From positions 61,691-125,690 of IMG/VR virus record IMGVR_UViG_3300048837_000975: a DNA stretch of 64,000 nucleotides, one strand, 5' to 3'. Position 1 is the first letter of the stretch. The number at the start of each line of letters is the position of its first letter. The position numbers were made by a program, and so were the translations under genes. The notes under the pieces were generated by a model that saw only the letters and a list, made by a program, of their open reading frames with translations, did not search any database and had not been told where the DNA came from. This DNA comes from a virus. This document shows, piece by piece, positions 1-64,000 of this stretch.

Positions 1-1
1 T

Positions 2-412
2 GGAGGTGTCTGGATCGCCAACGACCGGATTCTGACCGCCGCGCATTGCGCGAATGACCATATGTTAGCTGTGTATGAGAAGCAGCAGATTCTGGGTCGT
101 GAGGTCTGGCGTGACGATATGTTTCTGGACCTGGCGGAGTACGCCACGGACAAGGCTAGCAGCCACTACGCGAAGGTTGGTGACGTTCCGAGTGTAGACA
201 ACAAGCTCACGATCGTGATGGCGGACGGCGGAAGAATCGTCACATGGGTTGTCGGAATCGACTTGACCTGGAAGACTGCTCAGCTAAAGTGGATAGCACC
301 GCGAGGCGCAAGCGGAAGCCCTGCATTCCACGAAGACGGAACTCTTGCTTGCATAATCACTAAGCAGCTGCCCAATAGGGGGTCGCTGTGTGACTTGTAC
401 CAGTTGAGGTAA
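2..412 (+). CDS. Trypsin-like serine protease (5'-partial)
   Basis: Frame is open from the window edge and reads GVWIANDRILTAAHC (His motif), with GASGSP (Ser motif) downstream. Confidence 0.8.
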   Translation, partial: GGVWIANDRILTAAHCANDHMLAVYEKQQILGREVWRDDMFLDLAEYATDKASSHYAKVGDVPSVDNKLTIVMADGGRIVTWVVGIDLTWKTAQLKWIAPRGASGSPAFHEDGTLACIITKQLPNRGSLCDLYQLR

Positions 413-415
413 CCT

Positions 416-676
416 ATGCTAGATATTCGAGTCGAGTGTCCAGAATGTTTTCAGAGCTTCGATGTTATCGAAGAGGACCCTGACAACGCGACATATGTTA
501 ACGAGTTCCTTCAGTCCGAAAGAGGTACTGGTTGCGCTCGAGAAATCGAGCAGGAGTTTCGAGATCTTGCGGAGCTTGCGTACGCTCAAGATCCGAAGCA
601 TACAGAGTACCTGCTGACAAAACTCGGACTGCGAAAGATTCTGCGGTCTGTTGAGTTTATGTCGAGGAACCGATGA
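416..676 (+). CDS. Hypothetical protein with CxxC
   Basis: 86-aa ORF, GAGG upstream, tightly packed with neighbours. Confidence 0.6.
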   Translation: MLDIRVECPECFQSFDVIEEDPDNATYVNEFLQSERGTGCAREIEQEFRDLAELAYAQDPKHTEYLLTKLGLRKILRSVEFMSRNR

Positions 677-834
677 AGGAACAATGGGCTGTAGCTGTCG
701 ACATCATGTGTGTTCCTGCCTCAATGAAGCTAGCAAGCACGAACCTGGATAGCGGCAACTACGTTTTTGCATTCTTGCTTGTTGCGCTTTGCGTTTGGAC
801 ATCGTATAGATTGGCTGGACTCATCATTAAGTAA
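673..834 (+). CDS. Small membrane protein (53 aa)
   Basis: ATGA overlap with the previous gene; hydrophobic YVFAFLLVALCVW; fills the gap to the next gene. Confidence 0.5.
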   Translation: MKEQWAVAVDIMCVPASMKLASTNLDSGNYVFAFLLVALCVWTSYRLAGLIIK

Positions 835-836
835 AC

Positions 837-2042
837 GTGCCGTTCATCAAGAAAAAACTAGGCGTCAACGTGCTCGAGGCGGCTAAGTCTCGGATCTCTG
901 AAGTCTTCGACAACTTCGAGCACATCTACGTGTCGTTCAGCGGAGGCAAGGACAGCAGCGTCATGCTGCACCTTGTTATGGCCGAAGCAAAGAAGCGCAA
1001 CCGCAAGATCGGTGTGCTGTTCGTCGATCTGGAGGCGCAGTACGCTCTGACCATTGAGCACATTCGCGAGTGCTACGACGAGTACGCAGCCAACATCGAT
1101 CCGTACTGGGTTGCGCTTCCGATCGCCCTCAGGAACGCTGTCAGCAACTACCAGCCACAGTGGTTGTGCTGGGATCCTGACGCCAAGGACATGTGGGTGC
1201 GCGAACGCGATCCGATGTCGATTGCGGACGAGAGCTTCTTCCCGTTCTTCGAGCGCGGAATGGAGTTCGAGGACTTCATCGAGGTATTTGGTGAGTGGTA
1301 CGGCAAAGGCGAGCCAACGGCGTGTTTCGTCGGCATCCGATGCGATGAGAGCCTGAACCGGTGGCGCACACTGACCGGTGACAAGGCAATGTGGGGCGGC
1401 CGGAAGTGGAGTACCCAGGTCACGGAAAATGTGACGAACATATATCCAATCTACGATTGGAAAACTGCTGACCTGTGGGTTTTTTCCAGCAAAACCGGAC
1501 TAAAGTACAACAAGCTGTACGACCGGATGCACCAGGCCGGTTTGACCATACATGCGATGCGGATCTGCCAGCCGTACGGAGACGACCAGCGGAAGGGTCT
1601 CTGGCTGTACCAGGTGATTGAGCCTCAGACGTGGGGAAAGGTAGTAGCGCGTGTCAACGGTGCAAACTTTGGGAGTCTTTACGCCCAGGAGTCCGGCAAC
1701 GTCCTGGGGCGCCTCAAGATCGCGAAACCGAATGGGCACACCTGGAAAAGCTTCGCGAAGCTGCTATTGGATACCTTGCCGCCTGCGGCACGAGAACACT
1801 ACACAAACAAGATTATAGTGTTCCTGAAGTGGTACTCTGAACGCGGGTATCCAGATGACATTCCAGACGACGGGCCGGTCAACACAAGGGATACACCGAG
1901 CTGGGCAAGGGTGTGCAAGATGCTGCTCAAGAATGATTATTGGGGAAAAACGCTCGGTTTCAGTCAGCACAAGACTGGCGCCTACCAGAAGTATCTCGAG
2001 TTGATGCGCCGTCGCAAGGAAGCCTGGGGAATCAAAGTATGA
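837..2042 (+). CDS. PAPS-reductase-fold / DUF3440 protein (IbrA/YbdN-like)
   Basis: PP-loop SFSGGKDS, GIRCDES, YPIYDW and RICQPYG motifs; followed by a ParB-like partner. Confidence 0.85.
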   Translation: MPFIKKKLGVNVLEAAKSRISEVFDNFEHIYVSFSGGKDSSVMLHLVMAEAKKRNRKIGVLFVDLEAQYALTIEHIRECYDEYAANIDPYWVALPIALRNAVSNYQPQWLCWDPDAKDMWVRERDPMSIADESFFPFFERGMEFEDFIEVFGEWYGKGEPTACFVGIRCDESLNRWRTLTGDKAMWGGRKWSTQVTENVTNIYPIYDWKTADLWVFSSKTGLKYNKLYDRMHQAGLTIHAMRICQPYGDDQRKGLWLYQVIEPQTWGKVVARVNGANFGSLYAQESGNVLGRLKIAKPNGHTWKSFAKLLLDTLPPAAREHYTNKIIVFLKWYSERGYPDDIPDDGPVNTRDTPSWARVCKMLLKNDYWGKTLGFSQHKTGAYQKYLELMRRRKEAWGIKV

Positions 2043-2674
2043 ATGGGCTAATCGAAAAACTGGTTGCCGAGCTTGGTGCGCTGGACCTGGACGCGCGTGT
2101 TGAGGCGCTGAACAAGATTCGTGAGGCGCTTCACGATGTGAGCCCGTTCAAGGAGGAACCGGTCGACTTCGTTCGATGGGTTAAGTCCGATACAGTTTCC
2201 GCGAACGCGTGGAATCCAAATCACGTCGCTCCGCCTGAGATGAAGCTGTTGGAGCTGTCGATTGTCGCTGATGGGTACACTCAACCAGTGGTAGGGTACG
2301 CCATTGAATCCGGCTACGAGGTTGTTGACGGCTTTCACAGAAATCTAGTGGCCAAAACTTCACCTCAAGTACGCGAACGAGTGAAGGGTTACCTTCCGAT
2401 AGTCCGGATCAAATCCGACCGAGAAGATAAGGGAGATCGGATGGCGGCCACAATACGCCATAACAGGGCTCGCGGAAAACATGAGGTAATGGCCATGTCA
2501 ACCATAGTAGCCGACCTAATCAAGCGCAACTGGTCAGAAAGTCGTGTTGCTACAGAGCTCGGAATGTCCGCTGATGAGGTTTTACGCTTGCGTCAGGTTA
2601 CAGGGCTAGCAGAACTGTTCGCGGATCGCGAGTTCTCAGAGGCTTGGGAGATCGTTGAGGACACTCCGGAATGA
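2039..2674 (+). CDS. ParB/Srx-like nuclease-domain protein (IbrB/YbdM-like)
   Basis: ANAWNPN, GYTQPVV, VVDGFHR and TIRHNRARGKH motifs; ATGA overlap with the IbrA-like gene. Confidence 0.85.
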   Translation: MNGLIEKLVAELGALDLDARVEALNKIREALHDVSPFKEEPVDFVRWVKSDTVSANAWNPNHVAPPEMKLLELSIVADGYTQPVVGYAIESGYEVVDGFHRNLVAKTSPQVRERVKGYLPIVRIKSDREDKGDRMAATIRHNRARGKHEVMAMSTIVADLIKRNWSESRVATELGMSADEVLRLRQVTGLAELFADREFSEAWEIVEDTPE

Positions 2675-3948
2675 AGCTTGAGCAGATGCTAGAAACGGAC
2701 GGCTGGAGCAAAAGTTCGCTGTACTCCGACGAATCAGAATACCCATGGTATGTGTATAGGCATATATGCGAGCCAACTGGCAAATGCTACGTTGGTTATT
2801 CGGACAAGCCGATCAGGCGGTGGTTAGAGCACGTCAGGAACTCAAGAAATCAAAACAGCGATTGCTATGATACGAAGCTAAGTCGAGCGATCAGAAAATA
2901 TGGAGAGACACAGTGGTCGCACGAGATAGTAGCAAAGACCGACTGCCAAGAGTCGGCGGCTACACTTGAGCTGAAGTACGTTTCCGTGTTCAATTCGTAC
3001 GAAGATGGTTACAACTCCACGCTGGGCGGAGACGGAGCATCTCAAAAAGAGCGACTTACTGAAGAGTTCATCCTCGATAGGATCCGTGACCACAAGAAGC
3101 TCACGGGAAAGTTTCCGACCACGTCGTCGCTTTCGGTTGCCGGCGGATACGAAGGAGACACCTGGAACGGATACAGCCTAGCACTGTCGCAGGGATTTAG
3201 AGGGTTGCCCGGCGGATCCTCTCTGGCAAAGCTTCTGGCAAAGCACTTTGATCATGCAACAAATATGACCAAAGTGGACCTGACCGAAGAGTTCATTCTT
3301 GAGAGAGCTACCGAGCACTTTAGAATCTTTTCAAGGTGGCCCCGCGGGTCTGATGGAGATGTTATAGGAGGACATCCCGGCGATACCTGGTCAGGGTATC
3401 ATAGTGCTTTGTCGAAAGGTCACAGAGGTCTTCGCGGAGGAACGTCACTGGGAGAATTCCTACTATCAAAGACAGGTTACAGGAACCACAAAAACAAGCA
3501 GAAGCTTACCGAGTCGTTCATTGCAGAAGCTGCAACAAAGTACAAGGATAAAAACGGACGATGGCCAACATCAAAATCTGGTGATGTAGAATTTGGTCAT
3601 CCAGGAGATACCTGGATTGGTTACGACGGTGCGCTTGAGAAGGGTCTCCGCGGCCTGCCAGGCGGAAGCTCACTAGCTAGACTGTTAGACGAGCAAACTG
3701 ATTATGTGAACCACAAGACGAAGCCGGATCTAACTGAAGAATTTATCCTGAACAGGGCAGCAGAATACCTGTCAGAAACAGGAAAGTTACCAACCAAGCA
3801 TTCCGGTAGCGTAAGAAACGGTCACCCTGGCGATACGTGGTGCGGATACGCAGCATCCCTGGAAAGGGGAACAAGAGGTCTTCCTGGCAAATCAACCTTG
3901 CCGAAGCTCCTCAAACCCCTGAAGCTCGTCAAGCCCACTCAAACTTGA
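2671..3948 (+). CDS. GIY-YIG-type endonuclease with four tandem ~75-aa C-terminal repeats
   Basis: YVY..CYVG..RWLEH..RAIRKYG..LE..GYN; repeats LTEEFIL..P..SG.V..G..GDTW.GY..L..G.RGLPGG.SL. Confidence 0.75.
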   Translation: MKLEQMLETDGWSKSSLYSDESEYPWYVYRHICEPTGKCYVGYSDKPIRRWLEHVRNSRNQNSDCYDTKLSRAIRKYGETQWSHEIVAKTDCQESAATLELKYVSVFNSYEDGYNSTLGGDGASQKERLTEEFILDRIRDHKKLTGKFPTTSSLSVAGGYEGDTWNGYSLALSQGFRGLPGGSSLAKLLAKHFDHATNMTKVDLTEEFILERATEHFRIFSRWPRGSDGDVIGGHPGDTWSGYHSALSKGHRGLRGGTSLGEFLLSKTGYRNHKNKQKLTESFIAEAATKYKDKNGRWPTSKSGDVEFGHPGDTWIGYDGALEKGLRGLPGGSSLARLLDEQTDYVNHKTKPDLTEEFILNRAAEYLSETGKLPTKHSGSVRNGHPGDTWCGYAASLERGTRGLPGKSTLPKLLKPLKLVKPTQT

Positions 3949-3981
3949 ACTTCCGGCCGGCAAAGTGTATTGTCAACAGAA

Positions 3982-4518
3982 ATGTTGACGCTTGCCGACG
4001 TTGCCGCTCCGAAACACACCATCCGGTCATTCAAAGGGCCAGAGGATACGATTTCGACCATGACGGAAATGGTGCGCGGTCCAAGAGGCGAGCGCTCCAT
4101 GGTCGTATACGCCGCGACGCAAGCCGTTATTCGCGGTCTGCAGCCGAAGGACTACCTGTCGGAGATCCTGGCGATCCGGAACTTCGTTGCTGAAAAGTGT
4201 AGATACTGCAACGATCCAGCCAGTACCGAGCTCGTTAGGGATCCTCAGCATATCATTGAAGAGATCGCGAAGCACGGTCGCATCAGCGCCGACTGTGACG
4301 ACATCGCCTGTGTGACCGCCGCTATGGCGCGCCAGGTTGGGCGAGATGCGGAGTTCATCACTGTTGGCTTTGGGGAGCCTGGTCGGTTTACTCACGTGTT
4401 CTGCAGGGTTCTGGAGCCGAAGTCAGGCAAGTGGATCGTGTGCGATCCGGTTGCTGGCACCGGCGAAGAAAAGATGCTGTTGCGAGTCAAGACGTGGAAA
4501 GCACACAAGATTCCGTAA
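3982..4518 (+). CDS. Transglutaminase-like cysteine-protease-fold protein
   Basis: DCDD, THVF and W..CDP give a Cys-His-Asp triad. Confidence 0.75.
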   Translation: MLTLADVAAPKHTIRSFKGPEDTISTMTEMVRGPRGERSMVVYAATQAVIRGLQPKDYLSEILAIRNFVAEKCRYCNDPASTELVRDPQHIIEEIAKHGRISADCDDIACVTAAMARQVGRDAEFITVGFGEPGRFTHVFCRVLEPKSGKWIVCDPVAGTGEEKMLLRVKTWKAHKIP

Positions 4519-4529
4519 GGTAAACAAAC

Positions 4530-5201
4530 ATGAGCTACTATCCTACGAATGGTTTGGGCGCGTCCGCGTCTGTTTCGGCCTCTGCCTCGTTGAGCGTTGG
4601 TGCGAAGAAGCCGGCTCCGAAGAAGCCTGCGCCCAAGAAACCGGCTCCGAAGAAGCCTGGTCTCATCACTTCGTTCGCCGCGAAGATAGCTGCGGCTACG
4701 AAATCTGCCGCTGATGCTAAGAAAAAGGCACAGATTGAGGCCGCCCGCAAAGCAGCCTCAGCTGCCGCATCAAAGCCTGGCACACCGAAGGCTGCTTCTG
4801 TTCCCGCTGCGCGGCCAGCGCTGCTGAGCGCTGCTGGTCACGCTATCAAGGCTGCGTCTACGCCAGTTGCTCGCCCAGCGCTCCTGAGCGAGTCCGGCGC
4901 GAAGGCGAACGCCGATGTGATGAATCCGGAAAAGCAGAGCATTTCGACCGACGGAAAGTGCTACGCTGGTAAGGTTCTTTTTGAGAACCGTGGAATCAGC
5001 TTCTGTATGCCTCCCGCCGCGTACGCGCAGATGCAGCTCGAAAAGGCTGGCCCCGCCGTCGTCTCGGTGAAGCCCGAGGATGCCATTAATTCTGATCAGA
5101 AGACGGTGGAGGTGGAGCCAAAGAGTAACCTTCCTCTGAAGATTGCTGTCGGTGGGTTGATTGCTGCCGGAGCCATCACGCTGATTATTGTGGCAAGCTA
5201 A
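4530..5201 (+). CDS. Putative virion membrane protein (KKPAP repeats, C-terminal TM helix)
   Basis: Low-complexity K/A/P N-terminus and hydrophobic C-terminus. Confidence 0.6.
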   Translation: MSYYPTNGLGASASVSASASLSVGAKKPAPKKPAPKKPAPKKPGLITSFAAKIAAATKSAADAKKKAQIEAARKAASAAASKPGTPKAASVPAARPALLSAAGHAIKAASTPVARPALLSESGAKANADVMNPEKQSISTDGKCYAGKVLFENRGISFCMPPAAYAQMQLEKAGPAVVSVKPEDAINSDQKTVEVEPKSNLPLKIAVGGLIAAGAITLIIVAS

Positions 5202-6223
5202 TGTCGGTTCTTACATCAATAGCAAAAGCTCAAGCTGCCGCTGCCAAGGTTGTCGCAGAAGTGAAAGCTAAAGCGGCAGCTGACGCCAAGAAGAAGGCTG
5301 CGATTGAGGCTTCGCGTAAGGCATCATCCGAGATGGCTGCAAAGTCAGCCGCCTACGCCGCTCAGCAGGAGGCAAAGGCTCGTGCCGCTCAGCAAGCTGC
5401 GATCGAAGCCTCACGCCGAGCGTCTGCGGAGCAAGCCGCCAGATCTGCTGCGGCAGCTGCCCAGTCTGAAGCGAAAGCAAAGGCTGAACGCGCAGCTATG
5501 ATCGAGGCATCCCGGAGGGCGTCGGCTGAGATGGCTGCGAAGTCTGCTGCAGCGGCTGCTCAGGCCGAGGCTAAAGCCAAAGCGGAGCGCGCGGCGATGA
5601 TCGAAGCCTCGCGCAAAGCTTCGGCGGAGCAAGCTGCTAAGGCTGCTGCCTATGCTGCTCAACAGGAAGCTGCCGCCAAAGCTGCTGAAGCGAAGCGTCT
5701 AGCTGCGATCGAGGCGTCCCGCAGGGCTTCAGCCGAGATGGCGGCGAAGTCTGCAGCGTACGCTGCTCAACAAGAAGCTGCCGCCAAGGCTGCTCAACAG
5801 GAGGCTATCGAAGCTGGGCGGGCAAAGCTGTCTCAGCAGGCGTCTGCGGCTGCCGCTCAATCCGCGCAGATCGAAGCTGCTGCGAAGCAAACCGAGTCGC
5901 GAGTGTCGATGGAAGCTGCTCGCGCTGCTGACATGGCGGCTCGCGCTGCCGCTTCAGCAAAGACGGCTGAGGATGCTCGCGCAGCACAGATCGCACAGAC
6001 CATCGCTTCAGCAAAGGCTGCCGAAGCGAACCGCATCAAGCAAGAGACCGATTCCGTTCTGGTTCAACCGGAGAAGTCAGCCATAACCCCGATTGACATC
6101 AAGGAATTTGCTCTAAAGCAAGAACCGGTGCAGAATAGACCCAAGGTGTCTAAGGTGGCAGTCGCTGCGGGCGCCGGCATTCTGGGAATCGGTGTGGTTG
6201 CATATCTAGTGTATCGGAAATAA
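5201..6223 (+). CDS. Ala-rich coiled-coil protein with IEASR repeats and C-terminal TM anchor
   Basis: Five IEASR[KR]AS repeats; ends GILGIGVVAYLVYRK. Confidence 0.7.
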   Translation: MSVLTSIAKAQAAAAKVVAEVKAKAAADAKKKAAIEASRKASSEMAAKSAAYAAQQEAKARAAQQAAIEASRRASAEQAARSAAAAAQSEAKAKAERAAMIEASRRASAEMAAKSAAAAAQAEAKAKAERAAMIEASRKASAEQAAKAAAYAAQQEAAAKAAEAKRLAAIEASRRASAEMAAKSAAYAAQQEAAAKAAQQEAIEAGRAKLSQQASAAAAQSAQIEAAAKQTESRVSMEAARAADMAARAAASAKTAEDARAAQIAQTIASAKAAEANRIKQETDSVLVQPEKSAITPIDIKEFALKQEPVQNRPKVSKVAVAAGAGILGIGVVAYLVYRK

Positions 6224-6226
6224 CCA

Positions 6227-6913
6227 ATGTCGAGATATCCTGTTTACCCTACCCAGATTGTTGGCGGTAACCTTCCTTCAATGAAGGATATGGGGCCCCC
6301 AGATCTGAGGCCGTCCTCGAGCACGGCGCCGCGATACCAAAGGAGATTTGATCAAATGTACGGAAGGCACTTGGCTGGCGCGTCGCTGGGCACCGTCGTA
6401 GCGGACGAGGAGGTTCAGTCGGGCTGGGCGCTGAACGAGATTCAGCAAATGGAAGCGATGGACGACACGCAAGCTTCTGGCGTGTTCGACCCGCCCGGCT
6501 CACGTCCCAACATTAACGTTGACTACGGCATTCTTGCTGCGCGCTACTCGCTTCCGGGGTTCCTTGCGCGCGAGAAGATGTTCGCGCCGTCCGAGGTTCG
6601 CGATGCGACTACGGGCGAGCCGATTGTGAACGTTCCTGCCGGCTGGACGGTCGCTGATGACGCGTCGAAGATCGCGTTCATTCAGAATCGCTTTCACCAA
6701 CCTCCGAAGTCTGTGGTCGCTTGGACCAAACAGGATCCGATGGTTGAGCGCTCTACCGTGAATGCGACCATGCCCGCGAAGCCGGTGAGCGGCCTCGGAA
6801 GCCTCGGTTCGTCTACTACCATGATCGCTGTTCTGGGTCTTGCTGGTCTTGCTGCTGGCGTGTATGCGGCTAGCAAGATGGGAGCGATGTCGAAGAACGG
6901 GAGAAAGCGCTAA
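6227..6913 (+). CDS. Putative virion membrane protein
   Basis: C-terminal TM helix after an SGLG motif, then a basic tail. Confidence 0.6.
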   Translation: MSRYPVYPTQIVGGNLPSMKDMGPPDLRPSSSTAPRYQRRFDQMYGRHLAGASLGTVVADEEVQSGWALNEIQQMEAMDDTQASGVFDPPGSRPNINVDYGILAARYSLPGFLAREKMFAPSEVRDATTGEPIVNVPAGWTVADDASKIAFIQNRFHQPPKSVVAWTKQDPMVERSTVNATMPAKPVSGLGSLGSSTTMIAVLGLAGLAAGVYAASKMGAMSKNGRKR

Positions 6914-7425
6914 TGGCAACTGTTCTTGGTCTGCCTCTGATTCTTGATGATGAAGAGGTGAATGAGCCGGTTACCATTCGTCACGATCCTCGTGAGCCGG
7001 GTCACCCGCTTCACGTTCAGCGAGACTACAACCGTCCGATGAACATTCGGCACGGAGGCAACATGTCAGGGTTCGGAAACCCGGATCCAAGCATGGGCGC
7101 ATTCGGCAACCTCGGCGCGTACTACCCATCTTCCGGCAAGCCTGTTGGCGCAGGCTCAGCGATTGCTGCTACGGTTTCGCCGGTTGCTGGCCTTGGAATG
7201 GGTCCTCTGTCCGCTGCTGGCCTTGGCATGGGAACGATCGCGCTGATTGGGCTCGCGTACGTGGCGGCGCTTGGCGGCTCTGGCTATTACCTCGGCGGTA
7301 AGTTCGCTCCTTCTGCAAAGCAGGAAGAGGCGTACAAGTGGATTGGTGCGGTTGCCAACGTGATTCTTCCTGGCATTGGTCTTGTTGGCCTTGGTCTGGC
7401 TAGCGCGCTGTCCTCAGATGAGTGA
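6913..7425 (+). CDS. Gly-rich membrane protein
   Basis: TAATG coupling; two hydrophobic helices. Confidence 0.6.
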   Translation: MATVLGLPLILDDEEVNEPVTIRHDPREPGHPLHVQRDYNRPMNIRHGGNMSGFGNPDPSMGAFGNLGAYYPSSGKPVGAGSAIAATVSPVAGLGMGPLSAAGLGMGTIALIGLAYVAALGGSGYYLGGKFAPSAKQEEAYKWIGAVANVILPGIGLVGLGLASALSSDE

Positions 7426-7465
7426 ATTTGTGTTTCATCCCCAAAAGGGGTAGATTAGAGGAGTC

Positions 7466-7864
7466 ATGTATCAAGGCGTTCCCTCCCCTTTTGCTGTCAG
7501 GGCACATCCATACCCGTCAAGGTTCCACGGAACTTCTTCCGTGCGTCCGGTCTTTAGCTTCCCTTTCGTTAGGAAGCCTCACAATGTGCTGATGCCAAAT
7601 CAGTACAAGGGGCTCGGTGCTGAGATCGCAACCGTTCCGACCACGACCGCTCCGGAGGAGATTGATTATCCCGAGAAGCATATCGGATGGGACACTCGTG
7701 ATGGTATCTTCCGCGACTACGAGGTTGGCGGAGGAGGACTCTTCAACAACGTTTCGGGGCTCGGTATGACCGTAGACGCAAAATCAGTTTCACTGTTCAT
7801 GGTTGGTGCTGGCGTAGCGTTTGCCGCCGTGTCCCTGTTCCTGGCGAACCGAAAGAAGGCGTAA
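7466..7864 (+). CDS. Putative virion membrane protein
   Basis: GAGGAG RBS; GLG motifs; C-terminal TM helix plus RKKA. Confidence 0.65.
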   Translation: MYQGVPSPFAVRAHPYPSRFHGTSSVRPVFSFPFVRKPHNVLMPNQYKGLGAEIATVPTTTAPEEIDYPEKHIGWDTRDGIFRDYEVGGGGLFNNVSGLGMTVDAKSVSLFMVGAGVAFAAVSLFLANRKKA

Positions 7865-7865
7865 C

Positions 7866-8687
7866 ATGGCTTACACTTCTCTTCGCGGTGGACTCGGCGC
7901 TGGCTGTCAGGGGGTGACCCTTGCTGAACCGTCTCCGGTCTGCTGGGACAAGCCCGGCTTCACGGACTGCATGAACGAGCAGCTTCGTAAGGCTCAGGCC
8001 AACTGCAACAACGTTTGGAAGACGCAAGGTTATTGCAGCTACGACAACTGCGTTCAGCAGTATCGGCGCATGTACCAGAAGTCCAATTGCAGCAACATCT
8101 ACTGTGATGTTGGGCCAGCAAAGCCGACCGAGACGAAGTGTTACACCAGCGCGCAGTGCCCATCTGGTCTGATCTGTCAGGGAGCAGGAAGCTTCTCGCA
8201 AGGAATCTGCGTCGCCAAGGTTCTGCCTTCGGTCACCACGTCTGCTCAGAATGCTGTTGCGCAGATGCAGGTCTCGGACGCGAGCAAGTATCCGTGGATG
8301 GTGAAGTCTGCGGCTACCCTCGAGCTTCAGAAGAGAATCAACGCCGCTGGGTTGGACCGCTGGAAGAAGGGTCTAACGAAGGGCTACTGTAAGATCGAAG
8401 AGGACGGAAAGCTTGCCGCTGGCACTTGTGGCGCCGGTCGAGCTAATGGCATTCCGATGCCGACTTCGTGTAAAGAGTACGCGACGGATTGTCGAGGAAC
8501 TTTCGTTGGCGACGCGAAACCTGCGGTTGTTGCGCCTCGCCCCACGTCTGTTCCTGTATATGTGCCTACTCCTGCTCCGGTTGACGTGCCCGCCTACGTG
8601 GCTCCGGAGCCCGTGTACAAAAACAAGGCGCTTCTCTTTGGTATCATCAGCGGAATCGTTGGCGCGGTTCTGAAAACGGGAATGTAA
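7866..8687 (+). CDS. Cys-rich membrane-anchored protein, possible peptidoglycan-binding-like segment
   Basis: Many Cys residues; LQKRIN..EDGKLAAGT resembles PG_binding_1; C-terminal TM helix. Confidence 0.55.
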   Translation: MAYTSLRGGLGAGCQGVTLAEPSPVCWDKPGFTDCMNEQLRKAQANCNNVWKTQGYCSYDNCVQQYRRMYQKSNCSNIYCDVGPAKPTETKCYTSAQCPSGLICQGAGSFSQGICVAKVLPSVTTSAQNAVAQMQVSDASKYPWMVKSAATLELQKRINAAGLDRWKKGLTKGYCKIEEDGKLAAGTCGAGRANGIPMPTSCKEYATDCRGTFVGDAKPAVVAPRPTSVPVYVPTPAPVDVPAYVAPEPVYKNKALLFGIISGIVGAVLKTGM

Positions 8688-9475
8688 TGGCTACTCACAC
8701 TATCAAAGCTGGCGATACGCCCTGGTCTCTCGCGGTGAAGTACGTTGGAAACGGAAACCGCTGGAAGGAACTCTGTTCGTCGAATCCGCAGCTTCCGAAG
8801 CACGCGACGTATGGGTGCGTGTTTACGGTTGGTAAGGTGATTGAGCTTCCGCAGTCCTGGGTTCCTGACTCTCCTGTTCAGCAGGATCTGCCGACGGCTC
8901 CGACCACCTACATTACGGTTCCGCAGCAGATCAATATTCCAGGATTTGGGCCGGTATCCGTTCCTCAGATTCCTGGGCTGACGGCTCCGACGGCTACTCC
9001 AGCTCCAGCGACTGCTCCTTCGGTTACGTCCGCTCCGAAGCCTGGTCTGATGGTTCCGGTGACTGCTCAGGTGAAGCCGGGTCTCATTCCTGGGTTGCCC
9101 GCGCAGGTAGCTGGCGTCGACACGTCGTACCTTCTGATTGGTGCCGCTGGCTTGCTCGCGATTGGCGCCGCCGTGGTGTTGACCGGCAAGAAGAAGCCGG
9201 CCATGTCGCAGAACCCGCGCAAGCTCACCAAAGAGCAGCTGTCGGCGTTCAAGCGGTGGGACCGTGCGTCCAAGGCGTGGTACGGAGCGATCAACGCCAA
9301 GAGGAAGCCCGAGGTGATCTCGGTCCTCGCCAAGAAGGAGATGGCGGCTCGAGACAAGATGCGAAATGCTGGTGTACAAGAGCAGTACATCCACAGCATC
9401 GAGACTCGCAATATGAAGCTGCGACCGAAGCGCAAAGCTGCGCCCAAGTCTAAGCGGCGTGGTGGTCGACGATGA
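8687..9475 (+). CDS. LysM-domain membrane protein with basic tail
   Basis: HTIKAGDTPWSLAVKY..W..L..NP..GKVIELP; Pro/Thr linker; TM helix. Confidence 0.8.
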   Translation: MATHTIKAGDTPWSLAVKYVGNGNRWKELCSSNPQLPKHATYGCVFTVGKVIELPQSWVPDSPVQQDLPTAPTTYITVPQQINIPGFGPVSVPQIPGLTAPTATPAPATAPSVTSAPKPGLMVPVTAQVKPGLIPGLPAQVAGVDTSYLLIGAAGLLAIGAAVVLTGKKKPAMSQNPRKLTKEQLSAFKRWDRASKAWYGAINAKRKPEVISVLAKKEMAARDKMRNAGVQEQYIHSIETRNMKLRPKRKAAPKSKRRGGRR

Positions 9476-9954
9476 GCGGTCTATTCAGAAACCAGCGAAT
9501 AACGCGAGAGTCGTGCGGATCCTGCTCCGGTATGGGCGAGGTGACGCAGGATGATCTTGCACGCTGGCAGGCCGGTGACTTCTCATGGGCGGACTGGGCC
9601 TGGTGCAAGGCGTCCCCGAAGGCTCTGCTTGTCCTGGTGCCGCTGATCGGTCCGGCGCTTGGAGTTGCCTCGCTCTTTGGCGCTGGGCGCATTCCAATGC
9701 ACAAGAACGTTCCGCTTGTCGCCGTTCAGGCGGCGTCGGTGTGGCCGTGCTTGTCCGAGGAGGCTCAGCGAGCAGCGAACAAGAAGGCAGAGGAGTACAC
9801 CACCGGCTCTCCGTCTTCGACGCCTACTAACGTACCTGAGACATCTGTTATCCCTGAGGTGTCCAAGGAAACCAAGAAGCAAATTGGACTTTTGACTGTA
9901 GCTGCTGTATTTATCGGTCTGACTATTCTGTCGAAACGTAAGAACAGAAAGTAA
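9472..9954 (+). CDS. Membrane protein
   Basis: ATGA overlap; C-terminal TM helix plus KRKNRK. Confidence 0.6.
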   Translation: MSGLFRNQRITRESCGSCSGMGEVTQDDLARWQAGDFSWADWAWCKASPKALLVLVPLIGPALGVASLFGAGRIPMHKNVPLVAVQAASVWPCLSEEAQRAANKKAEEYTTGSPSSTPTNVPETSVIPEVSKETKKQIGLLTVAAVFIGLTILSKRKNRK

Positions 9955-9957
9955 CTC

Positions 9958-11106
9958 ATGGCTAGAGACCTGATCATATCCTGCTTCGCTCGTGCGGGGC
10001 AGAGTCAGCTGAACGCGGCTGGGCTCAAGATGATGCGCCCGGAAGACGTGTTTCCGATCAACAAGCTGACTAACTCTGTTGATGTGATCGCCATCGAGAA
10101 GGGGATGGCTGGGCACGTGCGCTCGCCGTCCGGAACCTTCTGCGACGCTGGTGACGTTTGGGGAGGGTTCTGCTTTGATCAGCTTGCGGAGAAGCTGCGA
10201 GCGTCAGGTGGCGGCTCTATCCTCCGCGGAGCCATCCTTCAGAAGGGTCTCAATCCGGCCGACTATGAGGGTGGTCGAATCGCATTGATCGCCTTCAGCG
10301 CCGGTCACACGATGGCCCGCCACATTCTGAATAGCGCAGACGCAGAGAAGATCGATACTGTGATCTCTCTGGACGGCATTGCTTTCTCAAAGGTCAACGG
10401 AAACCTGATTGACGATCAGGGCTGGATGAACTTCGCGCGTCGCGCGTGCGGCATTGACCGAATGGGCGCAAACCGGAATCCGTATCTCGGTCCGATGATG
10501 GTTGTTGCGCACACGCGCATAGCTCCTGCTAGCGCTGCTGTTGCGGCAACCTACCAGTCGTCTGAGAGGATCTTCTGGAGGCTCACCGAGGACTACATGA
10601 AGAAGCTGGCCTCTGTTCCTCGCTCCTTTGTGGAGCAGATGGGCAAAGCTCAGCAAGAGATCATGGCTCGCGTGACTCGGTCGCTCGACACGCTTCCGTG
10701 GCCACTCACGATCAACTGCGCTGGCAGCAAAACGTTCTCTCGTGCATCAGCGACGCCTAGCCGAACAGGCTATCTTGGTAACCTGTGGGATCTAGAGTGG
10801 TCTGGTACGCAGGGAGCCGATCACTGCTTCGTTGCCTATGTTGCGCAGCGCGTGATCATGGAGTCGTACCTAATTCCTCGATGGAACTCGAACGACGTTG
10901 CTGTCGCCGGGCTCGGATCTGACGCTCTCACGAACGGATCTGTTACGTTTCAGTCTCCTTCCTACGCGAACCGTGGTGGAGGAGTTGTCAATCCTGGGTC
11001 TCTAGGACCAGCGAACTATTCGGTTCCCACATTGGCGCTAGGTGCTCTTGCGGCATATGGCGGATACTGGCTCGGCAAGCGTTGGTATTCAAAGAAGCGA
11101 AAGTAA
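9958..11106 (+). CDS. Alpha/beta-hydrolase-like membrane-anchored protein
   Basis: ALIAFSAG nucleophile-elbow-like motif, IDTVISLDG, a late DH, and a C-terminal TM helix. Confidence 0.55.
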   Translation: MARDLIISCFARAGQSQLNAAGLKMMRPEDVFPINKLTNSVDVIAIEKGMAGHVRSPSGTFCDAGDVWGGFCFDQLAEKLRASGGGSILRGAILQKGLNPADYEGGRIALIAFSAGHTMARHILNSADAEKIDTVISLDGIAFSKVNGNLIDDQGWMNFARRACGIDRMGANRNPYLGPMMVVAHTRIAPASAAVAATYQSSERIFWRLTEDYMKKLASVPRSFVEQMGKAQQEIMARVTRSLDTLPWPLTINCAGSKTFSRASATPSRTGYLGNLWDLEWSGTQGADHCFVAYVAQRVIMESYLIPRWNSNDVAVAGLGSDALTNGSVTFQSPSYANRGGGVVNPGSLGPANYSVPTLALGALAAYGGYWLGKRWYSKKRK

Positions 11107-11113
11107 ACTCATC

Positions 11114-11500
11114 ATGCGCAGAATTTACACTTCAGTTGCGAACTTTCGCGCTCCGTACAACAACGTTGAGTTCGCCGGCCTTGGCGACGCTCCGACGTGG
11201 CCGAAGGGACGAACGTACTGGGACACGGCCAACTTTATGGCCACTCAGGACGATGGGTATTTCCAGAACAATAGCCTTTTTGGGCTTGGTTTGACCGACG
11301 TTCAGCGAGCAAACATCGAAGCTGCTCGCAAAGCCTCGTCAGAGGCGGCGTCCAAGGCGGGAGCTATCGCCGCCAGAGCCGAAGCTGTCGCTCGCGGTCT
11401 GGTTCCTCCGCCGTCTAGCCTTACGTCCTACCTGTGGCCGGTCGCTATCGGCGCGGCTATCATTGGTGCGGCTGTCGCCTATCGTAAGTTCAAGAGCTAA
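11114..11500 (+). CDS. Small virion membrane protein with IEAARKASSE motif
   Basis: Two GLG-ending repeats, the shared motif, and a C-terminal TM helix. Confidence 0.6.
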   Translation: MRRIYTSVANFRAPYNNVEFAGLGDAPTWPKGRTYWDTANFMATQDDGYFQNNSLFGLGLTDVQRANIEAARKASSEAASKAGAIAARAEAVARGLVPPPSSLTSYLWPVAIGAAIIGAAVAYRKFKS

Positions 11501-11550
11501 GCTCTTCAATTTGCTCGAGGTTGAAAACCGGTGTACTCTACTGTGAGTAC

Positions 11551-12381
11551 ATGAGCGCACTAATCTCACTTGCGGCCAAGTACACGTCCGCGAACCCGTT
11601 TCCGGTTGGCGACTTTGCCAAACCAGACGTGCGCTGGGCTGTGCTGTGGGCCAAATACCTATCCGCGAAAGCCGTTGTGGACCAGCTGGACAAGACCGGC
11701 TACTCAAAGACCAACGCAACAACGGCTAGTCAGAAGCTGACGACGTTCGCTGAGCAGAATGCTAACAGCTGGATTCCGGAGTCGGTTTCGAGGCTCATCT
11801 CAACCACGGTTAAGACTCCGATCTCTTCTAGAGATCTGCGCGATCTGATTCTGAATCAGTTCTTTGCGGCAGCCGAAGCGATGCGGCTGCATGAGATTGA
11901 TCGAGCATCGAAGCTGATCGCTCAGGGTATCATGTCGAACGACGAGCTAATCCGAGATTTCTCGGCTCGCCTTCGCATCTTCTCTGTCATTGAAGATCTG
12001 AACAAGAAGAAGGCCCTTGAGAGCATCAAGGGAGTCTATTCTCCTGTGCCGCTTGGCGAACCGATCACGATCGGAATCAGCGCTGCCGTGCTGGCTGTCG
12101 TGCTGGCTTTGATCGTTGTTGCTGGCATCGTCGCGTGCATCGTTATGATGTACGAGATTGAGCGAAAGAATCAGTTTGCTCGAGAGCAGTGCCGAATCAA
12201 CCCGAACAGTCTGGCTTGTGTGCAGGCTGTTAAGGAACTTTCCTCGGTATCAAAAGGGATCACCGAGATGGGTGGGGATATTCTGAAGTATGTGCTGATT
12301 GGTGGAGCGATCTACCTTGGAGCAAACATGCTTCTAGCAAAGGCTCAGGGCGCCGCCATCAGTAGGGCTATTCGACGATGA
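11551..12381 (+). CDS. Helical membrane protein (two TM segments)
   Basis: Long hydrophobic stretch; upstream TTGCTC-17-TACTCT promoter-like element. Confidence 0.6.
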   Translation: MSALISLAAKYTSANPFPVGDFAKPDVRWAVLWAKYLSAKAVVDQLDKTGYSKTNATTASQKLTTFAEQNANSWIPESVSRLISTTVKTPISSRDLRDLILNQFFAAAEAMRLHEIDRASKLIAQGIMSNDELIRDFSARLRIFSVIEDLNKKKALESIKGVYSPVPLGEPITIGISAAVLAVVLALIVVAGIVACIVMMYEIERKNQFAREQCRINPNSLACVQAVKELSSVSKGITEMGGDILKYVLIGGAIYLGANMLLAKAQGAAISRAIRR

Positions 12382-12698
12382 AATACTCTAAGTGGAAGCC
12401 GTCAGTTGGTGGGTACGACGTTTTCGAGGAGCGCGGAGGGCAGTCCGTTGACCTTGGTAACGACCTGCCTGTGCCCAACCTCACAGGAGGAAGCCCTATC
12501 GGCGTTTCCAGCGTGGAAGCTGGAAGACGAGCGACCGGTCGCCATGTGAAGGTTGGAACCTCGCCGATGCCGCAGGGAATGATTTTGGCAACCAGATCTG
12601 GTCAGCTCGGGTTCCTTCCGGAGATTCCTGGCGGGACGAGCGGGCTCTGGATGCTCTTAGCTGGGCTTGGTTTCGGTTGGTTGCTTTGGCGCAAGTGA
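12378..12698 (+). CDS. Small membrane-anchored protein
   Basis: ATGA overlap; ends LLAGLGFGWLLWRK. Confidence 0.6.
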   Translation: MKYSKWKPSVGGYDVFEERGGQSVDLGNDLPVPNLTGGSPIGVSSVEAGRRATGRHVKVGTSPMPQGMILATRSGQLGFLPEIPGGTSGLWMLLAGLGFGWLLWRK

Positions 12699-12708
12699 AG
12701 AGGTAGCC

Positions 12709-13161
12709 GTGGAATCTCACGAAAAAGCAATTCTTACTACGTTGCTCAACGAAGTTATGGAACTCCGTCGAGAGATTCAATCTATGCAGGTTGAGGATTC
12801 TCGGCGGTTCGATCTGATCACCGGCAGAATAGCTTCGCTCGAAGTCGACGGAAGTTCCGCTCGAACCGTTCGTCACCTAGAGTCGCTGGACAACGCGTTC
12901 GCGCAGCACGTCGAGGATGAGATTGAGTGGCAAGGGCGCGTCGGAGAGAGGCTGCTTGAGATCGACAGAAAGCAGGATGAGTTTCAATCGAACTTCATTG
13001 GCTCACTGCAGGAGATGAATGTTCTCACTCGCGATCTTGGTAACACGCGCGCAGAGATCATTAGTCGAGGTCAGGTTCACGGTCTGAAGGCCGGCGCTCT
13101 GGTATCCTTCGTTGTCAGTGTCGTTGTTGGTGTAATCAACGCGTTTGGTTTCGGGAACTAA
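12709..13161 (+). CDS. Coiled-coil protein with C-terminal TM helix
   Basis: GAGG then GTG start; heptad-like sequence. Confidence 0.55.
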   Translation: MESHEKAILTTLLNEVMELRREIQSMQVEDSRRFDLITGRIASLEVDGSSARTVRHLESLDNAFAQHVEDEIEWQGRVGERLLEIDRKQDEFQSNFIGSLQEMNVLTRDLGNTRAEIISRGQVHGLKAGALVSFVVSVVVGVINAFGFGN

Positions 13162-13166
13162 AGGCT

Positions 13167-13715
13167 ATGCGCAGAACGGAAGTTGATGCAAAGGCTCTCC
13201 GTGAGACCTTTATGGATCGTCCTGCTAAGCGAAAGACCAAGCTCAAGTGGTCTTGGCCCAAGCAGATGATTGAGGCTGGCTCCTGCGAAGCTGTGATGTA
13301 TACGTCCGACAAGTGGCGCGACGAGGGCGACTATCAGGACTATAAGCACGTCGCGGAGGGTCCGCAGACGCTCTACGTAAAGAAAGGTTTCCTAGCGGAC
13401 CACGCTGGTAAAGAGATCGTTCTTTGTGGACCAGTCGTCGAGATCGTTACGGACATGCCCGACACGATCGCGATGCTCGCTCCGATTCTTGGAGTTCAGT
13501 GCCGCCTCTATGATGAGGATGAGGGCGGCGAGGCGTACCTGCCCAATGGAAACAAGAACCTGTATCAGGTTGACATCAAAGGAGCGAAGCTTGGCGCGGC
13601 GAAACACCCTGAGACCGGCGAGACGTTTCTCGTCGTTTACACAGAGAACGAGGGTGTACTCTGCATGATCACTGGCACCAAGCTCGACGTTCTCAAAGAC
13701 GGAATCGTAGGCTAA
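13167..13715 (+). CDS. Hypothetical protein
   Basis: 182-aa ORF, TAATG-coupled to the next gene. Confidence 0.65.
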   Translation: MRRTEVDAKALRETFMDRPAKRKTKLKWSWPKQMIEAGSCEAVMYTSDKWRDEGDYQDYKHVAEGPQTLYVKKGFLADHAGKEIVLCGPVVEIVTDMPDTIAMLAPILGVQCRLYDEDEGGEAYLPNGNKNLYQVDIKGAKLGAAKHPETGETFLVVYTENEGVLCMITGTKLDVLKDGIVG

Positions 13716-14710
13716 TGTACTATTCGCTTTCTGGAACAACCACCGTGAATCAGTATGCCAAGGATGTTGGCATTACTGATGATCTGGTTCGCGCGTGGGA
13801 GGACAAGAAGGCAGCGTTCGTTAGCAAAGCAAGATCCGATATCGAGCAGTTTGCTGCAAACGCAGAGCAGCTGATCGCCAAGAAGAGCAAGTTCGCGAAC
13901 GAACTTCTTTCGATGGATGCCGACAGTCCAGCTGGAAGGGCTGTCATTTCTACTCTCAAGGCTGTTGCGGACGGGAAGCTTCGCGCTTCTGAGGTCGAAC
14001 AGATCGCTGGTGGAGCCGCAGCTTCAGCGGGTGTGATTTGTGGGCCAGGAGCTCCCGCTTGTGCGGCTGCGTTCGCTACAGTTGCCAGCTTCACGGCCGG
14101 ATCCATTCACAGGTGGGTCACCGGTGAGTACAAGAAGGCTCGGCGCGAGGAAAAGAAGGCGGAGAGTTTCTGTCGAGAAACAAAGGTAGCTTGGCAGTCC
14201 GCGATCGACGGCCTCTCGTCCGCATACTATCGACTTCTGAGCCCGTACATCGGCAACAAGGCGTTCTTGAGCAGGGCGGATGCGGAAAGGCATCTGATCA
14301 ACGCTGGAGCCGTTCCTCCTCCAGAATACTGCACAGTTCCGTGTAGCACATGGGGAAACCCGAGTTGCGTCAAGCCAGAGACTGCAAGAGCGAAGGCTTC
14401 CGATCTTACTCGTAAGTCATCGAACACTGTTGAGTCAACTAAGGTTGCGTACGAGGCGGTGATCAAATCGTATGCAGATCTGTCTCTGGCATACCAGATC
14501 AAGTCCAGGGTTGAGGAGGCAGCAAGGTTCGCTCAGCAGTCTGCCGCAGCAAAGTCAGAGGATGACACAAAGAGAGCCGCGTACGAGGCCAAGATGCGCG
14601 CAGCTCAAGCTGAAGTAACCAAGCAGCGTACTCGTAACTTCACAATAGCGGTTGTGTCCGTCTCTGCGCTGGCCGCTGCTGCGATTGTAGTTCTTGCTCC
14701 ACGCAGGTGA
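13715..14710 (+). CDS. Helical virion-associated membrane protein
   Basis: N-terminal YYSLSG; C-terminal TM helix. Confidence 0.6.
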   Translation: MYYSLSGTTTVNQYAKDVGITDDLVRAWEDKKAAFVSKARSDIEQFAANAEQLIAKKSKFANELLSMDADSPAGRAVISTLKAVADGKLRASEVEQIAGGAAASAGVICGPGAPACAAAFATVASFTAGSIHRWVTGEYKKARREEKKAESFCRETKVAWQSAIDGLSSAYYRLLSPYIGNKAFLSRADAERHLINAGAVPPPEYCTVPCSTWGNPSCVKPETARAKASDLTRKSSNTVESTKVAYEAVIKSYADLSLAYQIKSRVEEAARFAQQSAAAKSEDDTKRAAYEAKMRAAQAEVTKQRTRNFTIAVVSVSALAAAAIVVLAPRR

Positions 14711-15420
14711 TCCAAATGTCGGACGGACTAGGTAAACTGAGAATCAAGAGCCCGATCAAGATCAGCACAAAGGGCGGTCTTAAGGTCGGGGTGCAATCGC
14801 CTGTTCAGGTTGATAAGGGAACGAAGCCACTGGAGATCGTTAGTGGCGTAGCTAAAGCGATAATCAGCCCGGTCACGGCTCCCGTAAAGGCCGTAAACCA
14901 GTTGCTGGACAAGGTTCAGGATCAAAAACCAGCAGATCCTTTTGGTGGAATGTGCTGGACAGCAATAGCAGTTTGGTACTCGGACTTTGCCAAGTCGGCG
15001 ACTGCAACTGAGCGGGCATTTGTTCTGGCCAAAGGCAGATCCGCAACGGCTAGCGAGCTCGCACAGATGAGAAAGATCGCCAACCGTGTCCCGGTTGAGC
15101 ACTATAGATTCCTGAGATCCAAGAAGGACAGAAGAAACGATAAGGTATCCAGCACATGCGACAAAACAACCGACGATCTCTTCAAGGCTGATGTCCAGCG
15201 AAGAGAGTCCGAGATCGTGTCGGCGTTGTCGCGTGAAGCTGCGGCTAAGCCGGTGACAAAGAGTCCTGCTCAGCCGACGATAGCTCCCCAGATCGAAAGA
15301 TATGTCGCTCCTCAGGTCTTGGTCGAAGCGGTGTCGTCCGCTCCGGCCAGGATTGCTATATCTGTTGCGGTTGTCGGCGTTGCCGCGATGATTGCATACC
15401 GCATTGCTAGCAAATCTTGA
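14707..15420 (+). CDS. Membrane-anchored protein
   Basis: N-terminal DGLG; C-terminal TM helix. Confidence 0.6.
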   Translation: MIQMSDGLGKLRIKSPIKISTKGGLKVGVQSPVQVDKGTKPLEIVSGVAKAIISPVTAPVKAVNQLLDKVQDQKPADPFGGMCWTAIAVWYSDFAKSATATERAFVLAKGRSATASELAQMRKIANRVPVEHYRFLRSKKDRRNDKVSSTCDKTTDDLFKADVQRRESEIVSALSREAAAKPVTKSPAQPTIAPQIERYVAPQVLVEAVSSAPARIAISVAVVGVAAMIAYRIASKS

Positions 15421-15466
15421 CCGAACTTCTCATGTGTGAGACTCTACTGGTTAAGGGGAAACAACT

Positions 15467-15856
15467 ATGTTCAGTGGACTAGGCGCTACAGCTCAGGCAT
15501 CGTTGAGCTTCAACGCGAGCAGCTCTGGCGGAACTTCCACCAAGAGCACATCTTCTTCTGGAGGGGTAAATCCTTTCCAGATCATTCAGAAGGTACAGAG
15601 CGATTTCGCCGCCGCGCAGAGGAAGGCGGCAATCGAAGCCTCGCGCAAGGCGTCGTCTGAAGCTGCGTCCAAAGCCGGAGCAATCGCGGCACAGATCGAG
15701 GCTGCAGCAAAGCGTACCGCGGCTGAGCGCTCGCTACTTACGTCTAGTGTCACCGCTCCGACCGCTCCCGCGTCAGGAGTCTCGACTGGGCTTCTTGTCG
15801 CTGGCGCTGCTGTTGTTGCTGCTGGCGTTGTTGGATATCTAGTTCTGAGAAAGTAA
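15467..15856 (+). CDS. Small virion membrane protein with IEASRKASSE motif
   Basis: Starts MFSGLG; carries the shared motif; C-terminal TM helix. Confidence 0.65.
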   Translation: MFSGLGATAQASLSFNASSSGGTSTKSTSSSGGVNPFQIIQKVQSDFAAAQRKAAIEASRKASSEAASKAGAIAAQIEAAAKRTAAERSLLTSSVTAPTAPASGVSTGLLVAGAAVVAAGVVGYLVLRK

Positions 15857-15859
15857 CAC

Positions 15860-16540
15860 GTGCCGACACCCTGCGGGAAAGCGTCGTACCAGATTCTGCC
15901 CAACTACCTTGTTGAGGTAAACGGGAAGGTTCCGACTTCTGACGGAATGCGCTCGAAGCTCGAGAAGCTTTGGAAAATGTATGGTCGCGAGGTCGCGGCC
16001 GCTTGCTCCAAGCACGGCATTCCTAAAGCGTGGTTCATGGGAATCATGCTGAAGGAGTCCGGTGGAGATGCGAACGCCTGTAGCCAGTGCAACGCACAGC
16101 TGTGTCCAGCCCTGTATAAGCACGGACTGTGCGCCACGCAGAAGTGTTGCGCATACGGTCTGATGCAGTTTATTGACAGCACAGCTCGCGACTACGGGAC
16201 AACTGGCCCGGCGTTGCTAGGAAACGCTAGCCTGGCGATCGAGATTGCTGCTAGGTTTATTGCAGACAAGCGTTCCGAATATGGAAACGATCTCGTAAAG
16301 ATCGCCGCAAGCTACAACTGTGGAAGCCCAAAGTGTACCGGAGAGGGAACCTTTGGGTACTGCGGACAGAACGACTACTCGATGGGCGTTTTGACCGCAT
16401 CAAATACCTTCCAGCTGATGGGGCTCGGATCTGACTTCAGCTTGAGCCTGGAGCCAATCTTCTGGTATGGCGCCGCCTTGGGCGCCTATCTCGCCTGGCG
16501 CAAAATGCGCAAAGCGCAGCGCCTTCCGGTACCGGTGTAA
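15860..16540 (+). CDS. Lytic transglycosylase (SLT), membrane-anchored
   Basis: ESGG catalytic Glu, GLMQF and ASYN motifs. Confidence 0.85.
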   Translation: MPTPCGKASYQILPNYLVEVNGKVPTSDGMRSKLEKLWKMYGREVAAACSKHGIPKAWFMGIMLKESGGDANACSQCNAQLCPALYKHGLCATQKCCAYGLMQFIDSTARDYGTTGPALLGNASLAIEIAARFIADKRSEYGNDLVKIAASYNCGSPKCTGEGTFGYCGQNDYSMGVLTASNTFQLMGLGSDFSLSLEPIFWYGAALGAYLAWRKMRKAQRLPVPV

Positions 16541-16545
16541 CTTAG

Positions 16546-17214
16546 ATGGCTGTTTCCGTAAAAGACGTTTGTGGCCAAGCTCACCTAAAGCGAGGTGTCT
16601 GGGAGAAGGTGTGCTTTTCTCAGCAGTCTGACGCTTTCAAGGTGAAGATGGTCCAGGTCGCCCAGAGGTTAGGAATGGATCCTAGCTGGCTGGCCGCCGC
16701 GATTGCGTTTGAGAGCGGATTCAACCCGCAGGCCGTTAACCCGATATCTGGAGCTACTGGTCTTATCCAATTTATGCCGAAGTCGACAGCTCCTCAGCTT
16801 GGAACCTCCCAGGCTGAATTGCTGAAGATGAGCGCCATTCAGCAGTTGGACTACGTTGAGAAGTACTTTACGAAGTTCCACGCGAACAGATCCTGGAAAG
16901 GTCCCCAGGATGTCTACTTTGCCATCTTCCTTCCAGTACTGATCGGAAAGGGACTGGATGACGTTGCGGCAAAGGCTGGCTCCCCGATCTATGATCAGAA
17001 TAGGGGTTTTGACAGATCTGGAAAGGGATACTTTACGGCAAGAGACGTGGCTCAGCCCATCCTCTCTATTCTTAGCTCTGCAGATAGCAAACCACTTGTG
17101 ATCGCGGCCGCGGCCGCAACAATCGGAGCGGCTGTCTGGTTTGGTGTCGCGGTTGGCGCATATCTCGCCTGGCGCAAGATGCGTAAAGCCCAGCGCCTTC
17201 CGGTGCCGGTGTAA
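16546..17214 (+). CDS. Lytic transglycosylase (SLT-like), membrane-anchored
   Basis: FESGF, ATGLIQFM and QLDYVEKYF motifs. Confidence 0.85.
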   Translation: MAVSVKDVCGQAHLKRGVWEKVCFSQQSDAFKVKMVQVAQRLGMDPSWLAAAIAFESGFNPQAVNPISGATGLIQFMPKSTAPQLGTSQAELLKMSAIQQLDYVEKYFTKFHANRSWKGPQDVYFAIFLPVLIGKGLDDVAAKAGSPIYDQNRGFDRSGKGYFTARDVAQPILSILSSADSKPLVIAAAAATIGAAVWFGVAVGAYLAWRKMRKAQRLPVPV

Positions 17215-17222
17215 CTTAGAAC

Positions 17223-17251
17223 TTGACTATACATAAATCGGATGGTACCTT
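17223..17251 (+). promoter_or_regulatory. Sigma70-type promoter for the core-protein gene
   Basis: TTGACT-17 nt-TACCTT. Confidence 0.6.
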
Positions 17252-17377
17252 CCTACGTGAAGCTGAGTGATTCCTGGTTTTGTGTTCTCGCCAATCCAAA
17301 AATGGCGAATGACCATGCCAGGTACTCTCTAAAGAGAGACGGCGGGCTCCGTGTCGTGCGGAGTTGTGTATTCAGAC

Positions 17378-19639
17378 ATGGCTGCTAAGCGAACAACCAA
17401 AGGTAAGGCGTTCAAGATCACCGAGAAGCAGGTGAAGGGCTACGGTTATGCGAAGCCTAATCCTGTTCCGGTTACCGCCATTGTCGCTGTGAACGGCAAA
17501 GGCGCGTACAAGAAGGCGCAGTCCGCTAAGTCTGTCATGTCCGGTCGCTCCAAGTCCGAAAGGCTCGGACGCGCACGGAAGTTGACTGCAAACACCCTAA
17601 AGGGTGAGAATGCAAAAGGTTCGGCCTCTTACAAGAGCAACAAGGAGATTGGTATGCGGAAAACGGTAGCGCGCGCTCGAGTAAGGGCCGCGCTGAAAAA
17701 GAACCCCAAGTCGCCCACTGCGGCGCAGCTGAAAGCTCGTCAAGCTTTCGCCAAGATGGTCAAGGCGAAGTCTGGTAAGCTCAAGAAGAACCCGGGCAAA
17801 ACTTCTGCGAAGAAAGCTCTGGCTGCTGCGCGCAAAGAATGGGCATCAAAGATGACCGCTAACAAGCGGCGTCGCGGTGGAAAGGCCAAGAAAAAGTGGG
17901 CCACTCCGCCAAGTTGGGCTCGCGGTCCTGCTGGCACCCAGGTGATGGGCGCCATTGGTCCTACCGGAACCAAGGTGATGGATGCTGCGAGGACTACGCG
18001 CATGGACGCCGTTGGCGCCCGTACGATGGTCTCCCCGGTCTACAGTGAAAGTTCTGCGCCCACTCGGCGCGCCGGTCGCAAGACCGCTTCTGTTCGTGTT
18101 GTGAAGCCTACTAAGAAAGCAAGAAAGGGATCTCGTAAAATGGCTCGAAAAGCGGCCAGCAAGCGCGCCAAGAAGGCCGCTTCGGTCAAGTCGGTTAAGG
18201 TTGTTCGTCGTCGTCGGAAGCGCGTTGCCAAGAAGGCGGCGAAGAGCGTCAAGTCTCGACGCACGCGCAAGGCTGCGAAGTCTCGCAAGCCCCGTCGGCG
18301 AGTGAAGCGCACCGCGAAGAAGGCAAAGCGCACCAAGAAGGCGAGCAAGCGTCGCACCAAGAAGAGCCGCAAGGCTGCCGCGAAGAAGGCTCCCCGCAAG
18401 GCTCGCAAGACGCGGAAGGCTCGCAAGAGCCGCAAGACGCGACGTATGCGCAAGAATGGTCTGACTCGTCGTCAGCGCGCGGCTCGCAAGGCCGCTGCCA
18501 CTCGCGCGGAGAAGAAGGCGCGACGTAGCGCTGCTGCGAAGAAGGCTGCTCGCAAGCGTTCACGCAAGTCTTCTGCGAAGAAATCGGTTCGTCGGGTGCG
18601 TCGTCGTCGGTCCGCTAAGCGGACGACCAAGCGATCCGCGAAGCGTGCTGCTCCGAAGAAGAAGGCTCGCAAGGCTCGCAAGTCGCGTCGCTCGTACAAG
18701 CGCAATGGCGTCGGTGCGAAGGTCAAGAGCTTCTTCAAGCGGAATGGCGTGATGGAGATCGTGAAGTTGGCGGGTCTCGTGACCGCTGGCGTCGTGACTC
18801 ACCGCGCTTTGACCGCTGGTCTGAACGCTCTCGTTCTCAACCCGCTGCTCAACCCCGCTCCGACGGTTGCTGAGCCTGCTGCGACCGGATTCGTTCCGGA
18901 AGCTGCGAAGCCGATCGTCAAGCTGCTCGCTTCGGCTGCTGTTGCCGCGGCTGGTACGCTCGCCGTCAAGGCTGTCTCGAAGGATGCTCAGGTCGTCAAC
19001 TCGGTTGCTGCCGGTATGATTGCCTCGGTTCTCCATCAGGCGGTTGTGACTGCGGTGGATATGGTCTCGCCCAAGGTTGCTGGCTACCTCGCTGGCGTCG
19101 AAGACGGTACCGCGGCTCGCCTCTCGGCGATGTACGGTTACGGCGCTGCGTCGCTGCAACCGAGCTATGCTCCGATCTCGGGCATGGGCGAGTACTTCGA
19201 GGGTACGGCGGGTCTCGGCGAGTACTTCGAGGGTACGGCGGGTCTCGGCGAGTACTTCGATAGCACCTCCGGTCTCGGCTCGTATGGCGGCAACCCCGAC
19301 ATCTTCGAGGCGGCGGCGGGCTACGGAATGCTCGGCGACAACTCGGACGGCTACACGAACAACATCAACCCCAATGACGACCTCGATCGCCAGCTGACGA
19401 TCGCGGAAGCGGCGGCTGGTGTTGGCGCGGCGCCCTATGAGGCTGCTGCTGGCATCGCGGAAGCGGCGGCGGGCTTCGGCTCGATCCAGTCGGTTCCCTC
19501 GGCGGACACCTGGGTTCCGGGTTCTGCTAACGGTCAGCTGTGGGCGGGTACGCGAGCTGTGAGCAATCCGCAGTCGGCAACCGCGATGGTTCCGGCCGGC
19601 GTGCTCGAGAGCGGCGGCGGCGCTGGCATCTTCGGCTGA
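17378..19639 (+). CDS. Large histone-H1/protamine-like core (DNA-condensing) protein with hydrophobic and acidic C-terminal half
   Basis: Extreme K/R/A/S content over ~450 aa, then hydrophobic helices and an acidic Gly-rich tail with GEYF repeats; strong codon bias. Confidence 0.7.
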   Translation: MAAKRTTKGKAFKITEKQVKGYGYAKPNPVPVTAIVAVNGKGAYKKAQSAKSVMSGRSKSERLGRARKLTANTLKGENAKGSASYKSNKEIGMRKTVARARVRAALKKNPKSPTAAQLKARQAFAKMVKAKSGKLKKNPGKTSAKKALAAARKEWASKMTANKRRRGGKAKKKWATPPSWARGPAGTQVMGAIGPTGTKVMDAARTTRMDAVGARTMVSPVYSESSAPTRRAGRKTASVRVVKPTKKARKGSRKMARKAASKRAKKAASVKSVKVVRRRRKRVAKKAAKSVKSRRTRKAAKSRKPRRRVKRTAKKAKRTKKASKRRTKKSRKAAAKKAPRKARKTRKARKSRKTRRMRKNGLTRRQRAARKAAATRAEKKARRSAAAKKAARKRSRKSSAKKSVRRVRRRRSAKRTTKRSAKRAAPKKKARKARKSRRSYKRNGVGAKVKSFFKRNGVMEIVKLAGLVTAGVVTHRALTAGLNALVLNPLLNPAPTVAEPAATGFVPEAAKPIVKLLASAAVAAAGTLAVKAVSKDAQVVNSVAAGMIASVLHQAVVTAVDMVSPKVAGYLAGVEDGTAARLSAMYGYGAASLQPSYAPISGMGEYFEGTAGLGEYFEGTAGLGEYFDSTSGLGSYGGNPDIFEAAAGYGMLGDNSDGYTNNINPNDDLDRQLTIAEAAAGVGAAPYEAAAGIAEAAAGFGSIQSVPSADTWVPGSANGQLWAGTRAVSNPQSATAMVPAGVLESGGGAGIFG
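19187..19260 (+). repeat. 30-nt tandem repeat (2.5 copies) encoding GEYFEGTAGL
   Basis: GGCGAGTACTTCGAGGGTACGGCGGGTCTC twice plus a partial copy. Confidence 0.9.
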
Positions 19640-19645
19640 TAGTTG

Positions 19646-19674
19646 TTGACAAATGATGTAGGTTCATGTAGTAG
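19646..19674 (+). promoter_or_regulatory. Sigma70-type promoter for the candidate capsid gene
   Basis: TTGACA-17 nt-TAGTAG, followed by a structured ~130-nt leader. Confidence 0.55.
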
Positions 19675-19813
19675 TATCTGAACACATCGCACCTTGCCCC
19701 AGAGACTTCCGGAAAACCGGGGTCCTGGGGTTAAGGTGTCAGAAGGGTCCGAGCGGGAACCAGGCCCGTAACTAACCAAGGTAGACCTTTCAGGAAAGTA
19801 AAAGCAAAAGACC

Positions 19814-20563
19814 ATGGCAAAAATTGTTTCTATTCGCGAGCGCGTTCATCAGCCCTTCTATGACCACCTGATCCGTACGGCTGGTATGGCGCAGGGCTCG
19901 GTCCAGGACACGAACGCTCTGTTCACCTCGAACGGCGCGCGCACCGAGGCGACCACGAACTTGATCAACGGCGCGACGCTGCCGTCTGACCAGTCGCACG
20001 TGACCCTCGTGCTTCGCGTTTTCACGTGGTTCCGTAACCCCGTTCTCCGCGTTGCGGGTGCGGATGCTGGTGAAGTGGCTGGCAACGGCGATTATGACGA
20101 TCTGGACGAGTTCCAGACCGGCGGGATCGCGGTCGGCAACGCTCCGGGTTCCACGAAGGACGTGTACCGTCTGGCGTGGCAGTCGAGCGAGCAGCTTCAC
20201 TGGACGTTCGGTGCGGGTCTGAAGCCCAGCATTGACAATATGCCTACTTGGTACTTCCCGACGGGTGGCGGCCTCCTGTCGGACCTCGCCGGCAGCACGG
20301 ACCTCGTGCACCTCAACAACGGTATGCCCTCGCATGAGAGCATTCTCCGCCTCGGCCGCGCGGTGCTCATCCCCCCGCGTCAGAACATTCTCTGCACTGC
20401 CAAGATTTTCAGCCTTCCCGACGCCGGGAACGCGCTGGCGTTCGGCACGGTGCAGGGCAGCCGCAACATGCTGTCGCTCCGCGACAACCTGAACGCGGTC
20501 GACCTCGTGCAGAAGTGCGTGAGCTTCTGTATCGATGGTCTGTTCAGCCGCGACGTTCAGTAA
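19814..20563 (+). CDS. Candidate major capsid protein (single-jelly-roll-like, 249 aa)
   Basis: Soluble beta-rich pattern (QPFYD..LF..TNL..LP..LRVF..LIPPRQ..IDG); strongly biased codon usage; own promoter and terminator; follows the core-protein gene. The fold is inferred. Confidence 0.55.
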   Translation: MAKIVSIRERVHQPFYDHLIRTAGMAQGSVQDTNALFTSNGARTEATTNLINGATLPSDQSHVTLVLRVFTWFRNPVLRVAGADAGEVAGNGDYDDLDEFQTGGIAVGNAPGSTKDVYRLAWQSSEQLHWTFGAGLKPSIDNMPTWYFPTGGGLLSDLAGSTDLVHLNNGMPSHESILRLGRAVLIPPRQNILCTAKIFSLPDAGNALAFGTVQGSRNMLSLRDNLNAVDLVQKCVSFCIDGLFSRDVQ

Positions 20564-20589
20564 CAGCGGATTCTGTCGAAATCGACAGG

Positions 20590-20627
20590 GCGAAGGGGCT
20601 CCGGGGTTGACTCGGGGCCCTTTTCGT
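20590..20627 (+). terminator. Intrinsic terminator after the candidate capsid gene
   Basis: GCGAAGGGGCTCCGGG-GTTGA-CTCGGGGCCCTTTTCGT hairpin with a U-run. Confidence 0.7.
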
Positions 20628-20634
20628 CTACAAT
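20607..20634 (+). promoter_or_regulatory. Sigma70-type promoter of the mini-array, embedded in the terminator
   Basis: TTGACT-16 nt-TACAAT; predicted start ~20641, at the first repeat. Confidence 0.7.
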
Positions 20635-20641
20635 GTAGAGC

Positions 20642-20881
20642 ATTGCGCTCTGAGGAGCGACATACAGAAGCTGACGCACCGTCGCAAATTGCGCTCTGAG
20701 GAGCGACATGCTGGGCTTCAGACCTGCGGCACCTATCATTCCACAAATTGCGCTCTGAGGAGCGACTAGAAGGGCTGATGAACGCGCTCGCGAATAGAAT
20801 TGCGCTCTGAGGAGCGACAGCCGCGACGTTCAGTAACAGCGGATTTGCGCTCTGAGGAGCGACACTTGGTACTTCCCTACA
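20642..20881 (+). CRISPR. Mini-array of five 5'-truncated CasPhi repeats; all spacers match the adjacent gene 19814-20563
   Basis: Core TTGCGCTCTGAGGAGCGAC at 20642-61, 20685-707, 20743-66, 20798-818 and 20845-63; spacer matches verified by eye. Confidence 0.95.
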
Positions 20882-20913
20882 CACTGTAATCTGGAGTGGT
20901 GCAAAAAAAGTTC

Positions 20914-20942
20914 TTGCTCCGCTTCGCATGGGCTGCTACAAC
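20914..20942 (+). promoter_or_regulatory. Putative cas12j promoter
   Basis: TTGCTC-17 nt-TACAAC with extended TG; GGAG just before ATG 20952. Confidence 0.45.
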
Positions 20943-20951
20943 GCTGGAGCG

Positions 20952-23255
20952 ATGAAGAAAACGACAAATCTGAAGATTGAAAATGGCGTATCGCCGCTTG
21001 CGCAGATGACTCGCAAGCATTTTCCGGGAAAAAGGTTTCCAGCTAGCGTCTTGAAGCCAGCTGGCAGGAAGCTCAAGGATCACGGTGAGCAAGCTGCGAT
21101 CGAATTTCTGCAGGCCAACATTGATGTTCCTTACGGGAACTTTAAGGCGCCGGCAAAGTGTAATGTTGTCGCTACTAGTCGCCCGTATAGCGAGTGGCCG
21201 CTTTACAAGTTCTCATCTGAGCTTCAGAAAGCAGTCTTTGCACTCTCAAAGGATAGGCTGATGGAGATTGAACCATCAAAGCAATCCGACGCAGAGAACG
21301 AGAAGTTCCTGTCAGCGATCGGAGTCAGCGCGGATCCGTCAATTAACGTGACGTTCGTTAGCGCGTGCATTTCAAAGGCCGTGCATACGTACCTTGGAAT
21401 GGAGAAGAAGGCTGAGAACAAGTACCAGAAGAAGTTGTCAAGGTGTCGCTCAGAGAGCGAGCTAAGTAGCGTCACACCAGAAAACGTATACAATGAAGAC
21501 GGAACGCTTTCTGACGGGTGGCGGCCCGGTTTCAATGCTAACCTATACGGAAACTCAAATAGCAAGCTGAGTCTATTCGGATCCGTTAGGTCGCACAACA
21601 AGGTGGAGCTGCCTGTGTGGCTTTCTGAATACCGAGAGTGGGCAAAGAATCGCTCAAAGGATTCAAAGATCAATGAGTACAGCGCAAGCGTTGATCGACT
21701 GTCGATTCCGGAGGGCCAGCCCGGTCACGTTCCGCTTTGGCAAAGAGACTCGTCTAAGCGAACTAAGCCGGGCGGTGGAGAGATCAAAGAAGGGGTTCGT
21801 CGTCATCGATGGTACTCGAACCGAAACAACGCGAACCGAAGGAACAAGGTTGACCAGGCAACCAGGTTGGCCGCATCGGCTATGGAGATGGTTCTTGCAA
21901 TCGCATTCTTCGGAGAGGACTGGGTTCTCTTTGACATTCGCGGACTACTTAGGAACGCTCGCTACCGCAAGCTTGTGAACAAGAATACGACATATGGCGA
22001 TCTGATGGAGTTGTTTACGGCAGATCCTGTTCTTGATACAAAGCGAGGAATCATCACCGCATCGTATAAGGACACGACTCTCAAGATCGTTCAGCAGACA
22101 ATAGTCGGCGAAAAGAAGTCCAAATCCAAGATTCTGGAAGAGGTCCAGAAGAACGGGCCGGTTGCTGTTGTATCGATCGATCTCGGTGTAAATGAGCCCG
22201 TGTCGTACCGTGTGTCGAGGGTTGATGTAGCTGGAGGGAACGCCATCGTTGCCGAGCTTGCCGCTGAAGGATTCATGAGCAACGAACTAAAGAAAGAGAT
22301 TTCTAGTTATCGGGAAAAGTCGGACGAGCTTAACGGCGATCTTCGTGAGAAGGCAGTCCTTTCCCTCTCGGACGAAATGCAGGCAGAGATTCGCCGAGTC
22401 GACGCAACGAATGCCAGTGACTCGAAGAACAGAATCTGCGAAATGCTCAGCCTGGATCCGGAAAGCGTTGACTGGTCAAAGATGACCACGCAAACCAGGT
22501 TCATTTTCAACAAGCACGTTGAGAACGGCGGGGATCCTAACGTCCTTCTGTTCACTCCGACCGAGGACAAAAAGAACAAAGGTAAGAAGAGCAAGAATAA
22601 GAAGGGCGAGTACGGAGACAGGGTTCCGCACTCCGACAGTGGGATCGCTCGGAACATTGCCAGAGAGAAGCTCAGTATGGAGACTTGCGAGGCTCTCAAC
22701 AAAGCAAAACGGGAACTGCAACAAGAAGATCCTCGGTATGGTAAGCTTTCCAAGCGAAAGCAGGAGTTCGCTCGACGCGTAGTGAACGGAGTGGTTGTGC
22801 GCGCACAGGAAGTCACTGGGTGTGATAACGTTGTGCTGGTCGTTGAGAAGCTCAACGTATCAAACAAGATGTTTAGCGGAAGCGGAAAACGAGCTCCAGG
22901 ATGGGACAACTTCTTCGTTCACAAGAAAGAGAACCGCTGGTTTATTCAGGCGCTACACAAGGCGTTCACCGACAAGGCTGCGCACAAGGGCATTCCTGTA
23001 ATCGAAATTAAACCGAGCTATACAAGTCAGACTTGCCCAGCGTGCGAGCATTGTGACAAGGACAACCGAGACGGGGTTCACTTCTGCTGCACCAGGTGCG
23101 GGTTCACCGGTCACGCGGACCTCAACGTAGCGTGCTTCAACATTGAGAAAGTTGCTCTTACTGGAGAAGCTATGAGCGGACCCGGCAGCGCAACTGCGCA
23201 CAAAAAGACTCGCAAACCAAAGAAGGCTATGGTAGAGTCAGATAAAGCCGCGTAA
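20952..23255 (+). CDS. cas12j: CasPhi (Cas12j) type V effector, ~767 aa
   Basis: CasPhi hallmark motifs KHFPG.RF, NF.APAKC.VV..SR, DIRGLLRNAR, FTADPVLD and GSGKR.PGWDNFF..KKENRWFIQ.LHKAF; RuvC D (SIDLG), E (VEKL) and D (HADLN); Zn finger; flanked by arrays. Confidence 0.95.
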   Translation: MKKTTNLKIENGVSPLAQMTRKHFPGKRFPASVLKPAGRKLKDHGEQAAIEFLQANIDVPYGNFKAPAKCNVVATSRPYSEWPLYKFSSELQKAVFALSKDRLMEIEPSKQSDAENEKFLSAIGVSADPSINVTFVSACISKAVHTYLGMEKKAENKYQKKLSRCRSESELSSVTPENVYNEDGTLSDGWRPGFNANLYGNSNSKLSLFGSVRSHNKVELPVWLSEYREWAKNRSKDSKINEYSASVDRLSIPEGQPGHVPLWQRDSSKRTKPGGGEIKEGVRRHRWYSNRNNANRRNKVDQATRLAASAMEMVLAIAFFGEDWVLFDIRGLLRNARYRKLVNKNTTYGDLMELFTADPVLDTKRGIITASYKDTTLKIVQQTIVGEKKSKSKILEEVQKNGPVAVVSIDLGVNEPVSYRVSRVDVAGGNAIVAELAAEGFMSNELKKEISSYREKSDELNGDLREKAVLSLSDEMQAEIRRVDATNASDSKNRICEMLSLDPESVDWSKMTTQTRFIFNKHVENGGDPNVLLFTPTEDKKNKGKKSKNKKGEYGDRVPHSDSGIARNIAREKLSMETCEALNKAKRELQQEDPRYGKLSKRKQEFARRVVNGVVVRAQEVTGCDNVVLVVEKLNVSNKMFSGSGKRAPGWDNFFVHKKENRWFIQALHKAFTDKAAHKGIPVIEIKPSYTSQTCPACEHCDKDNRDGVHFCCTRCGFTGHADLNVACFNIEKVALTGEAMSGPGSATAHKKTRKPKKAMVESDKAA

Positions 23256-23443
23256 TGATCTAAAACGCCGAGATCCTCTGAACCGGAGGCGCTCGCAAAC
23301 AGAAATTGACAACAAGTTCGACAGGATGCCATCTGAGCATAGAATGGCACCAGGAGGCACGAGCGCGAGATCGCTCCCGGATCGGAAAGGCTCTCGCAAA
23401 CCGTTCGGTAACCGCGCGAATCTACAGGGTCTCACGGAGACCC

Positions 23444-23972
23444 ATAGAAACCCCTACAAATTGCGCTCTGAGGAGCGACGACCGCCAAAGCAGCCAAGGT
23501 GCCAGCGCTACCGACATAGAAACCCCTACAAATTGCGCTCTGAGGAGCGACTGACCACGGGATCGCTCGCCGTCGTGAACGGAATGATCATAGAAACCCC
23601 TACAAATTGCGCTCTGAGGAGCGACCCAGTGTTCGTGACCTCTACCGCCGTCTACTTTTGGCATAGAAACCCCTACAAATTGCGCTCTGAGGAGCGACTT
23701 GGTGCCAGCCTCACCACGACCGCCGCATCAGGCGCGATAGAAACCCCTACAAATTGCGCTCTGAGGAGCGACTGAGTCCACCCAATCACTATCGAGCATA
23801 TGCCACTCCTATAGAAACCCCTACAAATTGCGCTCTGAGGAGCGACCGCGACGAACGCAAAGAGCTTGTGGCTGCGGCCCGCCATAGAAACCCCTACATA
23901 TTGCGCTCTGAGGAGCGACTTAGCTTCGCCGAGGATCTAGAAACCCCTACAAATTGCGCTCTGAGGAGCGAC
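23444..23972 (+). CRISPR. Canonical CasPhi array: 8 repeats (36 nt), 7 spacers
   Basis: Repeat ATAGAAACCCCTACAAATTGCGCTCTGAGGAGCGAC; six spacers of 36-38 nt and a last one of ~18 nt; 3' hairpin CGCTC-TGAG-GAGCG. Confidence 0.98.
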
Positions 23973-24098
23973 ACTCAAACGGAACGAACGTCAGGGGAGA
24001 CGCCACAAAACGTAAAGCTTGATTGAATTCCTGCGTCATGGTAACTTGCTATGTGTTGCAGCCCGCCATGTTGGCGGAGACCCAATCATAGGAGAACC

Positions 24099-25031
24099 AT
24101 GGCAAATATCGATCTGACTCAGCTCATTCAATCCGCTAATTTTGCGAGCGCGGCCGCGCGTAAGCACGAGCAGCAAATCTCTGGCATCGGAATGCGCGTT
24201 GCGGAGATTCAGAAGGAGTTCGGCAACCTTCGTGATGCTCTTTCGCGCGTTGAGATCTCGTCCCGCATGGGCGATCCCGGAATTCAGCGTGTTGAGAACA
24301 TTCCCGGCCGACGAGTGCCCTTCGATCTGCTCGTAGACATTCCGATCGCTGCGGGCAGCACCGCTGTTCAGCAGGGCACTATCACGATCAGCCAAGAAGG
24401 CCCGTTCGTGGCGGTCTCGCGCTTCGCTACGCTGCTTTCTGCGTACGAGTACACCTACACGGAGCCCGGCACTTCTAGCACGACGCGTTACCAAGGCCGC
24501 AGCTACGGCCGGTACCGCCCGATTCACTCTGCGTGGGATCTGAACGATGGCAATCCGATTGCGACTACGACTCTGACGACTCCGCCCACCTTCCCTGGTA
24601 CCGGTGCGCCTCTGATCGTGTCTCCGAGCAACGCGAGCAGCTTCCGCACGATGGAGGGAGACTTCCGAATCAAGTTCGAGAACGCCGGTTCCAGCTTCCC
24701 CAGAAGCAACCTCGAAGTTCCGAGCCCGTTCTGGACGAAGAGCATCAACGAGGCATTCGATCTTGGGGCTCTGGATGTGTTTGAGCGCGGCGAGGTGCTG
24801 AGCTTCCGTGTTCTTCCGCTTCATGCCGCAAACGCCTCCTATGGCAACCTCGCTGGCTACGGAACGGGCGACTATCCGTACATTGAGTCGCAGTGGGATG
24901 CTGTCGAAGGTATTGACGATACGGTCGACGCGGAAGCCACGGTGGATCCGATTACGCGTTACCCGAACTCGATTCTGACTATTGGCTTCCACGGATACCG
25001 GATCATCCAACAGCCGGGCGTCGTCTACTAA
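24099..25031 (+). CDS. Candidate second capsid/structural protein (N-terminal coil plus beta-rich domain)
   Basis: AGGAG RBS; TTGATT-17-TAACTT upstream; beta-rich with a terminal IGFHGY strand; biased codons. Confidence 0.5.
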   Translation: MANIDLTQLIQSANFASAAARKHEQQISGIGMRVAEIQKEFGNLRDALSRVEISSRMGDPGIQRVENIPGRRVPFDLLVDIPIAAGSTAVQQGTITISQEGPFVAVSRFATLLSAYEYTYTEPGTSSTTRYQGRSYGRYRPIHSAWDLNDGNPIATTTLTTPPTFPGTGAPLIVSPSNASSFRTMEGDFRIKFENAGSSFPRSNLEVPSPFWTKSINEAFDLGALDVFERGEVLSFRVLPLHAANASYGNLAGYGTGDYPYIESQWDAVEGIDDTVDAEATVDPITRYPNSILTIGFHGYRIIQQPGVVY

Positions 25032-25039
25032 GGAGCATT

Positions 25040-25870
25040 ATGAGCGATTTCGCGAGGCAATTTAGCCAAGCGTTCGCGCAGACCAACCCGCACATCGGTG
25101 GCAATCGTTCTGCCAGTGTGCGGGTTGGACAACCGGCGCCAATTCCCGAGTCCGTAAGGGGTCGGGGGTGTAGCGACGCTGCGCGCACTGTTGTGGCTGG
25201 CGGAGCAATGTCACAGTTGCTTCTGCACCCTACGTTCGTTCCGTTTGAGCTTACGTTCCGTAAGCTACCCGACGACGGCGTTTATACCGCTAACAGAATA
25301 AACCAATACGCATTTGAGCTTGGATCCTTCACGGTTCCCACTTCGATGTCATTGGCTGTCGCGGAGTACTCGTTTCGACCTTACCGCATCTCTGGGGCTG
25401 CTCCTGGAGAAGCTGTTCCGCTCGAGACAGGTAGATTGTCGTTGGAGCTTGCGTACGACCTGAACATTGACCAGTACCGTAAGGGAAACATCAAGACACA
25501 GGTTGTCCCGCGGCTACCTTCGCCTGCACAGAACGCGTTTGCTGGTAATCCTTCTGGCGGATCTGTGTTTCAGCAGTCGGTTGGCGGGCTGGCTGGATCG
25601 GCGTCGCTGGCGAGCTTCAACTCTGACGTTACATCCGGGCTCACCAACTATGGTGACGCTCTCATCATTCAGGGAACAAAGACTCAGCAGGGTCCTGAGA
25701 AGTTCCCGTTCACCTATTACGTTAGGTCCAACCAGGCTGTTCAGATGCGAGTGATCGTGTTTGGGCAGATCACGATTCCTCTTGCGTTCTTCGAGGGCGT
25801 GTTGAGCGGGTATCTGATGCCGCAGAACACTCTTGAGTCGATGCTTGACGGCGTGAGTCCCTGTCAGTGA
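25040..25870 (+). CDS. Candidate minor capsid/structural protein
   Basis: AAGGAG RBS; beta-rich with a terminal LSGYL strand. Confidence 0.45.
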   Translation: MSDFARQFSQAFAQTNPHIGGNRSASVRVGQPAPIPESVRGRGCSDAARTVVAGGAMSQLLLHPTFVPFELTFRKLPDDGVYTANRINQYAFELGSFTVPTSMSLAVAEYSFRPYRISGAAPGEAVPLETGRLSLELAYDLNIDQYRKGNIKTQVVPRLPSPAQNAFAGNPSGGSVFQQSVGGLAGSASLASFNSDVTSGLTNYGDALIIQGTKTQQGPEKFPFTYYVRSNQAVQMRVIVFGQITIPLAFFEGVLSGYLMPQNTLESMLDGVSPCQ

Positions 25871-25961
25871 GTTTGCTTGTTGCGTTGCTGCTGCGGAGGA
25901 GACAAAACACCCTACGTGGCAGCGGCGCAACGGGCAGTATCGTTAGCGAAGAGAGTGGATA

Positions 25962-26105
25962 ATGGCAAAGACAGTTTCCGTTATCTCTGGAGTGCCTGAT
26001 GGGCTGAGCGGATCGCCTGGAGCGACTATCGTTCCGTGGGTGATCATTGCCAGTGTCGTTGGATTTGTGTTTTGGTCTACGACATGTCAGATTAAGGGGA
26101 GCTAA
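25962..26105 (+). CDS. Small membrane protein (47 aa)
   Basis: DGLSG motif then a TM helix; TAATG-coupled to the next gene. Confidence 0.5.
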   Translation: MAKTVSVISGVPDGLSGSPGATIVPWVIIASVVGFVFWSTTCQIKGS

Positions 26106-26431
26106 TGTCCCTTAGTCTCGCAGACATAGAGACGATCTCCAACGTGGCGACTCGGATTGACGCGAATCCGGTGTTGCTGCTTGGAAGGTTCTTTGGGCTG
26201 AGCGCGGAAGAGCAGCGCGCGGGCGTTCCGACGTGGGGATGGATCGCTTTGGGGGTTGGCGTAGCTGTGGCTGGCGGACTGCTTCTTCATCGCAAGTACG
26301 CGAAGAACAGTAGTGAAGACGACGACGAGGAAGAGGACGAGAAGCCCAAGAAGCGTGTGAAGAAGCGCAAGAACCCAGCGAAGCGCTCTAAGATGTTTCG
26401 CGTAGTTAGGACTCCAAATGAGACGGTCTGA
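26105..26431 (+). CDS. Membrane protein with acidic/basic tail
   Basis: TM helix, then DDDEEEDE and KKRKNP. Confidence 0.65.
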   Translation: MSLSLADIETISNVATRIDANPVLLLGRFFGLSAEEQRAGVPTWGWIALGVGVAVAGGLLLHRKYAKNSSEDDDEEEDEKPKKRVKKRKNPAKRSKMFRVVRTPNETV

Positions 26432-26666
26432 CACTGAGTTTATTGCTGAGGTTGCTCTGAGGGCCGGGTTATCCGTTAACGCAACCGGCGTCGGGTATAT
26501 GTGCCTCGTGAGTCCGGACGATCCTCATTCGTCGGTCGCCTGCTATGCGGTCGTTTTGACCCAAGATGGCGTTGAGACCATTTTTGATCCTGGCGTGGGC
26601 GGTACAGTTGCTCAGGCTGAGGAAGACCTACTGTCGATTGTCAAGCGAGTTCACAAGAAATTGTGA
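26418..26666 (+). CDS. Hypothetical protein
   Basis: 82-aa ORF overlapping the upstream gene. Confidence 0.5.
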   Translation: MRRSDTEFIAEVALRAGLSVNATGVGYMCLVSPDDPHSSVACYAVVLTQDGVETIFDPGVGGTVAQAEEDLLSIVKRVHKKL

Positions 26667-26710
26667 TTCACAAGAGTTTTTGATACTCTGTATCTCAGGA
26701 GTCGAAGATT

Positions 26711-26998
26711 ATGGCTAACGGAATTCTGCAAGTTGGGCAAGGTCGTGCGGTTCGTGATGGTGTGCTTGGTTCGGTGCTTGCTACCGGTCCTGGCGCGTCG
26801 TATCGTGATGGCTCGCTTGGCGAGTACATGAGCTACGGAACGAACGGCCTTGGCGGCTGCAGCTCGTGTGGTACGAGCGGTCTCGGCGAGGGCGCGAGCG
26901 TGCTCGGTTTCGATATCGGCACTAACACCATCCTTGGCGCGCTGATCGGTGCCGCTGCAGTGTACTACGCGATTGCTAACGGCCATATCAAGGTGTGA
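26711..26998 (+). CDS. Gly-rich virion membrane protein
   Basis: AGGAG RBS; RDG.LG repeats, LGEY, GLG; TM helix. Confidence 0.65.
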   Translation: MANGILQVGQGRAVRDGVLGSVLATGPGASYRDGSLGEYMSYGTNGLGGCSSCGTSGLGEGASVLGFDIGTNTILGALIGAAAVYYAIANGHIKV

Positions 26999-27501
26999 TC
27001 GTGGCGCACAGATCCGAACATAGTCAACGGATCCTGTCTATGGCGGCGGAGTACAACGCTAAGAAGGTTGAGAGCTGCCTACGGCACATTGATCTGGAGA
27101 TGAACCGTCTTCAGGAAGCGTCAGATCGCGGCGTTGATGTTTATGAGCTGTGGACAACGGCTACTCCAGAGTCTCTCGGTAAACTCCAAGAGATGGGCAT
27201 AATCCGCAACGCCAAAGCTCTCGCTGACTCGATGGACTACTGCGCTGAGCACTATGCGCGGTGGGAGAAGGAGCAGCAGAGCGATCGTAGCTACGACTCC
27301 GAGGAGTACGAGTACAACGGAAAGAACTCGTTTAAGACGAGGGCAGCTTTCCAGATTGGTGGCCGCTGGAAGTGGGTAACGTGGGTTCACGAGGAGCCCA
27401 ATAAGCACGCAGCGATCATCGAAAAGGCGAAGGAGCTCGGAGCTTCCCGGTGGGATTACGGAAACGCAGATCATGCGTTTGTGAGTGAAGCTAACTTCTG
27501 A
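26995..27501 (+). CDS. Hypothetical protein
   Basis: 168-aa ORF with GTGA overlap. Confidence 0.55.
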   Translation: MIVAHRSEHSQRILSMAAEYNAKKVESCLRHIDLEMNRLQEASDRGVDVYELWTTATPESLGKLQEMGIIRNAKALADSMDYCAEHYARWEKEQQSDRSYDSEEYEYNGKNSFKTRAAFQIGGRWKWVTWVHEEPNKHAAIIEKAKELGASRWDYGNADHAFVSEANF

Positions 27502-27557
27502 TCTCTGCGCCAAGCCACGTCGCGAACAGCGAAGGCGCCAGACTCCTGTTGTGGCCT

Positions 27558-27596
27558 GACCCGGTGATCGCAAGGTTGCCGGGTCCTACTTTTTTG
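27558..27596 (+). terminator. Intrinsic terminator
   Basis: GACCCGGTGATC-GCAA-GGTTGCCGGGTC hairpin followed by a T-run. Confidence 0.6.
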
Positions 27597-27633
27597 TCTT
27601 CCATTTAAGCTGGATCTGTGCTAACACCGTTGG

Positions 27634-28284
27634 ATGGTACAGTTTTTGGATTGGCTTGAGGTAGCCGGGCGCGTTGCTACATCGTTTCAGGTTGCGCCCG
27701 AGGGAACGCCTCAGCGAGTGTGGGCGGAGATTGCTCCGTGGCTCACGCGCTTTAGCAAGAACGCAGCGCAGAAGTGGCTTCCTCGCATTCTCAACAACCA
27801 GACGTGTCAGGTTCCGAGTCTGACCAGCGGCATTCCTTCGCCGTGTACGCGTCACGCCGTATCTACGTGCGATGTCTGCGGTCGGCAGGTTTGCTTGGAG
27901 CACGCTCGAGTAGACCACCGAGCAGAAGCGATCTGCTTTCCGTGTGTTGCGGCGGCGATGAAGGCGGCTCGCGCGCAAGGAACAGGGTTCTACGGCGAGA
28001 ATCAGCCAGCTGACAAGGGCTATGAGGGGGATCCTGGTCAACCTAAGGCTCAGCAGCCTCCTCATCGAGACAAAAAGGAGATTCTTCGGGAAGCGTACAA
28101 GATTCTTGGCGTCAAGCAGTCGTGCACAGATGCTGAGTTGAAGTCTGCTTACAAGAAACTTGCTGCGAAGTGGCATCCAGATCGGCATCCGGATGACAAG
28201 AAGGCGGCCGCCGAGGAGCGGTTCAAGCGTGTCCAGAAGGCGTACGAATACGTCACTGCAGCCAGAGAAAACTCCGAAACTTGA
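27634..28284 (+). CDS. Zn-finger plus C-terminal J-domain (DnaJ-like) protein
   Basis: CxxC..CxxH..CxxC; AYKILGV..LKSAYKKLAAKWHPD..RFKRVQKAYE. Confidence 0.85.
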   Translation: MVQFLDWLEVAGRVATSFQVAPEGTPQRVWAEIAPWLTRFSKNAAQKWLPRILNNQTCQVPSLTSGIPSPCTRHAVSTCDVCGRQVCLEHARVDHRAEAICFPCVAAAMKAARAQGTGFYGENQPADKGYEGDPGQPKAQQPPHRDKKEILREAYKILGVKQSCTDAELKSAYKKLAAKWHPDRHPDDKKAAAEERFKRVQKAYEYVTAARENSET

Positions 28285-28316
28285 TATAAGTCCTCTGATA
28301 GTGCAGACTGTAGAGC

Positions 28317-28637
28317 ATGAGTTACCTAGGCGTAAATCCGGGCTGGTATCAGATGACGGCGCCGGATACCGTTCTATCGGCCGGCAGCAAAGGGTGGAGC
28401 GAAGCTCCCTGGGTTGATTGGGGCGACAATCCCAACACCGCTGGCGGGCCTAGGCTTGCTGTGGGAGCGTTTGGTGAAACGAAGCCAGTGACTGGGCTTC
28501 TGGATCCTTCGCTTGTTGCCGCTGCTCAGCCTGCTCAAGCTAAGTCGAGCGGGCTCCTGGTGACCGGTGGTCTTTTTCTGGCAGCCGCGGCCCTGATCGG
28601 AGCGGCGGTGTATATGGTCAAAAAGGAGTCCGTGTAA
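28317..28637 (+). CDS. Membrane-anchored protein
   Basis: C-terminal TM helix; TTGATA-17-CAGACT just upstream. Confidence 0.6.
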   Translation: MSYLGVNPGWYQMTAPDTVLSAGSKGWSEAPWVDWGDNPNTAGGPRLAVGAFGETKPVTGLLDPSLVAAAQPAQAKSSGLLVTGGLFLAAAALIGAAVYMVKKESV

Positions 28638-29359
28638 TGTTGTACGCGGAAGAAGTTGAAGTTCCGGATCTTGGAGCGGACGCTCCAAAGAAACCTCCGT
28701 TTTGGCAGTCAGGCGGCTTTCAGTGGCAGGGGTTCGTTCGTCCGGAAGCTGCTCCATGGGGCGACTTTCGGCGCGCGTACGCTTCTCCTCGTGAGAGCAC
28801 GTGCCCAAGCTGTGTAGGTACTCCGGTTGGCCTTTCCGGAACGGAAGCTTGCCAGGTGATGCCTCTCGCGGCCTCGTCGCGGACTGGCCGCTGGGCGGAG
28901 ATGACGGCTAAGTTCGGTTGCCCGGTGCGACTGTACCCGTTTTGGTTTTGGCCCAAGTCGCCAGTTACCGGAGCCTTCGGGTACGGATGGTTCAAGTACA
29001 TTCCGTTCATTCACGGTGAGAAAGATATGCGCGCACGGGATGCCTGGTCCAAGGCTCACCCGAGCGACTACATGACTCCTCCTTACATGGAGGACTTCGG
29101 ATCTGACTCGAAGCCGGCCGCTCCAGTTAAGCCCGCGGATCCTGCGATTCAGGCAAGCACGGCGCCTACGGCTACGGTAAACGTGATTCCGCCTCCTCCT
29201 GTTACGTCAAACCTTGCTAAGAAAGCAGAAGAAGAGCTTCTGATCCAAAGCACCATTGATGCTAGCAAGAAGAAGAAGGAGCAGCAGCTAGTTGCGGCTC
29301 TTGCTATCGGAGCGGTCGCGCTGATCTGGTGGACGCGCAAGAATAAGAAGCGCAAGTAA
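28637..29359 (+). CDS. Pro/Trp-rich membrane-anchored protein
   Basis: TAATG coupling; C-terminal TM helix plus KNKKRK. Confidence 0.6.
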   Translation: MLYAEEVEVPDLGADAPKKPPFWQSGGFQWQGFVRPEAAPWGDFRRAYASPRESTCPSCVGTPVGLSGTEACQVMPLAASSRTGRWAEMTAKFGCPVRLYPFWFWPKSPVTGAFGYGWFKYIPFIHGEKDMRARDAWSKAHPSDYMTPPYMEDFGSDSKPAAPVKPADPAIQASTAPTATVNVIPPPPVTSNLAKKAEEELLIQSTIDASKKKKEQQLVAALAIGAVALIWWTRKNKKRK

Positions 29360-29390
29360 ACAGTCCTCCCTCACGGTACGCCCGTGAGCC

Positions 29391-29419
29391 GCCCCGGGTT
29401 AACAGCCCGGGGCTTTTTT
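29391..29419 (+). terminator. Intrinsic terminator ending the virion module
   Basis: GCCCCGGG-TTAACAG-CCCGGGGC-TTTTTT. Confidence 0.85.
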
Positions 29420-29481
29420 ATGCTGTTATTGTAACTCAGAAATGTGTTGACCGGATCCGAACGGTGCGCTAGTCTCTCGGC

Positions 29482-30069
29482 ATGGCTGAAGAAACTAGCA
29501 AGAAGACTGCGTCGCCGACCGTGTTCATGCGCGGCGGCTCAACTACATCAACCTGGGCTCAGCAGAAGGCTGACGACCAGATGCGCGTTGAGACCGCGAA
29601 ACGTCGAGCGGCCGCTGACAAGATGAAGAAGGTTGCGAAGGAGCAACCGCGTAACGCGAAGTTGTTCTCGTATAAGATGGGAACAGCCGACAGCAATGCG
29701 AGCATTGTGCTCTCTGTGCAGGGAAAGGACTCCACCTCTCAGGAGTTTGAGACCTGTGAGCTGAACTTGGTGGATCTTCCTTCTGGCGGAAACGAGATGA
29801 CCCTGACCCTCGTTTGCCCAGTTTGCGCGATCACCAACAACAAAGGACATGCGGCGTCACAAATGACGTTGCACAGCTCATCGCGAGCTTTCACACTCGA
29901 TACTCGTACACCTTCAGAAGGTGGAGTGGCCGGTACGCTGTGGGTCAACCCGAACGATTCCTCTGACGTTGTTCACCTGGCTGGCCAGATCAACATGCAC
30001 GGCCCAGCTAGGTGTCCGGTGTGTTCTTGGCAGTTTATCATCGAAAACAATGTGCTGCGACGGTACTAA
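29482..30069 (+). CDS. Zn-binding hypothetical protein
   Basis: CPVC..H..CPVC; TTGACC-17-TAGTCT promoter ends 7 nt before the ATG. Confidence 0.65.
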   Translation: MAEETSKKTASPTVFMRGGSTTSTWAQQKADDQMRVETAKRRAAADKMKKVAKEQPRNAKLFSYKMGTADSNASIVLSVQGKDSTSQEFETCELNLVDLPSGGNEMTLTLVCPVCAITNNKGHAASQMTLHSSSRAFTLDTRTPSEGGVAGTLWVNPNDSSDVVHLAGQINMHGPARCPVCSWQFIIENNVLRRY

Positions 30070-30072
30070 TAA

Positions 30073-31419
30073 ATGACTACACCCGATCAACTGCATAGCT
30101 TTGCTGGCGCTCCGACTCCAATCGAGGACGGTGAAAACGTTGCAATCTGCGCTCAGGGAGAACCGGCGAAGTACATTACCGGAATCGAGTACCGTGGGCC
30201 TCACGAGACCGTTGCCGACGGAACGAACCGTGCCGTCAGACTTAACGCTCGAGCCTTAGCTTCTGCTGGACTTCCTTTACTTCTTACTTCCTTCGCCCAT
30301 ATCGTTGTCGACGAGAGCGGAATCTGTCACCGGGTATTCGATGTAGGTCTTCCGGAGGACGTTGAGAACGAGGTTGGACCGCTTCGGCGCACCAGCATCG
30401 GAACCGTTTCTGCGCGAATTCTTCACATGGTGGTGACGAGCGCAGATCATCTTCGTCGCAGCGTTCTGCCTCGAAGCTATGCTCTCATGGAGCTGGACGA
30501 GGTTGAACAGCTTCTGGCGACGACTGTTGTGTATTCCGTATGGGAACGTGATCGAATCGACCGAGAGATCGTGGAGATCATGAACCGTTGCGGGCAGCAG
30601 TGGGTTCCGTGTGAGCAGAACAAGCAGATGCTTGTCGACAGCGGGGTGATCGAGTCCAAGGTGAAGGTTGTTCCTCACCCGTTCGATCCTGAAAGCAAGA
30701 TCGCGAAGCTCACCAAGCGACCCGTCGGCTACAAGCCTCCAGGTGGCGCCACGAAGCGCTTTTACAGCATTGGGCACTGGCAGCCGCGAAAGGGCTACCA
30801 CGAGCTTATCGGGGCGTTTCTCCAGGCGTACGGGCCAAACGATGACGCTACGCTGACGCTCAAGATCAATGGGCACTCCTGGCCGGACTATCCGAATCCT
30901 GAGGAGTCCGTGTCTCAGTGGCTTCAGGACTCTGCGGTAAAGCGCAACGGGTGGGACTCTGCGTCGCTTGATAAGCGAGTCACGCTGATCCGAAAGCGAA
31001 TCTCAGAAGATCAGATCGTGAAGCTGCACTTTGAGAATAACATCTATGTTTCTGCCTCTCGAGGCGAAGCGTGGAATCTCGGAGCTTGGGATGCCAAGAT
31101 CGCCGGAAACGTAATGGTCCATGTACCTTACGGCGGAACGGCTGATTTTGAGGACATGTCTCGAGATCTGATTGTCCCGTATCACATGTCTCCTGTGCAC
31201 TCGAGCTATCGCTGGGAACCTGGCGCTCAGTGGGCGGATTTCGACCAGCAAGACTTGGTTGAGGCTTTGCGCGATGCACAGCCGGCACCGTTCGTGCGAA
31301 CCGACAAGTTCAACCGATTCACCATTGAGTCTGTTGGAAAAGAGATGAGAGCAAACTTGCTTAACATGCTTGAACTTACATTTCCGCAAGCTTGGGAGTA
31401 TCTGAATGCGCAACGTTGA
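30073..31419 (+). CDS. Glycosyltransferase (GT-B, GT4-like)
   Basis: RKGYHELI and YVSASRGEAWNL motifs. Confidence 0.8.
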   Translation: MTTPDQLHSFAGAPTPIEDGENVAICAQGEPAKYITGIEYRGPHETVADGTNRAVRLNARALASAGLPLLLTSFAHIVVDESGICHRVFDVGLPEDVENEVGPLRRTSIGTVSARILHMVVTSADHLRRSVLPRSYALMELDEVEQLLATTVVYSVWERDRIDREIVEIMNRCGQQWVPCEQNKQMLVDSGVIESKVKVVPHPFDPESKIAKLTKRPVGYKPPGGATKRFYSIGHWQPRKGYHELIGAFLQAYGPNDDATLTLKINGHSWPDYPNPEESVSQWLQDSAVKRNGWDSASLDKRVTLIRKRISEDQIVKLHFENNIYVSASRGEAWNLGAWDAKIAGNVMVHVPYGGTADFEDMSRDLIVPYHMSPVHSSYRWEPGAQWADFDQQDLVEALRDAQPAPFVRTDKFNRFTIESVGKEMRANLLNMLELTFPQAWEYLNAQR

Positions 31420-31870
31420 TTGGGTTCTTAGCGAAGATGAGGCACAGGATCTGAACGAGGACGAGGACCAAGATCCAAGTCGTCTCACAGAGACCATGGC
31501 TGCGCTAGAAGGAGAGTCCTTCGGCGTGGCGTTCGCGGATGAGCAGTCACACTCATCCGGAGACCGAGGTGTAGAGATCGGTTGTGCTCTGATGTGGAAC
31601 TGGAAGCTTGCGACCGGAATTCTGTTCGTCCAGGTCACAATTTCCGCTCCTGACACCGATACTACGGATGTGATCTGGAAGACCTTCTGTGCCTCTCTGC
31701 CTGACGATCAGGTCGTCTCCGTGTGCGAGTCGAACCACTTTGACATGTTCTTTGTTGCGGGAAACCTGAAGACTCGCCGATCTGCGGTTCGGTGGGCGGC
31801 CCACATGGCTCACGACGTAAACAAGGCTGCAGAGGAATCTCTTTCCATGATTCCGCGGGGGACGGCATGA
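31406..31870 (+). CDS. Hypothetical acidic protein
   Basis: 154-aa ORF overlapping its neighbours. Confidence 0.55.
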   Translation: MRNVDWVLSEDEAQDLNEDEDQDPSRLTETMAALEGESFGVAFADEQSHSSGDRGVEIGCALMWNWKLATGILFVQVTISAPDTDTTDVIWKTFCASLPDDQVVSVCESNHFDMFFVAGNLKTRRSAVRWAAHMAHDVNKAAEESLSMIPRGTA

Positions 31871-32208
31871 CCAAGCAGGAGGAATTGGCTGATCACATTC
31901 AGAACATCTTCCCTGTTCTGAAGAAGTTGGTGATGGCTACTCCGGAGATTCCTGTAAAGGAAGCTCTTGCTGTGGCGATTCAGAACAAGGGCGAATACTC
32001 GATCTTGTACCACGACTTCTATGAGATCATGAGTGAGTTCGAGGTTCTGAATGAGCAGCACCCGAGCAAGGAACTTGAGCTCATGATCGATGCTTGTGAT
32101 CAGATCAAGAGCAAGACTGATGCCACGCTGCTACGAATCATTGTCGTAGCGGAAAGTGGATCATCGTACTGTGGAAGAGTCCAAATCTGGAACAACCCAG
32201 TCTGCTGA
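31867..32208 (+). CDS. Hypothetical protein
   Basis: ATGA overlap. Confidence 0.55.
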   Translation: MTKQEELADHIQNIFPVLKKLVMATPEIPVKEALAVAIQNKGEYSILYHDFYEIMSEFEVLNEQHPSKELELMIDACDQIKSKTDATLLRIIVVAESGSSYCGRVQIWNNPVC

Positions 32209-32228
32209 TCGTGTGACGGGGGATTCAA

Positions 32229-33299
32229 ATGGCAAGAGTTTACGGAGTTACGGGAACTTACACGAGCCACGCAGCTGTAACGCGTGGAATGGTCGCGGGG
32301 CTGAAGGCTAACGACTGCTTCTCTGGGTTGTATTCCTTGAATGAGGAATGGGATCCCGATGTTGATGAGCCGCGCACCGGCTTTGATGCGTCAGTGGCAG
32401 TCTTCACTGGCAGCTTGGATCAGACGGCAAAGATGAAGCAGTGGGGCAAGCACGAGCACCGTCTTGCGATGGTTGCTCCGAATAGCTCCGCTCTTCCGAA
32501 GCGCCTCATGGTCTCCCTCGAGCACACATGCACAGGACTGCTGGCTCCGAGCGGCTGGGCAGCGTCTGTGATTCGAGCTCACACCTCGCTTCCTGTGCTT
32601 ACCGTACCTCACGGCCTTGATGAGGAGTTTGCTCCCGATCCGGAGGCCAACCTGCGGGATGCGTTTACGGCTCTGCATTTCTCAACGTCAGACAGGTCCA
32701 GGAAGGGAACCGATCAGCTTGTTCAGGCGTGGTCGTACCTGAAGGATGCTGGAAAGCTTCCTGAGAGCGCGAACCTGAAGTTGATTCTCAACGATCATGT
32801 TCTGTGCGCCAACGAGAAGAAGTACAACGGGTGCAAGCGCTGGGGAATCGACCTGGTTGAGCGCCCTGGCGGTGGAAACGGTTTCTCGCCGGAGCAGATG
32901 GCTTTCGTTCTGCAGCACTCCCACCTTGTGATTCAACCTTCTCGCGGCGAGGGCTTCGGAATGGTGCCGTTGCAGGCGCTGGCTTGCGGAACCCCGATCG
33001 TGGCAACGGATTGCACCGGGCAGGGCGAATACCTTGTTATGCGATCTCTGCAAGACGGTTTTGTGAAGGTAGAAACCGGCAAGAACGAGCCGATTGACGA
33101 TCTTCCCGACGAGGGATCTCTGGCTCCCTCTCTGTCGTGGGAAAGCGTTGCGGAGTCGATTGCTCTGGCTTATGATGTGTGGCCGCTGCTGAAGCAGGCT
33201 GCGATGGAGCGGGCTGTGGACGTTTGCCAGGAATGGTCCTGGAAGCGACAAACCCGTGAGTTTGCTGAACGAATCAAGAACGGATTTTCTTATGAGTAA
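32229..33299 (+). CDS. Glycosyltransferase (GT4-like)
   Basis: RKGTDQL and PSRGEGFGMVPLQALACGTPIVAT motifs. Confidence 0.85.
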   Translation: MARVYGVTGTYTSHAAVTRGMVAGLKANDCFSGLYSLNEEWDPDVDEPRTGFDASVAVFTGSLDQTAKMKQWGKHEHRLAMVAPNSSALPKRLMVSLEHTCTGLLAPSGWAASVIRAHTSLPVLTVPHGLDEEFAPDPEANLRDAFTALHFSTSDRSRKGTDQLVQAWSYLKDAGKLPESANLKLILNDHVLCANEKKYNGCKRWGIDLVERPGGGNGFSPEQMAFVLQHSHLVIQPSRGEGFGMVPLQALACGTPIVATDCTGQGEYLVMRSLQDGFVKVETGKNEPIDDLPDEGSLAPSLSWESVAESIALAYDVWPLLKQAAMERAVDVCQEWSWKRQTREFAERIKNGFSYE

Positions 33300-35480
33300 T
33301 GCGATGACACCCGAGCTGAATGCCGAAGTGAAGCCCTCTCCAGCTGTGGAGCGATTGGCCGAGTTCTTTATGGTTCCGGTCGTTGTGCAGCTGAAGCACG
33401 CGATCTATCAGGCCGCTCCTGTTCTCGAAAAGGGATATGTTCCCACGAGCTCCGGACAAGCGCTGTGCTATCCGGGAATCGACACGACCGACGATGGTAA
33501 TTATATCGCGTCTGATGTGATCGCTCCGGCGATCCTGAAGCCCGAGCATACCGGAACCTGCGTTCGCATTCTTCAGGAGTACAAGAAAGCCGGCGTCACT
33601 GTAGCTGTCACGGAGACCGTTGTTGCGGCCGAGGACATTGCTGCGGTCACTCTGATTTGGTCCAACGGAAAGCAGCCGGCTCCTCAGAAGCCGAGCATCA
33701 TCCTCACGAAGTAACATGACAATTCTACAAGCTTCCGCCGTCGGGCTTCTCTTCTCAGCGTGGATCGTTAAGTTCATGGCTCTCGTGCTGCTCCTGTCCG
33801 GAGAGCGCGTTGGAGCATGGTTTGCGCTGTGTGCCGCAATCGTTATGGTAGTAGCGTGCGTGTCTATTTGCATATACGATCTTAAGATCAATGCGACTTC
33901 CCAAGACTGACGAAACCAGAGCAAGGATCCAGCTCTTTGTTCGACTGAACCCTGGTTGCATTATCGCTGATGTGATTCAGGATCTTCGCGACGCGGATCT
34001 CTTCTTCTGGAAGAACGCCAAGCAGGCGAGACTCAGTATCCGTCACATGATCAAGAAGAAGCTGATTGACGTGGTTGGCGTTAACCGCAGGCATCTGCTA
34101 CTGTTTCCTGGCGACAAGCGATCTTCACTTCGCAAGGTGGAGCGGCAGTTGCTTGCGGTGGTGAAAGAAACGCCTGGAATACCGATCAAGACTGCTGTAA
34201 GCAAGATCGAGTGGAAAGGAACTTGGCGCAGTTACGAGAGCGCTATCTGCTCCGTTGACTATCTTGTTCGCAACGGAAGTATTCCGGTGTACTCGAAGAT
34301 TGCAGGAACTAAGCGCGGGCCGCGCATTGAGCTGTATGCGGAGTGACTATGTTTCCTGATCTGTTGGAAGGTGTTCTGGAGGAGTTTGCTGCTGTTCAGC
34401 GACCAGGTGGCGAGTTTCTGCGACCTGACGCGTGGTCCGGATACGGAATGGTCATAGTTCCATATCATGTGTGCCACGCCTGCAAGAAACCATGTGAGTC
34501 GTCATACTGTTCTGACAAATGCAGAAACAGGAGCATTGAAGCATCAAAGAGGTATTACCAGAGCCTCACCAGCGAACAGAAAGCCAAGAAGAACGAAGCT
34601 GGAAGAGCCAAAAAGCGTCAGCGCGATGCGAAGTACAGGGAGGCGCGCAGGCTCAAGAATGGAACGAAGCGGATAGCCAAGAAGGGCTCCTCGCGAGCTG
34701 ACAAAAGGACGGAGTATAACAAGAGGTACTACGAAAATAACAGAGAGCGAATCAGAGAATTGAAGAGAGCAAGTGAAGCCAGGGCGAAGGCGGCCGATCC
34801 GGAAGGATGGGCAACCAAGAAGCGAGCCAGGGTCAAAAAGTCTCAAAACAATAAGAAAGCCAAGAATGCCGCGTTACGAGTCGATTCGGAAGTGGCTGGT
34901 AGCACGCCTAGCAACAACAGGACTGGTAAAGCCAAATGACATGTCGGACGCCGAGTTTGCGAAGGTTCTCGGCGTTGACGTTTCGGTGTGGCTCGAGGCG
35001 AAGGCGATCATTCCGAAGCGTCACGGAAGAGCTAAGCGCATCTCTGGCACCAGCACGAAGAAGCTTGGTATAGAGATGCCAAAAACAGTTCACGCGGCTT
35101 TGACCGGGTACGCAAAGAACCAGGACCTTGAAGCTTCGGTTCTCGTCCGATCCTGCGCTGACTGGGTTCTGAGGCAGCACGATCTACCAACCTCGCAGAA
35201 CTACGGCCCCGGTGAGGGCTGGACACTGTTCGGAAAGACCTACCACTTCAACTCAAGAGCAAGGAAGACCGAGCGCTTTCGAGTCCAGTGCCTTTTATCG
35301 ATCGGTGCTCATGATGCTCTTGCGGTTCGCGCAGCATCTGCTACAACTAGTGTTCACGGTCTTGTCCGTGGGGCGATCATTGACCTGATGGAAGGAAGAA
35401 TCACAACACTTCCGATCATAGCGCAGGCGTCCTACATGCCCGACGATCTTACAATGTATACGAAACTTTGGAGCAAGTAA
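33292..35480 (+). other. Run of five hypothetical CDSs (33292-33714, 33716-33910, 33891-34346, 34343-34939, 34866-35480); several are basic and may bind DNA
   Basis: Overlapping start/stop coupling; 34343 has CxxC..CxxxC and a basic helix. Confidence 0.55.
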
Positions 35481-36313
35481 TGGCTAACGTCATCAGTATT
35501 CTCAAGAACCAGGAGCGAGACCAGATCGAAAACTGGTGTCGAGGCAAGGCGCAGACCGTTTCCCGTGGAGACGGTACGGCACTGTGCAGGGTTCTCGGCG
35601 ACTACCTTGTTCTAGTGGATGCCCGAGATCTTAGCGTTGCTCCTCACTTGATGATGAGCGGCTTCTGGGAGATCTGGATCACCATGTTTATGGCGCGCAC
35701 CATAAAGCCAGGGTGGCGCTGCATCGACGTTGGTGCGAACCTGGGATATTTCAGTGTTGTGATGTCTGCCCTTAGTGAGCGGCCTGTGCAGGCTTGGGAG
35801 CCGCAGAGGAGCCTTGCTGGTCTGATTCGAGGCACTTCGATTCTGAACGGAATGAACATCGAAGTTCAGCAGTGCGCGGCCAGCGACTCCGGTGGTCATA
35901 TTCGACTCACTACGCATCCAGTCGAAGGAGCCGGCGTCCTGTGCGGGTCAGGCAACGTGTCCAGTCAGGTGACAGATCCGTTCGACGACAGTATTTGCGT
36001 TGTCGAAACGAAAACAATCGACTCAACAAGCTTCGCTCAGTCACCAGTGAACTTCATCAAGATTGATGCAGAAGGACACGAGCCTCAGGTCTGGGGCGGG
36101 ATGAGCAATCTGCGAAAGATCAGCCCTGATCTAAGGGTCCTTCTCGAGTGGAGCCCCAAAGCATACTCTGACAAGGAGAAGTTTATGAGTGATATTGTGT
36201 CGGAAGGGTGGAAGCTTCACACGATCGACTCGCGAGGCGCCGCTAAGCCGGTTTTGCGCGAGACGCTTCTTGCGATGGACGATGGCTTTGAGATGGTTCT
36301 GTTGACGCGGTGA
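35480..36313 (+). CDS. FkbM-family SAM methyltransferase
   Basis: IDVGANLGYF, AWEP and FIKIDAEGHE motifs. Confidence 0.85.
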   Translation: MANVISILKNQERDQIENWCRGKAQTVSRGDGTALCRVLGDYLVLVDARDLSVAPHLMMSGFWEIWITMFMARTIKPGWRCIDVGANLGYFSVVMSALSERPVQAWEPQRSLAGLIRGTSILNGMNIEVQQCAASDSGGHIRLTTHPVEGAGVLCGSGNVSSQVTDPFDDSICVVETKTIDSTSFAQSPVNFIKIDAEGHEPQVWGGMSNLRKISPDLRVLLEWSPKAYSDKEKFMSDIVSEGWKLHTIDSRGAAKPVLRETLLAMDDGFEMVLLTR

Positions 36314-37663
36314 TTACAATGAGCGAAGAACTTATGAAACTGGAGTGCGAAGCTGTCGTATCTGCGGCGAAGGTCGCCTTGGACATGTACTTGTGCGGGG
36401 CTAGTGACGAGGCGTTGCGAGCGCTTGACAGGGCGCGCTCTGCGGCGGAGAATCTACGGAAGTATCCAAGTCACAAGCGCGCGGTGCGGAAGTCTCTAGA
36501 GGCATTCGATCGCGTGACTGACGCAGTATTCGAGAGGCAGGATCCTTCTGCCAGCAACTACAATGAGTACCTCGAAGAGACACCGGAAGAACAGGCCCAG
36601 CGTAGACTTGGCGCTGCGCGACGAGCCGTCCAAAGGGCAGGAGCATAGTACATCGTACTGGTTTGCGAACAAGAAGCTTCGTGAGCTAGTGCGAGACTGT
36701 GTTGCGATTGCCATAATGGGGCAGCCAGATCAGTCTACCATGGTGGTTACTGTCCCTGAGACACCTAAGCTCACTAGCGAGACGTACGAAGTCAGAGTGT
36801 CTCGTGAGAACGGAAGGACCTTCGTTGGAGTAGGTCTTGTTCAGGGAACAAATATCGCACAATGGAGCGCTGTTTCGTATCTGATCGAGAGCATGATTCC
36901 CGGTTGCGAGTTTCGTCCTGATATATGGTACTTTGGACAAGGAAAACGACGCATTGTGATGAGCCGAGAAGCTCTAAAGTCTGCCGGGTGGACGAATTAT
37001 GTAAACACGGACTTCTCTGGTGTGAGCATGGTAGGTGAGGTGTTCCGTGGGCCAAACAGGATACCGGATGGGTATTACTGTCTGTTCTCTGGCGCCAACG
37101 ACGATTATGTGATCACGATTCACGACCTGAAGCTCGTTATTCAAACACACCACAAGACGCTTGAGAATTGGTACAGAGATGGACTGGTCCTTCCTATCTG
37201 ATCCGGCTTTCGCGTGGTGGGCAGACAGGCTCGCTGTCGTCTACTTTATGTGCGTGTTTAGCTTCTGGTTCTCCTTCGGATCAAAGGACGCATGATTCTG
37301 TATCTGGTGCCACTTAGGCGGCTTGGTAGCGGAGATCTTCTGTCGTTCCACAACGTTGGAAGACGCAGGAGAGTCTACGGAGTTGAGCGAGTGTTCGTCT
37401 CCGAGATAAAGCAAAAGGTATTCGTAAGGGCTTACCTGTTCAAGTTCCTTCGACTCAACGAGGCAGACGGCCTGACTCCGCGTGACGCGTGGAAGCGCAG
37501 TCACCGAAATATGTCGTTCTCCTTCAGCAGCGGTTCACTGAGAGCATCCGATAGCGTAAACGAGTATGACGTATTTGTTTCCAGGAAGGAAGCAAACCAG
37601 CATATGACGAGCCTGGACGCAATGGCTTCACTTAGCTACGACCCGCACGAGACACCTTTCTAG
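36310..37663 (+). other. Three hypothetical CDSs (36310-36648, ~36563-37201, 37292-37663)
   Basis: From the ORF track; the start of the second is uncertain. Confidence 0.5.
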
Positions 37664-37699
37664 CTTGCACGAGGTTGACTTCTCGTGTAACGATTTCGT

Positions 37700-38386
37700 G
37701 TGGCCGACAAGATCATCGTTGCTGCTGGCGGTTCTGGAAAGCGTTGGGTTGAGTCGATCGGGTGCGCACACCTGCCGGCTGACAAGTGCAGGATTCGCAT
37801 AAACGGCGAATCTCTGATGGATCGGTCGGCTGAGATGCTTAGAGCACTACTTCCGGAAGCTTCCGTAACCGTAGTTACTCACGAGACCGGATACGGTTTA
37901 CCATACGAAACTGTCGCTCCTGTTCCAGAGACCGGACTGGACATCGACAAGTTCCTTTCATATAGCAACGTATGGTCACAGAACGGTAGAACCGTTATCG
38001 TTTTCGGTGATGTATTTCTGACCGAAGCCTCGGCAGCTGCTCTGGCTGACGCTAGGAGCGGCCTTCGTTGGGTTGGTAGGCAAGCCGCCAGCAGCTGCAC
38101 CGGAAAGCGCTACGGGGAGATTTTTGGACTCAGCTTCGGTTGCCAGGACATTCCAGCGTTCCGAGCTGGGTGTTATGAGGTGGTCCGGCAGTTTAAGACG
38201 GGGCGACGGGTACGCACCATCGGATGGGATGTGTTCGAGGTGATGAGCGGAAAGCGGGCCGGCGAGCCGCACGATTCCTTTGTTAGCATAGATGACTGGA
38301 CGGAAGATTTTGACACGCTGCTTGACTACGAAAGATGGGTTGCAAACGCCAACAAGCGTGGTATGCTCCGTCGGTGGTCAAAATAG
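37700..38386 (+). CDS. Nucleotidyltransferase-like (sugar-phosphate NTP transferase fold) protein
   Basis: IIVAAGGSGKRW..K..I.INGE; VIVFGDV; EDFD. Confidence 0.7.
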   Translation: MADKIIVAAGGSGKRWVESIGCAHLPADKCRIRINGESLMDRSAEMLRALLPEASVTVVTHETGYGLPYETVAPVPETGLDIDKFLSYSNVWSQNGRTVIVFGDVFLTEASAAALADARSGLRWVGRQAASSCTGKRYGEIFGLSFGCQDIPAFRAGCYEVVRQFKTGRRVRTIGWDVFEVMSGKRAGEPHDSFVSIDDWTEDFDTLLDYERWVANANKRGMLRRWSK

Positions 38387-39135
38387 ACGATCTTTTCATC
38401 TGGGTAAATCACTGCGCGCAACGTGAAGGAACCGGTTTTCTTGAAGAAACTGTAAGATCTCTAGACGCTAGCGATGCTGTCGGTCGTTACGAGGTATGGA
38501 CGCACGATCCGGCTGAGCAGAGCCAAAACGACTGGCTGGTTGACCGGCTTCGACAGGCCGCGTCAATGTCAAAATGGTTCATCCGTCTCGAGAATGATGT
38601 TGTCGTCAACAGAAACCTGTGTCACAACGTCTGTAACTGGAGTGCCACGGAAGAGCCTGACTTTGGGCTCGGTCTGCTGTTTGGAAACTGGACCATTTTC
38701 AATGGCGCCGCCCGCCTGAACCTATCTAGGAACAAGAACGGAAACCTGTCTAGGAAGACTCGATGGATTGAAGGCGCTCAGGCGCAGCTGTTCAAAAGCT
38801 CGACCGTTGAGCGCATTCTTAGCAACTATGCGAAGAACAAGCGCGAGCTACAGCTTGCTCCGTGGTACACAGAGGACAGGTGTATGCCTGACTTCTGGGT
38901 GTCGACAGGAGTTTTTGAAGCTGGTCTAGCTACATACATTCACACTCCAAGCCTAGTTCAGCACGTTGGAACGGTCAGCACGTTCGGTGGAAAAGACGCC
39001 AGCACGATATACTCCGAAGACTTTGATTTAAATTGGAAGAACGATGGATCCACTGTATCTCACCATTCAAGGACAGTCCGACAAGGTCGTCGCGCACGCC
39101 TGCGGAAAATGCCGGGTCGTCGCGCCAAGCCTTGA
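38374..39135 (+). CDS. GT-A-type glycosyltransferase-like protein
   Basis: RLENDV DxD-like motif; PSLVQHVG..ST. Confidence 0.6.
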   Translation: MVKIDDLFIWVNHCAQREGTGFLEETVRSLDASDAVGRYEVWTHDPAEQSQNDWLVDRLRQAASMSKWFIRLENDVVVNRNLCHNVCNWSATEEPDFGLGLLFGNWTIFNGAARLNLSRNKNGNLSRKTRWIEGAQAQLFKSSTVERILSNYAKNKRELQLAPWYTEDRCMPDFWVSTGVFEAGLATYIHTPSLVQHVGTVSTFGGKDASTIYSEDFDLNWKNDGSTVSHHSRTVRQGRRARLRKMPGRRAKP

Positions 39136-40857
39136 GGACGCTGAGAAGTGCTGCAAGCCGACTGTTTGCGCCTGCGGAACTCCTACTATTAACAAGTACT
39201 TCGATCAGTGTACGGAGTGTCGTAATCGAAGGATGATGATTGAGAGCGCTGAGCGCGAGAACGCCAGAATCGCCTCACTGAAGCGCGTACGGATCGAGGA
39301 CTACGACGGGGATGGTTTCTTCCTGGACGGAGAGTACTGTGCGGACGAGTTCGACCTTGCTGACCAGATCAGAGACAAGTACGATCTCGGAGAGGAGCCT
39401 AGCCACGTCTTCTCAGCAAACAAGCTGAGTTTTGGGTTCAACGCCGAAGATATGCTCGAAAATGCTTTATCTGATCTTGGTGTAGATATGAGAGTCTCCG
39501 ACCTGTGTTTGGACGGAAAGGACCTTCAGAGAAGGCTCGACGAGTGGATCTCCGAGAATCCCATCAACTGGTACGAGGAGGGCGGGCTGCTTGTTGAATT
39601 ATCGGAAGAGTGGCTGGACGAGGTGAGAGACAATGAGCGCTAAGACGAAGTGGACCAGAGAGGCAGGCGGCATCTACCACCTGCATGGAACGACCTGCGT
39701 AAGAAGAGTTCTCCATGTGAACGAAGATCTCAAGTCGTCTGGGTCTTCGTACCACTGGGAGGTTCGTTCGACGGATCCTCGAGCTGAGCACCTTAGCCAG
39801 TTTTCGTTCAAAAACCTGGTTTGCGCGAAGGCGGCCGTTGAGAAGTCTTTGGATCTGTATGTGTATGCGGTGATGTCGCGCAATTTCCTAGATGTTAGAG
39901 TAAAACGTACGGTTGGAGCTTTATTGGACAGAAACGTAAGGTCCTTCGCCACCGAGGAAGAAGCTGAGTCTTATGCTGCTGTCATGGTTATGAAAGAACA
40001 ATGAGCGTAGAGCTTCGCTGGAATCAGGATTCGGAAGGACCGTGGCGCCTCGTGTCAGGAGACGGAACGGAACTGGCATCCGTGCGGATATACGGTAAGC
40101 TGCGAATTGACGACCTGGTTTTCTCCAGGATCTATATTTGCGAGTCCCCTGGTAAAATCAGCTTCGAGTGTCAGATTCTTGAGCGCTCTCTGCACAAGTG
40201 TGAAAAGCTGCTTGGTTTATGGACCGTATCAACGCACACGGAGCCATCAGCTGTTAGCTGCAGCAGAGTGATTCGCAACGAACACAGCTACTTTGGTATC
40301 AGGCCGGTCGGGTATCACGACAAGGGACTGGTTAAAGAAGCTGATTGGATTGCCTCAGTACAGGCTCCTCGCTTTCTGAATCAGGAGGACGCTGAGGCGT
40401 ACGCTGCTCTTCTTACTCTGAAGAAATCAGGATGATCATGGCAGAAGCATTCTGGGAGTACGATATAGACAAGAATTCGTGGCACCTTATGGAGGGATGC
40501 AAGGAGCTGTGTTCTGTGTTTGAATCGTACATCAATCCAGTAGGGCTTCCTCGAAGCGGTTGGTCTAATAGGATCCCTGGAGGAGGCATTCCTGGGTCGT
40601 TCAGTTTCCGAGAAGAGGCGATCTTGGATTGCGAAACTGCTCTCAGTCTGTGGGTCGTATTCGATTACCCGGTACCAAAAGCCTCACTGTCAAGCCGCTG
40701 TAACAACATACATGAAAGGTTTGAAGGTCAAGGCGGCTGCTTTTGCTATGTAAACGGAATCGCTAGATATCTCCCTCCTCTGTCCGCTCCAAGGTTCCTT
40801 AAGCAGGAGGATGCTGAGGCTTACGCTGCCGTTATGGTTATGGGGAAAGCACCGTGA
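39044..40857 (+). other. Four hypothetical CDSs (39044-39643, 39633-40004, 40001-40435, 40432-40857); the last three share a C-terminal motif
   Basis: Coupled ORFs; F...E[ED]AE[AS]YAA ending. Confidence 0.6.
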
Positions 40858-40924
40858 ACGAACTTGTTTTTGCTGCAGTTGTGCTGTCGTTCCTGTGGGG
40901 ACTTATACTTGGTGAGGACTACCG

Positions 40925-41920
40925 ATGAGCTCAGATTCAAACGTGTATGTTGTTAGAGTTGACGAGGTGCGGAAGCACGAGAACGCAGACACTCTCGGGA
41001 TCGTCAACGTGTTTGGCGGATACCCGTGCATCGTTCGATTGGCCGACTTCAAAGCAGGAGATCTGGCAGCGTACATTCCGATTGACATGATCGTTGATTC
41101 GACACGGCCAGAGTTCAGTCACATGGTCGGGAAGGAGAGAATCAAGGCTGTTCGCCTACGAGGCATCTTCTCGATGGGCCTGCTGGTGAAGGCTCCGGAA
41201 GGAAGTAGGGAGGGCGACGTTGTCACCGAGACGCTGGGGTGCGTCAAGTGGGAGCCAGACCAGAGCAACCTTCCGGCCTGGTACAATCAGCCCGGCAGGA
41301 AGATCCGGTTCGATCAGGCGACTCCGCCGGACGGGCACTTCCCGTACTATGACATCGAGAACATTCGGCGCTGGAAGAGCGTTCTCGATGAAGGCGAGGA
41401 GGTTGTTCTGACCGAGAAGATCCACGGAAGCTCCTGCGTCTATCACTATGACGGTGAGATCTTCCACGTCCGCTCTCGAAACCACTGGCGGAAGCCTAGC
41501 GACTCCTGCCACTTCTGGAGAGCTGCGCAGAAGCAGGAGATCGCAAGGAAGATCCGTGCCTATGAGCACCTGGCGTTCTACGGAGAGGTGTTCGGACCCG
41601 TTCAGGATCTGAAGTACGGACTTGTCGATCCTACGTTCCGGTGCTTCGACATTCTGAACATACGCAACGGTGAGTGGCTCAACTACGATGACGCTCAGGC
41701 GGTTCTTCGAGACGCTGCAATCGAGTCGGTTCCGCTGATCTACCGAGGCCCGTGGCAGGAGTCTTTGACGGAGACCATGTGCGAAGGAACGTCTCTGATC
41801 GCGTCACACACGCGCGAAGGATTCGTCGCGAAACCAACAAAAGAGCGCTACCATCACAGTCTTGGACGTGTTATTCTGAAAAGCGTCGGACAAGGATACC
41901 TTCTGCGAAAAGAGAAGTAG
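40925..41920 (+). CDS. ATP-dependent RNA ligase (DRB0094/Rnl5-like) with N-terminal OB domain
   Basis: HENADTL OB-type start; motif I EKIHGS, YGEVFG, FDI, EGFV, ILK. Confidence 0.85.
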   Translation: MSSDSNVYVVRVDEVRKHENADTLGIVNVFGGYPCIVRLADFKAGDLAAYIPIDMIVDSTRPEFSHMVGKERIKAVRLRGIFSMGLLVKAPEGSREGDVVTETLGCVKWEPDQSNLPAWYNQPGRKIRFDQATPPDGHFPYYDIENIRRWKSVLDEGEEVVLTEKIHGSSCVYHYDGEIFHVRSRNHWRKPSDSCHFWRAAQKQEIARKIRAYEHLAFYGEVFGPVQDLKYGLVDPTFRCFDILNIRNGEWLNYDDAQAVLRDAAIESVPLIYRGPWQESLTETMCEGTSLIASHTREGFVAKPTKERYHHSLGRVILKSVGQGYLLRKEK

Positions 41921-41921
41921 C

Positions 41922-42290
41922 ATGGGAACAAATTTCTATCTGGTGTTCGAGACGAAACCTCCGTGCGAAGCCTGCTGCCGACCGTTCGAGAAAGAGCGGA
42001 AGCACATCGGGAAGTCCTCGTGGGGCTGGCGATTTTCCTTGCACGTGATCCCGGAAGATGGCATAAACAGTCTCGACGACTGGAAGCGAGAATGGAGCAA
42101 GCCAAACTCGTTCATAGAAAACGAGTACGGCGAACGAGTATCTACTGACAAGCTTCTTGATATCATCACGAAGCGATACCCTGGTCGATTCTGTCAAGCC
42201 GACCAGCAGCTGGCTGCTCATCCGATTGGACCTTATTGCATCGGAAGAGGCGAAGGACCGTGGGACCTTGTTCCCGGGGAGTTCTCATGA
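41922..42290 (+). CDS. Phage hypothetical protein
   Basis: MGTNFY..HIGKSSWGWRF..I.NEYG pattern. Confidence 0.65.
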   Translation: MGTNFYLVFETKPPCEACCRPFEKERKHIGKSSWGWRFSLHVIPEDGINSLDDWKREWSKPNSFIENEYGERVSTDKLLDIITKRYPGRFCQADQQLAAHPIGPYCIGRGEGPWDLVPGEFS

Positions 42291-42475
42291 CTTACGAATA
42301 CAAGTGTTCAGCGTGCGGTCACGAATGGGAAGCGGAACAGAAGATTTCGGAAGAGCCGCTCAAGTCGTGCCCAAAGTGCGGCCTTACCGAGGCGAAGCGC
42401 CAGATCAACGCTGGAGGCGGGTTCAGGCTTGCTGAGGGCGGAGTTGGTTGGGCAAAGAACCTGTACAGCAAGTGA
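42287..42475 (+). CDS. FmdB-like zinc-ribbon protein
   Basis: YEYKCSACGH..CPKCG..R.I. Confidence 0.8.
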   Translation: MTYEYKCSACGHEWEAEQKISEEPLKSCPKCGLTEAKRQINAGGGFRLAEGGVGWAKNLYSK

Positions 42476-42548
42476 AGTTATGAGAACAACTCGGCGGAAC
42501 AGTGCTGTATGTTGCGCCGATTGCGGCGTTTTGTTCGGTTGTTTGCCA

Positions 42549-43610
42549 ATGACAAGACTAACCATCACAGACCTTGAGGACGTGCGTAAAGGACACGGAT
42601 CGCCTTCTAATACCGTCCCCTTGAACACGATCTTGCTTGGAGATTGCCTAAATCTACTTCGGACCATGCCACCGAGCTGTGTCGACCTGATCGTGAGTTC
42701 GCCGCCGTACAACCTAGGAAAGGAGTACGAGGCTCGCTGTGCCCTTGATGTCTATCTGGAGGAACAGACCGAGGTTCTGCGCGAGTGCGTCCGCGTGCTC
42801 AAGCCGAGCGGATCAATCTTCTGGCAGGTCGGGGCGTTTTCAGATGATGGAGCATTGATTCCACTCGACATCCGCTTCTTTCCAATACTTGAAAGACTCG
42901 GACTCATTCCCAAAAACCGAATTGTTTGGGCTCGACAACACGGGCTTCATGCGACGAAAAAGTTTTCTTGTCGGTACGAGACCATCCTGTGGTTTACGAA
43001 GACTCCTGAATATGTATTCCATTTAGACCCGATTCGGGTGCCCCAGAAGTATCAGAACAAAAAGCATTTTCGGGGTGACCGGAAGGGTGAGTTTTCATGC
43101 AATCCCGACGGCAAGAATCCAGGCGATATCTGGATGTTTCGCAACGTTAAGCACAATCACGAAGAACAAACGATTCATCCGTGTCAGTTCCCGGAAGACC
43201 TCGTCGCGCGCATTTTGCTCGCTACCACTGACGAGGGCAGTGTGGTTTTGGATCCATACATGGGTACAGGCACCGTCGCAGTCGTGGCGCGCGACCATGG
43301 TCGACGCTTCGTGGGCGCCGAACTTGATCCCAAGTACCACGCGGTTGCGGTGCGGCGGCTTACGGGAACTCCTGACGCTAACGGGATGTTCCCGAACCTG
43401 AAGACTCTGCGCGACTATTGCGAGAGAACTGGAGCGTCGACTTCTAGGTTCCGCTTCGATGTGCAAGTTGGCGCTGTCGCCAGCGAGCGCTCAAAGGCGA
43501 AGATTTTCTCCGAAGAGCATCATCTTGAGGAACTCGAACGGCGACTCGGTTACGAGGAGGGCGCGTTTGCCGCGAAGCGTCGGGGCGCGACGGTCCTGGA
43601 AAGCAAGTGA
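42549..43610 (+). CDS. Beta-class amino-DNA methyltransferase (probably N4-cytosine)
   Basis: GDC, SSPPY, HPCQFP, VLDPYMGTGT. Confidence 0.88.
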   Translation: MTRLTITDLEDVRKGHGSPSNTVPLNTILLGDCLNLLRTMPPSCVDLIVSSPPYNLGKEYEARCALDVYLEEQTEVLRECVRVLKPSGSIFWQVGAFSDDGALIPLDIRFFPILERLGLIPKNRIVWARQHGLHATKKFSCRYETILWFTKTPEYVFHLDPIRVPQKYQNKKHFRGDRKGEFSCNPDGKNPGDIWMFRNVKHNHEEQTIHPCQFPEDLVARILLATTDEGSVVLDPYMGTGTVAVVARDHGRRFVGAELDPKYHAVAVRRLTGTPDANGMFPNLKTLRDYCERTGASTSRFRFDVQVGAVASERSKAKIFSEEHHLEELERRLGYEEGAFAAKRRGATVLESK

Positions 43611-43614
43611 CCAT

Positions 43615-44554
43615 ATGTCTAAGATAACAACATTTGAGCTTGAGGAGCTTCACACGTGCTGCTACTCCCACCGGGAACGTATCCTGAAGGAAGAGACGAT
43701 CGGCTGTTTCTTCTGCAGAAACATGTCAAAGTCGTCCGATATCAAGGAGTGGGCAGACAAGGGAACAACGGCGTTGTGCCCAAAGTGCGGAGTTGATGCT
43801 GTTCTCCCCGGAAGTGTTTGCGACGAGTCCGTGTTGATTAAAATGGACAACTATTGGTTTGGCTTTGCGATAAGCGGACACGAGGAGTCATGAGCGGAGA
43901 ACCTTGTGCGTCGACAGGCGGCGACTGGAATCTGCTGATTCCGCTTGTGGTGATGCCGGTGCTTCTTGCTTTCTGCATCAACGCTTTCTCGAGCGATCCA
44001 CCGACTTGCCAGGATCGGATTATTACCGAAGGTCGCTGCTCAGATTACCCGGGAAGCCGAGGAAGCGATCTCGTTGTTGATCGAGGTGTCGCAACCTGTA
44101 GGTGTAAGAAATGAGCTGGGAAACCGTGTACGACGGTTACGCGAAGCTGGCTTCCGCGGAGAAGGCTGTCGCTGCTGTTGAGGCGCTTCTGAAGGAGCTT
44201 TCTGTGCTTGGGGCAAGGAGCGACGGTCTGGCTCACATCAAGGACATTCTCAGGATGTACGGGTTGCAACTTGATTCATGCAAGTTCAAGCCCGGCGACG
44301 TTGTCACCTTCAAGAAGAAGTGGGAGTTCGGCCCGGACCACGGGTGGCGCGCTTATGCGCACATGTTCGTTCCTGGCAGGCTAGCTGATGTGGTTGCGAT
44401 CACGATCAGTGACGGAATGCCGTTCGTTACGATTCGATTCCAGGAGAATACGTTTATTCCGGAAGGCGGACCTGACAAAGGAAAAGAGGTTATCTCGAAG
44501 TACGACAGTGGATTGTTTTCAAACATTCCTGAAGACGAGCTGATTCCCCAATGA
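43615..44554 (+). other. Three small CDSs (43615-43893 Zn-binding, 43890-44114 membrane, 44111-44554)
   Basis: ATGA coupling; CFFC..CPKC in the first. Confidence 0.6.
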
Positions 44555-45234
44555 GCGCAACCAACCGAGGCGGTTCGCGAATCGCGAACGACTTCTACCC
44601 GACTCCAGAGTGGCTGACCGAGGCTATTCTGGCAAAGATCCGTATTGAGGATGTGATTCTGGATCCGTTCGCCGGAACCGGAGACATCCTTGCGGTTGCG
44701 AAGCGTGTCTTTCCAAAAGCTTCGTTGTACGCGATTGAGCTCAACGAAAGTCGAGCAAAACTGTGTAAGAAGGTCGCGTCTGTCCAGGTTGGAGATGCGC
44801 TAACAACCGATCCTGGGCTTCACCCTAAACGAATCACGATCGTAACCAATCCTCCGTTTGGAATGGCTCTCCAGGCCGTTCAACGGTGTATGGATCTGGC
44901 GGACAGTAGCGCTATCCTGCTTCCGACCTCGTTTTCTGGAAGCGAGGAGCGCCGGAAGTTCTGGGATGGTATCCAGTACGGCCCCTGGCGCTGCGATCGG
45001 TACGACTCCGTTCGCCGACCGTCATTCTGCAAGAGTATACGCTGCTCCGACAAAGAAGGATGCGGATGGTCCGTAAAGCTTTCTCCAAACGCCGAGACGA
45101 TCCGTAACTGCCCGAGATGCGACAAGAAAACCAAATCCTCGTCCTCGGACGCTCAGACGTACTCGTGGTTTCACTTCCAACGTCTGAATCAGGCGAAGGA
45201 CGGCGGCTATGTGGGGACCTGGCATGTCATTTAG
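44551..45234 (+). CDS. DNA N6-adenine methyltransferase-like protein
   Basis: DFYPTP, LDPFAGTG and NPPF motifs. Confidence 0.8.
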   Translation: MSATNRGGSRIANDFYPTPEWLTEAILAKIRIEDVILDPFAGTGDILAVAKRVFPKASLYAIELNESRAKLCKKVASVQVGDALTTDPGLHPKRITIVTNPPFGMALQAVQRCMDLADSSAILLPTSFSGSEERRKFWDGIQYGPWRCDRYDSVRRPSFCKSIRCSDKEGCGWSVKLSPNAETIRNCPRCDKKTKSSSSDAQTYSWFHFQRLNQAKDGGYVGTWHVI

Positions 45235-45463
45235 TCGAATCCGAGAACCGAGCCGGCGCCAGATGAAGTGGCCTCGGGTCGATCGCGAGGTTCGCGATGG
45301 GCTTGTGCGTCATATCTTCCTGAACAAAAACCAGGACGGAACCTGGAGCGCTTGGACGAATGTTGGGCCGCTTGGCTACAGCGGATCAGGAAGCGACCAG
45401 AACGAGGCTCTGGCGGAGATGTTTCGGACGGCTCTTGATTGGGTTGAGACTCGAGATGGCTAA
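45224..45463 (+). CDS. Hypothetical protein
   Basis: Short coupled ORF. Confidence 0.45.
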   Translation: MSFSRIREPSRRQMKWPRVDREVRDGLVRHIFLNKNQDGTWSAWTNVGPLGYSGSGSDQNEALAEMFRTALDWVETRDG

Positions 45464-46235
45464 GCTGATAGAGCTTTATGCTGGCTTTGCCGGTCTGTCG
45501 TGTTACGTCCTTGGCGCTCGTCCTCCTGTTAGCCGCATCGGGTCCAAGTTTGGTTATGCTGAAGCGATTCTTGATGAATCCGGTTTCTCAAAGTCAGATT
45601 TTGAGTCAATTCTGATAGTTGACTCAGACGAGCGCGTGACCAATCTTTGGTCTTGTCTGATGATTCAGGGAGCGATCGGGCTGCGCGCAGAGCTTCTTAT
45701 GGAGCGCGGTAAGGAGGGCTGGGAATACGCAAGAACCGAGTCTCCGTGCAGCGCTGCCGATCATGAGGCTGCCGCTGCTTTCGTTGTTTCTGTTGCCGGA
45801 TCCAGAGGCGGAGTAGGTGGGTGGCGCGGAACGCACAAGCACCGTCCTTCTGTTAACGGGTTTTCTCCGTCACCTGAAACCATAAAGAAGCGACTGGATC
45901 GTCTGTCCGACCTGCTTGGAAGGATGCCAAGGTGCTCCTGGACGATCAACCGGAAAGCCGAAGAGATTCCTCCGACTGCGTTCGGAACAGGGAATCTGGT
46001 GTACATTGATCCACCGTATTATGGGAGGACAGGATACGGAAAGCAGGAGCGCTCCGACTTCGTTAGCGTTGCTGAGTCCTGGCGTGTAGCCGGTAACAAA
46101 GTTATCGTCAGTTACGACAGTCCGGTAGAGATCGGGCAGTCCTGGAGACACGTGGATATAACTAGCAAAAGGAAGGGCCAGAAGCGTGTTTCCTTATCAA
46201 AGAACAATAGAGAATGGTTGACGATTAGCTCTTGA
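45456..46235 (+). CDS. Divergent Dam-like adenine methyltransferase
   Basis: ELYAG, GSK, VYIDPPY and a terminal EWL. Confidence 0.7.
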   Translation: MAKLIELYAGFAGLSCYVLGARPPVSRIGSKFGYAEAILDESGFSKSDFESILIVDSDERVTNLWSCLMIQGAIGLRAELLMERGKEGWEYARTESPCSAADHEAAAAFVVSVAGSRGGVGGWRGTHKHRPSVNGFSPSPETIKKRLDRLSDLLGRMPRCSWTINRKAEEIPPTAFGTGNLVYIDPPYYGRTGYGKQERSDFVSVAESWRVAGNKVIVSYDSPVEIGQSWRHVDITSKRKGQKRVSLSKNNREWLTISS

Positions 46236-46260
46236 CTGGTCTGTGGCCATCGGTTAGACT
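46232..46260 (+). promoter_or_regulatory. Sigma70 promoter for a non-coding transcript
   Basis: TTGACT-17 nt-TAGACT. Confidence 0.75.
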
Positions 46261-46266
46261 GTTTCC

Positions 46267-46925
46267 GTAGCTCGAGTTAACGAGAAGTCATACTGTTCAA
46301 GGTGCGCCTGATCACCGCAAACCAGAACAGAGGAACGTAGCGACGGAGACACCGTCGTGTCGGGTTCGATTCCCGAGCTTCTCCTAAGGTCGGTTCGATT
46401 CCGACTCGGTGGCAGAGGTCTGGTGAGACGGGAGGCGGTTCAACTCCGTGATGTGACTCCGGCGAGTCAAAGGCCCGCGAGTGGTAGGCGTAAACATCCA
46501 CAAGCCCAGCGGAAGGCGGATCCGTACTGGTGAACGAGGGATCCGCACGGAGAGGCACCTACCGTTAACTGGTGCCTAGTCGAACGCCGGAGAAATGGCT
46601 AGGCGTGGCAGCCGGGAGAGACCGGCTTTCGCCGCATCATGGATGAGCAAAGGCAGCTGGGCGCCAAAAGATCCAGACGTAAGCGCGTCGGAGCTGGTTC
46701 GATTCCAGCCTGCGGCTCCAGTGGAGATCGGTTGAGCGATAGCCTTAACTCCACTTCAAAACAAAGGGTAATCGCTACCGGAATCCCGATCTGCCGGACT
46801 ACCAAGTACGGGCTGTCGAGGGTTATCCTTCGATAAGTGCGATCCGCGGCCATAACTATTGAGCGGTGACGAGTGGGAAAAGTACCACTAGCCCTGCTCA
46901 GGGAAACCTGGGCGGGGCATTTTTA
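46267..46925 (+). ncRNA. Candidate ~650-nt structured non-coding RNA with four T-loop hairpins
   Basis: Bounded by a promoter and a terminator; no credible ORF; TTCGATT/TTCAACT loops on 4-5 bp stems at 46360, 46389, 46435 and 46693. Confidence 0.65.
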
Positions 46926-47916
46926 TTGTCGACACGAGCTTAAAGAGAGAGGACCCGCCAGGTAGCCCACGCAGACCCCTTCTGAGGGCGTTTTCGTAGG
47001 ACTGCCACATGTCACCGCTCCCGTCATTTACTGGTCCGCTTTTATGAGACGGAAGAGTTCCTGTCCTTGTAAGAAATTCAGAAGCCATTTGGAGTATGTG
47101 TCCCTCGCTGAGCTTAGGAAGAGACTTCTGGTTCCTGAACCCCCTGTGACGCTTTAGCAAATCAGAAAGAGAAGACCCTCCAGGCAGACCCCTTGTTCCC
47201 CTGCGAAGACTTACGCAGTACCCGGCCCAGGTGTCGCCGCCTGTTCCGTCAACGGTCCCGCTTAGATAATTTGGCAGCTTTCCGTTCCTGCGAAGGAATT
47301 CATCTGCTCTTTGAAGAATCAGTTGCTCAGTGAGAGGCTCTAGCCTAAGCTTGTGCCTAGCGCCGCACGCATCGCTTAGCAGATTAGCCAGAGAAGATCC
47401 GCCTTTCAGCCCCCTGGTTCCGGATCTAAGATTTGCGTCGTACGACGCCCAGGTGTCGCATGTTCCTGAGACGCTTCCGCTTTTGTAGGAAGGCCACTTT
47501 CCTGTTTGGCTTTTGAATTCAACAGCCTTCCAAAGTATATAGGTCTCAGACAGTCTTGATTTTAGAGCTGCATTCTCGCCGCCAACAGAACCGTTGTATC
47601 CGCCCACAAAAGTCTTGTACAGATCAACGAGTTCGCGCTCCTGATCAAGAGCGATATCTCGCGACGGGCACGCCCTTAGCAAGCTCATGCTAAATGAGCG
47701 TTCCCCGTATTTGCGTATGGCCCTGTATAGCTTGTTTTTTGTGCCGCCCTTGATCCTGGCGCAAGAAAAATGAGACCTGAGTCTATAGTGCGGGTTCTCA
47801 GAAATACCAATGTAAGATTTGCCATTTGTGGAACACGTAATCATATAAACATAGCACAGAGGAGCCCCTCCGTCGCACAGATCTAAGAAGTCATTGTGTC
47901 TGCTAATCGTTGTCAT
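46888..47916 (-). CDS. GIY-YIG endonuclease with three tandem repeats (paralog of 2671-3948)
   Basis: YVY..SYIG..R..H..LYRAIRKYG..E..GYN; same DTW..Y..L..G.RGLPGGSSL repeats. Confidence 0.75.
   Translation of the reverse strand: MTTISRHNDFLDLCDGGAPLCYVYMITCSTNGKSYIGISENPHYRLRSHFSCARIKGGTKNKLYRAIRKYGERSFSMSLLRACPSRDIALDQERELVDLYKTFVGGYNGSVGGENAALKSRLSETYILWKAVEFKSQTGKWPSYKSGSVSGTCDTWASYDANLRSGTRGLKGGSSLANLLSDACGARHKLRLEPLTEQLILQRADEFLRRNGKLPNYLSGTVDGTGGDTWAGYCVSLRRGTRGLPGGSSLSDLLKRHRGFRNQKSLPKLSEGHILQMASEFLTRTGTLPSHKSGPVNDGSGDMWQSYENALRRGLRGLPGGSSLFKLVSTIKMPRPGFPEQG
46891..46927 (+). terminator. Intrinsic terminator
   Basis: GCCCTGCTCAGG-GAAA-CCTGGGCGGGGC-ATTTTTATT. Confidence 0.8.
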
Positions 47917-47988
47917 CAAACAGAAAAGCCAGAGTCTCCCCTGGCTAGCTGCGGCCGACATATGCCGACCTCGCGGGTTATGCCCGAA

Positions 47989-48654
47989 TCAACTATAGCG
48001 ATCCCTGTGTCTAGAGTCAACAGCGCTACGCTGTTCCTTCTCATCGAGTTTCGACCTCTTTTCCTGTCGAGTCTCGATCCGGTGATGAATGCAATGAAAT
48101 CGCTCCATCATACACATTCCGCAGCATCCTCTTACTCCAGCTGCCCTACGTCGCTTCCTCTTGAAGTTTGCCATCAGCGCACCCTTTCGCGGCCGTCAGC
48201 CGCTCGGACATGCTGAGCCTGATCTCTGGTACTGGTTCTGGATCGAAGCAAACGTCTGGATAGTCGTAGTAGTCGTCCAGATCCCAGAACTCGTTCCAGT
48301 TAGATGGTGATAAGTAGAGCTCGTACTCACGATCGCTATCGGCAAGATCTGACAGAATACGCTCCCTCTTGTCCGGTGGACTGTATAGCATCTCGTGCAC
48401 AACGAAGCAGGCCCTGTGACCCGAAGGGCACCGCAGGCGCTTCCTTGGCTTGCGCTCTCCAAATGAACGGCTCATCCGAAGTCCCAGTCAGTGAATCGGA
48501 TCGGCTTGAACTCGAAGTCTTCGCCTCGCTGTTTGAGCCGCTGGCGGTTGACACGCCGCTCCAGGCGATGTGCGTCAGCTCGCCAGTCCCCACGAGGACC
48601 GCCAACGATCTTGCGGATCCTCTTCAAGTTGGAGACGGTCATCTTCGCGTTCAT
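47989..48654 (-). other. Three small basic/acidic CDSs (48472-48654, 48146-48475, 47989-48174)
   Basis: Coupled minus-strand ORFs; minus-strand promoter TTGACA-17-TACTTT at 48807-48779. Confidence 0.55.
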
Positions 48655-48808
48655 ACCACTCTCCGTGCAGGAATAGGGAGCAAAGGCCGCGACACGCGAG
48701 CGCCGTAGCTAACCCGCGTCTCCTGGTCTAACGGCGACCCGCCCTTCCGCTTGCGCGGACGCTCCAGTGGACAGCTTCAAAGTAACTCTTCAACGATACT
48801 ATGTCAAC

Positions 48809-49612
48809 TCAGTCGATCTCGAGCACGCATTCGACTTCTGGAAACCCATAGTGCGACTGCGCCGCCTTTGCTATCATATTCGGCGATCGGATTATGCTGT
48901 TCCTCGAGTGGGTGTGCCCGCACAGAACGGTGAAGTTCACCTGGGGGTTCTCTGCGGCAACAGAGTCTAGAGCGTCACCGGTGGCCTTCGAGGTATACCA
49001 CGGGCGAGCATAGTCGTGCTGCGCTCGACCTTCGTGCACCGCTACTTCGTCAAACGGCGGAATATGCGTGGCCACAATAACGGAAGAGAATCCCTGCTCG
49101 ATCGCAGCGTTTAGCGAATAGAGCAGATCTGTAGCGTCGCGATCCGCGCGCAACCTCAGGACATCAAGGAAGTATTCTCTGTCACCGTGGTTCCACTGGA
49201 AGTAGTCATAGTGCTTGCGCAAAGACATGATCTCGGTCCAGTCGTTCATCTCGAAGTTGGACTGAAGAGGGTTTCCGAATCGTCCGTCATACCAGCCATC
49301 GACCCCGACGAGCGCACAGTTTTCCGTTAGCGCAATAACCCTTCTGCGCAGGTACGTAGCTGTGCCAGTCATGCGATCCGCAATGCTCTCCATCTGCTCG
49401 AAGGATGAGCCCCAGAAGTCGTGATTGCCCATCACGAAGTAGATGGGTTTGCGATAGAACCGCCGCACCTGCTCGAGGTTATGGCGCATCTGTTCGCTTC
49501 TGGAGATGTCGCCGGTGATAACAAGCGCATCTGAATTAGGAACGTAATCGCCGAACTGGCCCGGGAAGCGGACCATGTCTAGGTGGATATCGGAGGCCCA
49601 GGCGAGTTTCAT
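48809..49612 (-). CDS. Calcineurin-like metallophosphoesterase
   Basis: SDIH, TGD, GNHD, ATH and GHTH motifs. Confidence 0.88.
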   Translation of the reverse strand: MKLAWASDIHLDMVRFPGQFGDYVPNSDALVITGDISRSEQMRHNLEQVRRFYRKPIYFVMGNHDFWGSSFEQMESIADRMTGTATYLRRRVIALTENCALVGVDGWYDGRFGNPLQSNFEMNDWTEIMSLRKHYDYFQWNHGDREYFLDVLRLRADRDATDLLYSLNAAIEQGFSSVIVATHIPPFDEVAVHEGRAQHDYARPWYTSKATGDALDSVAAENPQVNFTVLCGHTHSRNSIIRSPNMIAKAAQSHYGFPEVECVLEID

Positions 49613-51569
49613 TTGCTTCGGTGTTCTTTCACAGATTTGGAAACGTATTCCCTGTAAGCGAAGATAATACTGTCACGCCAGTTTTCGCGGCTCGATTCGT
49701 CCGGTTTAACCAGCACAGGAGTGATCTCGAACTCGCCGCGCAGGACGCGCGGATACATCGCTTTTGCTAGGTTATCTGTTATCCCGTTCGTCGCGAACGT
49801 GTCGGCCATGACACCGTATCCGCGAACGAACCTGACCCTTCCAACGAATCCGGTTGCTTTACACCTGTACTCGAAAGCGACAACTTCCTCTTTCATAGCG
49901 AAAACAATGCCTTCCGGATCTTCACGATCCACCACGAAGCCAGCTGCCTGACTCGCTTGTTCTCAGTCATATCACGCGCTATGGCCTGCAGCAAGGACAA
50001 ATCTAGTTCAAGTCCGGACTTGTTCATTGCTCTCCTCGGCGTCCAAAAGCTCATCTAGCCTACGAACGGCCGACCAGGCATGGAGCATGGCCCATGTTGG
50101 AAGTGCTCCAAAAGCATATAGTTCTGAGTTGTACTCAGCTATGATGTTTCTGGCTCCCTCGAGATCGTTCCACCTTTTTACAAGGTCGTATGCCTCTCTG
50201 GCAAGGTCGGCCGGAATAACATCGTTCTGGCGGTAGTCAAGTATGTCCCGTATGCACTCCTCCGGATCGAGCTCCTCAAGATCCTCGCCGGTTCCCAGGC
50301 GCGCCTTCTGTTGAGCGTAGCCGATGCTGGAGCTGCCGATCCATCCGATCTTTCCGCGCCAGGATCCGCCGCAGTGCCTTCCGAAGACCACCGGTTCCCA
50401 GTCTCCGTGAACAATAAGATCACCGAAAGACGCGCAGATGATCTCGACGTGCTCTCCCAGAGACGCTCTCCCTGACTTCGCTGGGCGCAAGGTGAACGCT
50501 GCGAACGTAGGACTAACTATGTGCTTGTCAGTGATTGTGTGGTTCGCAAATGTCCGCGTGGACAGCTGAATCCTTTGCTCAAGAGGCGTCAAACGGTCCC
50601 CCTTCCAGAATGCTCGGATCCCTGCGAACGTCCTCAACGAACAGCGTCACGGCCTTCTCGAGGTTACGGATGCTTTCCTCGGCCGGCAGCCAGCCTCCGG
50701 CGTGACCGTAGTAACAGCGTTCTCCATAGTACCATATCTCTCTTGCGCTCTTCTTTGAGTAAACAGTGAGAGACCAGGACTCATGACGAGCCCTGTAGTA
50801 GCAGTCAAGCCCAAGAATCTGTGATTCGAAGTCGGATTGAACCGGGCAGGCTCCTCCGAAATGGATGTCGCATACTGCGTTGGAGTAGGAGCCGGAGGTT
50901 CCGCTAGGCCCACGGGCTTCCTTCACGCGCCGAGCGCCCTGGAACCACCTAACAGGGTAGTAGATCAGAACACGAAGAACAGAGTTACTGCAGATCATGT
51001 CCCAAAGTATCAGGTGAGCGATCTCTGGGGACTTGAAGCAGCACCAGATGTTTGCGAGTGTGGTTTTCATTTCTCTTCTCCGTCCCAATTCACTTCCAGG
51101 TTGAACCTGACGTTCTCGATGTCTTCATAGTTCAGTGTTTGAATGATCCGAGCAATCGTCCTAAGAGCAGATTGCTCACAGGGATCGCTGGATGTCCTGG
51201 TGAACAGAAACCTAACAGCCTCAGCAACGGATTCGCCAGAAGCAATCGTGGATAGTGCAACTATGGTGCTTGCGGCATCCACGAGTCTGGCTGCGTTTAC
51301 GGCGCCCTGGTCTAGTTTGATGGTTGTCATTTCACCTTCACCGCTTTCAATCCGCCGTCAGGCTGAGCGCACACGGCGATTCCGGCCCTACACACTTCGA
51401 CCTTAAACGCTCCGCAGGCGCTGTCACAATACATGTGGTCGAATTGCAGTCCGGCCATGACACCAAGGAATCCGCCCATACCTAAACCTAATATCAACGC
51501 AAGAGGGGAATAGTCATACATCGAAGTCTCCGTTCGGGTAGTTCTGACAGGTTCACCGATACCGGTCAA
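49609..51569 (-). other. Five hypothetical CDSs (49609-49935, 50008-50637, 50579-51088, 51067-51330, 51327-51569)
   Basis: Coupled minus-strand ORFs; exact starts uncertain. Confidence 0.5.
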
Positions 51570-51745
51570 CCGGAAACCGATCGCGTGGAGAAGAAAAGTT
51601 CTGAGCTAACACAACCAAAACTTTCACACCGTTCACGTTCCGTACGGGCAGAAGATTCTGTCCGAATGCTTGACCAAAACTCGGCCGGGTGTTAGGATAA
51701 AACCGCGTTAAAGGATTCTTATCCGCGTTTCATACGGAGGGGTTC

Positions 51746-52666
51746 ATGGGGGAAAGTTTTCAGATTGTAAGAGCAGAATCCGTGCCCGAGATGGGTCTGA
51801 CGCGACCCGTTCAGCGCCTGGACATGTCGGGGGCTCGAGACGACGATCAGTTTGTCATGCTGTGGCTCAGCAGGTACTGCCCCAATACACGGAGGGCATA
51901 CCGGTTCGAGTCCGACAAGTTCCTGAAAGCAATCAGAGCAAGGGGGAAGGAGATCCGGAACCTGACGTTCCTGGATGCAACCGAAGTAATGGCAGATCTC
52001 ACCGAGGGTCTGTCGCCGTGCGCTGCGGCTAGACGCATTGACGCGATTCGGTCCCTGTACTCACTTGCTATGCGACTTGGTTACATTCCCATGAACGTCA
52101 TGGCTGCGGTAGAACGTCCGAAGATTCCAGACGGACTGGCTGCTAGGATTCTTACGAAGGAACAGATCTACGGCATGATGGCTCACGCCGATCCGGAAAC
52201 CAAGTTCATCATCAAGCTTCTCTACATCTCCGGTATGCGCGTGTCGGAGGCGGCCGCTCTCAGGTGGAAGGATGTTTCTGAGCGTGAAGGCGGGAAGGTG
52301 CAGCTCACCGTGTTCGGCAAGGGTGGAAAGACTCGATTTGTTCTGGCGCCCGTCAGCATGGGGAAGATGCTTGCTGAGCGCCGCAAGGGAGCGAACGACT
52401 TCGTTATCGAGATCGGGCGCTCCAGCAAGATCCACACTCGAGCCAGGCGTATCGAGGAAAGAGTTTCCGCAGCTGGCGAGTCCGTTGGCCTCGAGAAGAA
52501 CCCGAGCCCCCACTGGATGCGCCACGCTCACGCGTCTCATGCGCTGGACGCAGGGGCCAAGCTTCACGTCCTCATGGAAACGCTTGGGCATTCCGATGCT
52601 AGAGTAACGTCGCATTACCTTCACGTTCGTCCTGGCGAATCTAGCGCTGACTATCTTGGGGAGTGA
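51746..52666 (+). CDS. Tyrosine recombinase (XerC/D-like integrase/resolvase)
   Basis: SGMRVSE, GKGGK, HWMRH, LGH and a terminal Y; GGAGG RBS; TTGACC-17-TAGGAT promoter. Confidence 0.92.
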   Translation: MGESFQIVRAESVPEMGLTRPVQRLDMSGARDDDQFVMLWLSRYCPNTRRAYRFESDKFLKAIRARGKEIRNLTFLDATEVMADLTEGLSPCAAARRIDAIRSLYSLAMRLGYIPMNVMAAVERPKIPDGLAARILTKEQIYGMMAHADPETKFIIKLLYISGMRVSEAAALRWKDVSEREGGKVQLTVFGKGGKTRFVLAPVSMGKMLAERRKGANDFVIEIGRSSKIHTRARRIEERVSAAGESVGLEKNPSPHWMRHAHASHALDAGAKLHVLMETLGHSDARVTSHYLHVRPGESSADYLGE

Positions 52667-54347
52667 CACGCAGAAGGCGACGGTTCTTTCGCTGAAGCTT
52701 CTTCGCATTGAGAAAAAGCTCACGCTTGGCGTCATCAGGGGACTCGTGTTCCGGAGCCACGAGTCTCGCTTCGACCTGCGCGCGCAGCCGCGGACCCACG
52801 AGAGGCGGAACAGCTTTCGCGAAAGACTTCTGGTCTAGTTCAGACTGTCGCCACGCCGAAACAACGTCCATAGCAGCCAGCGCGTAATCGTCAGACAGAG
52901 ACTCTAGGCTTTCGCGAACGGAAGCGTCCTCGGATATGCTTGGGCAGTCCAGAAGGCAGCCCAGCATCCTGAAAGAGAAGTTCTCTTCGCTCGGGGCGAG
53001 CTTTGCGGCTTCTCCAGGATCGTTCGGCGACGCTGCGCGAACGAAAGCGCGGAACTTCTTGTCGCTGGCTCCGGCCAGCATCACGGATGCTCGGTACGCG
53101 CACTGATCGGCTATGGCTCGAACAACGGGATCGTCCTCTCCGTCTACGAGCTGCCGAATGCGCTTCAGGTGAGCGGACTTGGTCTCCGCGTCCTGCGACA
53201 GCTGAGCAGCGCTCGCTTCCTGGTTGATCAGGTGCTCGATGATTCCGACGGCCTTAGCGGCGACCTCCCTGATAGCCTCAGGGCCGCTCGATCGAGCGTA
53301 CGCGTCTGGATCCGTTCCGTCAGGAAGAACAGCTACCTTCGCCAGCAGCCCGCCCTCTTTGCACGGTCCGTGCGACTTGATCACGGCCTCTCGACCAGCA
53401 CGGTCGCCGTCGAACATGAGAACGACAGCCTTCGTGAACTTGGATACGAGCCTGGCCTGTTCGGGTGTGAAAGCCGTTCCAAGCGGAGCTACGGCGCTCG
53501 TGATCCCGCGCGCGTGCAATCCGACAACGTCGAAGTTTCCCTCGACCACGATGCATCCCTCGTGCCTAAGGGCACCCTTGGCCTGGTGCAGTCCGAAGAC
53601 AACGTCTCGCTTCTTGTATATCTCGGACTCTGGAGAGTTAACGTACTTCGGAAGCTTCTCCTGTTGCGTCTCTCCGGGCGGTGGAGGAAGCTCTCGACCG
53701 CTGAAGCCGATCACTCGCCCGCGAAGATCGATCACAGGGAACATAAGACGATTCCGGAACTTATCGTAGTATCCGCCGGAGCGCTTTGAAGCTACCAGAC
53801 CGATCTTCTCAGCAGCCTCGACCAACTCTTTCGGTAGGGCGTCTGCCAGCGATGACCATCCCGGCGGCGCGTACCCAAGTCGGAAGCTCAAGACGTGCTC
53901 GGAGCACGGGTCTACTTCTCGCTTAAGAAGCTCGCTCTCGGCCAGGCTCCGGTGCTCGTTCGTCGTTAGGTTTTTCTGAAAGAACTTCGCCGCGAACTCA
54001 GCGGCCTCATACAGCGGATCTGTATCTACTGAAGTGGACTCTTTCCCAGAACCGTCAGTTTCAACTACGGTGATACCAGACCTATCAGCGAGACTTCGCA
54101 CGGCTTCCTGGAACGAAAGCCCATGGTGCTCCTGCATGAATGCGATGTTGTCTCCGCTGGCTCCGCACCCGTAACAGCGATAGAACGACCGCTCATCGCT
54201 TACGTAAAAGCTCGGAGTCTTCTCCTTGTGAAAAGGGCAGAGACCTGACCACGACCTGCCCTTGCGCACAAGGCGCACGCTCTCCCCGATCACCTGCACT
54301 ATGCTGACGGTGTTCCGGACGCGTTCGATTGTCTCTTCAGCAATCAT
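52641..54347 (-). CDS. dnaG: DNA primase (bacterial DnaG type)
   Basis: CPFH.EKTPSF..CYGC Zn domain; FRNRLMFP, KYVNSPE, VEG.FDV, DGDRAG, DPD. Confidence 0.95.
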   Translation of the reverse strand: MIAEETIERVRNTVSIVQVIGESVRLVRKGRSWSGLCPFHKEKTPSFYVSDERSFYRCYGCGASGDNIAFMQEHHGLSFQEAVRSLADRSGITVVETDGSGKESTSVDTDPLYEAAEFAAKFFQKNLTTNEHRSLAESELLKREVDPCSEHVLSFRLGYAPPGWSSLADALPKELVEAAEKIGLVASKRSGGYYDKFRNRLMFPVIDLRGRVIGFSGRELPPPPGETQQEKLPKYVNSPESEIYKKRDVVFGLHQAKGALRHEGCIVVEGNFDVVGLHARGITSAVAPLGTAFTPEQARLVSKFTKAVVLMFDGDRAGREAVIKSHGPCKEGGLLAKVAVLPDGTDPDAYARSSGPEAIREVAAKAVGIIEHLINQEASAAQLSQDAETKSAHLKRIRQLVDGEDDPVVRAIADQCAYRASVMLAGASDKKFRAFVRAASPNDPGEAAKLAPSEENFSFRMLGCLLDCPSISEDASVRESLESLSDDYALAAMDVVSAWRQSELDQKSFAKAVPPLVGPRLRAQVEARLVAPEHESPDDAKRELFLNAKKLQRKNRRLLRVTPQDSQR

Positions 54348-54732
54348 CGTTGCAGCTGGCTAGCATAGATATGTCTTCTGCGTTCAGCTGACACGCGTGT
54401 TCGTCATCCAGACGACTCCCAAGCTTCGCTCGCAGTAGAGCATCCTGCTTGTCCAGAAGCTCGCGCGCCTTCAAAGCATCGAGCCGCTCGATCCACTTTA
54501 CGGCAACAGCAGCCACCTGGACAAGCTCGTCTCGAAGCTCTTCAGACGTAGGCCCGTTCTCTATGTATGCCCGCGCAACCTCGCCAGTCTCCTCGAACAG
54601 AACAGCAAACCGTGTTGCGTCATCGTAGTTGGACCAGTCAGGCGGATCGTTAAACTTCTGATCCTGACGCTCGCGTTCGTCCTGGATATCATCCAGGACT
54701 TGCCACATTGATTGGTAATCAATCATCTTCAT
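54337..54732 (-). CDS. MazG-like nucleotide pyrophosphohydrolase
   Basis: ERERQD.K..EETGEVA..ELVQVAAVAV.W. Confidence 0.75.
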   Translation of the reverse strand: MKMIDYQSMWQVLDDIQDERERQDQKFNDPPDWSNYDDATRFAVLFEETGEVARAYIENGPTSEELRDELVQVAAVAVKWIERLDALKARELLDKQDALLRAKLGSRLDDEHACQLNAEDISMLASCNDDC

Positions 54733-54822
54733 GTTCCTTGAGAACTAGCATCATCATTCCGATTGAGATCAGAAGGTAAGAGCACACGACGCAGAGCGCT
54801 GAAAGCAACAGTAGATCCATGA

Positions 54823-57800
54823 TCATTTCATCTTAGGGTTCACGAATTCAAACGCCGCCAGGTTAACTTCGGTGTTCAGATCAGCGTAGTCGTCCGGGTA
54901 GTACTTGAAAGCCTTGGCGCAGATGTCCTGCTCTTCCTCGGTCAAGCGGGTTCCTGTCTTCGAGGCAATGCGCAGAGCGAGCACACGCGCTCGTAGGTCT
55001 TCAGGCATCTTTCTCATGGCTGCTCAACAACTTTCGTATTGAGTCTGCAAACGCATTTCCCATAATCAGAAACGATGAAATCGTTAGGTAGGCACGCTTT
55101 CGAGCAACGCTCAACACGCTCAGCGTTGATCCAGATCAGGAATACGACGAACAGAAAAGGAAGAATCGCTGGCAACGCATACAGAGCATTTGTGACGGTG
55201 TGCTTGATGGTCATCGCGACAGCTCCCTAATCGCGTGCTGCCTACTCAGAAACACGCTTCGATCCCACACGTGCTCAGTGTACTCGCCTCTAACGGCAGG
55301 CTCCTTGTTAGGGTGTATCTTTACGAAGTCCGAGCACGAAAGACCAGCATAGAACATCAGGTCCGCTTGCTGCGGTCGTTGCCTATCACGAACTACCCAA
55401 ACACGATCACCCGGCCTCACGAAAGTGCCCTTTCGGATAGAGTATGGTTCGCTTTCGTCCATCTTCGCATCGTTCTACTCGCCAAGAGACCTTAACAGAT
55501 CCTGCGTTCAGCATCCACTGCAAACTGTGAGAAGCCTGGTCTTTCGTCTTCCATGGGTGCGACAGCTTGTCGATCGCGTCAAGCAAACGAATTCCCGGCT
55601 CGGAGGCAACCAGCTTCTCCAGTTCATCGCGAACGGGTTGCAGCCTAGCGCGATTCTTTTCTAGAGTCCTCTGGCGGCAGGCGCCAAGGAGGCGAAGTCC
55701 GCGAGGTTCAGTCGACATCGAAGTCCTCATCTTTCCTGTGCAGCTCTCGTATCACTGGCCACGCTTGCCAAGGAAGCGATCTGTTTGATATGACATACGA
55801 CAATCGCTCACAAAAACAGATCATTGACTCAATGGATCTCGACAACATCCCGAATGGGATTAACGCGATCAGGAAAAGCAGGACAACCGGAGTAAGCGCA
55901 AGGTAGGCGCATGAAATCGCAAGGTTCTTTGCGGAATCCATAGCTGACCAATTCGGATACTTTGCTCGAACCCGATCCGCAGTACGGATAGCATCTTCTT
56001 TAGAAATTAAGCCCCAGCCAAGCTTGCTCATTGCTTTGCACTCCACCACAGATGACAGAACCCGTCCTCAGGCTCAAACGAGTTCCGTGCCGAACAGAAC
56101 AGGCGCCCACCGACATCGTATTGTTGCGCGCACGAATCACAACTCGCACCGAGACAAACTCTAACGCCCCACGCAAGGGCCTGTTCTGCGGACGTGAAGT
56201 AAAAGTTTCCGCTCAGAACCGACCAACGAAGCTGACCGTTCGCTCTTACGCTGGCCCTCAGGTTTAGCTGGTACTCGCCTACGAGCGCGAACCAGGTCGG
56301 AGTAATCGGATCCTCCTGCGGTTCAAATCTAAGTCCGTGATATTCAAACGCCTTACCGGGCTCCGGTTCGATCATTGCTTATTGTCCTCCTCAGGTTGGT
56401 ACGTCCTGAAGTTGTCTGGATTGATATTGATTCCAGCCTTGCGCCACGCGGGCCAGCTCTTGACCTCTTCCGCAGTCTTCTTGATTGAATCCCAGAAGGC
56501 TCTGCGCTCAGGCGTTGATTTGTCGCGAACGAGCTTCATTTGATACACCTGCAAACCGCTACGTAACATCACTGCGAATGTGCTCCGAGATATTTTCATA
56601 GGAGCATTCCGACACATCAGCTGCCCAGTGTGCATAGACCGATGCGTAAACCGCCGCCCAAACCGCTTCTTTGCTTGCTTTCATCTTCAAAATCTCCTTT
56701 CAAAAACCAGCTAGAACGTGAAGAGCAACCATACCCTCCGCGTCTTCCTTTTCCAAGAACAACTTGTCTTCTGAGATGGTGGTCAGCTCACCGTGAGCGT
56801 TGACGACCCAGGTTACTCTTCCGGAGGCGGACACCGTACTCCTGAGGCTAGCTATCTTCGCCTTCACCGGAGTGTAGTAGCCGCTACTGTCTTTGCGTAG
56901 GAAGAAAACTCGGTCACCCTTCTTCATGTTACCACCGAACCTCGAATCCTTTCGGGAAAGCTTGAACCTTGTATCCCATGCGCGCAAGGTCTAACTGAAC
57001 CTCGATCGGCATTTTCTCGAACCAAACGCGCCTGCGCCTGTCGTTGGCTGCTGTAATTATGCAACCAAGGAAGTTCAGTGTTAGTTCTTCTGGCGGGTGC
57101 GACTCCGCAATCTTCCTAGCCTCGTCTGCGGTCATCCTGACTTCATCCTTTCTCTGTTGATTGCCACGAGGCATGTTTCGGGAATGGTTTCAAGATACTC
57201 TGCCAACGCAACCAGGCACCTGCGATACTCCAGATCAAAGTCTGTGCAAGCAGAAAACTTCTCAGCCTTGGCTGTCATTCGCGCCTGTTCTGCCGCCGAC
57301 AGAATCGCCGCGGCTGCCGGAGTGAGGCGGAATCGCTCACCAGTTACCGGTTCAGTAATTCCTTTCCGGTTCGTCGACGTAACGACTCGTCTAGCTACCC
57401 TTGGGTCAGGGCCAGGAACATGATGGGCGTCGTCGACGTGATCCGGGTCGAATGTCCTAACCAGAAAAAGCACGAAGTCTTTCGCAGCTGTCACGGCTGC
57501 CCTCCGAAGCCCAGCCTCGCAACCGACTGCGCCTCGGCTTTGCACATCTCGAAACTCTTGTTTTCGTTCATTGTGTTATGGCCCATTCCATACCAGAAGA
57601 ACGAGCCCGAGATCGACTCCTGGATGGTAGCGATCTGTTTGTGATCCTCGGTAAACAGCCCCCACATGCGCGGGCTCTCGTCATGCGCTCTGCGCATCTT
57701 GCGCCAGTGAACCTTACTGGATGACACCGTTCTCTCCTTCCAGAACATGAACGTTGATCACCTGTGGCTTGTCGCCCTCTGGCCGCTTGCGAGTTGAGAT

Positions 57801-59551
57801 TACGAACGTAACAAGATCGGGACCGTCCTCAGCGATCCAGTATTCCAGGTCGCCCGGCTCGGTCATTGCCAGCTCAGCGTCCTGAGACATGTCGATCAGG
57901 ATGTCTCGAGCTTCACGAAAGCCGCTCTCGGTCTGCGGGTCGATTCCGACCTTGATCGCATAGCGGCGCACAGCACTCGGAGTAATGAACCACCTACCAA
58001 AGAATGTCACTTGATCATCTCCTTCAACCAGGCTTTTGCTTGAACTTTGCACTCGTCTGCGGTTAGCTCACTCTTTGCATAACACGAATTGAAATGGTTC
58101 CCTTCCTTGTCCCAAGCGTACCAGTACCAGCGCTTTTCGTTGAAATCCGCGTACCTGGAACCGAACTCCATCCCAGATATCACACTGACGCATCCGTGAC
58201 GCACTCCGTCTACGTTAACGCTCCAGCCGCGCGTTCCCTGGGTTACGCGAGCGTTGCCGGTTGCCGCAGGGATTCTCTTGAACGTAATCTTCGGCATTAC
58301 TTCGGTTCTTTCGTTGAGCACCAGACTCGGGCGCCGTTCACTGGTATGTTATCACCACCGGCTCTCATCATAGACTCCCATGCCTCGAGCTGGGTGTCGA
58401 ATGGCCCCATCCAGCGGATGAGGTCAGAGGAGGCGTACCACTTGATCTCAGGAGTCTTTTTGCTTGCTTTCTTCATCTTCAACCCTTTCACTTTCAGGGA
58501 CCGGGATATCCTTCCAGGTCAGATCTTTCTTTAGCACACGCATCGTTTCCGTGCCAATCACCTGGCGCACGATCCAGAACAACCAGAACCGGTTGTAGGC
58601 TCGCGCCGTCAGCCGCGGCGGCCAACCGGCTTTGCGGGCGAACTCCTGCGCTTCTTTTTTGGTTGCGAACGCTGCGAAGTCTTCTTGTGCGAGCGAGTAT
58701 CTACGTAGGTCGATAGGTAGCATGTCCCCTCCAGAATTCTTGCGGCCGCAAGCAGAAGCGCGGCGTCGCCCTCTTCGATCTTGAGAAGCCGAGCAACGTC
58801 AGCCGACTGAGCCCCGGCGCCCAGTAGGGTCCGAGACTTTTGGATCATCACCTCGTCCATGCTCACGAGCGATCCCCGTAGAGACGAAGAGCGATCTCGT
58901 CGGCCGACTCGTCGCTATCCATGTCCCAGTCACCCTCGCAGAATCCGAGGTATACCTCGTTTCGAGCATCACGAACACACTCGATCGGTAGCCCTACGTC
59001 CACGTGAGTTCTGTTACCCATCCGAACAATAGCGTCAGGAAACTGCAGCTTCAGAGCACGGAACGTAATCTCATCAATCGCGTCAGCGACACTGTCCGGG
59101 GACCACTCCCCGGTGTCTCCCATAGAGCACGTCTCAGTCGGACCAACGGTAATGATCTTCGTTTTCATACTGTTCAACCTTTCTTGTTCTTACTCACAGA
59201 GGTTCCGACGACTCTCTCAACGAACTCGGCCCACACGGCTGGCTCTTCCTTGTCAAACATGCCTTCAAGGTCATAATCGTCTTCCTCAAAGGTCTCTACC
59301 GTAACCTCGATAGTAACGACTCTAGGTGGCTTTGTTACCGTAACAGGCACCCACGCTTCATTTTGGTACACCTCAACTTGCTTCCCGACGGAGACGCTTG
59401 CCAAAGGCACGAGCTTCCTGTCAGGAGTTCGCGCCGGAGCGTCGCCACGAAGGCATAGGTGACCGGTAAACTCTACGGTGTCACCCGTTCCGAGAACCAA
59501 CCAGACCTTTAGGTTTTCTGTCGTGGATAGCCCTACGTTTTTCTTTGTCAT
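54823..59551 (-). other. Dense run of ~18 small hypothetical minus-strand CDSs (early/accessory region)
   Basis: Successive overlapping 60-130 aa ORFs, many ATGA-coupled; no recognisable domains. Confidence 0.6.
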
Positions 59552-59572
59552 CTTTCAAACCTTTCTTTCAAC

Positions 59573-59624
59573 GGACTCGTCAGCGACGGCCTTACCGTCG
59601 GACCGGGCGAACCCGGTTTCGTCC
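59573..59624 (-). ncRNA. Hammerhead ribozyme, type II (copy 1)
   Basis: GGAC-GAAA-CCGGG TTCG CCCGG-TC-CGACGG TAAGG CCGTCG-CTGACGA-GTCC. Confidence 0.92.
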
Positions 59625-60509
59625 TTACAGAACCGGCATAGCGTTCGGATCCGCCATGACAATCAGTGCTAGCATTGACATTGCGTCTTCTAGGCGCTTG
59701 CGGACGGCCTCGCTCTTGACCCCAAGTAGCCGCTCGTATGACTCGAGCTTGTCAGCCGCAACCTTGAGGCGCTCTTCTCTAATTCTCACGCTGCGAACGG
59801 TCCGGTTCTTAGTCGTTTGAACCAGCTCGCCCGCGCTAGCTTCCTCAACGATCGCGTTGATCGCTTCCTCGGTTTCGCGGTTAACGGCGTCGATCACGGC
59901 CTCGACCGCGTCCTCCGACTTTAGTGCAGGAATTGAATAAACCTTGTGGGAAGAAACTTCCTCAATGACATTCGAGATCTTCTCGAGCACCTCAATCCGG
60001 TCGGCCGGAACGAAGTACACTCCGCCGCGTGGCCGAAGCGGAACGCCGTTGCAGCGTCCGGCTACCATGGTCGTCAGCCACATGCTGAACTCGGTCACCC
60101 CGAGGTTCTCTCGCTCGTTCGTGAAAGCTTCGTTAATCTGTTCGGCAACCTCGCGGTTGCCCTTGAACTCCAGCTCAGAGTCTCCAGCGAGGCGGACCAC
60201 CACGACCGTTTCGTGGTCGAGCGGGTTCTCGTCGTCGCCCGTGCGAGCCTCAGCAAGGAGCGCGAAGGTTCCCTCTTGAACCGGACGAACGATTCGGCGA
60301 CCCTTGGCGAATTTTGCAAGCACGCTCCGGAGAGTTGCGGAAGCGCCAGGAGCGCTCGGGCAGTCGTCAGGATCCAGGCCGGAATCTTCCCACGCCTTTT
60401 GAAGCGCCGCGTACGGAACCGCACCGTCGAGGCTCCACATGACAATCGCGCCACACTTCTCGGATTCAACGTTCGTCACGATCAGATTCTTGATATTTTC
60501 CACTTTCAA
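59625..60509 (-). CDS. Hypothetical helical protein of the MoxR-VWA cluster
   Basis: 294 aa; LRPRGGVYFVP motif; GAGG RBS. Confidence 0.7.
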   Translation of the reverse strand: MKVENIKNLIVTNVESEKCGAIVMWSLDGAVPYAALQKAWEDSGLDPDDCPSAPGASATLRSVLAKFAKGRRIVRPVQEGTFALLAEARTGDDENPLDHETVVVVRLAGDSELEFKGNREVAEQINEAFTNERENLGVTEFSMWLTTMVAGRCNGVPLRPRGGVYFVPADRIEVLEKISNVIEEVSSHKVYSIPALKSEDAVEAVIDAVNRETEEAINAIVEEASAGELVQTTKNRTVRSVRIREERLKVAADKLESYERLLGVKSEAVRKRLEDAMSMLALIVMADPNAMPVL

Positions 60510-60530
60510 CCTCGCTTGAATTCTTTCAAC

Positions 60531-60582
60531 GGACTCGTCAGCGCACGCCTTACGTGCGGACCGGGTTTCCCCGGTTTCGTCC
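60531..60582 (-). ncRNA. Hammerhead ribozyme, type II (copy 2)
   Basis: GGAC-GAAA-CCGGG GAAA CCCGG-TC-CGCACG TAAGG CGTGCG-CTGACGA-GTCC. Confidence 0.92.
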
Positions 60583-60613
60583 TATCTACCATGCTAAGAG
60601 AAGCTACGCAACA

Positions 60614-61945
60614 CTAATTAATGACCACGGTATGAATGTGGGATGGCACGCTCTTTGCGTCGAATCCGCCGATCAGGCCGGCCACAAACTCAACGTCAGA
60701 GATCTCGTCAGGCCACGGCGTGTAACCGTCAGTCAGAATCACGATGATCCGGTGCGCCGGAAGGTTCTCGCGAGCGGCCTTTACGCCGACCCGCATATCC
60801 GTTCCGCCGCCGCCGACCAGCTTCACGTCTAGAGCGCTTGTGACGCGCTGAACCTTGCTCGCCGCCGAGTCGCAGCATATGACCGGAAGCTCGTGCTGGC
60901 CTAGCGCGTTTATGATCCCCTGAACCTCGGCCAGAACACCCTTGAGCATATCGTCGGACATAGACCCCGACGTATCCACAATCGCGCACACCTCCGGCTG
61001 CGGACGAACTAGGCGTGGCATGATAACGCCGGTCGGGTTACCGCGACGGCTAGGTCTCTGCCAGGTGTAGTCAGAGGCGCCGGAAGCCATCACAACGGCC
61101 TGCGATAGCTTCGCCCGAAGCTCCTGCTCCCACGGTACCTTAGGAGGAGCCAATCGATCGTCAGCCCACCGTTTAGCGAAAGCCGGCATATCCCCGCGCA
61201 TCTTACTAGCCGACTTTACCGCGTTCGCCAGGCTGTCGCGAAGCATATCGTTCTCGGTGTCAGTCAGCCCGCGTGGCGCGTCTTTCTCGCCGGCCTTATC
61301 TCCTGCCCCGTCGGTCTCTGAACCATCTTCCCAGGGCCGCTTCTGGCCATGCGCGCCGGATCCGCAATCCCAGGACTCGCCAGGCTTCCCGTGTCCGCCC
61401 TGACCTTGACCTTGTGGGCAGTTTTCGGAGCCCTGGCCTTGGCCTTGGCCCTTGCTTTCCTGGCCTTTACCGCCGTTTCCTTGCTGCTTCTGACCCTGAC
61501 CCTGTTGTTTCTTACCCTGCTGCTTTAGCAGGTCATAGTACTGCTCAAAAGGCAGGTGGTTCGGAAGCTTGTAGTTCTCCGGAAAGGCTCCTTCGGGCGG
61601 CAGATTGGCGCCGGCCGCCTTCATTCCGCCGTTGATCTCAAGATCCGCGGCGATATTCGATTGCTTTGCGTCGTACGCGTCACCCTCGCGAGCGGCAACG
61701 TACTTTGCGCGACCAGCGTGACCAAGCGCCCAGTGCCAGATCTCATGAACCAGAACCCAGGCCGCCTGTTCTAGAGTCCATGTGCTACCAATCAGCTTCG
61801 GATCGAGATACAGCGTGCCCCTATCATCGATCGCGAAGGTTCCGATACCGGGCTTCTCGATCATGGGCAGCGCGAACAGCGTCGTCGCCATATATGGGCA
61901 TTTGTGCCCGGCGATTGACCTAAGGTCTGCCAGGATTCGTGACAT
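60614..61945 (-). CDS. Metallopeptidase (HExxH) plus VWA domain protein (DUF2201-like)
   Basis: HEIWH; Gly/Gln linker; DTSGSM, GGGTD, LTDG. Confidence 0.88.
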   Translation of the reverse strand: MSRILADLRSIAGHKCPYMATTLFALPMIEKPGIGTFAIDDRGTLYLDPKLIGSTWTLEQAAWVLVHEIWHWALGHAGRAKYVAAREGDAYDAKQSNIAADLEINGGMKAAGANLPPEGAFPENYKLPNHLPFEQYYDLLKQQGKKQQGQGQKQQGNGGKGQESKGQGQGQGSENCPQGQGQGGHGKPGESWDCGSGAHGQKRPWEDGSETDGAGDKAGEKDAPRGLTDTENDMLRDSLANAVKSASKMRGDMPAFAKRWADDRLAPPKVPWEQELRAKLSQAVVMASGASDYTWQRPSRRGNPTGVIMPRLVRPQPEVCAIVDTSGSMSDDMLKGVLAEVQGIINALGQHELPVICCDSAASKVQRVTSALDVKLVGGGGTDMRVGVKAARENLPAHRIIVILTDGYTPWPDEISDVEFVAGLIGGFDAKSVPSHIHTVVIN

Positions 61946-61962
61946 TAAACTCTCCCTTCAAT

Positions 61963-62014
61963 GGACTCATCAGCGCTGGCTTCACCAGCGGACCGGGTTT
62001 CCCCGGTTTCGTCC
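61963..62014 (-). ncRNA. Hammerhead ribozyme, type II (copy 3)
   Basis: GGAC-GAAA-CCGGG GAAA CCCGG-TC-CGCTGG TGAAG CCAGCG-CTGATGA-GTCC. Confidence 0.92.
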
Positions 62015-62022
62015 TTTTTACT

Positions 62023-63186
62023 TCATGTGCTCCTACCTTGCAAGCCAATACTTTGAAGATACTTCGCGTAAGTAAGCAACTCTTTCGGCGGGCGCCATCC
62101 GCGAGGCTGATTCGAGGCGAGAATCCGGCCGGCCGCCACGGCAAGATCCGGACGATCGGCCTCAAAGCACCTGTGCATCACCTTGAAACCGCGTTCCCAT
62201 CGTTCCGGAGTGTTTCTAGCAACAACCGCTCCGGCGACGGACATAAGGATCGCGAAGGCTTTGTCGCCACGGTCCTTCGGAAGCACTAGCTTGGTGGGAT
62301 CCGCCAGCAGCGTCTCGGGATCCGGTAGGTCAAGCTGCTCGGCATACGTCAGGAATTGGCGAGCGGCTCCCTCGCCAACGGCTCCAGCTACCAGGATCCG
62401 GAGAACGTCGTGCGCGTTGCGAAGCCCGGGGTTCTTCTTGTCCGGAAGCAGCCCCACGCCGGCCGCGTTGCACGCCGCCAGGAGTCGCGATACCACCGTC
62501 CAGGAGCGAAGAGACGGCCATGGCTTAGACTGATCGGAACGCGCTTTCGGGACCACTTGCATTGCAGCGTCACCGAAACGCATGGCATACGACGCGACAA
62601 GCGTGCGAGCCTCTCCGATATGCGTCTCTTCCCAGTTTTCCGGAACAGGAACGATCAGATTGGTCGGAGCCGGGAACCCGGCGATCATCTGTTCCGCCCA
62701 GTATGCAGAGTCTAGTTTCCAGTCAAGGTGCACGAATCTGTTCGCAAGCGGAGCGGAGAGAGCATATCCGCTTTCGGCAAGTTCCGGCGGGTTCATTGCG
62801 GCGATCGTGGACATATTGTCAACCTTCACGTCACCCCACGTGGAGTCGAGAATTCCGCGAAGAGCAGCGGAACGAACGGCAGGCGGCGCGTTCGAGAATT
62901 CGTCCAGGAATAGACCTTTGCGACCCTTGCCCTCGGTCAGTCGAGCAAGCCACGCCGCGGGAAGCAGCGCGACCCGATCACCTTGCGGAACCGGAAAGCC
63001 GCCAAAGTCAACCGGCTCGGACAGTGACGCGATCCGTGTGTCAGAGACCGTGCAAAGCTCGCTCATCAGCGCCTCAACGATCGCCGTCTTAGCAACGCCG
63101 GGCTCACCGACCAGCAGGGCCGGCGTATTGGTTTGAATCAGGATCGAAACCGCCCTGATCAGATTCTGTGTGTGTTCAACGCTCAT
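62023..63186 (-). CDS. MoxR-like AAA+ ATPase
   Basis: GEPGVAKT Walker A, LFLDE Walker B, AAMNP, LANRF. Confidence 0.88.
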   Translation of the reverse strand: MSVEHTQNLIRAVSILIQTNTPALLVGEPGVAKTAIVEALMSELCTVSDTRIASLSEPVDFGGFPVPQGDRVALLPAAWLARLTEGKGRKGLFLDEFSNAPPAVRSAALRGILDSTWGDVKVDNMSTIAAMNPPELAESGYALSAPLANRFVHLDWKLDSAYWAEQMIAGFPAPTNLIVPVPENWEETHIGEARTLVASYAMRFGDAAMQVVPKARSDQSKPWPSLRSWTVVSRLLAACNAAGVGLLPDKKNPGLRNAHDVLRILVAGAVGEGAARQFLTYAEQLDLPDPETLLADPTKLVLPKDRGDKAFAILMSVAGAVVARNTPERWERGFKVMHRCFEADRPDLAVAAGRILASNQPRGWRPPKELLTYAKYLQSIGLQGRST

Positions 63187-63203
63187 CTTCTACTCCCTTC
63201 AAT

Positions 63204-63255
63204 GGACTCATCAGCGCTGGCTTCACCAGCGGACCCGCCGGAGCGGGTTTCGTAC
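63204..63255 (-). ncRNA. Hammerhead ribozyme, type II (copy 4; one stem II mismatch)
   Basis: GTAC-GAAA-CCCGC TCCG GCGGG-TC-CGCTGG TGAAG CCAGCG-CTGATGA-GTCC. Confidence 0.85.
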
Positions 63256-63256
63256 T

Positions 63257-63469
63257 TTACGCAAGTTCCATCGCGCCGTCTTCTGCGAACGTTGCCCGAT
63301 CCATGACCCACGAATCAAGGAGATCTCTGATAGCACGGCGCAAAGCCTTGTCGCAAGCGATTCCGAGATCAAGCAGATCCTTTTCTCCGCACCATACCGC
63401 GATCCGATCCTCGGGACGGATCTTGGAGATCAAACGCTTTGCAGTCTTGCTAGAATCTTTTCGTGACAT
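63257..63469 (-). CDS. Small hypothetical protein
   Basis: ORF fills the interval between two ribozymes. Confidence 0.6.
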   Translation of the reverse strand: MSRKDSSKTAKRLISKIRPEDRIAVWCGEKDLLDLGIACDKALRRAIRDLLDSWVMDRATFAEDGAMELA

Positions 63470-63489
63470 AATCTTGCCTTTCAACGTGT

Positions 63490-63541
63490 GGACTCATCAG
63501 GCGGCGCCTTACGCCGCGACCGGGTTTCCCCGGTTTCGTCC
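63490..63541 (-). ncRNA. Hammerhead ribozyme, type II (copy 5)
   Basis: GGAC-GAAA-CCGGG GAAA CCCGG-TC-GCGGCG TAAGG CGCCGC-CTGATGA-GTCC. Confidence 0.92.
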
Positions 63542-63542
63542 T

Positions 63543-63848
63543 CTACTTTGACTTTCCGATCGCTTTCTCTAGGTCAGCCGACCAGCGTTCGATCCCTTCG
63601 GATGATAGGCGCCAGGTGTTGTCCTTTAGCCACATGCTCTTACCGCGGGTTTCGTAATCAGACTTATCAAGCTTCACTACGCTGCGCTTTCCACCGAACG
63701 CTGCGATCAGAACGAATCCGTCACTGCCGTAATCGAGAGTTAGGCTGAGATCCTCTCCCTTTACCTGTACGCCTGGCACGCTGACCCGGCGAACCTTTCC
63801 AGTGCTCCACCGGACCTTTGAAAGCGATTCTTTCAATGCTTCAATCAT
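63543..63848 (-). CDS. Hypothetical protein
   Basis: GGAG RBS; ORF fills the interval between two ribozymes. Confidence 0.65.
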   Translation of the reverse strand: MIEALKESLSKVRWSTGKVRRVSVPGVQVKGEDLSLTLDYGSDGFVLIAAFGGKRSVVKLDKSDYETRGKSMWLKDNTWRLSSEGIERWSADLEKAIGKSK

Positions 63849-63860
63849 ATTCTTCTCCGT

Positions 63861-63913
63861 GGACTCATCAGGCGGCGCCTTACGCCGCGACCGGGACAGG
63901 CCCGGTTTCGTCC
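63861..63913 (-). ncRNA. Hammerhead ribozyme, type II (copy 6)
   Basis: GGAC-GAAA-CCGGG CCTGT CCCGG-TC-GCGGCG TAAGG CGCCGC-CTGATGA-GTCC. Confidence 0.92.
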
Positions 63914-64000
63914 TATACCGCCAGCTCCGCCAGCTCTTTGGCCGCGGCCGCGATCTTCTCGTTCAGCTCCCCAAGGGCTTCGTCGACCATATCCGAGAAG

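What the first reader, a model, noticed from the sequence alone, without database searches (positions are those of the whole stretch)
19814..20881. CasPhi mini-array whose five spacers all target the phage's own adjacent candidate capsid gene
Seen: five truncated repeats lie between gene 19814-20563 and cas12j, and every spacer matches that gene. S1 (20662-79) is the reverse complement of 20515-32, 17/18, 5' flank TCG. S2 (20708-27) is the reverse complement of 20213-32, 19/20, flank TCA. S3 (20767-99) is the reverse complement of 19828-60, 33/33, flank TCA. S4 (20819-44) equals 20546-71, 26/26, flank TTC, and spans the stop codon and 3' UTR. S5 (20864-81) matches 20246-63, 16/18, flank CCT. 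Known: CasPhi-2 uses a 5'-TBN PAM, which fits four of the five; the RuvC D/E/D residues here look intact. Inference: this is a dedicated guide cassette against the capsid locus, separate from the immune array. It could be RNA-guided repression of capsid expression (lifestyle control), exclusion of sibling phages, or a drive system. Each option needs a way to avoid self-cleavage at the perfect S3 and S4 sites.
Basis: partly seen in the sequence, partly recalled or inferred. Interest (0 to 1): 0.96.

Follow-up and report, generated by a model that had tools for sequence, protein, structure and literature searches.

The report
Phage Cas12j guides aimed at neighbouring genes
An uncultured 126-kb phage carries a small CRISPR-Cas12j cassette whose five minimal guide RNAs all match the conserved gene next to it, in a genome slot where a relative carries a homing endonuclease, so it may be an RNA-guided version of a selfish homing nuclease used against sibling phages.

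Summary
Five exact copies of the 19-nt 3' part of the CRISPR repeat lie between gene 19814-20563 and cas12j. Each following guide matches that gene from guide position 1. Within the 17-nt hybrid that Cas12j3 can form (PMC8298400), S2, S3 and S4 match perfectly and S1 and S5 have one mismatch.

New evidence:
- The 3.4-kb cassette is missing from 10 IMG/VR relatives and from a 96%-identical sibling.
- One relative has a free-standing HNH endonuclease gene in the same slot.
- The sequence after the last main-array repeat matches the gene on the other flank 18/18.
- Two natural protospacers of main-array spacers carry a 5'-TCA flank, as S2 and S3 do.
- All 4 guide/self mismatches are synonymous third-codon changes.
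- One relative diverges exactly at the S4 site, and the sibling has a lone repeat in the target gene's leader.

Best reading (about 0.45): an RNA-guided counterpart of a free-standing homing endonuclease, or an anti-sibling weapon. How the carrier avoids cutting itself is unexplained. "Capsid" is unproven. First-stage readers noted this stretch again in another window; a follow-up is withheld.

The parts
19636..19667 (+). Promoter-like stretch ahead of the target gene (TTGACA at 19636-41, then TAGTAGTAT)
   Evidence: Read by eye. The consensus scan did not call it. The sibling's 30-nt insertion with a lone repeat core sits just after it, at 19665-70.
19814..20563 (+). Target gene: 249-aa conserved phage protein of unknown role
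   Evidence: 671 homologs at E<=1e-10. No named family. Weak jelly-roll-like model.
19828..19860 (-). Protospacer of S3 (33/33); flank TCA, the reverse complement of 19861-63
   Evidence: Covers codons 5-16 (VSIRERVHQPFY), a highly conserved motif.
20213..20232 (-). Protospacer of S2 (17/17, then 19/20); flank TCA
   Evidence: The mismatch at guide position 18 is synonymous.
20246..20263 (+). Protospacer of S5 (14/14, then 16/18); flank CCT
   Evidence: Both mismatches are synonymous. The flank is the invariant Pro144 codon.
20515..20532 (-). Protospacer of S1 (17/18); flank TCG
   Evidence: The mismatch at guide position 12 is synonymous, GTG versus GTC.
20546..20572 (+). Protospacer of S4 (27/27); flank TTC; spans the last 5 codons, the stop codon and 9 nt beyond
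   Evidence: The X3 relative diverges exactly from 20546 onward.
20603..20621 (+). Terminator-like hairpin of the target gene; its loop holds the -35 box of the mini-array promoter
20607..20634 (+). Promoter-like TTGACT-16-TACAAT, which would start transcription at the first handle
   Evidence: 10 of 12 matches. The sibling's similarity ends at 20627, so the -10 box belongs to the insertion.
20643..20863 (+). Mini-array: five 19-nt minimal handles (starts 20643, 20689, 20748, 20800, 20845) with guides S1-S4 between them
   Evidence: The handle keeps positions -1 to -19, including the C-1, A-2, G-17 and U-18 that Cas12j3 contacts.
20864..20881 (+). Guide S5, which runs on into the cas12j leader
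20928..23255 (+). cas12j (CasPhi), 775 aa
   Evidence: PDB 7odf Cas12j3 E 8e-133 and 7lys CasPhi-2 E 4e-124. Pfam Cas12f1-like TNB domain. GC 50-53% against 59-65% in the left flank.
23318..23345 (+). Promoter-like TCGACA-16-TAGAAT ahead of the main array
23444..23972 (+). Main CRISPR array: 8 full 36-nt repeats, spacers of 36-38 nt and one of 17 nt
   Evidence: Spacers M2 and M6 have near-perfect protospacers with a TCA flank in runs X1/X2.
23973..23991 (+). Terminal guide (M8) after the last repeat
   Evidence: Positions 2-19 equal the reverse complement of 25232-25249, 18/18.
25232..25249 (-). Self-match of M8 inside gene 25040-25870; the carrier's flank is TAA and guide position 1 mismatches
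24099..25031 (+). Conserved gene that directly follows the target gene in relatives lacking the cassette

Best explanation
The stretch from about 20628 to about 24040 is a compact, horizontally acquired Cas12j cassette. It sits between two conserved genes of a ~126-kb phage. It probably acts like a free-standing homing endonuclease whose specificity comes from RNA.

Proposed mechanism:
1. A promoter, partly hidden in the target gene's terminator, transcribes five minimal crRNAs (19-nt handle plus guide) and cas12j as one unit.
2. Cas12j loads these guides, and also the guide after the last main-array repeat.
3. It cuts the conserved genes on both sides of the slot in closely related phages that lack the cassette.
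4. This excludes those phages. When the break is repaired from the carrier genome during co-infection, the cassette is copied into them.

Shown: the anatomy, the matches, the insertion status, the HNH gene in the same slot of a relative, and the TCA flanks of natural targets.
Inferred: expression, loading, cleavage and biased inheritance.
Unexplained: how the carrier tolerates three guides (S2, S3, S4) that match its own copy perfectly next to a suitable flank.
For: 1. Real guides. 5 of 5 mini-array guides match the neighbouring gene from position 1, against 0 of 7 internal main-array spacers.

2. Competent parts. The 19-nt handle keeps every handle position that the Cas12j3 structure paper names (C-1, A-2, G-17, U-18). 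The Cas12j3 hybrid is limited to 17 nt, and more than 12 nt activates cutting (PMC8298400, passages read). Within 17 nt the guides match 16, 17, 17, 17 and 16 positions. The catalytic D/E/D residues and the zinc cysteines are conserved.

3. Insertion. None of the 10 IMG/VR relatives has cas12j within 6 kb, and in them the target gene is followed by the 24099 homolog. A 96%-identical sibling in runs X1/X2 runs through 20627 and then differs. The cassette's GC content is lower than that of its left flank.

4. Same slot as a homing nuclease. In 1 of the 10 relatives (L005), the same slot holds a 461-aa free-standing HNH endonuclease gene (phrog_3377 E 2e-55, phrog_374 E 2e-53).

5. Both flanks are targeted. 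The terminal guide M8 matches the gene on the right flank 18/18. There the carrier looks immune, with flank TAA and a mismatch at position 1.

6. PAM. Natural protospacers of M2 and M6 in X1/X2 (2 mismatches each) are both preceded by TCA, the flank of S2 and S3.

7. Guides look copied from kin alleles. All 4 of 4 guide/self mismatches are synonymous third-codon changes. That is 4 differences in 116 nt, similar to the sibling's 38 in 963.

8. Possible counter-measures in relatives. The X3 relative is 96% identical over 20154-20545 and diverges exactly at the S4 flank/protospacer border. Its next 18 nt still read S-R-D-V-Q-stop, but all six codons differ. The X1/X2 sibling has a 30-nt insertion carrying the repeat core in the leader of the target gene.

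9. A pool of targets exists. The 90% cluster of the target protein has 8 members, 6 of them full-length, and the 7 besides the carrier's own are 95-100% identical to it.
Against: 1. The carrier's own copy holds perfect 17-nt matches with TCA, TCA and TTC flanks for S2, S3 and S4. A homing element or weapon should spare its carrier, and no immunity mechanism was found.

2. This is one genome. No second cas12j locus could be examined (searches found none; two searches were closed).

3. There is no expression or cleavage data, and no RNA run holds the stretch.

4. The guide sites are not significantly more conserved than random 17-nt windows across distant relatives (P = 0.17; S1 falls in the 7th percentile).

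5. Against the 10 IMG/VR relatives the guides have 1-7 mismatches, so only very close kin could be hit.

6. The sibling's nucleotides at S1, S2, S4, S5 and M8 were not visible (one search lists differences only up to 20125). Whether any phage matches the guides better than the carrier does is therefore untested.

7. S5 has a CCT flank, fixed by an invariant proline codon, which does not fit TBN.

8. The evidence from public runs comes from contigs, not reads.
Confidence: 0.45

Rival explanations
1. Self-regulation. The minimal guides direct Cas12j to the phage's own neighbouring gene to repress or time its expression (CRISPRi-like), as crRNA-like regulatory RNAs do in host CRISPR loci.
For: - The best available match of every guide is the carrier's own allele.
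- Repeat-like units upstream of cas12a that regulate genes are widespread (bioRxiv 10.1101/2023.03.03.530964, passages read).
- The mini-array promoter is interlocked with the target gene's terminator, and the array forms the cas12j leader.
- In the sibling, a repeat core sits in the same gene's leader, a second link between Cas12j RNA elements and this gene.
Against: - Known regulatory guides pair only partially and aim at promoters. Here the matches are 17-33 nt, lie in the ORF body, and S4 covers the stop codon.
- The nuclease residues are intact, and hybrids longer than 12 nt activate Cas12j3.
- Relatives manage without the cassette.
- All four mismatches are synonymous changes, which fits copying from another allele.
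- The sixth guide on the other flank and the HNH gene in the same slot are left unexplained.
Confidence: 0.2
2. The self-match comes from a mosaic. Either the assembler joined the abundant cassette-less sibling allele to a cassette-bearing strain, or a recent natural recombinant joined them. On this view the true long-term carrier has an immune allele. This is compatible with the anti-sibling reading and removes the self-cleavage puzzle.
For: - Several alleles at least 95% identical to the carrier's coexist in nature, and X1/X2 hold several variants just upstream.
- Identity drops across the slot. Contigs of 66,161 and 15,725 nt are on record both for target alleles at 95-96% and for members of the 82% cluster of the downstream gene.
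- No public run holds the junction.
Against: - The contig is long (125,690 nt), which argues against a strain mixture at similar abundance.
- The exact Cas12j and the exact target protein are each recorded on two JGI contigs, the longest 126,880 nt in both cases.
- S4 lies only 56 nt from the cassette border, so single reads should span both.
Confidence: 0.15
3. By-product without function. Lone repeats and short guide-like copies arise from repeat-associated recombination or insertion scars that sample nearby DNA, and they are tolerated because the crRNAs are not made or not used.
For:
- The sibling's 30-nt insertion is flanked by a 6-nt duplication.
- Both flanking genes are sampled.
Against: - The copies lie 250-900 nt from their sources, three of the five are inverted, and none abuts its source. 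The scar model therefore fails here.
- All five handles are exact.
- Every match is in register with guide position 1.
- The matched lengths (17-33 nt) are all at least the usable hybrid length.
- A promoter is placed to start transcription at the first handle.
Confidence: 0.1
4. Programmed self-cleavage or R-loop formation. Cas12j deliberately nicks or opens the phage's own DNA at this gene to start recombination-dependent replication or gene conversion.
For: There are three perfect self-targets with suitable flanks. S3 and S4 face outward at the two ends of the ORF.
Against: There is no precedent and no supporting feature, and relatives replicate without the cassette.
Confidence: 0.05

Closest known systems
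Free-standing homing endonucleases of phages (T4 SegB, MobE; ICP1 nucleases). Sources: PMC2330249, PMC2790892 and PMC10055350, seen only as search listing and abstracts.
   Same: A nuclease gene is inserted between conserved genes and is absent from close relatives. Its specificity is for the flanking conserved gene. A true HNH gene occupies the same slot in relative L005. Identity drops across the slot.
   Different: Specificity comes from six RNA guides rather than from the protein. The carrier's own sites are not all resistant. No transfer has been shown.
Virus-borne mini-CRISPR arrays used in conflicts between related viruses (PMC6858448, abstract; review PMC11656645, passages)
   Same: A short array in a virus genome whose guides match the genes of close kin.
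   Different: Those arrays use full host-type repeats and the host's Cas proteins, and the carrier lacks the matching protospacer. Here the repeats are trimmed to the handle, the phage brings its own Cas12j, and the carrier itself matches.
crRNA-like regulatory RNAs and mini-arrays in CRISPR loci, including repeat-like units upstream of cas12a (bioRxiv 10.1101/2023.03.03.530964, passages; 10.1101/2024.10.29.618823, abstract)
   Same: Degenerate or partial repeats next to the effector gene, with guides that hit a nearby gene of the same genome.
   Different: Those pair only partially and target promoters of cas or toxin genes. Here pairing is full-length and falls inside the ORF of a non-cas gene, with five guides.
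Self-targeting mini-array of Chiyouvirus, a Bathyarchaeia virus (PMC10541130, passages)
   Same: A viral mini-array with 100% matches to the virus's own genome; its authors call the role unclear.
   Different: That case has two spacers, host-type full repeats and no effector of its own. No adjacency to the target is reported in the passages I read.
TnpB/IscB guide-RNA-directed retention of IS200/IS605 transposons (recalled from Meers et al. 2023, not read; review PMC13565253 seen in listing only)
   Same: A RuvC nuclease related to Cas12 uses a guide matching DNA beside its own insertion site to cut element-free copies, so that repair restores the element.
   Different: There the element's presence breaks the target, which gives self-immunity. 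Here the targets lie 56-800 nt (left) and about 1.2 kb (right) from the slot and stay intact in the carrier.
Solitary repeat units / RNA anti-CRISPRs (PMC10651486, abstract)
   Same: The sibling's lone repeat core in the target gene's leader, and the carrier's own promoter-driven lone repeat 8 kb before the window start, have this form.
   Different: Racrs are described against host systems. Here the system that would be inhibited belongs to a rival phage. Nothing was tested.

Membership tests
Type V-J CRISPR-Cas (Cas12j/CasPhi) | Effector homologous to Cas12j with RuvC D/E/D residues and a zinc ribbon | tested here: met
   7odf E 8e-133 and 7lys E 4e-124. D418 aligns with Cas12j3 D413. D418, E640, D731 and C703/706/721/724 are invariant in 6 homologs. 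The catalytic residues D413, E618 and D708 are named in PMC8298400.
Type V-J CRISPR-Cas (Cas12j/CasPhi) | Adjacent CRISPR array with ~36-nt repeats ending in a short hairpin, guide 3' of the handle | tested here: met
   8 repeats of 36 nt at 23444-23972. The handle positions C-1, A-2, G-17 and U-18 fit the Cas12j3 description.
Type V-J CRISPR-Cas (Cas12j/CasPhi) | T-rich 5' PAM | tested here: met
   2 of 2 natural protospacers found (M2, M6) are preceded by TCA. No functional test was done.
Virus-borne mini-arrays for interviral conflict | Guides match related viruses | tested here: inconclusive
   Over the S3 site the 96% sibling shows only one listed difference, at 19837, guide position 24. 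The other sites were not visible. Distant relatives have 1-7 mismatches.
Virus-borne mini-arrays for interviral conflict | The carrier lacks the matching protospacer | tested here: not met
   S2, S3 and S4 match the carrier 17/17 next to TCA, TCA and TTC. This is met only for M8, and partly for S1 and S5.
crRNA-like regulatory RNAs (autoregulatory mini-arrays) | Partial, seed-only complementarity that allows binding without cutting | tested here: not met
   Matches of 17-33 nt. The Cas12j3 hybrid limit is 17 nt and activation needs more than 12 nt.
crRNA-like regulatory RNAs (autoregulatory mini-arrays) | The target is a promoter of a cas or toxin gene | tested here: not met
   All five targets lie in the ORF or 3' end of a non-cas gene.
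Free-standing homing endonuclease (works-like comparison) | Nuclease gene present or absent between conserved genes among close relatives | tested here: met
   An HNH gene occupies the same slot in L005.
Free-standing homing endonuclease (works-like comparison) | Cuts a site in the flanking gene of relatives that lack it, while the carrier's site is resistant | tested here: inconclusive
   The guides specify sites in both flanking genes. The carrier looks resistant at M8, but not at S2-S4.
Free-standing homing endonuclease (works-like comparison) | Biased inheritance of the nuclease gene in mixed infection | not testable with these tools
   The phage is uncultured and there are no co-infection data.
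   No Pfam, PHROG or PDB sequence match. Foldseek found nothing at E<=0.001. The best VIA match is Z 6.4 to an SPV1 virion (capsid reconstruction) chain, tied with tail-fibre, cement and unrelated beta-sandwich proteins.

The most novel reading that the evidence does not exclude
A natural RNA-guided gene drive in a virus. On this reading, a Cas12j cassette spreads through a phage population by cutting the conserved genes on both sides of its own insertion slot in cassette-free siblings, and is then copied into the break. The siblings answer with synonymous recoding of the target and with a decoy repeat expressed from the attacked gene's leader.
Probability: 0.3. Interest if true: 0.9.

Novelty: new variant of a known kind. 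Interest (0 to 1): 0.78.

Why it matters
If this reading is right, it links two fields that are usually treated apart: CRISPR-Cas and homing endonucleases. It would show that a phage can use a Cas12-type nuclease, itself descended from transposon nucleases, as a selfish or competitive element whose specificity is written in a few short guides next to the gene.

It would also show that five crRNAs can be packed into 240 nt with 19-nt handles, which is of practical interest for compact multiplex guide arrays.

Finally, it poses a clear problem: how a virus lives with perfect self-targets. Only one earlier unexplained viral case turned up in my searches (Chiyouvirus, PMC10541130). My five literature searches found no description of a Cas12j mini-array aimed at its own flanking genes.

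Tried and rejected
Searches for other loci that found nothing:
- The repeat core has 0 hits in IMG/VR.
- The metagenome scan gave 2 hits. L019 is a chance match inside a coding region. L020 is a lone full-length-like repeat on a 1,096-nt contig.
- No cas12j locus was found in IMG/VR, in GenBank phages or in GTDB genomes.
- The word-based protein search gave only 5 distant homologs, 29-36% identical.
- The target gene has no hit in GenBank phages.

Main-array spacers against five relatives' whole records gave only weak matches (best E 0.018), none reaching 62% identity on re-check apart from the 17-nt M7 at 13/17. I rejected these as targets.

Public runs: no RNA holder is listed, and the four DNA holders have small shares of 0.05-0.10. 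The cassette is uncovered in all four, which proves nothing.

Test for guides at conserved sites: not significant (P = 0.17).

The idea that the non-matching tails of S1 and S2 encode a diverged allele was rejected. None of the 120 homologs aligned has those peptides.

The insertion-scar model was rejected for this locus (see the rivals).

Rfam found nothing relevant over 19300-24300: one hit below threshold, L31 leader, E 0.037.

Folding the whole mini-array transcript was uninformative, because the palindromic handles pair with each other (z = -1.2).

The protein atlas gave only unnamed viral clusters.

The target gene and gene 25040-25870 are not detectably paralogous.

The M8 site is too diverged in relatives to test the idea of a TTG codon.
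Full report
WHAT IS THERE

The window is the second half of a 125,690-bp IMG/VR virus record (linear; CheckV estimate 78% complete).

Gene 20928-23255 encodes a 775-aa Cas12j. It matches the solved Cas12j3 at E 8e-133 and CasPhi-2 at E 4e-124. Its D418 aligns with the Cas12j3 catalytic residue D413. D418, E640, D731 and four zinc-binding cysteines are invariant among six homologs. The catalytic residues are named in PMC8298400.

Downstream lies a normal array of eight 36-nt repeats at 23444-23972.

Upstream, between the end of gene 19814-20563 and cas12j, the last 19 nt of the repeat occur five more times, all exact. In total there are 13 exact copies in the window, against 0.02 expected by chance.

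The Cas12j3 structure paper describes handle contacts at C-1, A-2, G-17 and U-18 (passages). The 19-nt unit keeps exactly these positions. The repeats are therefore trimmed to the structural handle, not decayed.

THE MATCHES

All five guides match gene 19814-20563 or its first 9 nt of 3' UTR, and each match starts at guide position 1:
- S1: 17/18.
- S2: 17/17, then 19/20.
- S3: 33/33.
- S4: 27/27.
- S5: 14/14, then 16/18.

The 5' flanks are TCG, TCA, TCA, TTC and CCT. These are also the best matches in the whole genome. None of the seven internal main-array spacers has a comparable self-match.

Cas12j3 limits the guide-DNA hybrid to 17 nt and is activated by hybrids longer than 12 nt. Within 17 nt the carrier's own gene matches S2, S3 and S4 perfectly and S1 and S5 with one mismatch.

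A sixth self-match exists. The sequence after the last main-array repeat equals the reverse complement of 25232-25249, 18/18, inside the second gene to the right of the cassette. There the carrier has a TAA flank and a mismatch at guide position 1.

EXPRESSION LAYOUT (INFERRED)

A TTGACT-16-TACAAT promoter-like site at 20607-34 would start transcription at the first handle. Its -35 box lies in the loop of the target gene's terminator-like hairpin. No terminator-like site on the + strand was called between the mini-array and cas12j, so the mini-array probably forms the leader of the cas12j message. A second promoter-like site precedes the main array. Promoter-like sites are not enriched overall (3 found against 1.9 expected), so only their placement is suggestive.

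THE CASSETTE IS AN INSERTION IN A HOMING-NUCLEASE SLOT

The target protein belongs to a large unnamed family of phage proteins: 671 homologs at E<=1e-10. Ten IMG/VR loci at 55-72% identity were fetched. None has cas12j within 6 kb. In all ten the target gene is followed by the homolog of 24099-25031, directly in nine.

Contigs of public runs X1 and X2 hold a sibling that is 96% identical over 19665-20627 (38-39 differences in 963 nt). It then runs into unrelated sequence, which sets the left border of the insertion at 20627/20628. The cas12j gene has 50-53% GC, against 59-65% for the left flank.

In one of the ten relatives, L005, the same slot holds a 461-aa free-standing HNH endonuclease gene (phrog_3377 E 2e-55). 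The carrier also has a GIY-YIG homing-endonuclease-like gene elsewhere, at 2671-3948.

Identity falls across the slot. The 90% cluster of the target protein has eight members, and the seven besides the carrier's own are 95-100% identical to it. The nearest non-self version of the downstream gene, in contrast, is only 82% identical. Two contig lengths, 66,161 and 15,725 nt, are on record for both a 95-96% target allele and a member of that 82% cluster. This is suggestive only, because the downstream gene also diverges faster in distant relatives.

SIGNS OF CONFLICT

Natural protospacers of main-array spacers M2 and M6, with two mismatches each, occur on separate short contigs in X1/X2. Both are preceded by TCA. 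S2 and S3 therefore carry the same flank as real targets.

All four guide/self mismatches inside the matched parts are synonymous third-codon changes. By my arithmetic the chance of four third positions is about 0.012. This fits guides copied from, or tuned to, a slightly different allele of the same gene. The guides differ from the carrier at 4 of 116 matched nucleotides, about the same divergence as the sibling shows.

In run X3 a relative is 96% identical over 20154-20545 and stops matching exactly at the border between the S4 flank and its protospacer. Its next 18 nt still encode S-R-D-V-Q-stop, but all six codons differ (translated by hand). That is either local recoding or a recombination breakpoint at the S4 site. 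X3 also holds a contig with the exact full repeat flanked by other sequence.

The X1/X2 sibling has a 30-nt insertion that carries the repeat core just after the promoter-like region of the target gene. In form it is a solitary repeat unit of the kind described as RNA anti-CRISPRs (PMC10651486, abstract).

The carrier has its own promoter-driven lone repeat 8 kb before the window start. Its guide has no self-match.

WHAT SPEAKS AGAINST THIS READING

- The carrier is not immune at S2, S3 and S4, and I found no mechanism for tolerance.
- Only one genome shows the arrangement, and no other cas12j locus could be fetched.
- The guide sites are not significantly more conserved than random windows (P = 0.17).
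- Only very close kin could be hit, since distant relatives have 1-7 mismatches.
- The sibling's nucleotides at most sites were not shown, so no allele is yet known that fits the guides better than the carrier does.
- The run evidence is from contigs, and the cassette junction itself is unconfirmed by independent data.

THE TARGET GENE

"Capsid" is not supported. There is no family or PDB sequence match. The AlphaFold model has mean pLDDT 67. Foldseek found nothing at E<=0.001. The best structural match, Z 6.4 to an archaeal virus (SPV1) virion (capsid reconstruction) chain, is tied with tail-fibre, cement and unrelated beta-sandwich proteins. The gene is a conserved, probably structural, beta-sandwich protein of unknown role.

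COMPARISON WITH KNOWN SYSTEMS

The effector and the main array are ordinary type V-J. The mini-array differs from each of its nearest precedents:
- Viral mini-arrays for interviral conflict use full host-type repeats and host Cas proteins, and the carrier lacks the target (PMC11656645).
- crRNA-like regulators pair partially and aim at promoters.
- Transposon TnpB homing gains self-immunity because the insertion breaks the target (recalled, not read).

The closest functional analogy is a free-standing phage homing endonuclease. One earlier viral mini-array with perfect self-matches has been reported, with its role called unclear (Chiyouvirus, PMC10541130). Phage spacers against structural genes of other phages are known (PMC7162821).

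VERDICT

The feature is real and unusual. I file it as a new variant of virus-borne CRISPR used between mobile elements. A homing-like, anti-sibling role is the best-supported reading at about 0.45. Self-regulation stands at about 0.2 and a mosaic origin of the self-match at about 0.15. First-stage readers of this scan noted the same stretch, the lone repeat, the hidden promoter and the terminal guide in another reading of this genome. I checked those points myself.

Noticed in passing
G000:C1:53603-53621 (8.07 kb before the window start): A solitary copy of the repeat core with one mismatch sits behind a TTGACT...TATCCA promoter-like site, in a divergent intergenic region next to a lipoprotein-like gene. 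Its 40-nt downstream 'guide' has no match in the genome.
   Followed up: partly
window 19680-19800; L001-L009 about 5850-6000: The 5' leader of the target gene contains a hairpin with a GGAAAACC-type loop whose stem changes in a compensating way among relatives, followed by a GTTGAAAG...CGAGAGGAAC stretch. There is no Rfam match at E<=1. It may be an undescribed structured leader.
   Followed up: partly
L005:6813-8198: A free-standing HNH endonuclease gene with two tandem HNH-type modules lies between the target-gene homolog and the next conserved gene of a 131-kb relative.
   Followed up: yes
window 23920-23953: Main-array spacer 7 is only 17 nt long, and the repeats around it carry single changes (ACATA and CTAGAAA variants). 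It has no match anywhere in the genome.
   Followed up: partly
window 59562-63918: Five copies of a ~66-nt element at intervals of 0.3-1.4 kb. On the minus strand it reads like a hammerhead core (CUGAUGAG/CUGACGAG ... CGAAAC) by eye, but there is no Rfam match at gathering score.
   Followed up: partly
window 2671-3948: A 425-aa protein with an N-terminal GIY-YIG homing-endonuclease match (phrog_314 E 2.5e-18), next to a PAPS-reductase-like gene at 837-2042.
   Followed up: no
L020:140-204: A 1,096-nt metagenome contig carries one lone, nearly full-length repeat with the exact 19-nt core and a different 5' half, followed by an unrelated sequence and a gene.
   Followed up: no
window 5283-5795 and 19179-19284: In-frame tandem repeats: about five 99- to 108-nt units inside ORF 5201-6223, and three 30-nt units near the end of the 762-aa lysine-rich protein 17351-19639.
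   Followed up: no
window 16461-16546 and 17135-17220: Two neighbouring SLT-lysozyme genes (15860-16540 and 16546-17214) share an 86-nt, 87%-identical 3' end, which suggests a tandem duplication.
   Followed up: no

What the first reader, a model, noticed from the sequence alone, without database searches (positions are those of the whole stretch)
59573..63913. Six hammerhead ribozymes at six consecutive gene junctions of one operon
Seen: on the minus strand each junction contains GGAC-GAAA-stem III-GUC-stem I-CUGA(U/C)GA-GUCC, at 63913, 63541, 63255, 62014, 60582 and 59624. Stem I differs between copies (CGACGG, CGCACG, CGCTGG, GCGGCG) yet always pairs perfectly, so covariation supports the fold. 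Each starts within about 0-30 nt of the upstream stop codon and ends just before the next RBS. Known: this is the hammerhead catalytic core in type II topology, leaving 5'-OH and 2',3'-cyclic phosphate ends. Inference: the polycistron (MoxR, peptidase-VWA and neighbours) self-processes into single-gene RNAs with a hairpin at each end, acting as natural insulators and stabilisers independent of host RNases. The series may continue beyond the window.
Basis: partly seen in the sequence, partly recalled or inferred. Interest (0 to 1): 0.9.

Follow-up and report, generated by a model that had tools for sequence, protein, structure and literature searches.

The report
Hammerhead ribozyme array in phage operon
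Six small self-cutting RNA motifs (nine in the whole contig) sit between the genes at the head of one operon of an uncultured phage and probably cut its long message into single-gene pieces, a layout known in phages since 2011.

Summary
All six minus-strand elements are complete type II hammerhead motifs with a full catalytic core. Stems I and III covary, and each element is packed between a stop codon and the next ribosome-binding site. My covariance model finds three more at the other end of the same 125,690-bp virus contig, on the same strand, giving nine.

None reaches Rfam's threshold for Hammerhead_II, and they lack the loop I/3'-tail pseudoknot typical of type II. Identical-format copies in other viral contigs lie in arrays beside elements that do pass.

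Two close relatives keep hammerheads at the same junctions, but with stem modules swapped between copies. The slot between the first two ribozymes holds a 101-aa gene here, an unrelated 86-aa gene in one relative, and nothing in contigs from three other samples.

Distant phages with the same MoxR–VWA gene pair have no hammerheads.

Cleavage and the insulator/stabiliser role are inferred: no RNA data set was found.

Clustered hammerheads flanking phage genes were published in 2011. This scan has already noted such arrays in other genomes and at the other end of this one. This is a clean, large further example and not a new system.

The parts
63861..63913 (-). HH1, type II hammerhead. Predicted cleavage after C at 63889 (between 63889 and 63888). 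The UAG stop of the upstream gene overlaps the first G of stem II.
   Evidence: (77.0 bits)
63490..63541 (-). HH2, type II hammerhead. Predicted cleavage between 63518 and 63517.
   Evidence: (79.8 bits)
63204..63255 (-). HH3, type II hammerhead with GUAC in place of GGAC (one U-C mismatch in stem II). Predicted cleavage between 63232 and 63231. It is the only copy that Rfam Hammerhead_II reports in the window, below threshold (27.3 bits; gathering score 37).
   Evidence: 77.5 bits; both relatives have GGAC at this junction
61963..62014 (-). HH4, type II hammerhead. Predicted cleavage between 61991 and 61990.
   Evidence: 86.3 bits
60531..60582 (-). HH5, type II hammerhead. Predicted cleavage between 60559 and 60558. 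It is the only copy set well back from the stop codon (31 nt).
   Evidence: (85.8 bits)
59573..59624 (-). HH6, type II hammerhead, the last of the array. Predicted cleavage between 59601 and 59600. The UAA stop abuts GGAC.
   Evidence: (84.6 bits)
63913..63999 (-). 3' end (28 codons plus stop) of a small gene cut by the contig end. It is in frame with an ORF start at the other contig end.
   Evidence: read
63543..63848 (-). 101-aa gene with no family. It is a strain-variable cassette: replaced in L050 and absent in contigs of three runs.
63257..63469 (-). 70-aa gene with no family, conserved in L050 and L051.
62023..63186 (-). MoxR-like AAA+ ATPase, 387 aa.
   Evidence: AAA_5, 23.5 bits, cut-off 22; phrog_1297, E 3.3e-37
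60614..61945 (-). DUF2201_N putative metallopeptidase plus DUF2201 VWA-like protein, 443 aa, with a Q/G-rich linker.
   Evidence: E 6.2e-33 and 3e-15
59625..60503 (-). DUF6744 protein, 292 aa from the GTG start.
   Evidence: E 2.1e-09
59174..59551 (-). 125-aa gene with no family. It is the first gene after the last hammerhead and the start of a run of tightly packed or overlapping small minus-strand ORFs without hammerheads.

Best explanation
These are genuine type II hammerhead self-cleaving ribozymes, six in the window and nine in the contig. They are transcribed as part of one long minus-strand message at the head of a phage operon.

Each folds between the stop codon of one gene and the leader/RBS of the next, and cuts after the C of GUC. 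Every upstream piece then ends in the stem III hairpin with a 2',3'-cyclic phosphate, about 22-25 nt past its stop codon. Every downstream piece begins with a 5'-OH, the stem I hairpin, and a shared UUGAARG-type leader.

The message is thereby converted into single-gene mRNAs, or short-block mRNAs where genes overlap. Their stability and translation no longer depend on their neighbours.

At the DNA level, the unit 'ribozyme + leader + gene' behaves as an exchangeable cassette. The repeated ribozymes recombine with each other, and slots between them gain, lose or swap genes between strains.

Shown here: motif, fold, covariation, placement, conservation in close relatives, cassette polymorphism. 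Inferred: cleavage in vivo, end chemistry (established hammerhead chemistry), and the effect on stability and translation.
For: - Complete core and three helices in 6 of 6 window copies and 9 of 9 contig copies.
- Covariation in the six copies: 99.0% of 102 cells paired and 7 of 17 pairs with double changes; 0 of 500 shuffles reach the observed value on four measures, 4 of 500 on the fifth.
- Covariation in 23 copies from 8 sources: 99.2% of 375 cells paired, 11 of 17 pairs with double changes, 0 of 500 shuffles. This alignment was fitted to the model, so it leans that way.
- All nine lie on the coding strand of genes with family hits.
- The stop codon lies -1 to +8 nt from GGAC in 8 of 9 copies. 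GUCC lies 12-27 nt before the start codon in 9 of 9.
- The two junctions inside the array without a ribozyme are overlapping stop/start junctions.
- Relatives L050 (86% nt identity) and L051 (95%) keep a hammerhead at each shared junction.
- Same-format copies in other viral contigs stand in arrays beside elements that pass Rfam's Hammerhead_II cut-off: 45.3, 40.2 and 39.8 bits against 37.
- Published precedent: triple prophage arrays cleave in vitro and in E. coli (PMC3088659, passages). Three type II hammerheads cleave in D. vulgaris cells (PMC8782182, passages).
- Cassette behaviour, module swapping: orthologous junctions carry different stem I/III modules that match paralogous copies.
- Cassette behaviour, slot content: the HH1-HH2 slot holds a 101-aa gene here and an unrelated 86-aa gene in L050. 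It is bridged empty by contigs of 3 of the 4 runs laid, from 2 studies, with sides of 141, 141 and 54 letters.
Against: - No RNA evidence of any kind was obtained.
- 0 of 6 window copies reach Rfam's gathering score. The best are 27.3 bits in the window and 34.0 for a copy at the other contig end.
- There is no loop I/3'-tail pseudoknot. The best complementarity is 3-4 bp at inconsistent places in 9 of 9 copies. In the tested type II ribozyme of PMC3088659, loss of that pseudoknot lowered the rate 20- to more than 100-fold, so these copies may be slow at physiological Mg2+.
- Stem II is only 4 bp and open. HH3 has a mismatch in it and does not form it in the minimum-energy fold.
- Two copies are no more stable than roughly a tenth of shuffles.
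- A terminating ribosome on the abutting stop codon would cover stem II and the 5' strand of stem III.
- The array is not conserved with the MoxR-VWA genes. There was no credible hit in 36 IMG/VR loci (528,111 bases) or in 10 further metagenome loci.
- Logan contigs can misjoin at repeats.
Confidence: 0.75

Rival explanations
1. The elements matter mainly as DNA repeats. They would be homology patches that let phages swap accessory gene cassettes, with RNA cleavage weak, incidental or lost.
For: - Three states of one slot: a 101-aa gene, an unrelated 86-aa gene, or empty.
- Stem modules are exchanged between copies in relatives that are only 5-14% diverged.
- HH1 and HH2 share identical 3' halves.
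- The tertiary pseudoknot is missing.
Against: Recombination alone needs no catalytic core. All 13 core positions are intact in 9 of 9 copies and in the relatives' complete copies. Every stem change is compensated: 99% of cells are paired. That pattern is selection on the RNA fold. The two roles are compatible, so this reading adds to the best explanation more than it competes with it.
Confidence: 0.1
2. Cleavage is regulated, not constitutive. Because the stop codon abuts or overlaps stem II, ribosome traffic on the upstream gene (or Mg2+ or another signal) would decide whether each slow, pseudoknot-less ribozyme folds, tying mRNA separation to translation.
For: - The stop codon lies -1 to +8 nt from GGAC in 8 of 9 copies.
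- No tertiary contact was found.
- PMC3088659 raises regulated cleavage for slower phage variants (Discussion passage).
Against: Tight packing is also expected from simple genome economy. HH5 sits 31 nt from its stop codon. Nothing resembling a ligand-binding or switch element is present. No kinetic data exist.
Confidence: 0.12
3. The motifs are inactive relics or plain hairpin pairs that serve host RNases or act as transcription or translation punctuation without self-cleavage.
For: - Scores fall below the Rfam threshold.
- Stem II is short, with a mismatch in HH3.
- No RNA data were found (this is a gap, not evidence).
Against: There is no core substitution in 9 of 9 copies or in the relatives' complete copies, despite 5-14% DNA divergence in the flanks. 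Hairpins alone would not conserve GAAA and CUGAYGA. No terminator-like U tracts appear above chance.
Confidence: 0.05

Closest known systems
Clustered hammerhead ribozymes flanking single genes or short gene blocks in prophages (Perreault et al. 2011, PMC3088659; passages read)
   Same: Several hammerheads, type II among them, lie on the coding strand between phage genes. They were proposed to cut long phage transcripts into single-gene or operon-length mRNAs. The flanked genes are not constant.
   Different: Here there are nine in one array, against the triple arrangements tested there. The flanked genes include large ones (387 and 443 aa). The copies lack the pseudoknot. Cassette turnover at the ribozymes is documented here. 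Activity was shown there and not here.
Rfam RF02276 Hammerhead_II (clan CL00010)
   Same: Same core, same permutation (stems I and III capped, stem II open), same bacterial and phage context.
   Different: All window copies score below the gathering score of 37 bits. The best are 27.3 bits in the window and 34.0 at the other contig end. They have short loops and no loop I/3'-tail pseudoknot.
Type II hammerheads of Desulfovibrio vulgaris, shown to cleave in vivo by cyPhyRNA-seq (PMC8782182; passages read)
   Same: Type II hammerheads near phage-like genes, two of them close together. The same method would test the present array.
   Different: Those are three scattered copies in a bacterial chromosome, not an array at successive junctions.
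Synthetic ribozyme insulators such as RiboJ (recalled from memory; no call)
   Same: A self-cleaving hammerhead placed before an RBS gives each gene a defined 5' end with a hairpin, independent of upstream sequence.
   Different: Those are engineered and derived from a satellite RNA hammerhead. Here the arrangement is natural and repeated at each junction. The insulating effect is untested.

Membership tests
Hammerhead ribozyme (any type) | Conserved core C3 U4 G5 A6 N7 G8 A9, G12 A13 A14, A15.1-U16.1 and H17, using the criteria listed in PMC3088659 Methods | tested here: met
   6 of 6 window copies and 9 of 9 contig copies read CUGAYGA, GAAA and GUC with A15.1-U16.1.
Hammerhead ribozyme (any type) | Three helices around the core, with standard pairs next to the core (10.1-11.1, 1.1-2.1, 15.1-16.1) and no multiple mispairs | tested here: met
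   99.0% of 102 cells are paired. The single non-pair is at 10.3-11.3 of HH3, not next to the core.
Hammerhead ribozyme (any type) | Helices supported by compensatory change | tested here: met
   7 of 17 pairs among the six copies and 11 of 17 among 23 copies have changes on both sides; at most 4 of 500 shuffles reach any observed measure and none does. Stem II hardly varies.
Hammerhead ribozyme (any type) | Site-specific self-cleavage giving 5'-OH and 2',3'-cyclic phosphate ends | not testable with these tools
   No RNA run holds the stretch. A cleavage assay or end-specific RNA-seq is needed.
Type II hammerhead (Rfam RF02276) | Permutation: stems I and III closed by loops, stem II open | tested here: met
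Type II hammerhead (Rfam RF02276) | Score at or above Rfam's gathering cut-off (37 bits) | tested here: not met
   0 of 6 at gathering. HH3 scores 27.3 bits. The copy at C1:1106-1161 scores 34.0 bits. Array neighbours of same-format copies in L010 and L011 pass with 45.3, 40.2 and 39.8 bits.
Type II hammerhead (Rfam RF02276) | Pseudoknot of 4 or more bp between loop I and the tail just 3' of stem II. This is present in a majority of type II, so it is typical and not obligatory (PMC3088659). | tested here: not met
   The best loop-tail helix is 3-4 bp including G-U, at different distances, in 9 of 9 copies.
Clustered phage/prophage hammerheads (Perreault 2011) | Several hammerheads in close proximity on the coding strand, flanking single genes or short blocks in a phage genome | tested here: met
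   Six junctions within 4.3 kb of the window, and nine in the virus record. The genes are on the same strand.

The most novel reading that the evidence does not exclude
Each RNA released between two ribozymes starts with stem I-CUGAYGA-GUCC and ends with GGAC-GAAA-stem III-GUC>p. Because stem II is the same in every copy, the two ends of one fragment can pair into a complete, nicked hammerhead. They could then be re-ligated, by the reverse hammerhead reaction or by a host RtcB-type ligase, into circular single-gene mRNAs that resist exonucleases.

Nothing here excludes this. However, the GAC/GUC stem II is common to type II hammerheads of at least 119 other viral stretches, so its constancy is not special to this array. 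Perreault et al. also report looking for circular or spliced products without finding them (data not shown).
Probability: 0.05. Interest if true: 0.8.

Novelty: new member of a known kind. Interest (0 to 1): 0.3.

Why it matters
The biological role of bacterial and phage hammerheads is still called largely elusive (PMC6765202, passages).

A nine-copy array gives a compact test bed for whether such ribozymes insulate and stabilise single-gene messages. It cuts out genes of very different size: 45 aa (only if the contig ends are adjacent) to 443 aa.

The added observation is that the slots between ribozymes change content between close strains, and that stem modules move between copies. This suggests the ribozyme-plus-leader unit lets a phage plug in accessory genes with context-independent expression.

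One full-text search found no paper on that idea. Supplements and non-open papers were not seen.

Tried and rejected
- **RNA evidence.** No RNA holder is listed for window 59400-64000, so expression, strand and ends could not be examined.

- The contigs of the 54-66% identical MoxR relatives (P0002-P0005) could therefore not be fetched, which leaves a gap between the 86-95% and the under-50% relatives.

- **Close relatives in IMG/VR.** A single-protein scan of viral contigs found nothing.

- **Distant relatives.** R1 gave no credible hit in 36 IMG/VR loci (one hit at 17.4 bits, E 0.081), nor in L052-L061 (best 15.1 bits). Rfam at gathering score gave 0 hits in the 9 closest of those 36 loci (141,563 bases; the other 27 were not run). 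R1 is tuned to this subtype, so diverged hammerheads could be missed.

- **Promoters and terminators.** Consensus scans gave nothing above shuffles. A single transcript is therefore inferred from gene packing only.

- **tRNA-like element.** ARAGORN found no tRNA-like gene in C1:1-2664. Rfam at E up to 0.1 found only a hammerhead there.

- **Circularity of the contig.**
  - There are no terminal repeats.
  - The ORF that starts at C1:50 (16 codons plus 2 nt to the contig start) joins in frame with 1 nt plus 28 codons plus stop at the window end (read). That has a 1-in-3 chance by accident.
  - Contigs of X1-X3 carry 274 other letters between window 64000 and the next hammerhead-like element. 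Direct joining would give 60.
  - Adjacency of the two ends is therefore plausible but unproven. CheckV completeness is 78%.

- **Uncovered parts.** Bins 59400-59553 and 63558-63711 have no cover in 4 of 4 runs. For the second, a contig joins across it, and that is used as evidence. For the first, I could not tell a diverged gene from a different one, so I draw no conclusion about the slot after HH6.

- **Short-sided joints.** Joints with sides under 30 letters (60584>63487, 63253>63489, 61958>63858) were set aside as likely repeat artefacts.

- **'Invariant stem II is special to this array'.** Rejected. At least 119 other viral stretches have the same GAC/GUC form, and stem II varies within the L011 array.

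- **RAGATH-32.** One weak hit (19.1 bits against 41.8, E 0.88) inside an ORF is treated as chance.

- **Papers.** PMC4509812 (Weinberg 2015) is not held. PMC5737381 holds no 'RAGATH' text. The search gave nothing useful. Supplements were closed, so Figures S1-S5 of PMC3088659 (array maps, pseudoknot statistics) were not seen.


Full report
**What is there**

On the minus strand of window 59573-63913, six elements read GGAC-GAAA-stem III-GUC-stem I-CUGAYGA-GUCC. The 3' core word CTGAYGAGTCC has exactly six perfect matches in 64 kb, all on the minus strand and all at these places. With one mismatch allowed there are 11 matches, against a mean of 2.93 in 100 shuffles, none of which reaches 11.

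RNAfold gives the three-way junction as the minimum-energy fold for 5 of 6. HH3 carries GUAC for GGAC, which is a U-C mismatch, and does not close stem II. For HH1 and HH6, 18 and 25 of 200 shuffles fold as well, so energy alone is not convincing.

Covariation is convincing:
- 99.0% of 102 cells pair.
- 7 of 17 pairs change on both sides.
- 0 of 500 shuffles reach the observed value on four measures, and 4 of 500 on the fifth.
- Slid controls pair at 28-42%.

Stem III also has a compensated variant.

**Not six but nine**

The window is the last 64 kb of a single 125,690-bp IMG/VR virus record, classed as linear with a CheckV estimate of 78%. A covariance model built from the six (R1) scores them 77-86 bits with filters off. 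The next hit in the window is 12.2 bits.

In the whole record, R1 finds three more at 62.7-88.6 bits: C1:1164-1101, 813-753 and 121-61, again on the minus strand. A regular expression finds the same nine and nothing else.

A small ORF starting at C1:50 runs off the contig start and is in frame with the 28-codon ORF tail at the window end. The two ends may therefore be neighbours in a circular or permuted genome, making one array of nine. This is weak evidence:
- The frame match has a one-in-three chance.
- There are no end repeats.
- Contigs from other samples have 274 letters, not 60, between the window end and the next hammerhead-like element.

**Anatomy**

- The stop codon lies -1 to +8 nt from GGAC in 8 of 9 copies, and the UAG shares its G with stem II in four. 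It lies 31 nt away in HH5.
- GUCC lies 12-27 nt before the next start codon in 9 of 9.
- The tail usually carries UUGAARG. Of the 11 minus-strand occurrences of that word that precede an ORF of 40 aa or more, 8 lie in the array, one precedes the first gene of the operon, and 2 lie further down the same operon.
- The two junctions inside the array without a ribozyme are overlapping stop/start junctions.
- After HH6, the minus-strand ORFs are tightly packed and R1 finds nothing.

Flanked genes:

| Gene | Size | Family evidence |
|---|---|---|
| MoxR-like ATPase | 387 aa | AAA_5; phrog_1297, E 3.3e-37 |
| DUF2201_N/DUF2201 peptidase-VWA protein | 443 aa | Pfam |
| DUF6744 protein | 292 aa | Pfam |
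| Several small proteins | 64-125 aa | no family |

**Family membership**

All core positions and the pairs next to the core meet the criteria listed in PMC3088659, and the permutation is type II.

Rfam 15, however, reports nothing at gathering score. At a loose threshold only HH3 appears, at 27.3 bits against 37. The copy at C1:1106-1161 reaches 34.0 bits.

The likely reason is the missing loop I/3'-tail pseudoknot that the type II consensus carries. The best complementarity is 3-4 bp, at inconsistent places, in 9 of 9. In the ribozyme tested in that paper, removing the pseudoknot cut the rate 20- to more than 100-fold. The paper also says many hammerheads show no such contact.

Same-format copies in unrelated viral contigs sit in arrays with elements that do pass Rfam:
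- L011 has six R1 hits within 2.6 kb, two of them at 45.3 and 39.8 bits in Rfam.
- L010 has one at 40.2 bits.

I therefore file these as type II hammerheads of a pseudoknot-less subtype, with activity untested.

**Relatives**

The ATPase has many homologues (625 with E up to 0.001 among 8000 candidates scored), and MoxR-VWA pairs are common in viral contigs. None of 36 IMG/VR loci (48% identity or less) or 10 further metagenome loci has a credible R1 hit. The 9 closest IMG/VR loci have no Rfam hit at all. The array is a lineage-specific addition and not a feature of the MoxR-VWA module.

Two short metagenome contigs are close:
- L050 has 86% nt identity and 97% amino-acid identity in the ATPase.
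- L051 has 95% nt identity.

Both keep a hammerhead at every shared junction, with the core intact. The stems, however, are shuffled:
- L050's copy at the HH2 junction has the stem III of the copy at C1:1163 and the stem I of HH6.
- L050's copy at the HH4 junction has the stem III of HH3 and the stem I of HH1/HH2.
- L051's HH3 keeps stem III but has the stem I of HH1/HH2.

By BLAST, each L050 copy matches a paralogous window copy better than the orthologous one. That points to exchange between copies rather than step-by-step compensation. Both relatives have GGAC where HH3 has GUAC.

**Cassette turnover**

The slot between HH1 and HH2 holds:
- a 101-aa gene here and in L051;
- an unrelated 86-aa gene in L050, with no match in this genome (best E 3.7), again with its UAG overlapping GGAC;
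- nothing in Logan contigs of runs X1, X2 and X3. These come from two studies. One contig joins 63484 directly to 63860, with 141, 141 and 54 letters on the shorter side.

Contigs built from short words can misjoin at repeats, so long reads should confirm this.

**How common**

In the 80 loci fetched, R1 gave 116 hits at E up to 0.001, with 7 in L115, 5 each in L078 and L094, and 4 each in L069, L070, L077 and L111.

Earlier notes of this scan (unchecked by me except where stated) list arrays of 7-13 copies in other phage genomes. They also include a follow-up at the other end of this same genome that counted nine as well.

**Mechanism and rivals**

The best reading, at about 0.75, is self-cleavage of one long minus-strand transcript into hairpin-ended single-gene or short-block mRNAs, as proposed and partly shown for prophage arrays. 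On top of this, the ribozyme-plus-leader unit acts as a swappable cassette boundary at the DNA level.

Less likely readings:
- a mainly recombinational role;
- cleavage gated by ribosomes or ions, suggested by stop codons abutting stem II and by the missing tertiary contact;
- dead relics, argued against by an untouched core across 5-14% diverged relatives.

The circular-mRNA idea remains possible but has no support.

**Verdict**

The kind of system has been known since 2011. This is a new member of a known kind, with a useful extra observation on cassette turnover.

Noticed in passing
G000 C1:61-121, 753-813 and 1101-1164, minus strand (outside the window, at the other contig end; locus L009): Three more hammerheads of the same format, flanking 91-, 94- and 72/72/64-aa genes. 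The contig starts and ends inside what may be one small gene.
   Followed up: yes
L009 (C1) about 1440-2240, minus strand: A GC-rich stretch of roughly 800 nt lies upstream of the first gene of the operon. It has no plausible minus-strand gene (only short, low-complexity ORFs) and carries repeated short words and inverted repeats. No sigma-70-like promoter, no ARAGORN hit and no Rfam hit at E up to 0.1 apart from a hammerhead.
   Followed up: partly
window 59373-59448, minus strand: Weak match to Rfam RAGATH-32 (19.1 bits against a gathering score of 41.8; E 0.88) inside the 125-aa ORF that follows the last hammerhead. Probably chance.
   Followed up: no
window about 61390-61540, minus strand: Q/G/K-rich low-complexity linker between the DUF2201_N and VWA-like parts of the 443-aa protein. 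Read laying skipped repeats at 61424-61460.
   Followed up: no
top of stem I in all copies (e.g. window 63880/63876, minus strand): The U-G pair closing the purine-rich loop I is kept in 20 of the 22 sequences that have letters at both positions, from five different viral contigs, with one U-A and one non-pair. This hints at a tertiary role in place of the missing pseudoknot.
   Followed up: partly
window 60614-61945, minus strand: PHROG 1314, which this protein matches at E 3.4e-57, is labelled 'HNH endonuclease'. Pfam sees a DUF2201 metallopeptidase plus VWA-like domain. The PHROG label looks wrong for this protein.
   Followed up: no
leaders after each hammerhead (e.g. window 59572-59552, minus strand): A UUGAARG word sits between GUCC and the start codon. 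It is nearly confined to this operon: 8 of 11 ORF-preceding occurrences on the minus strand lie in the array.
   Followed up: partly
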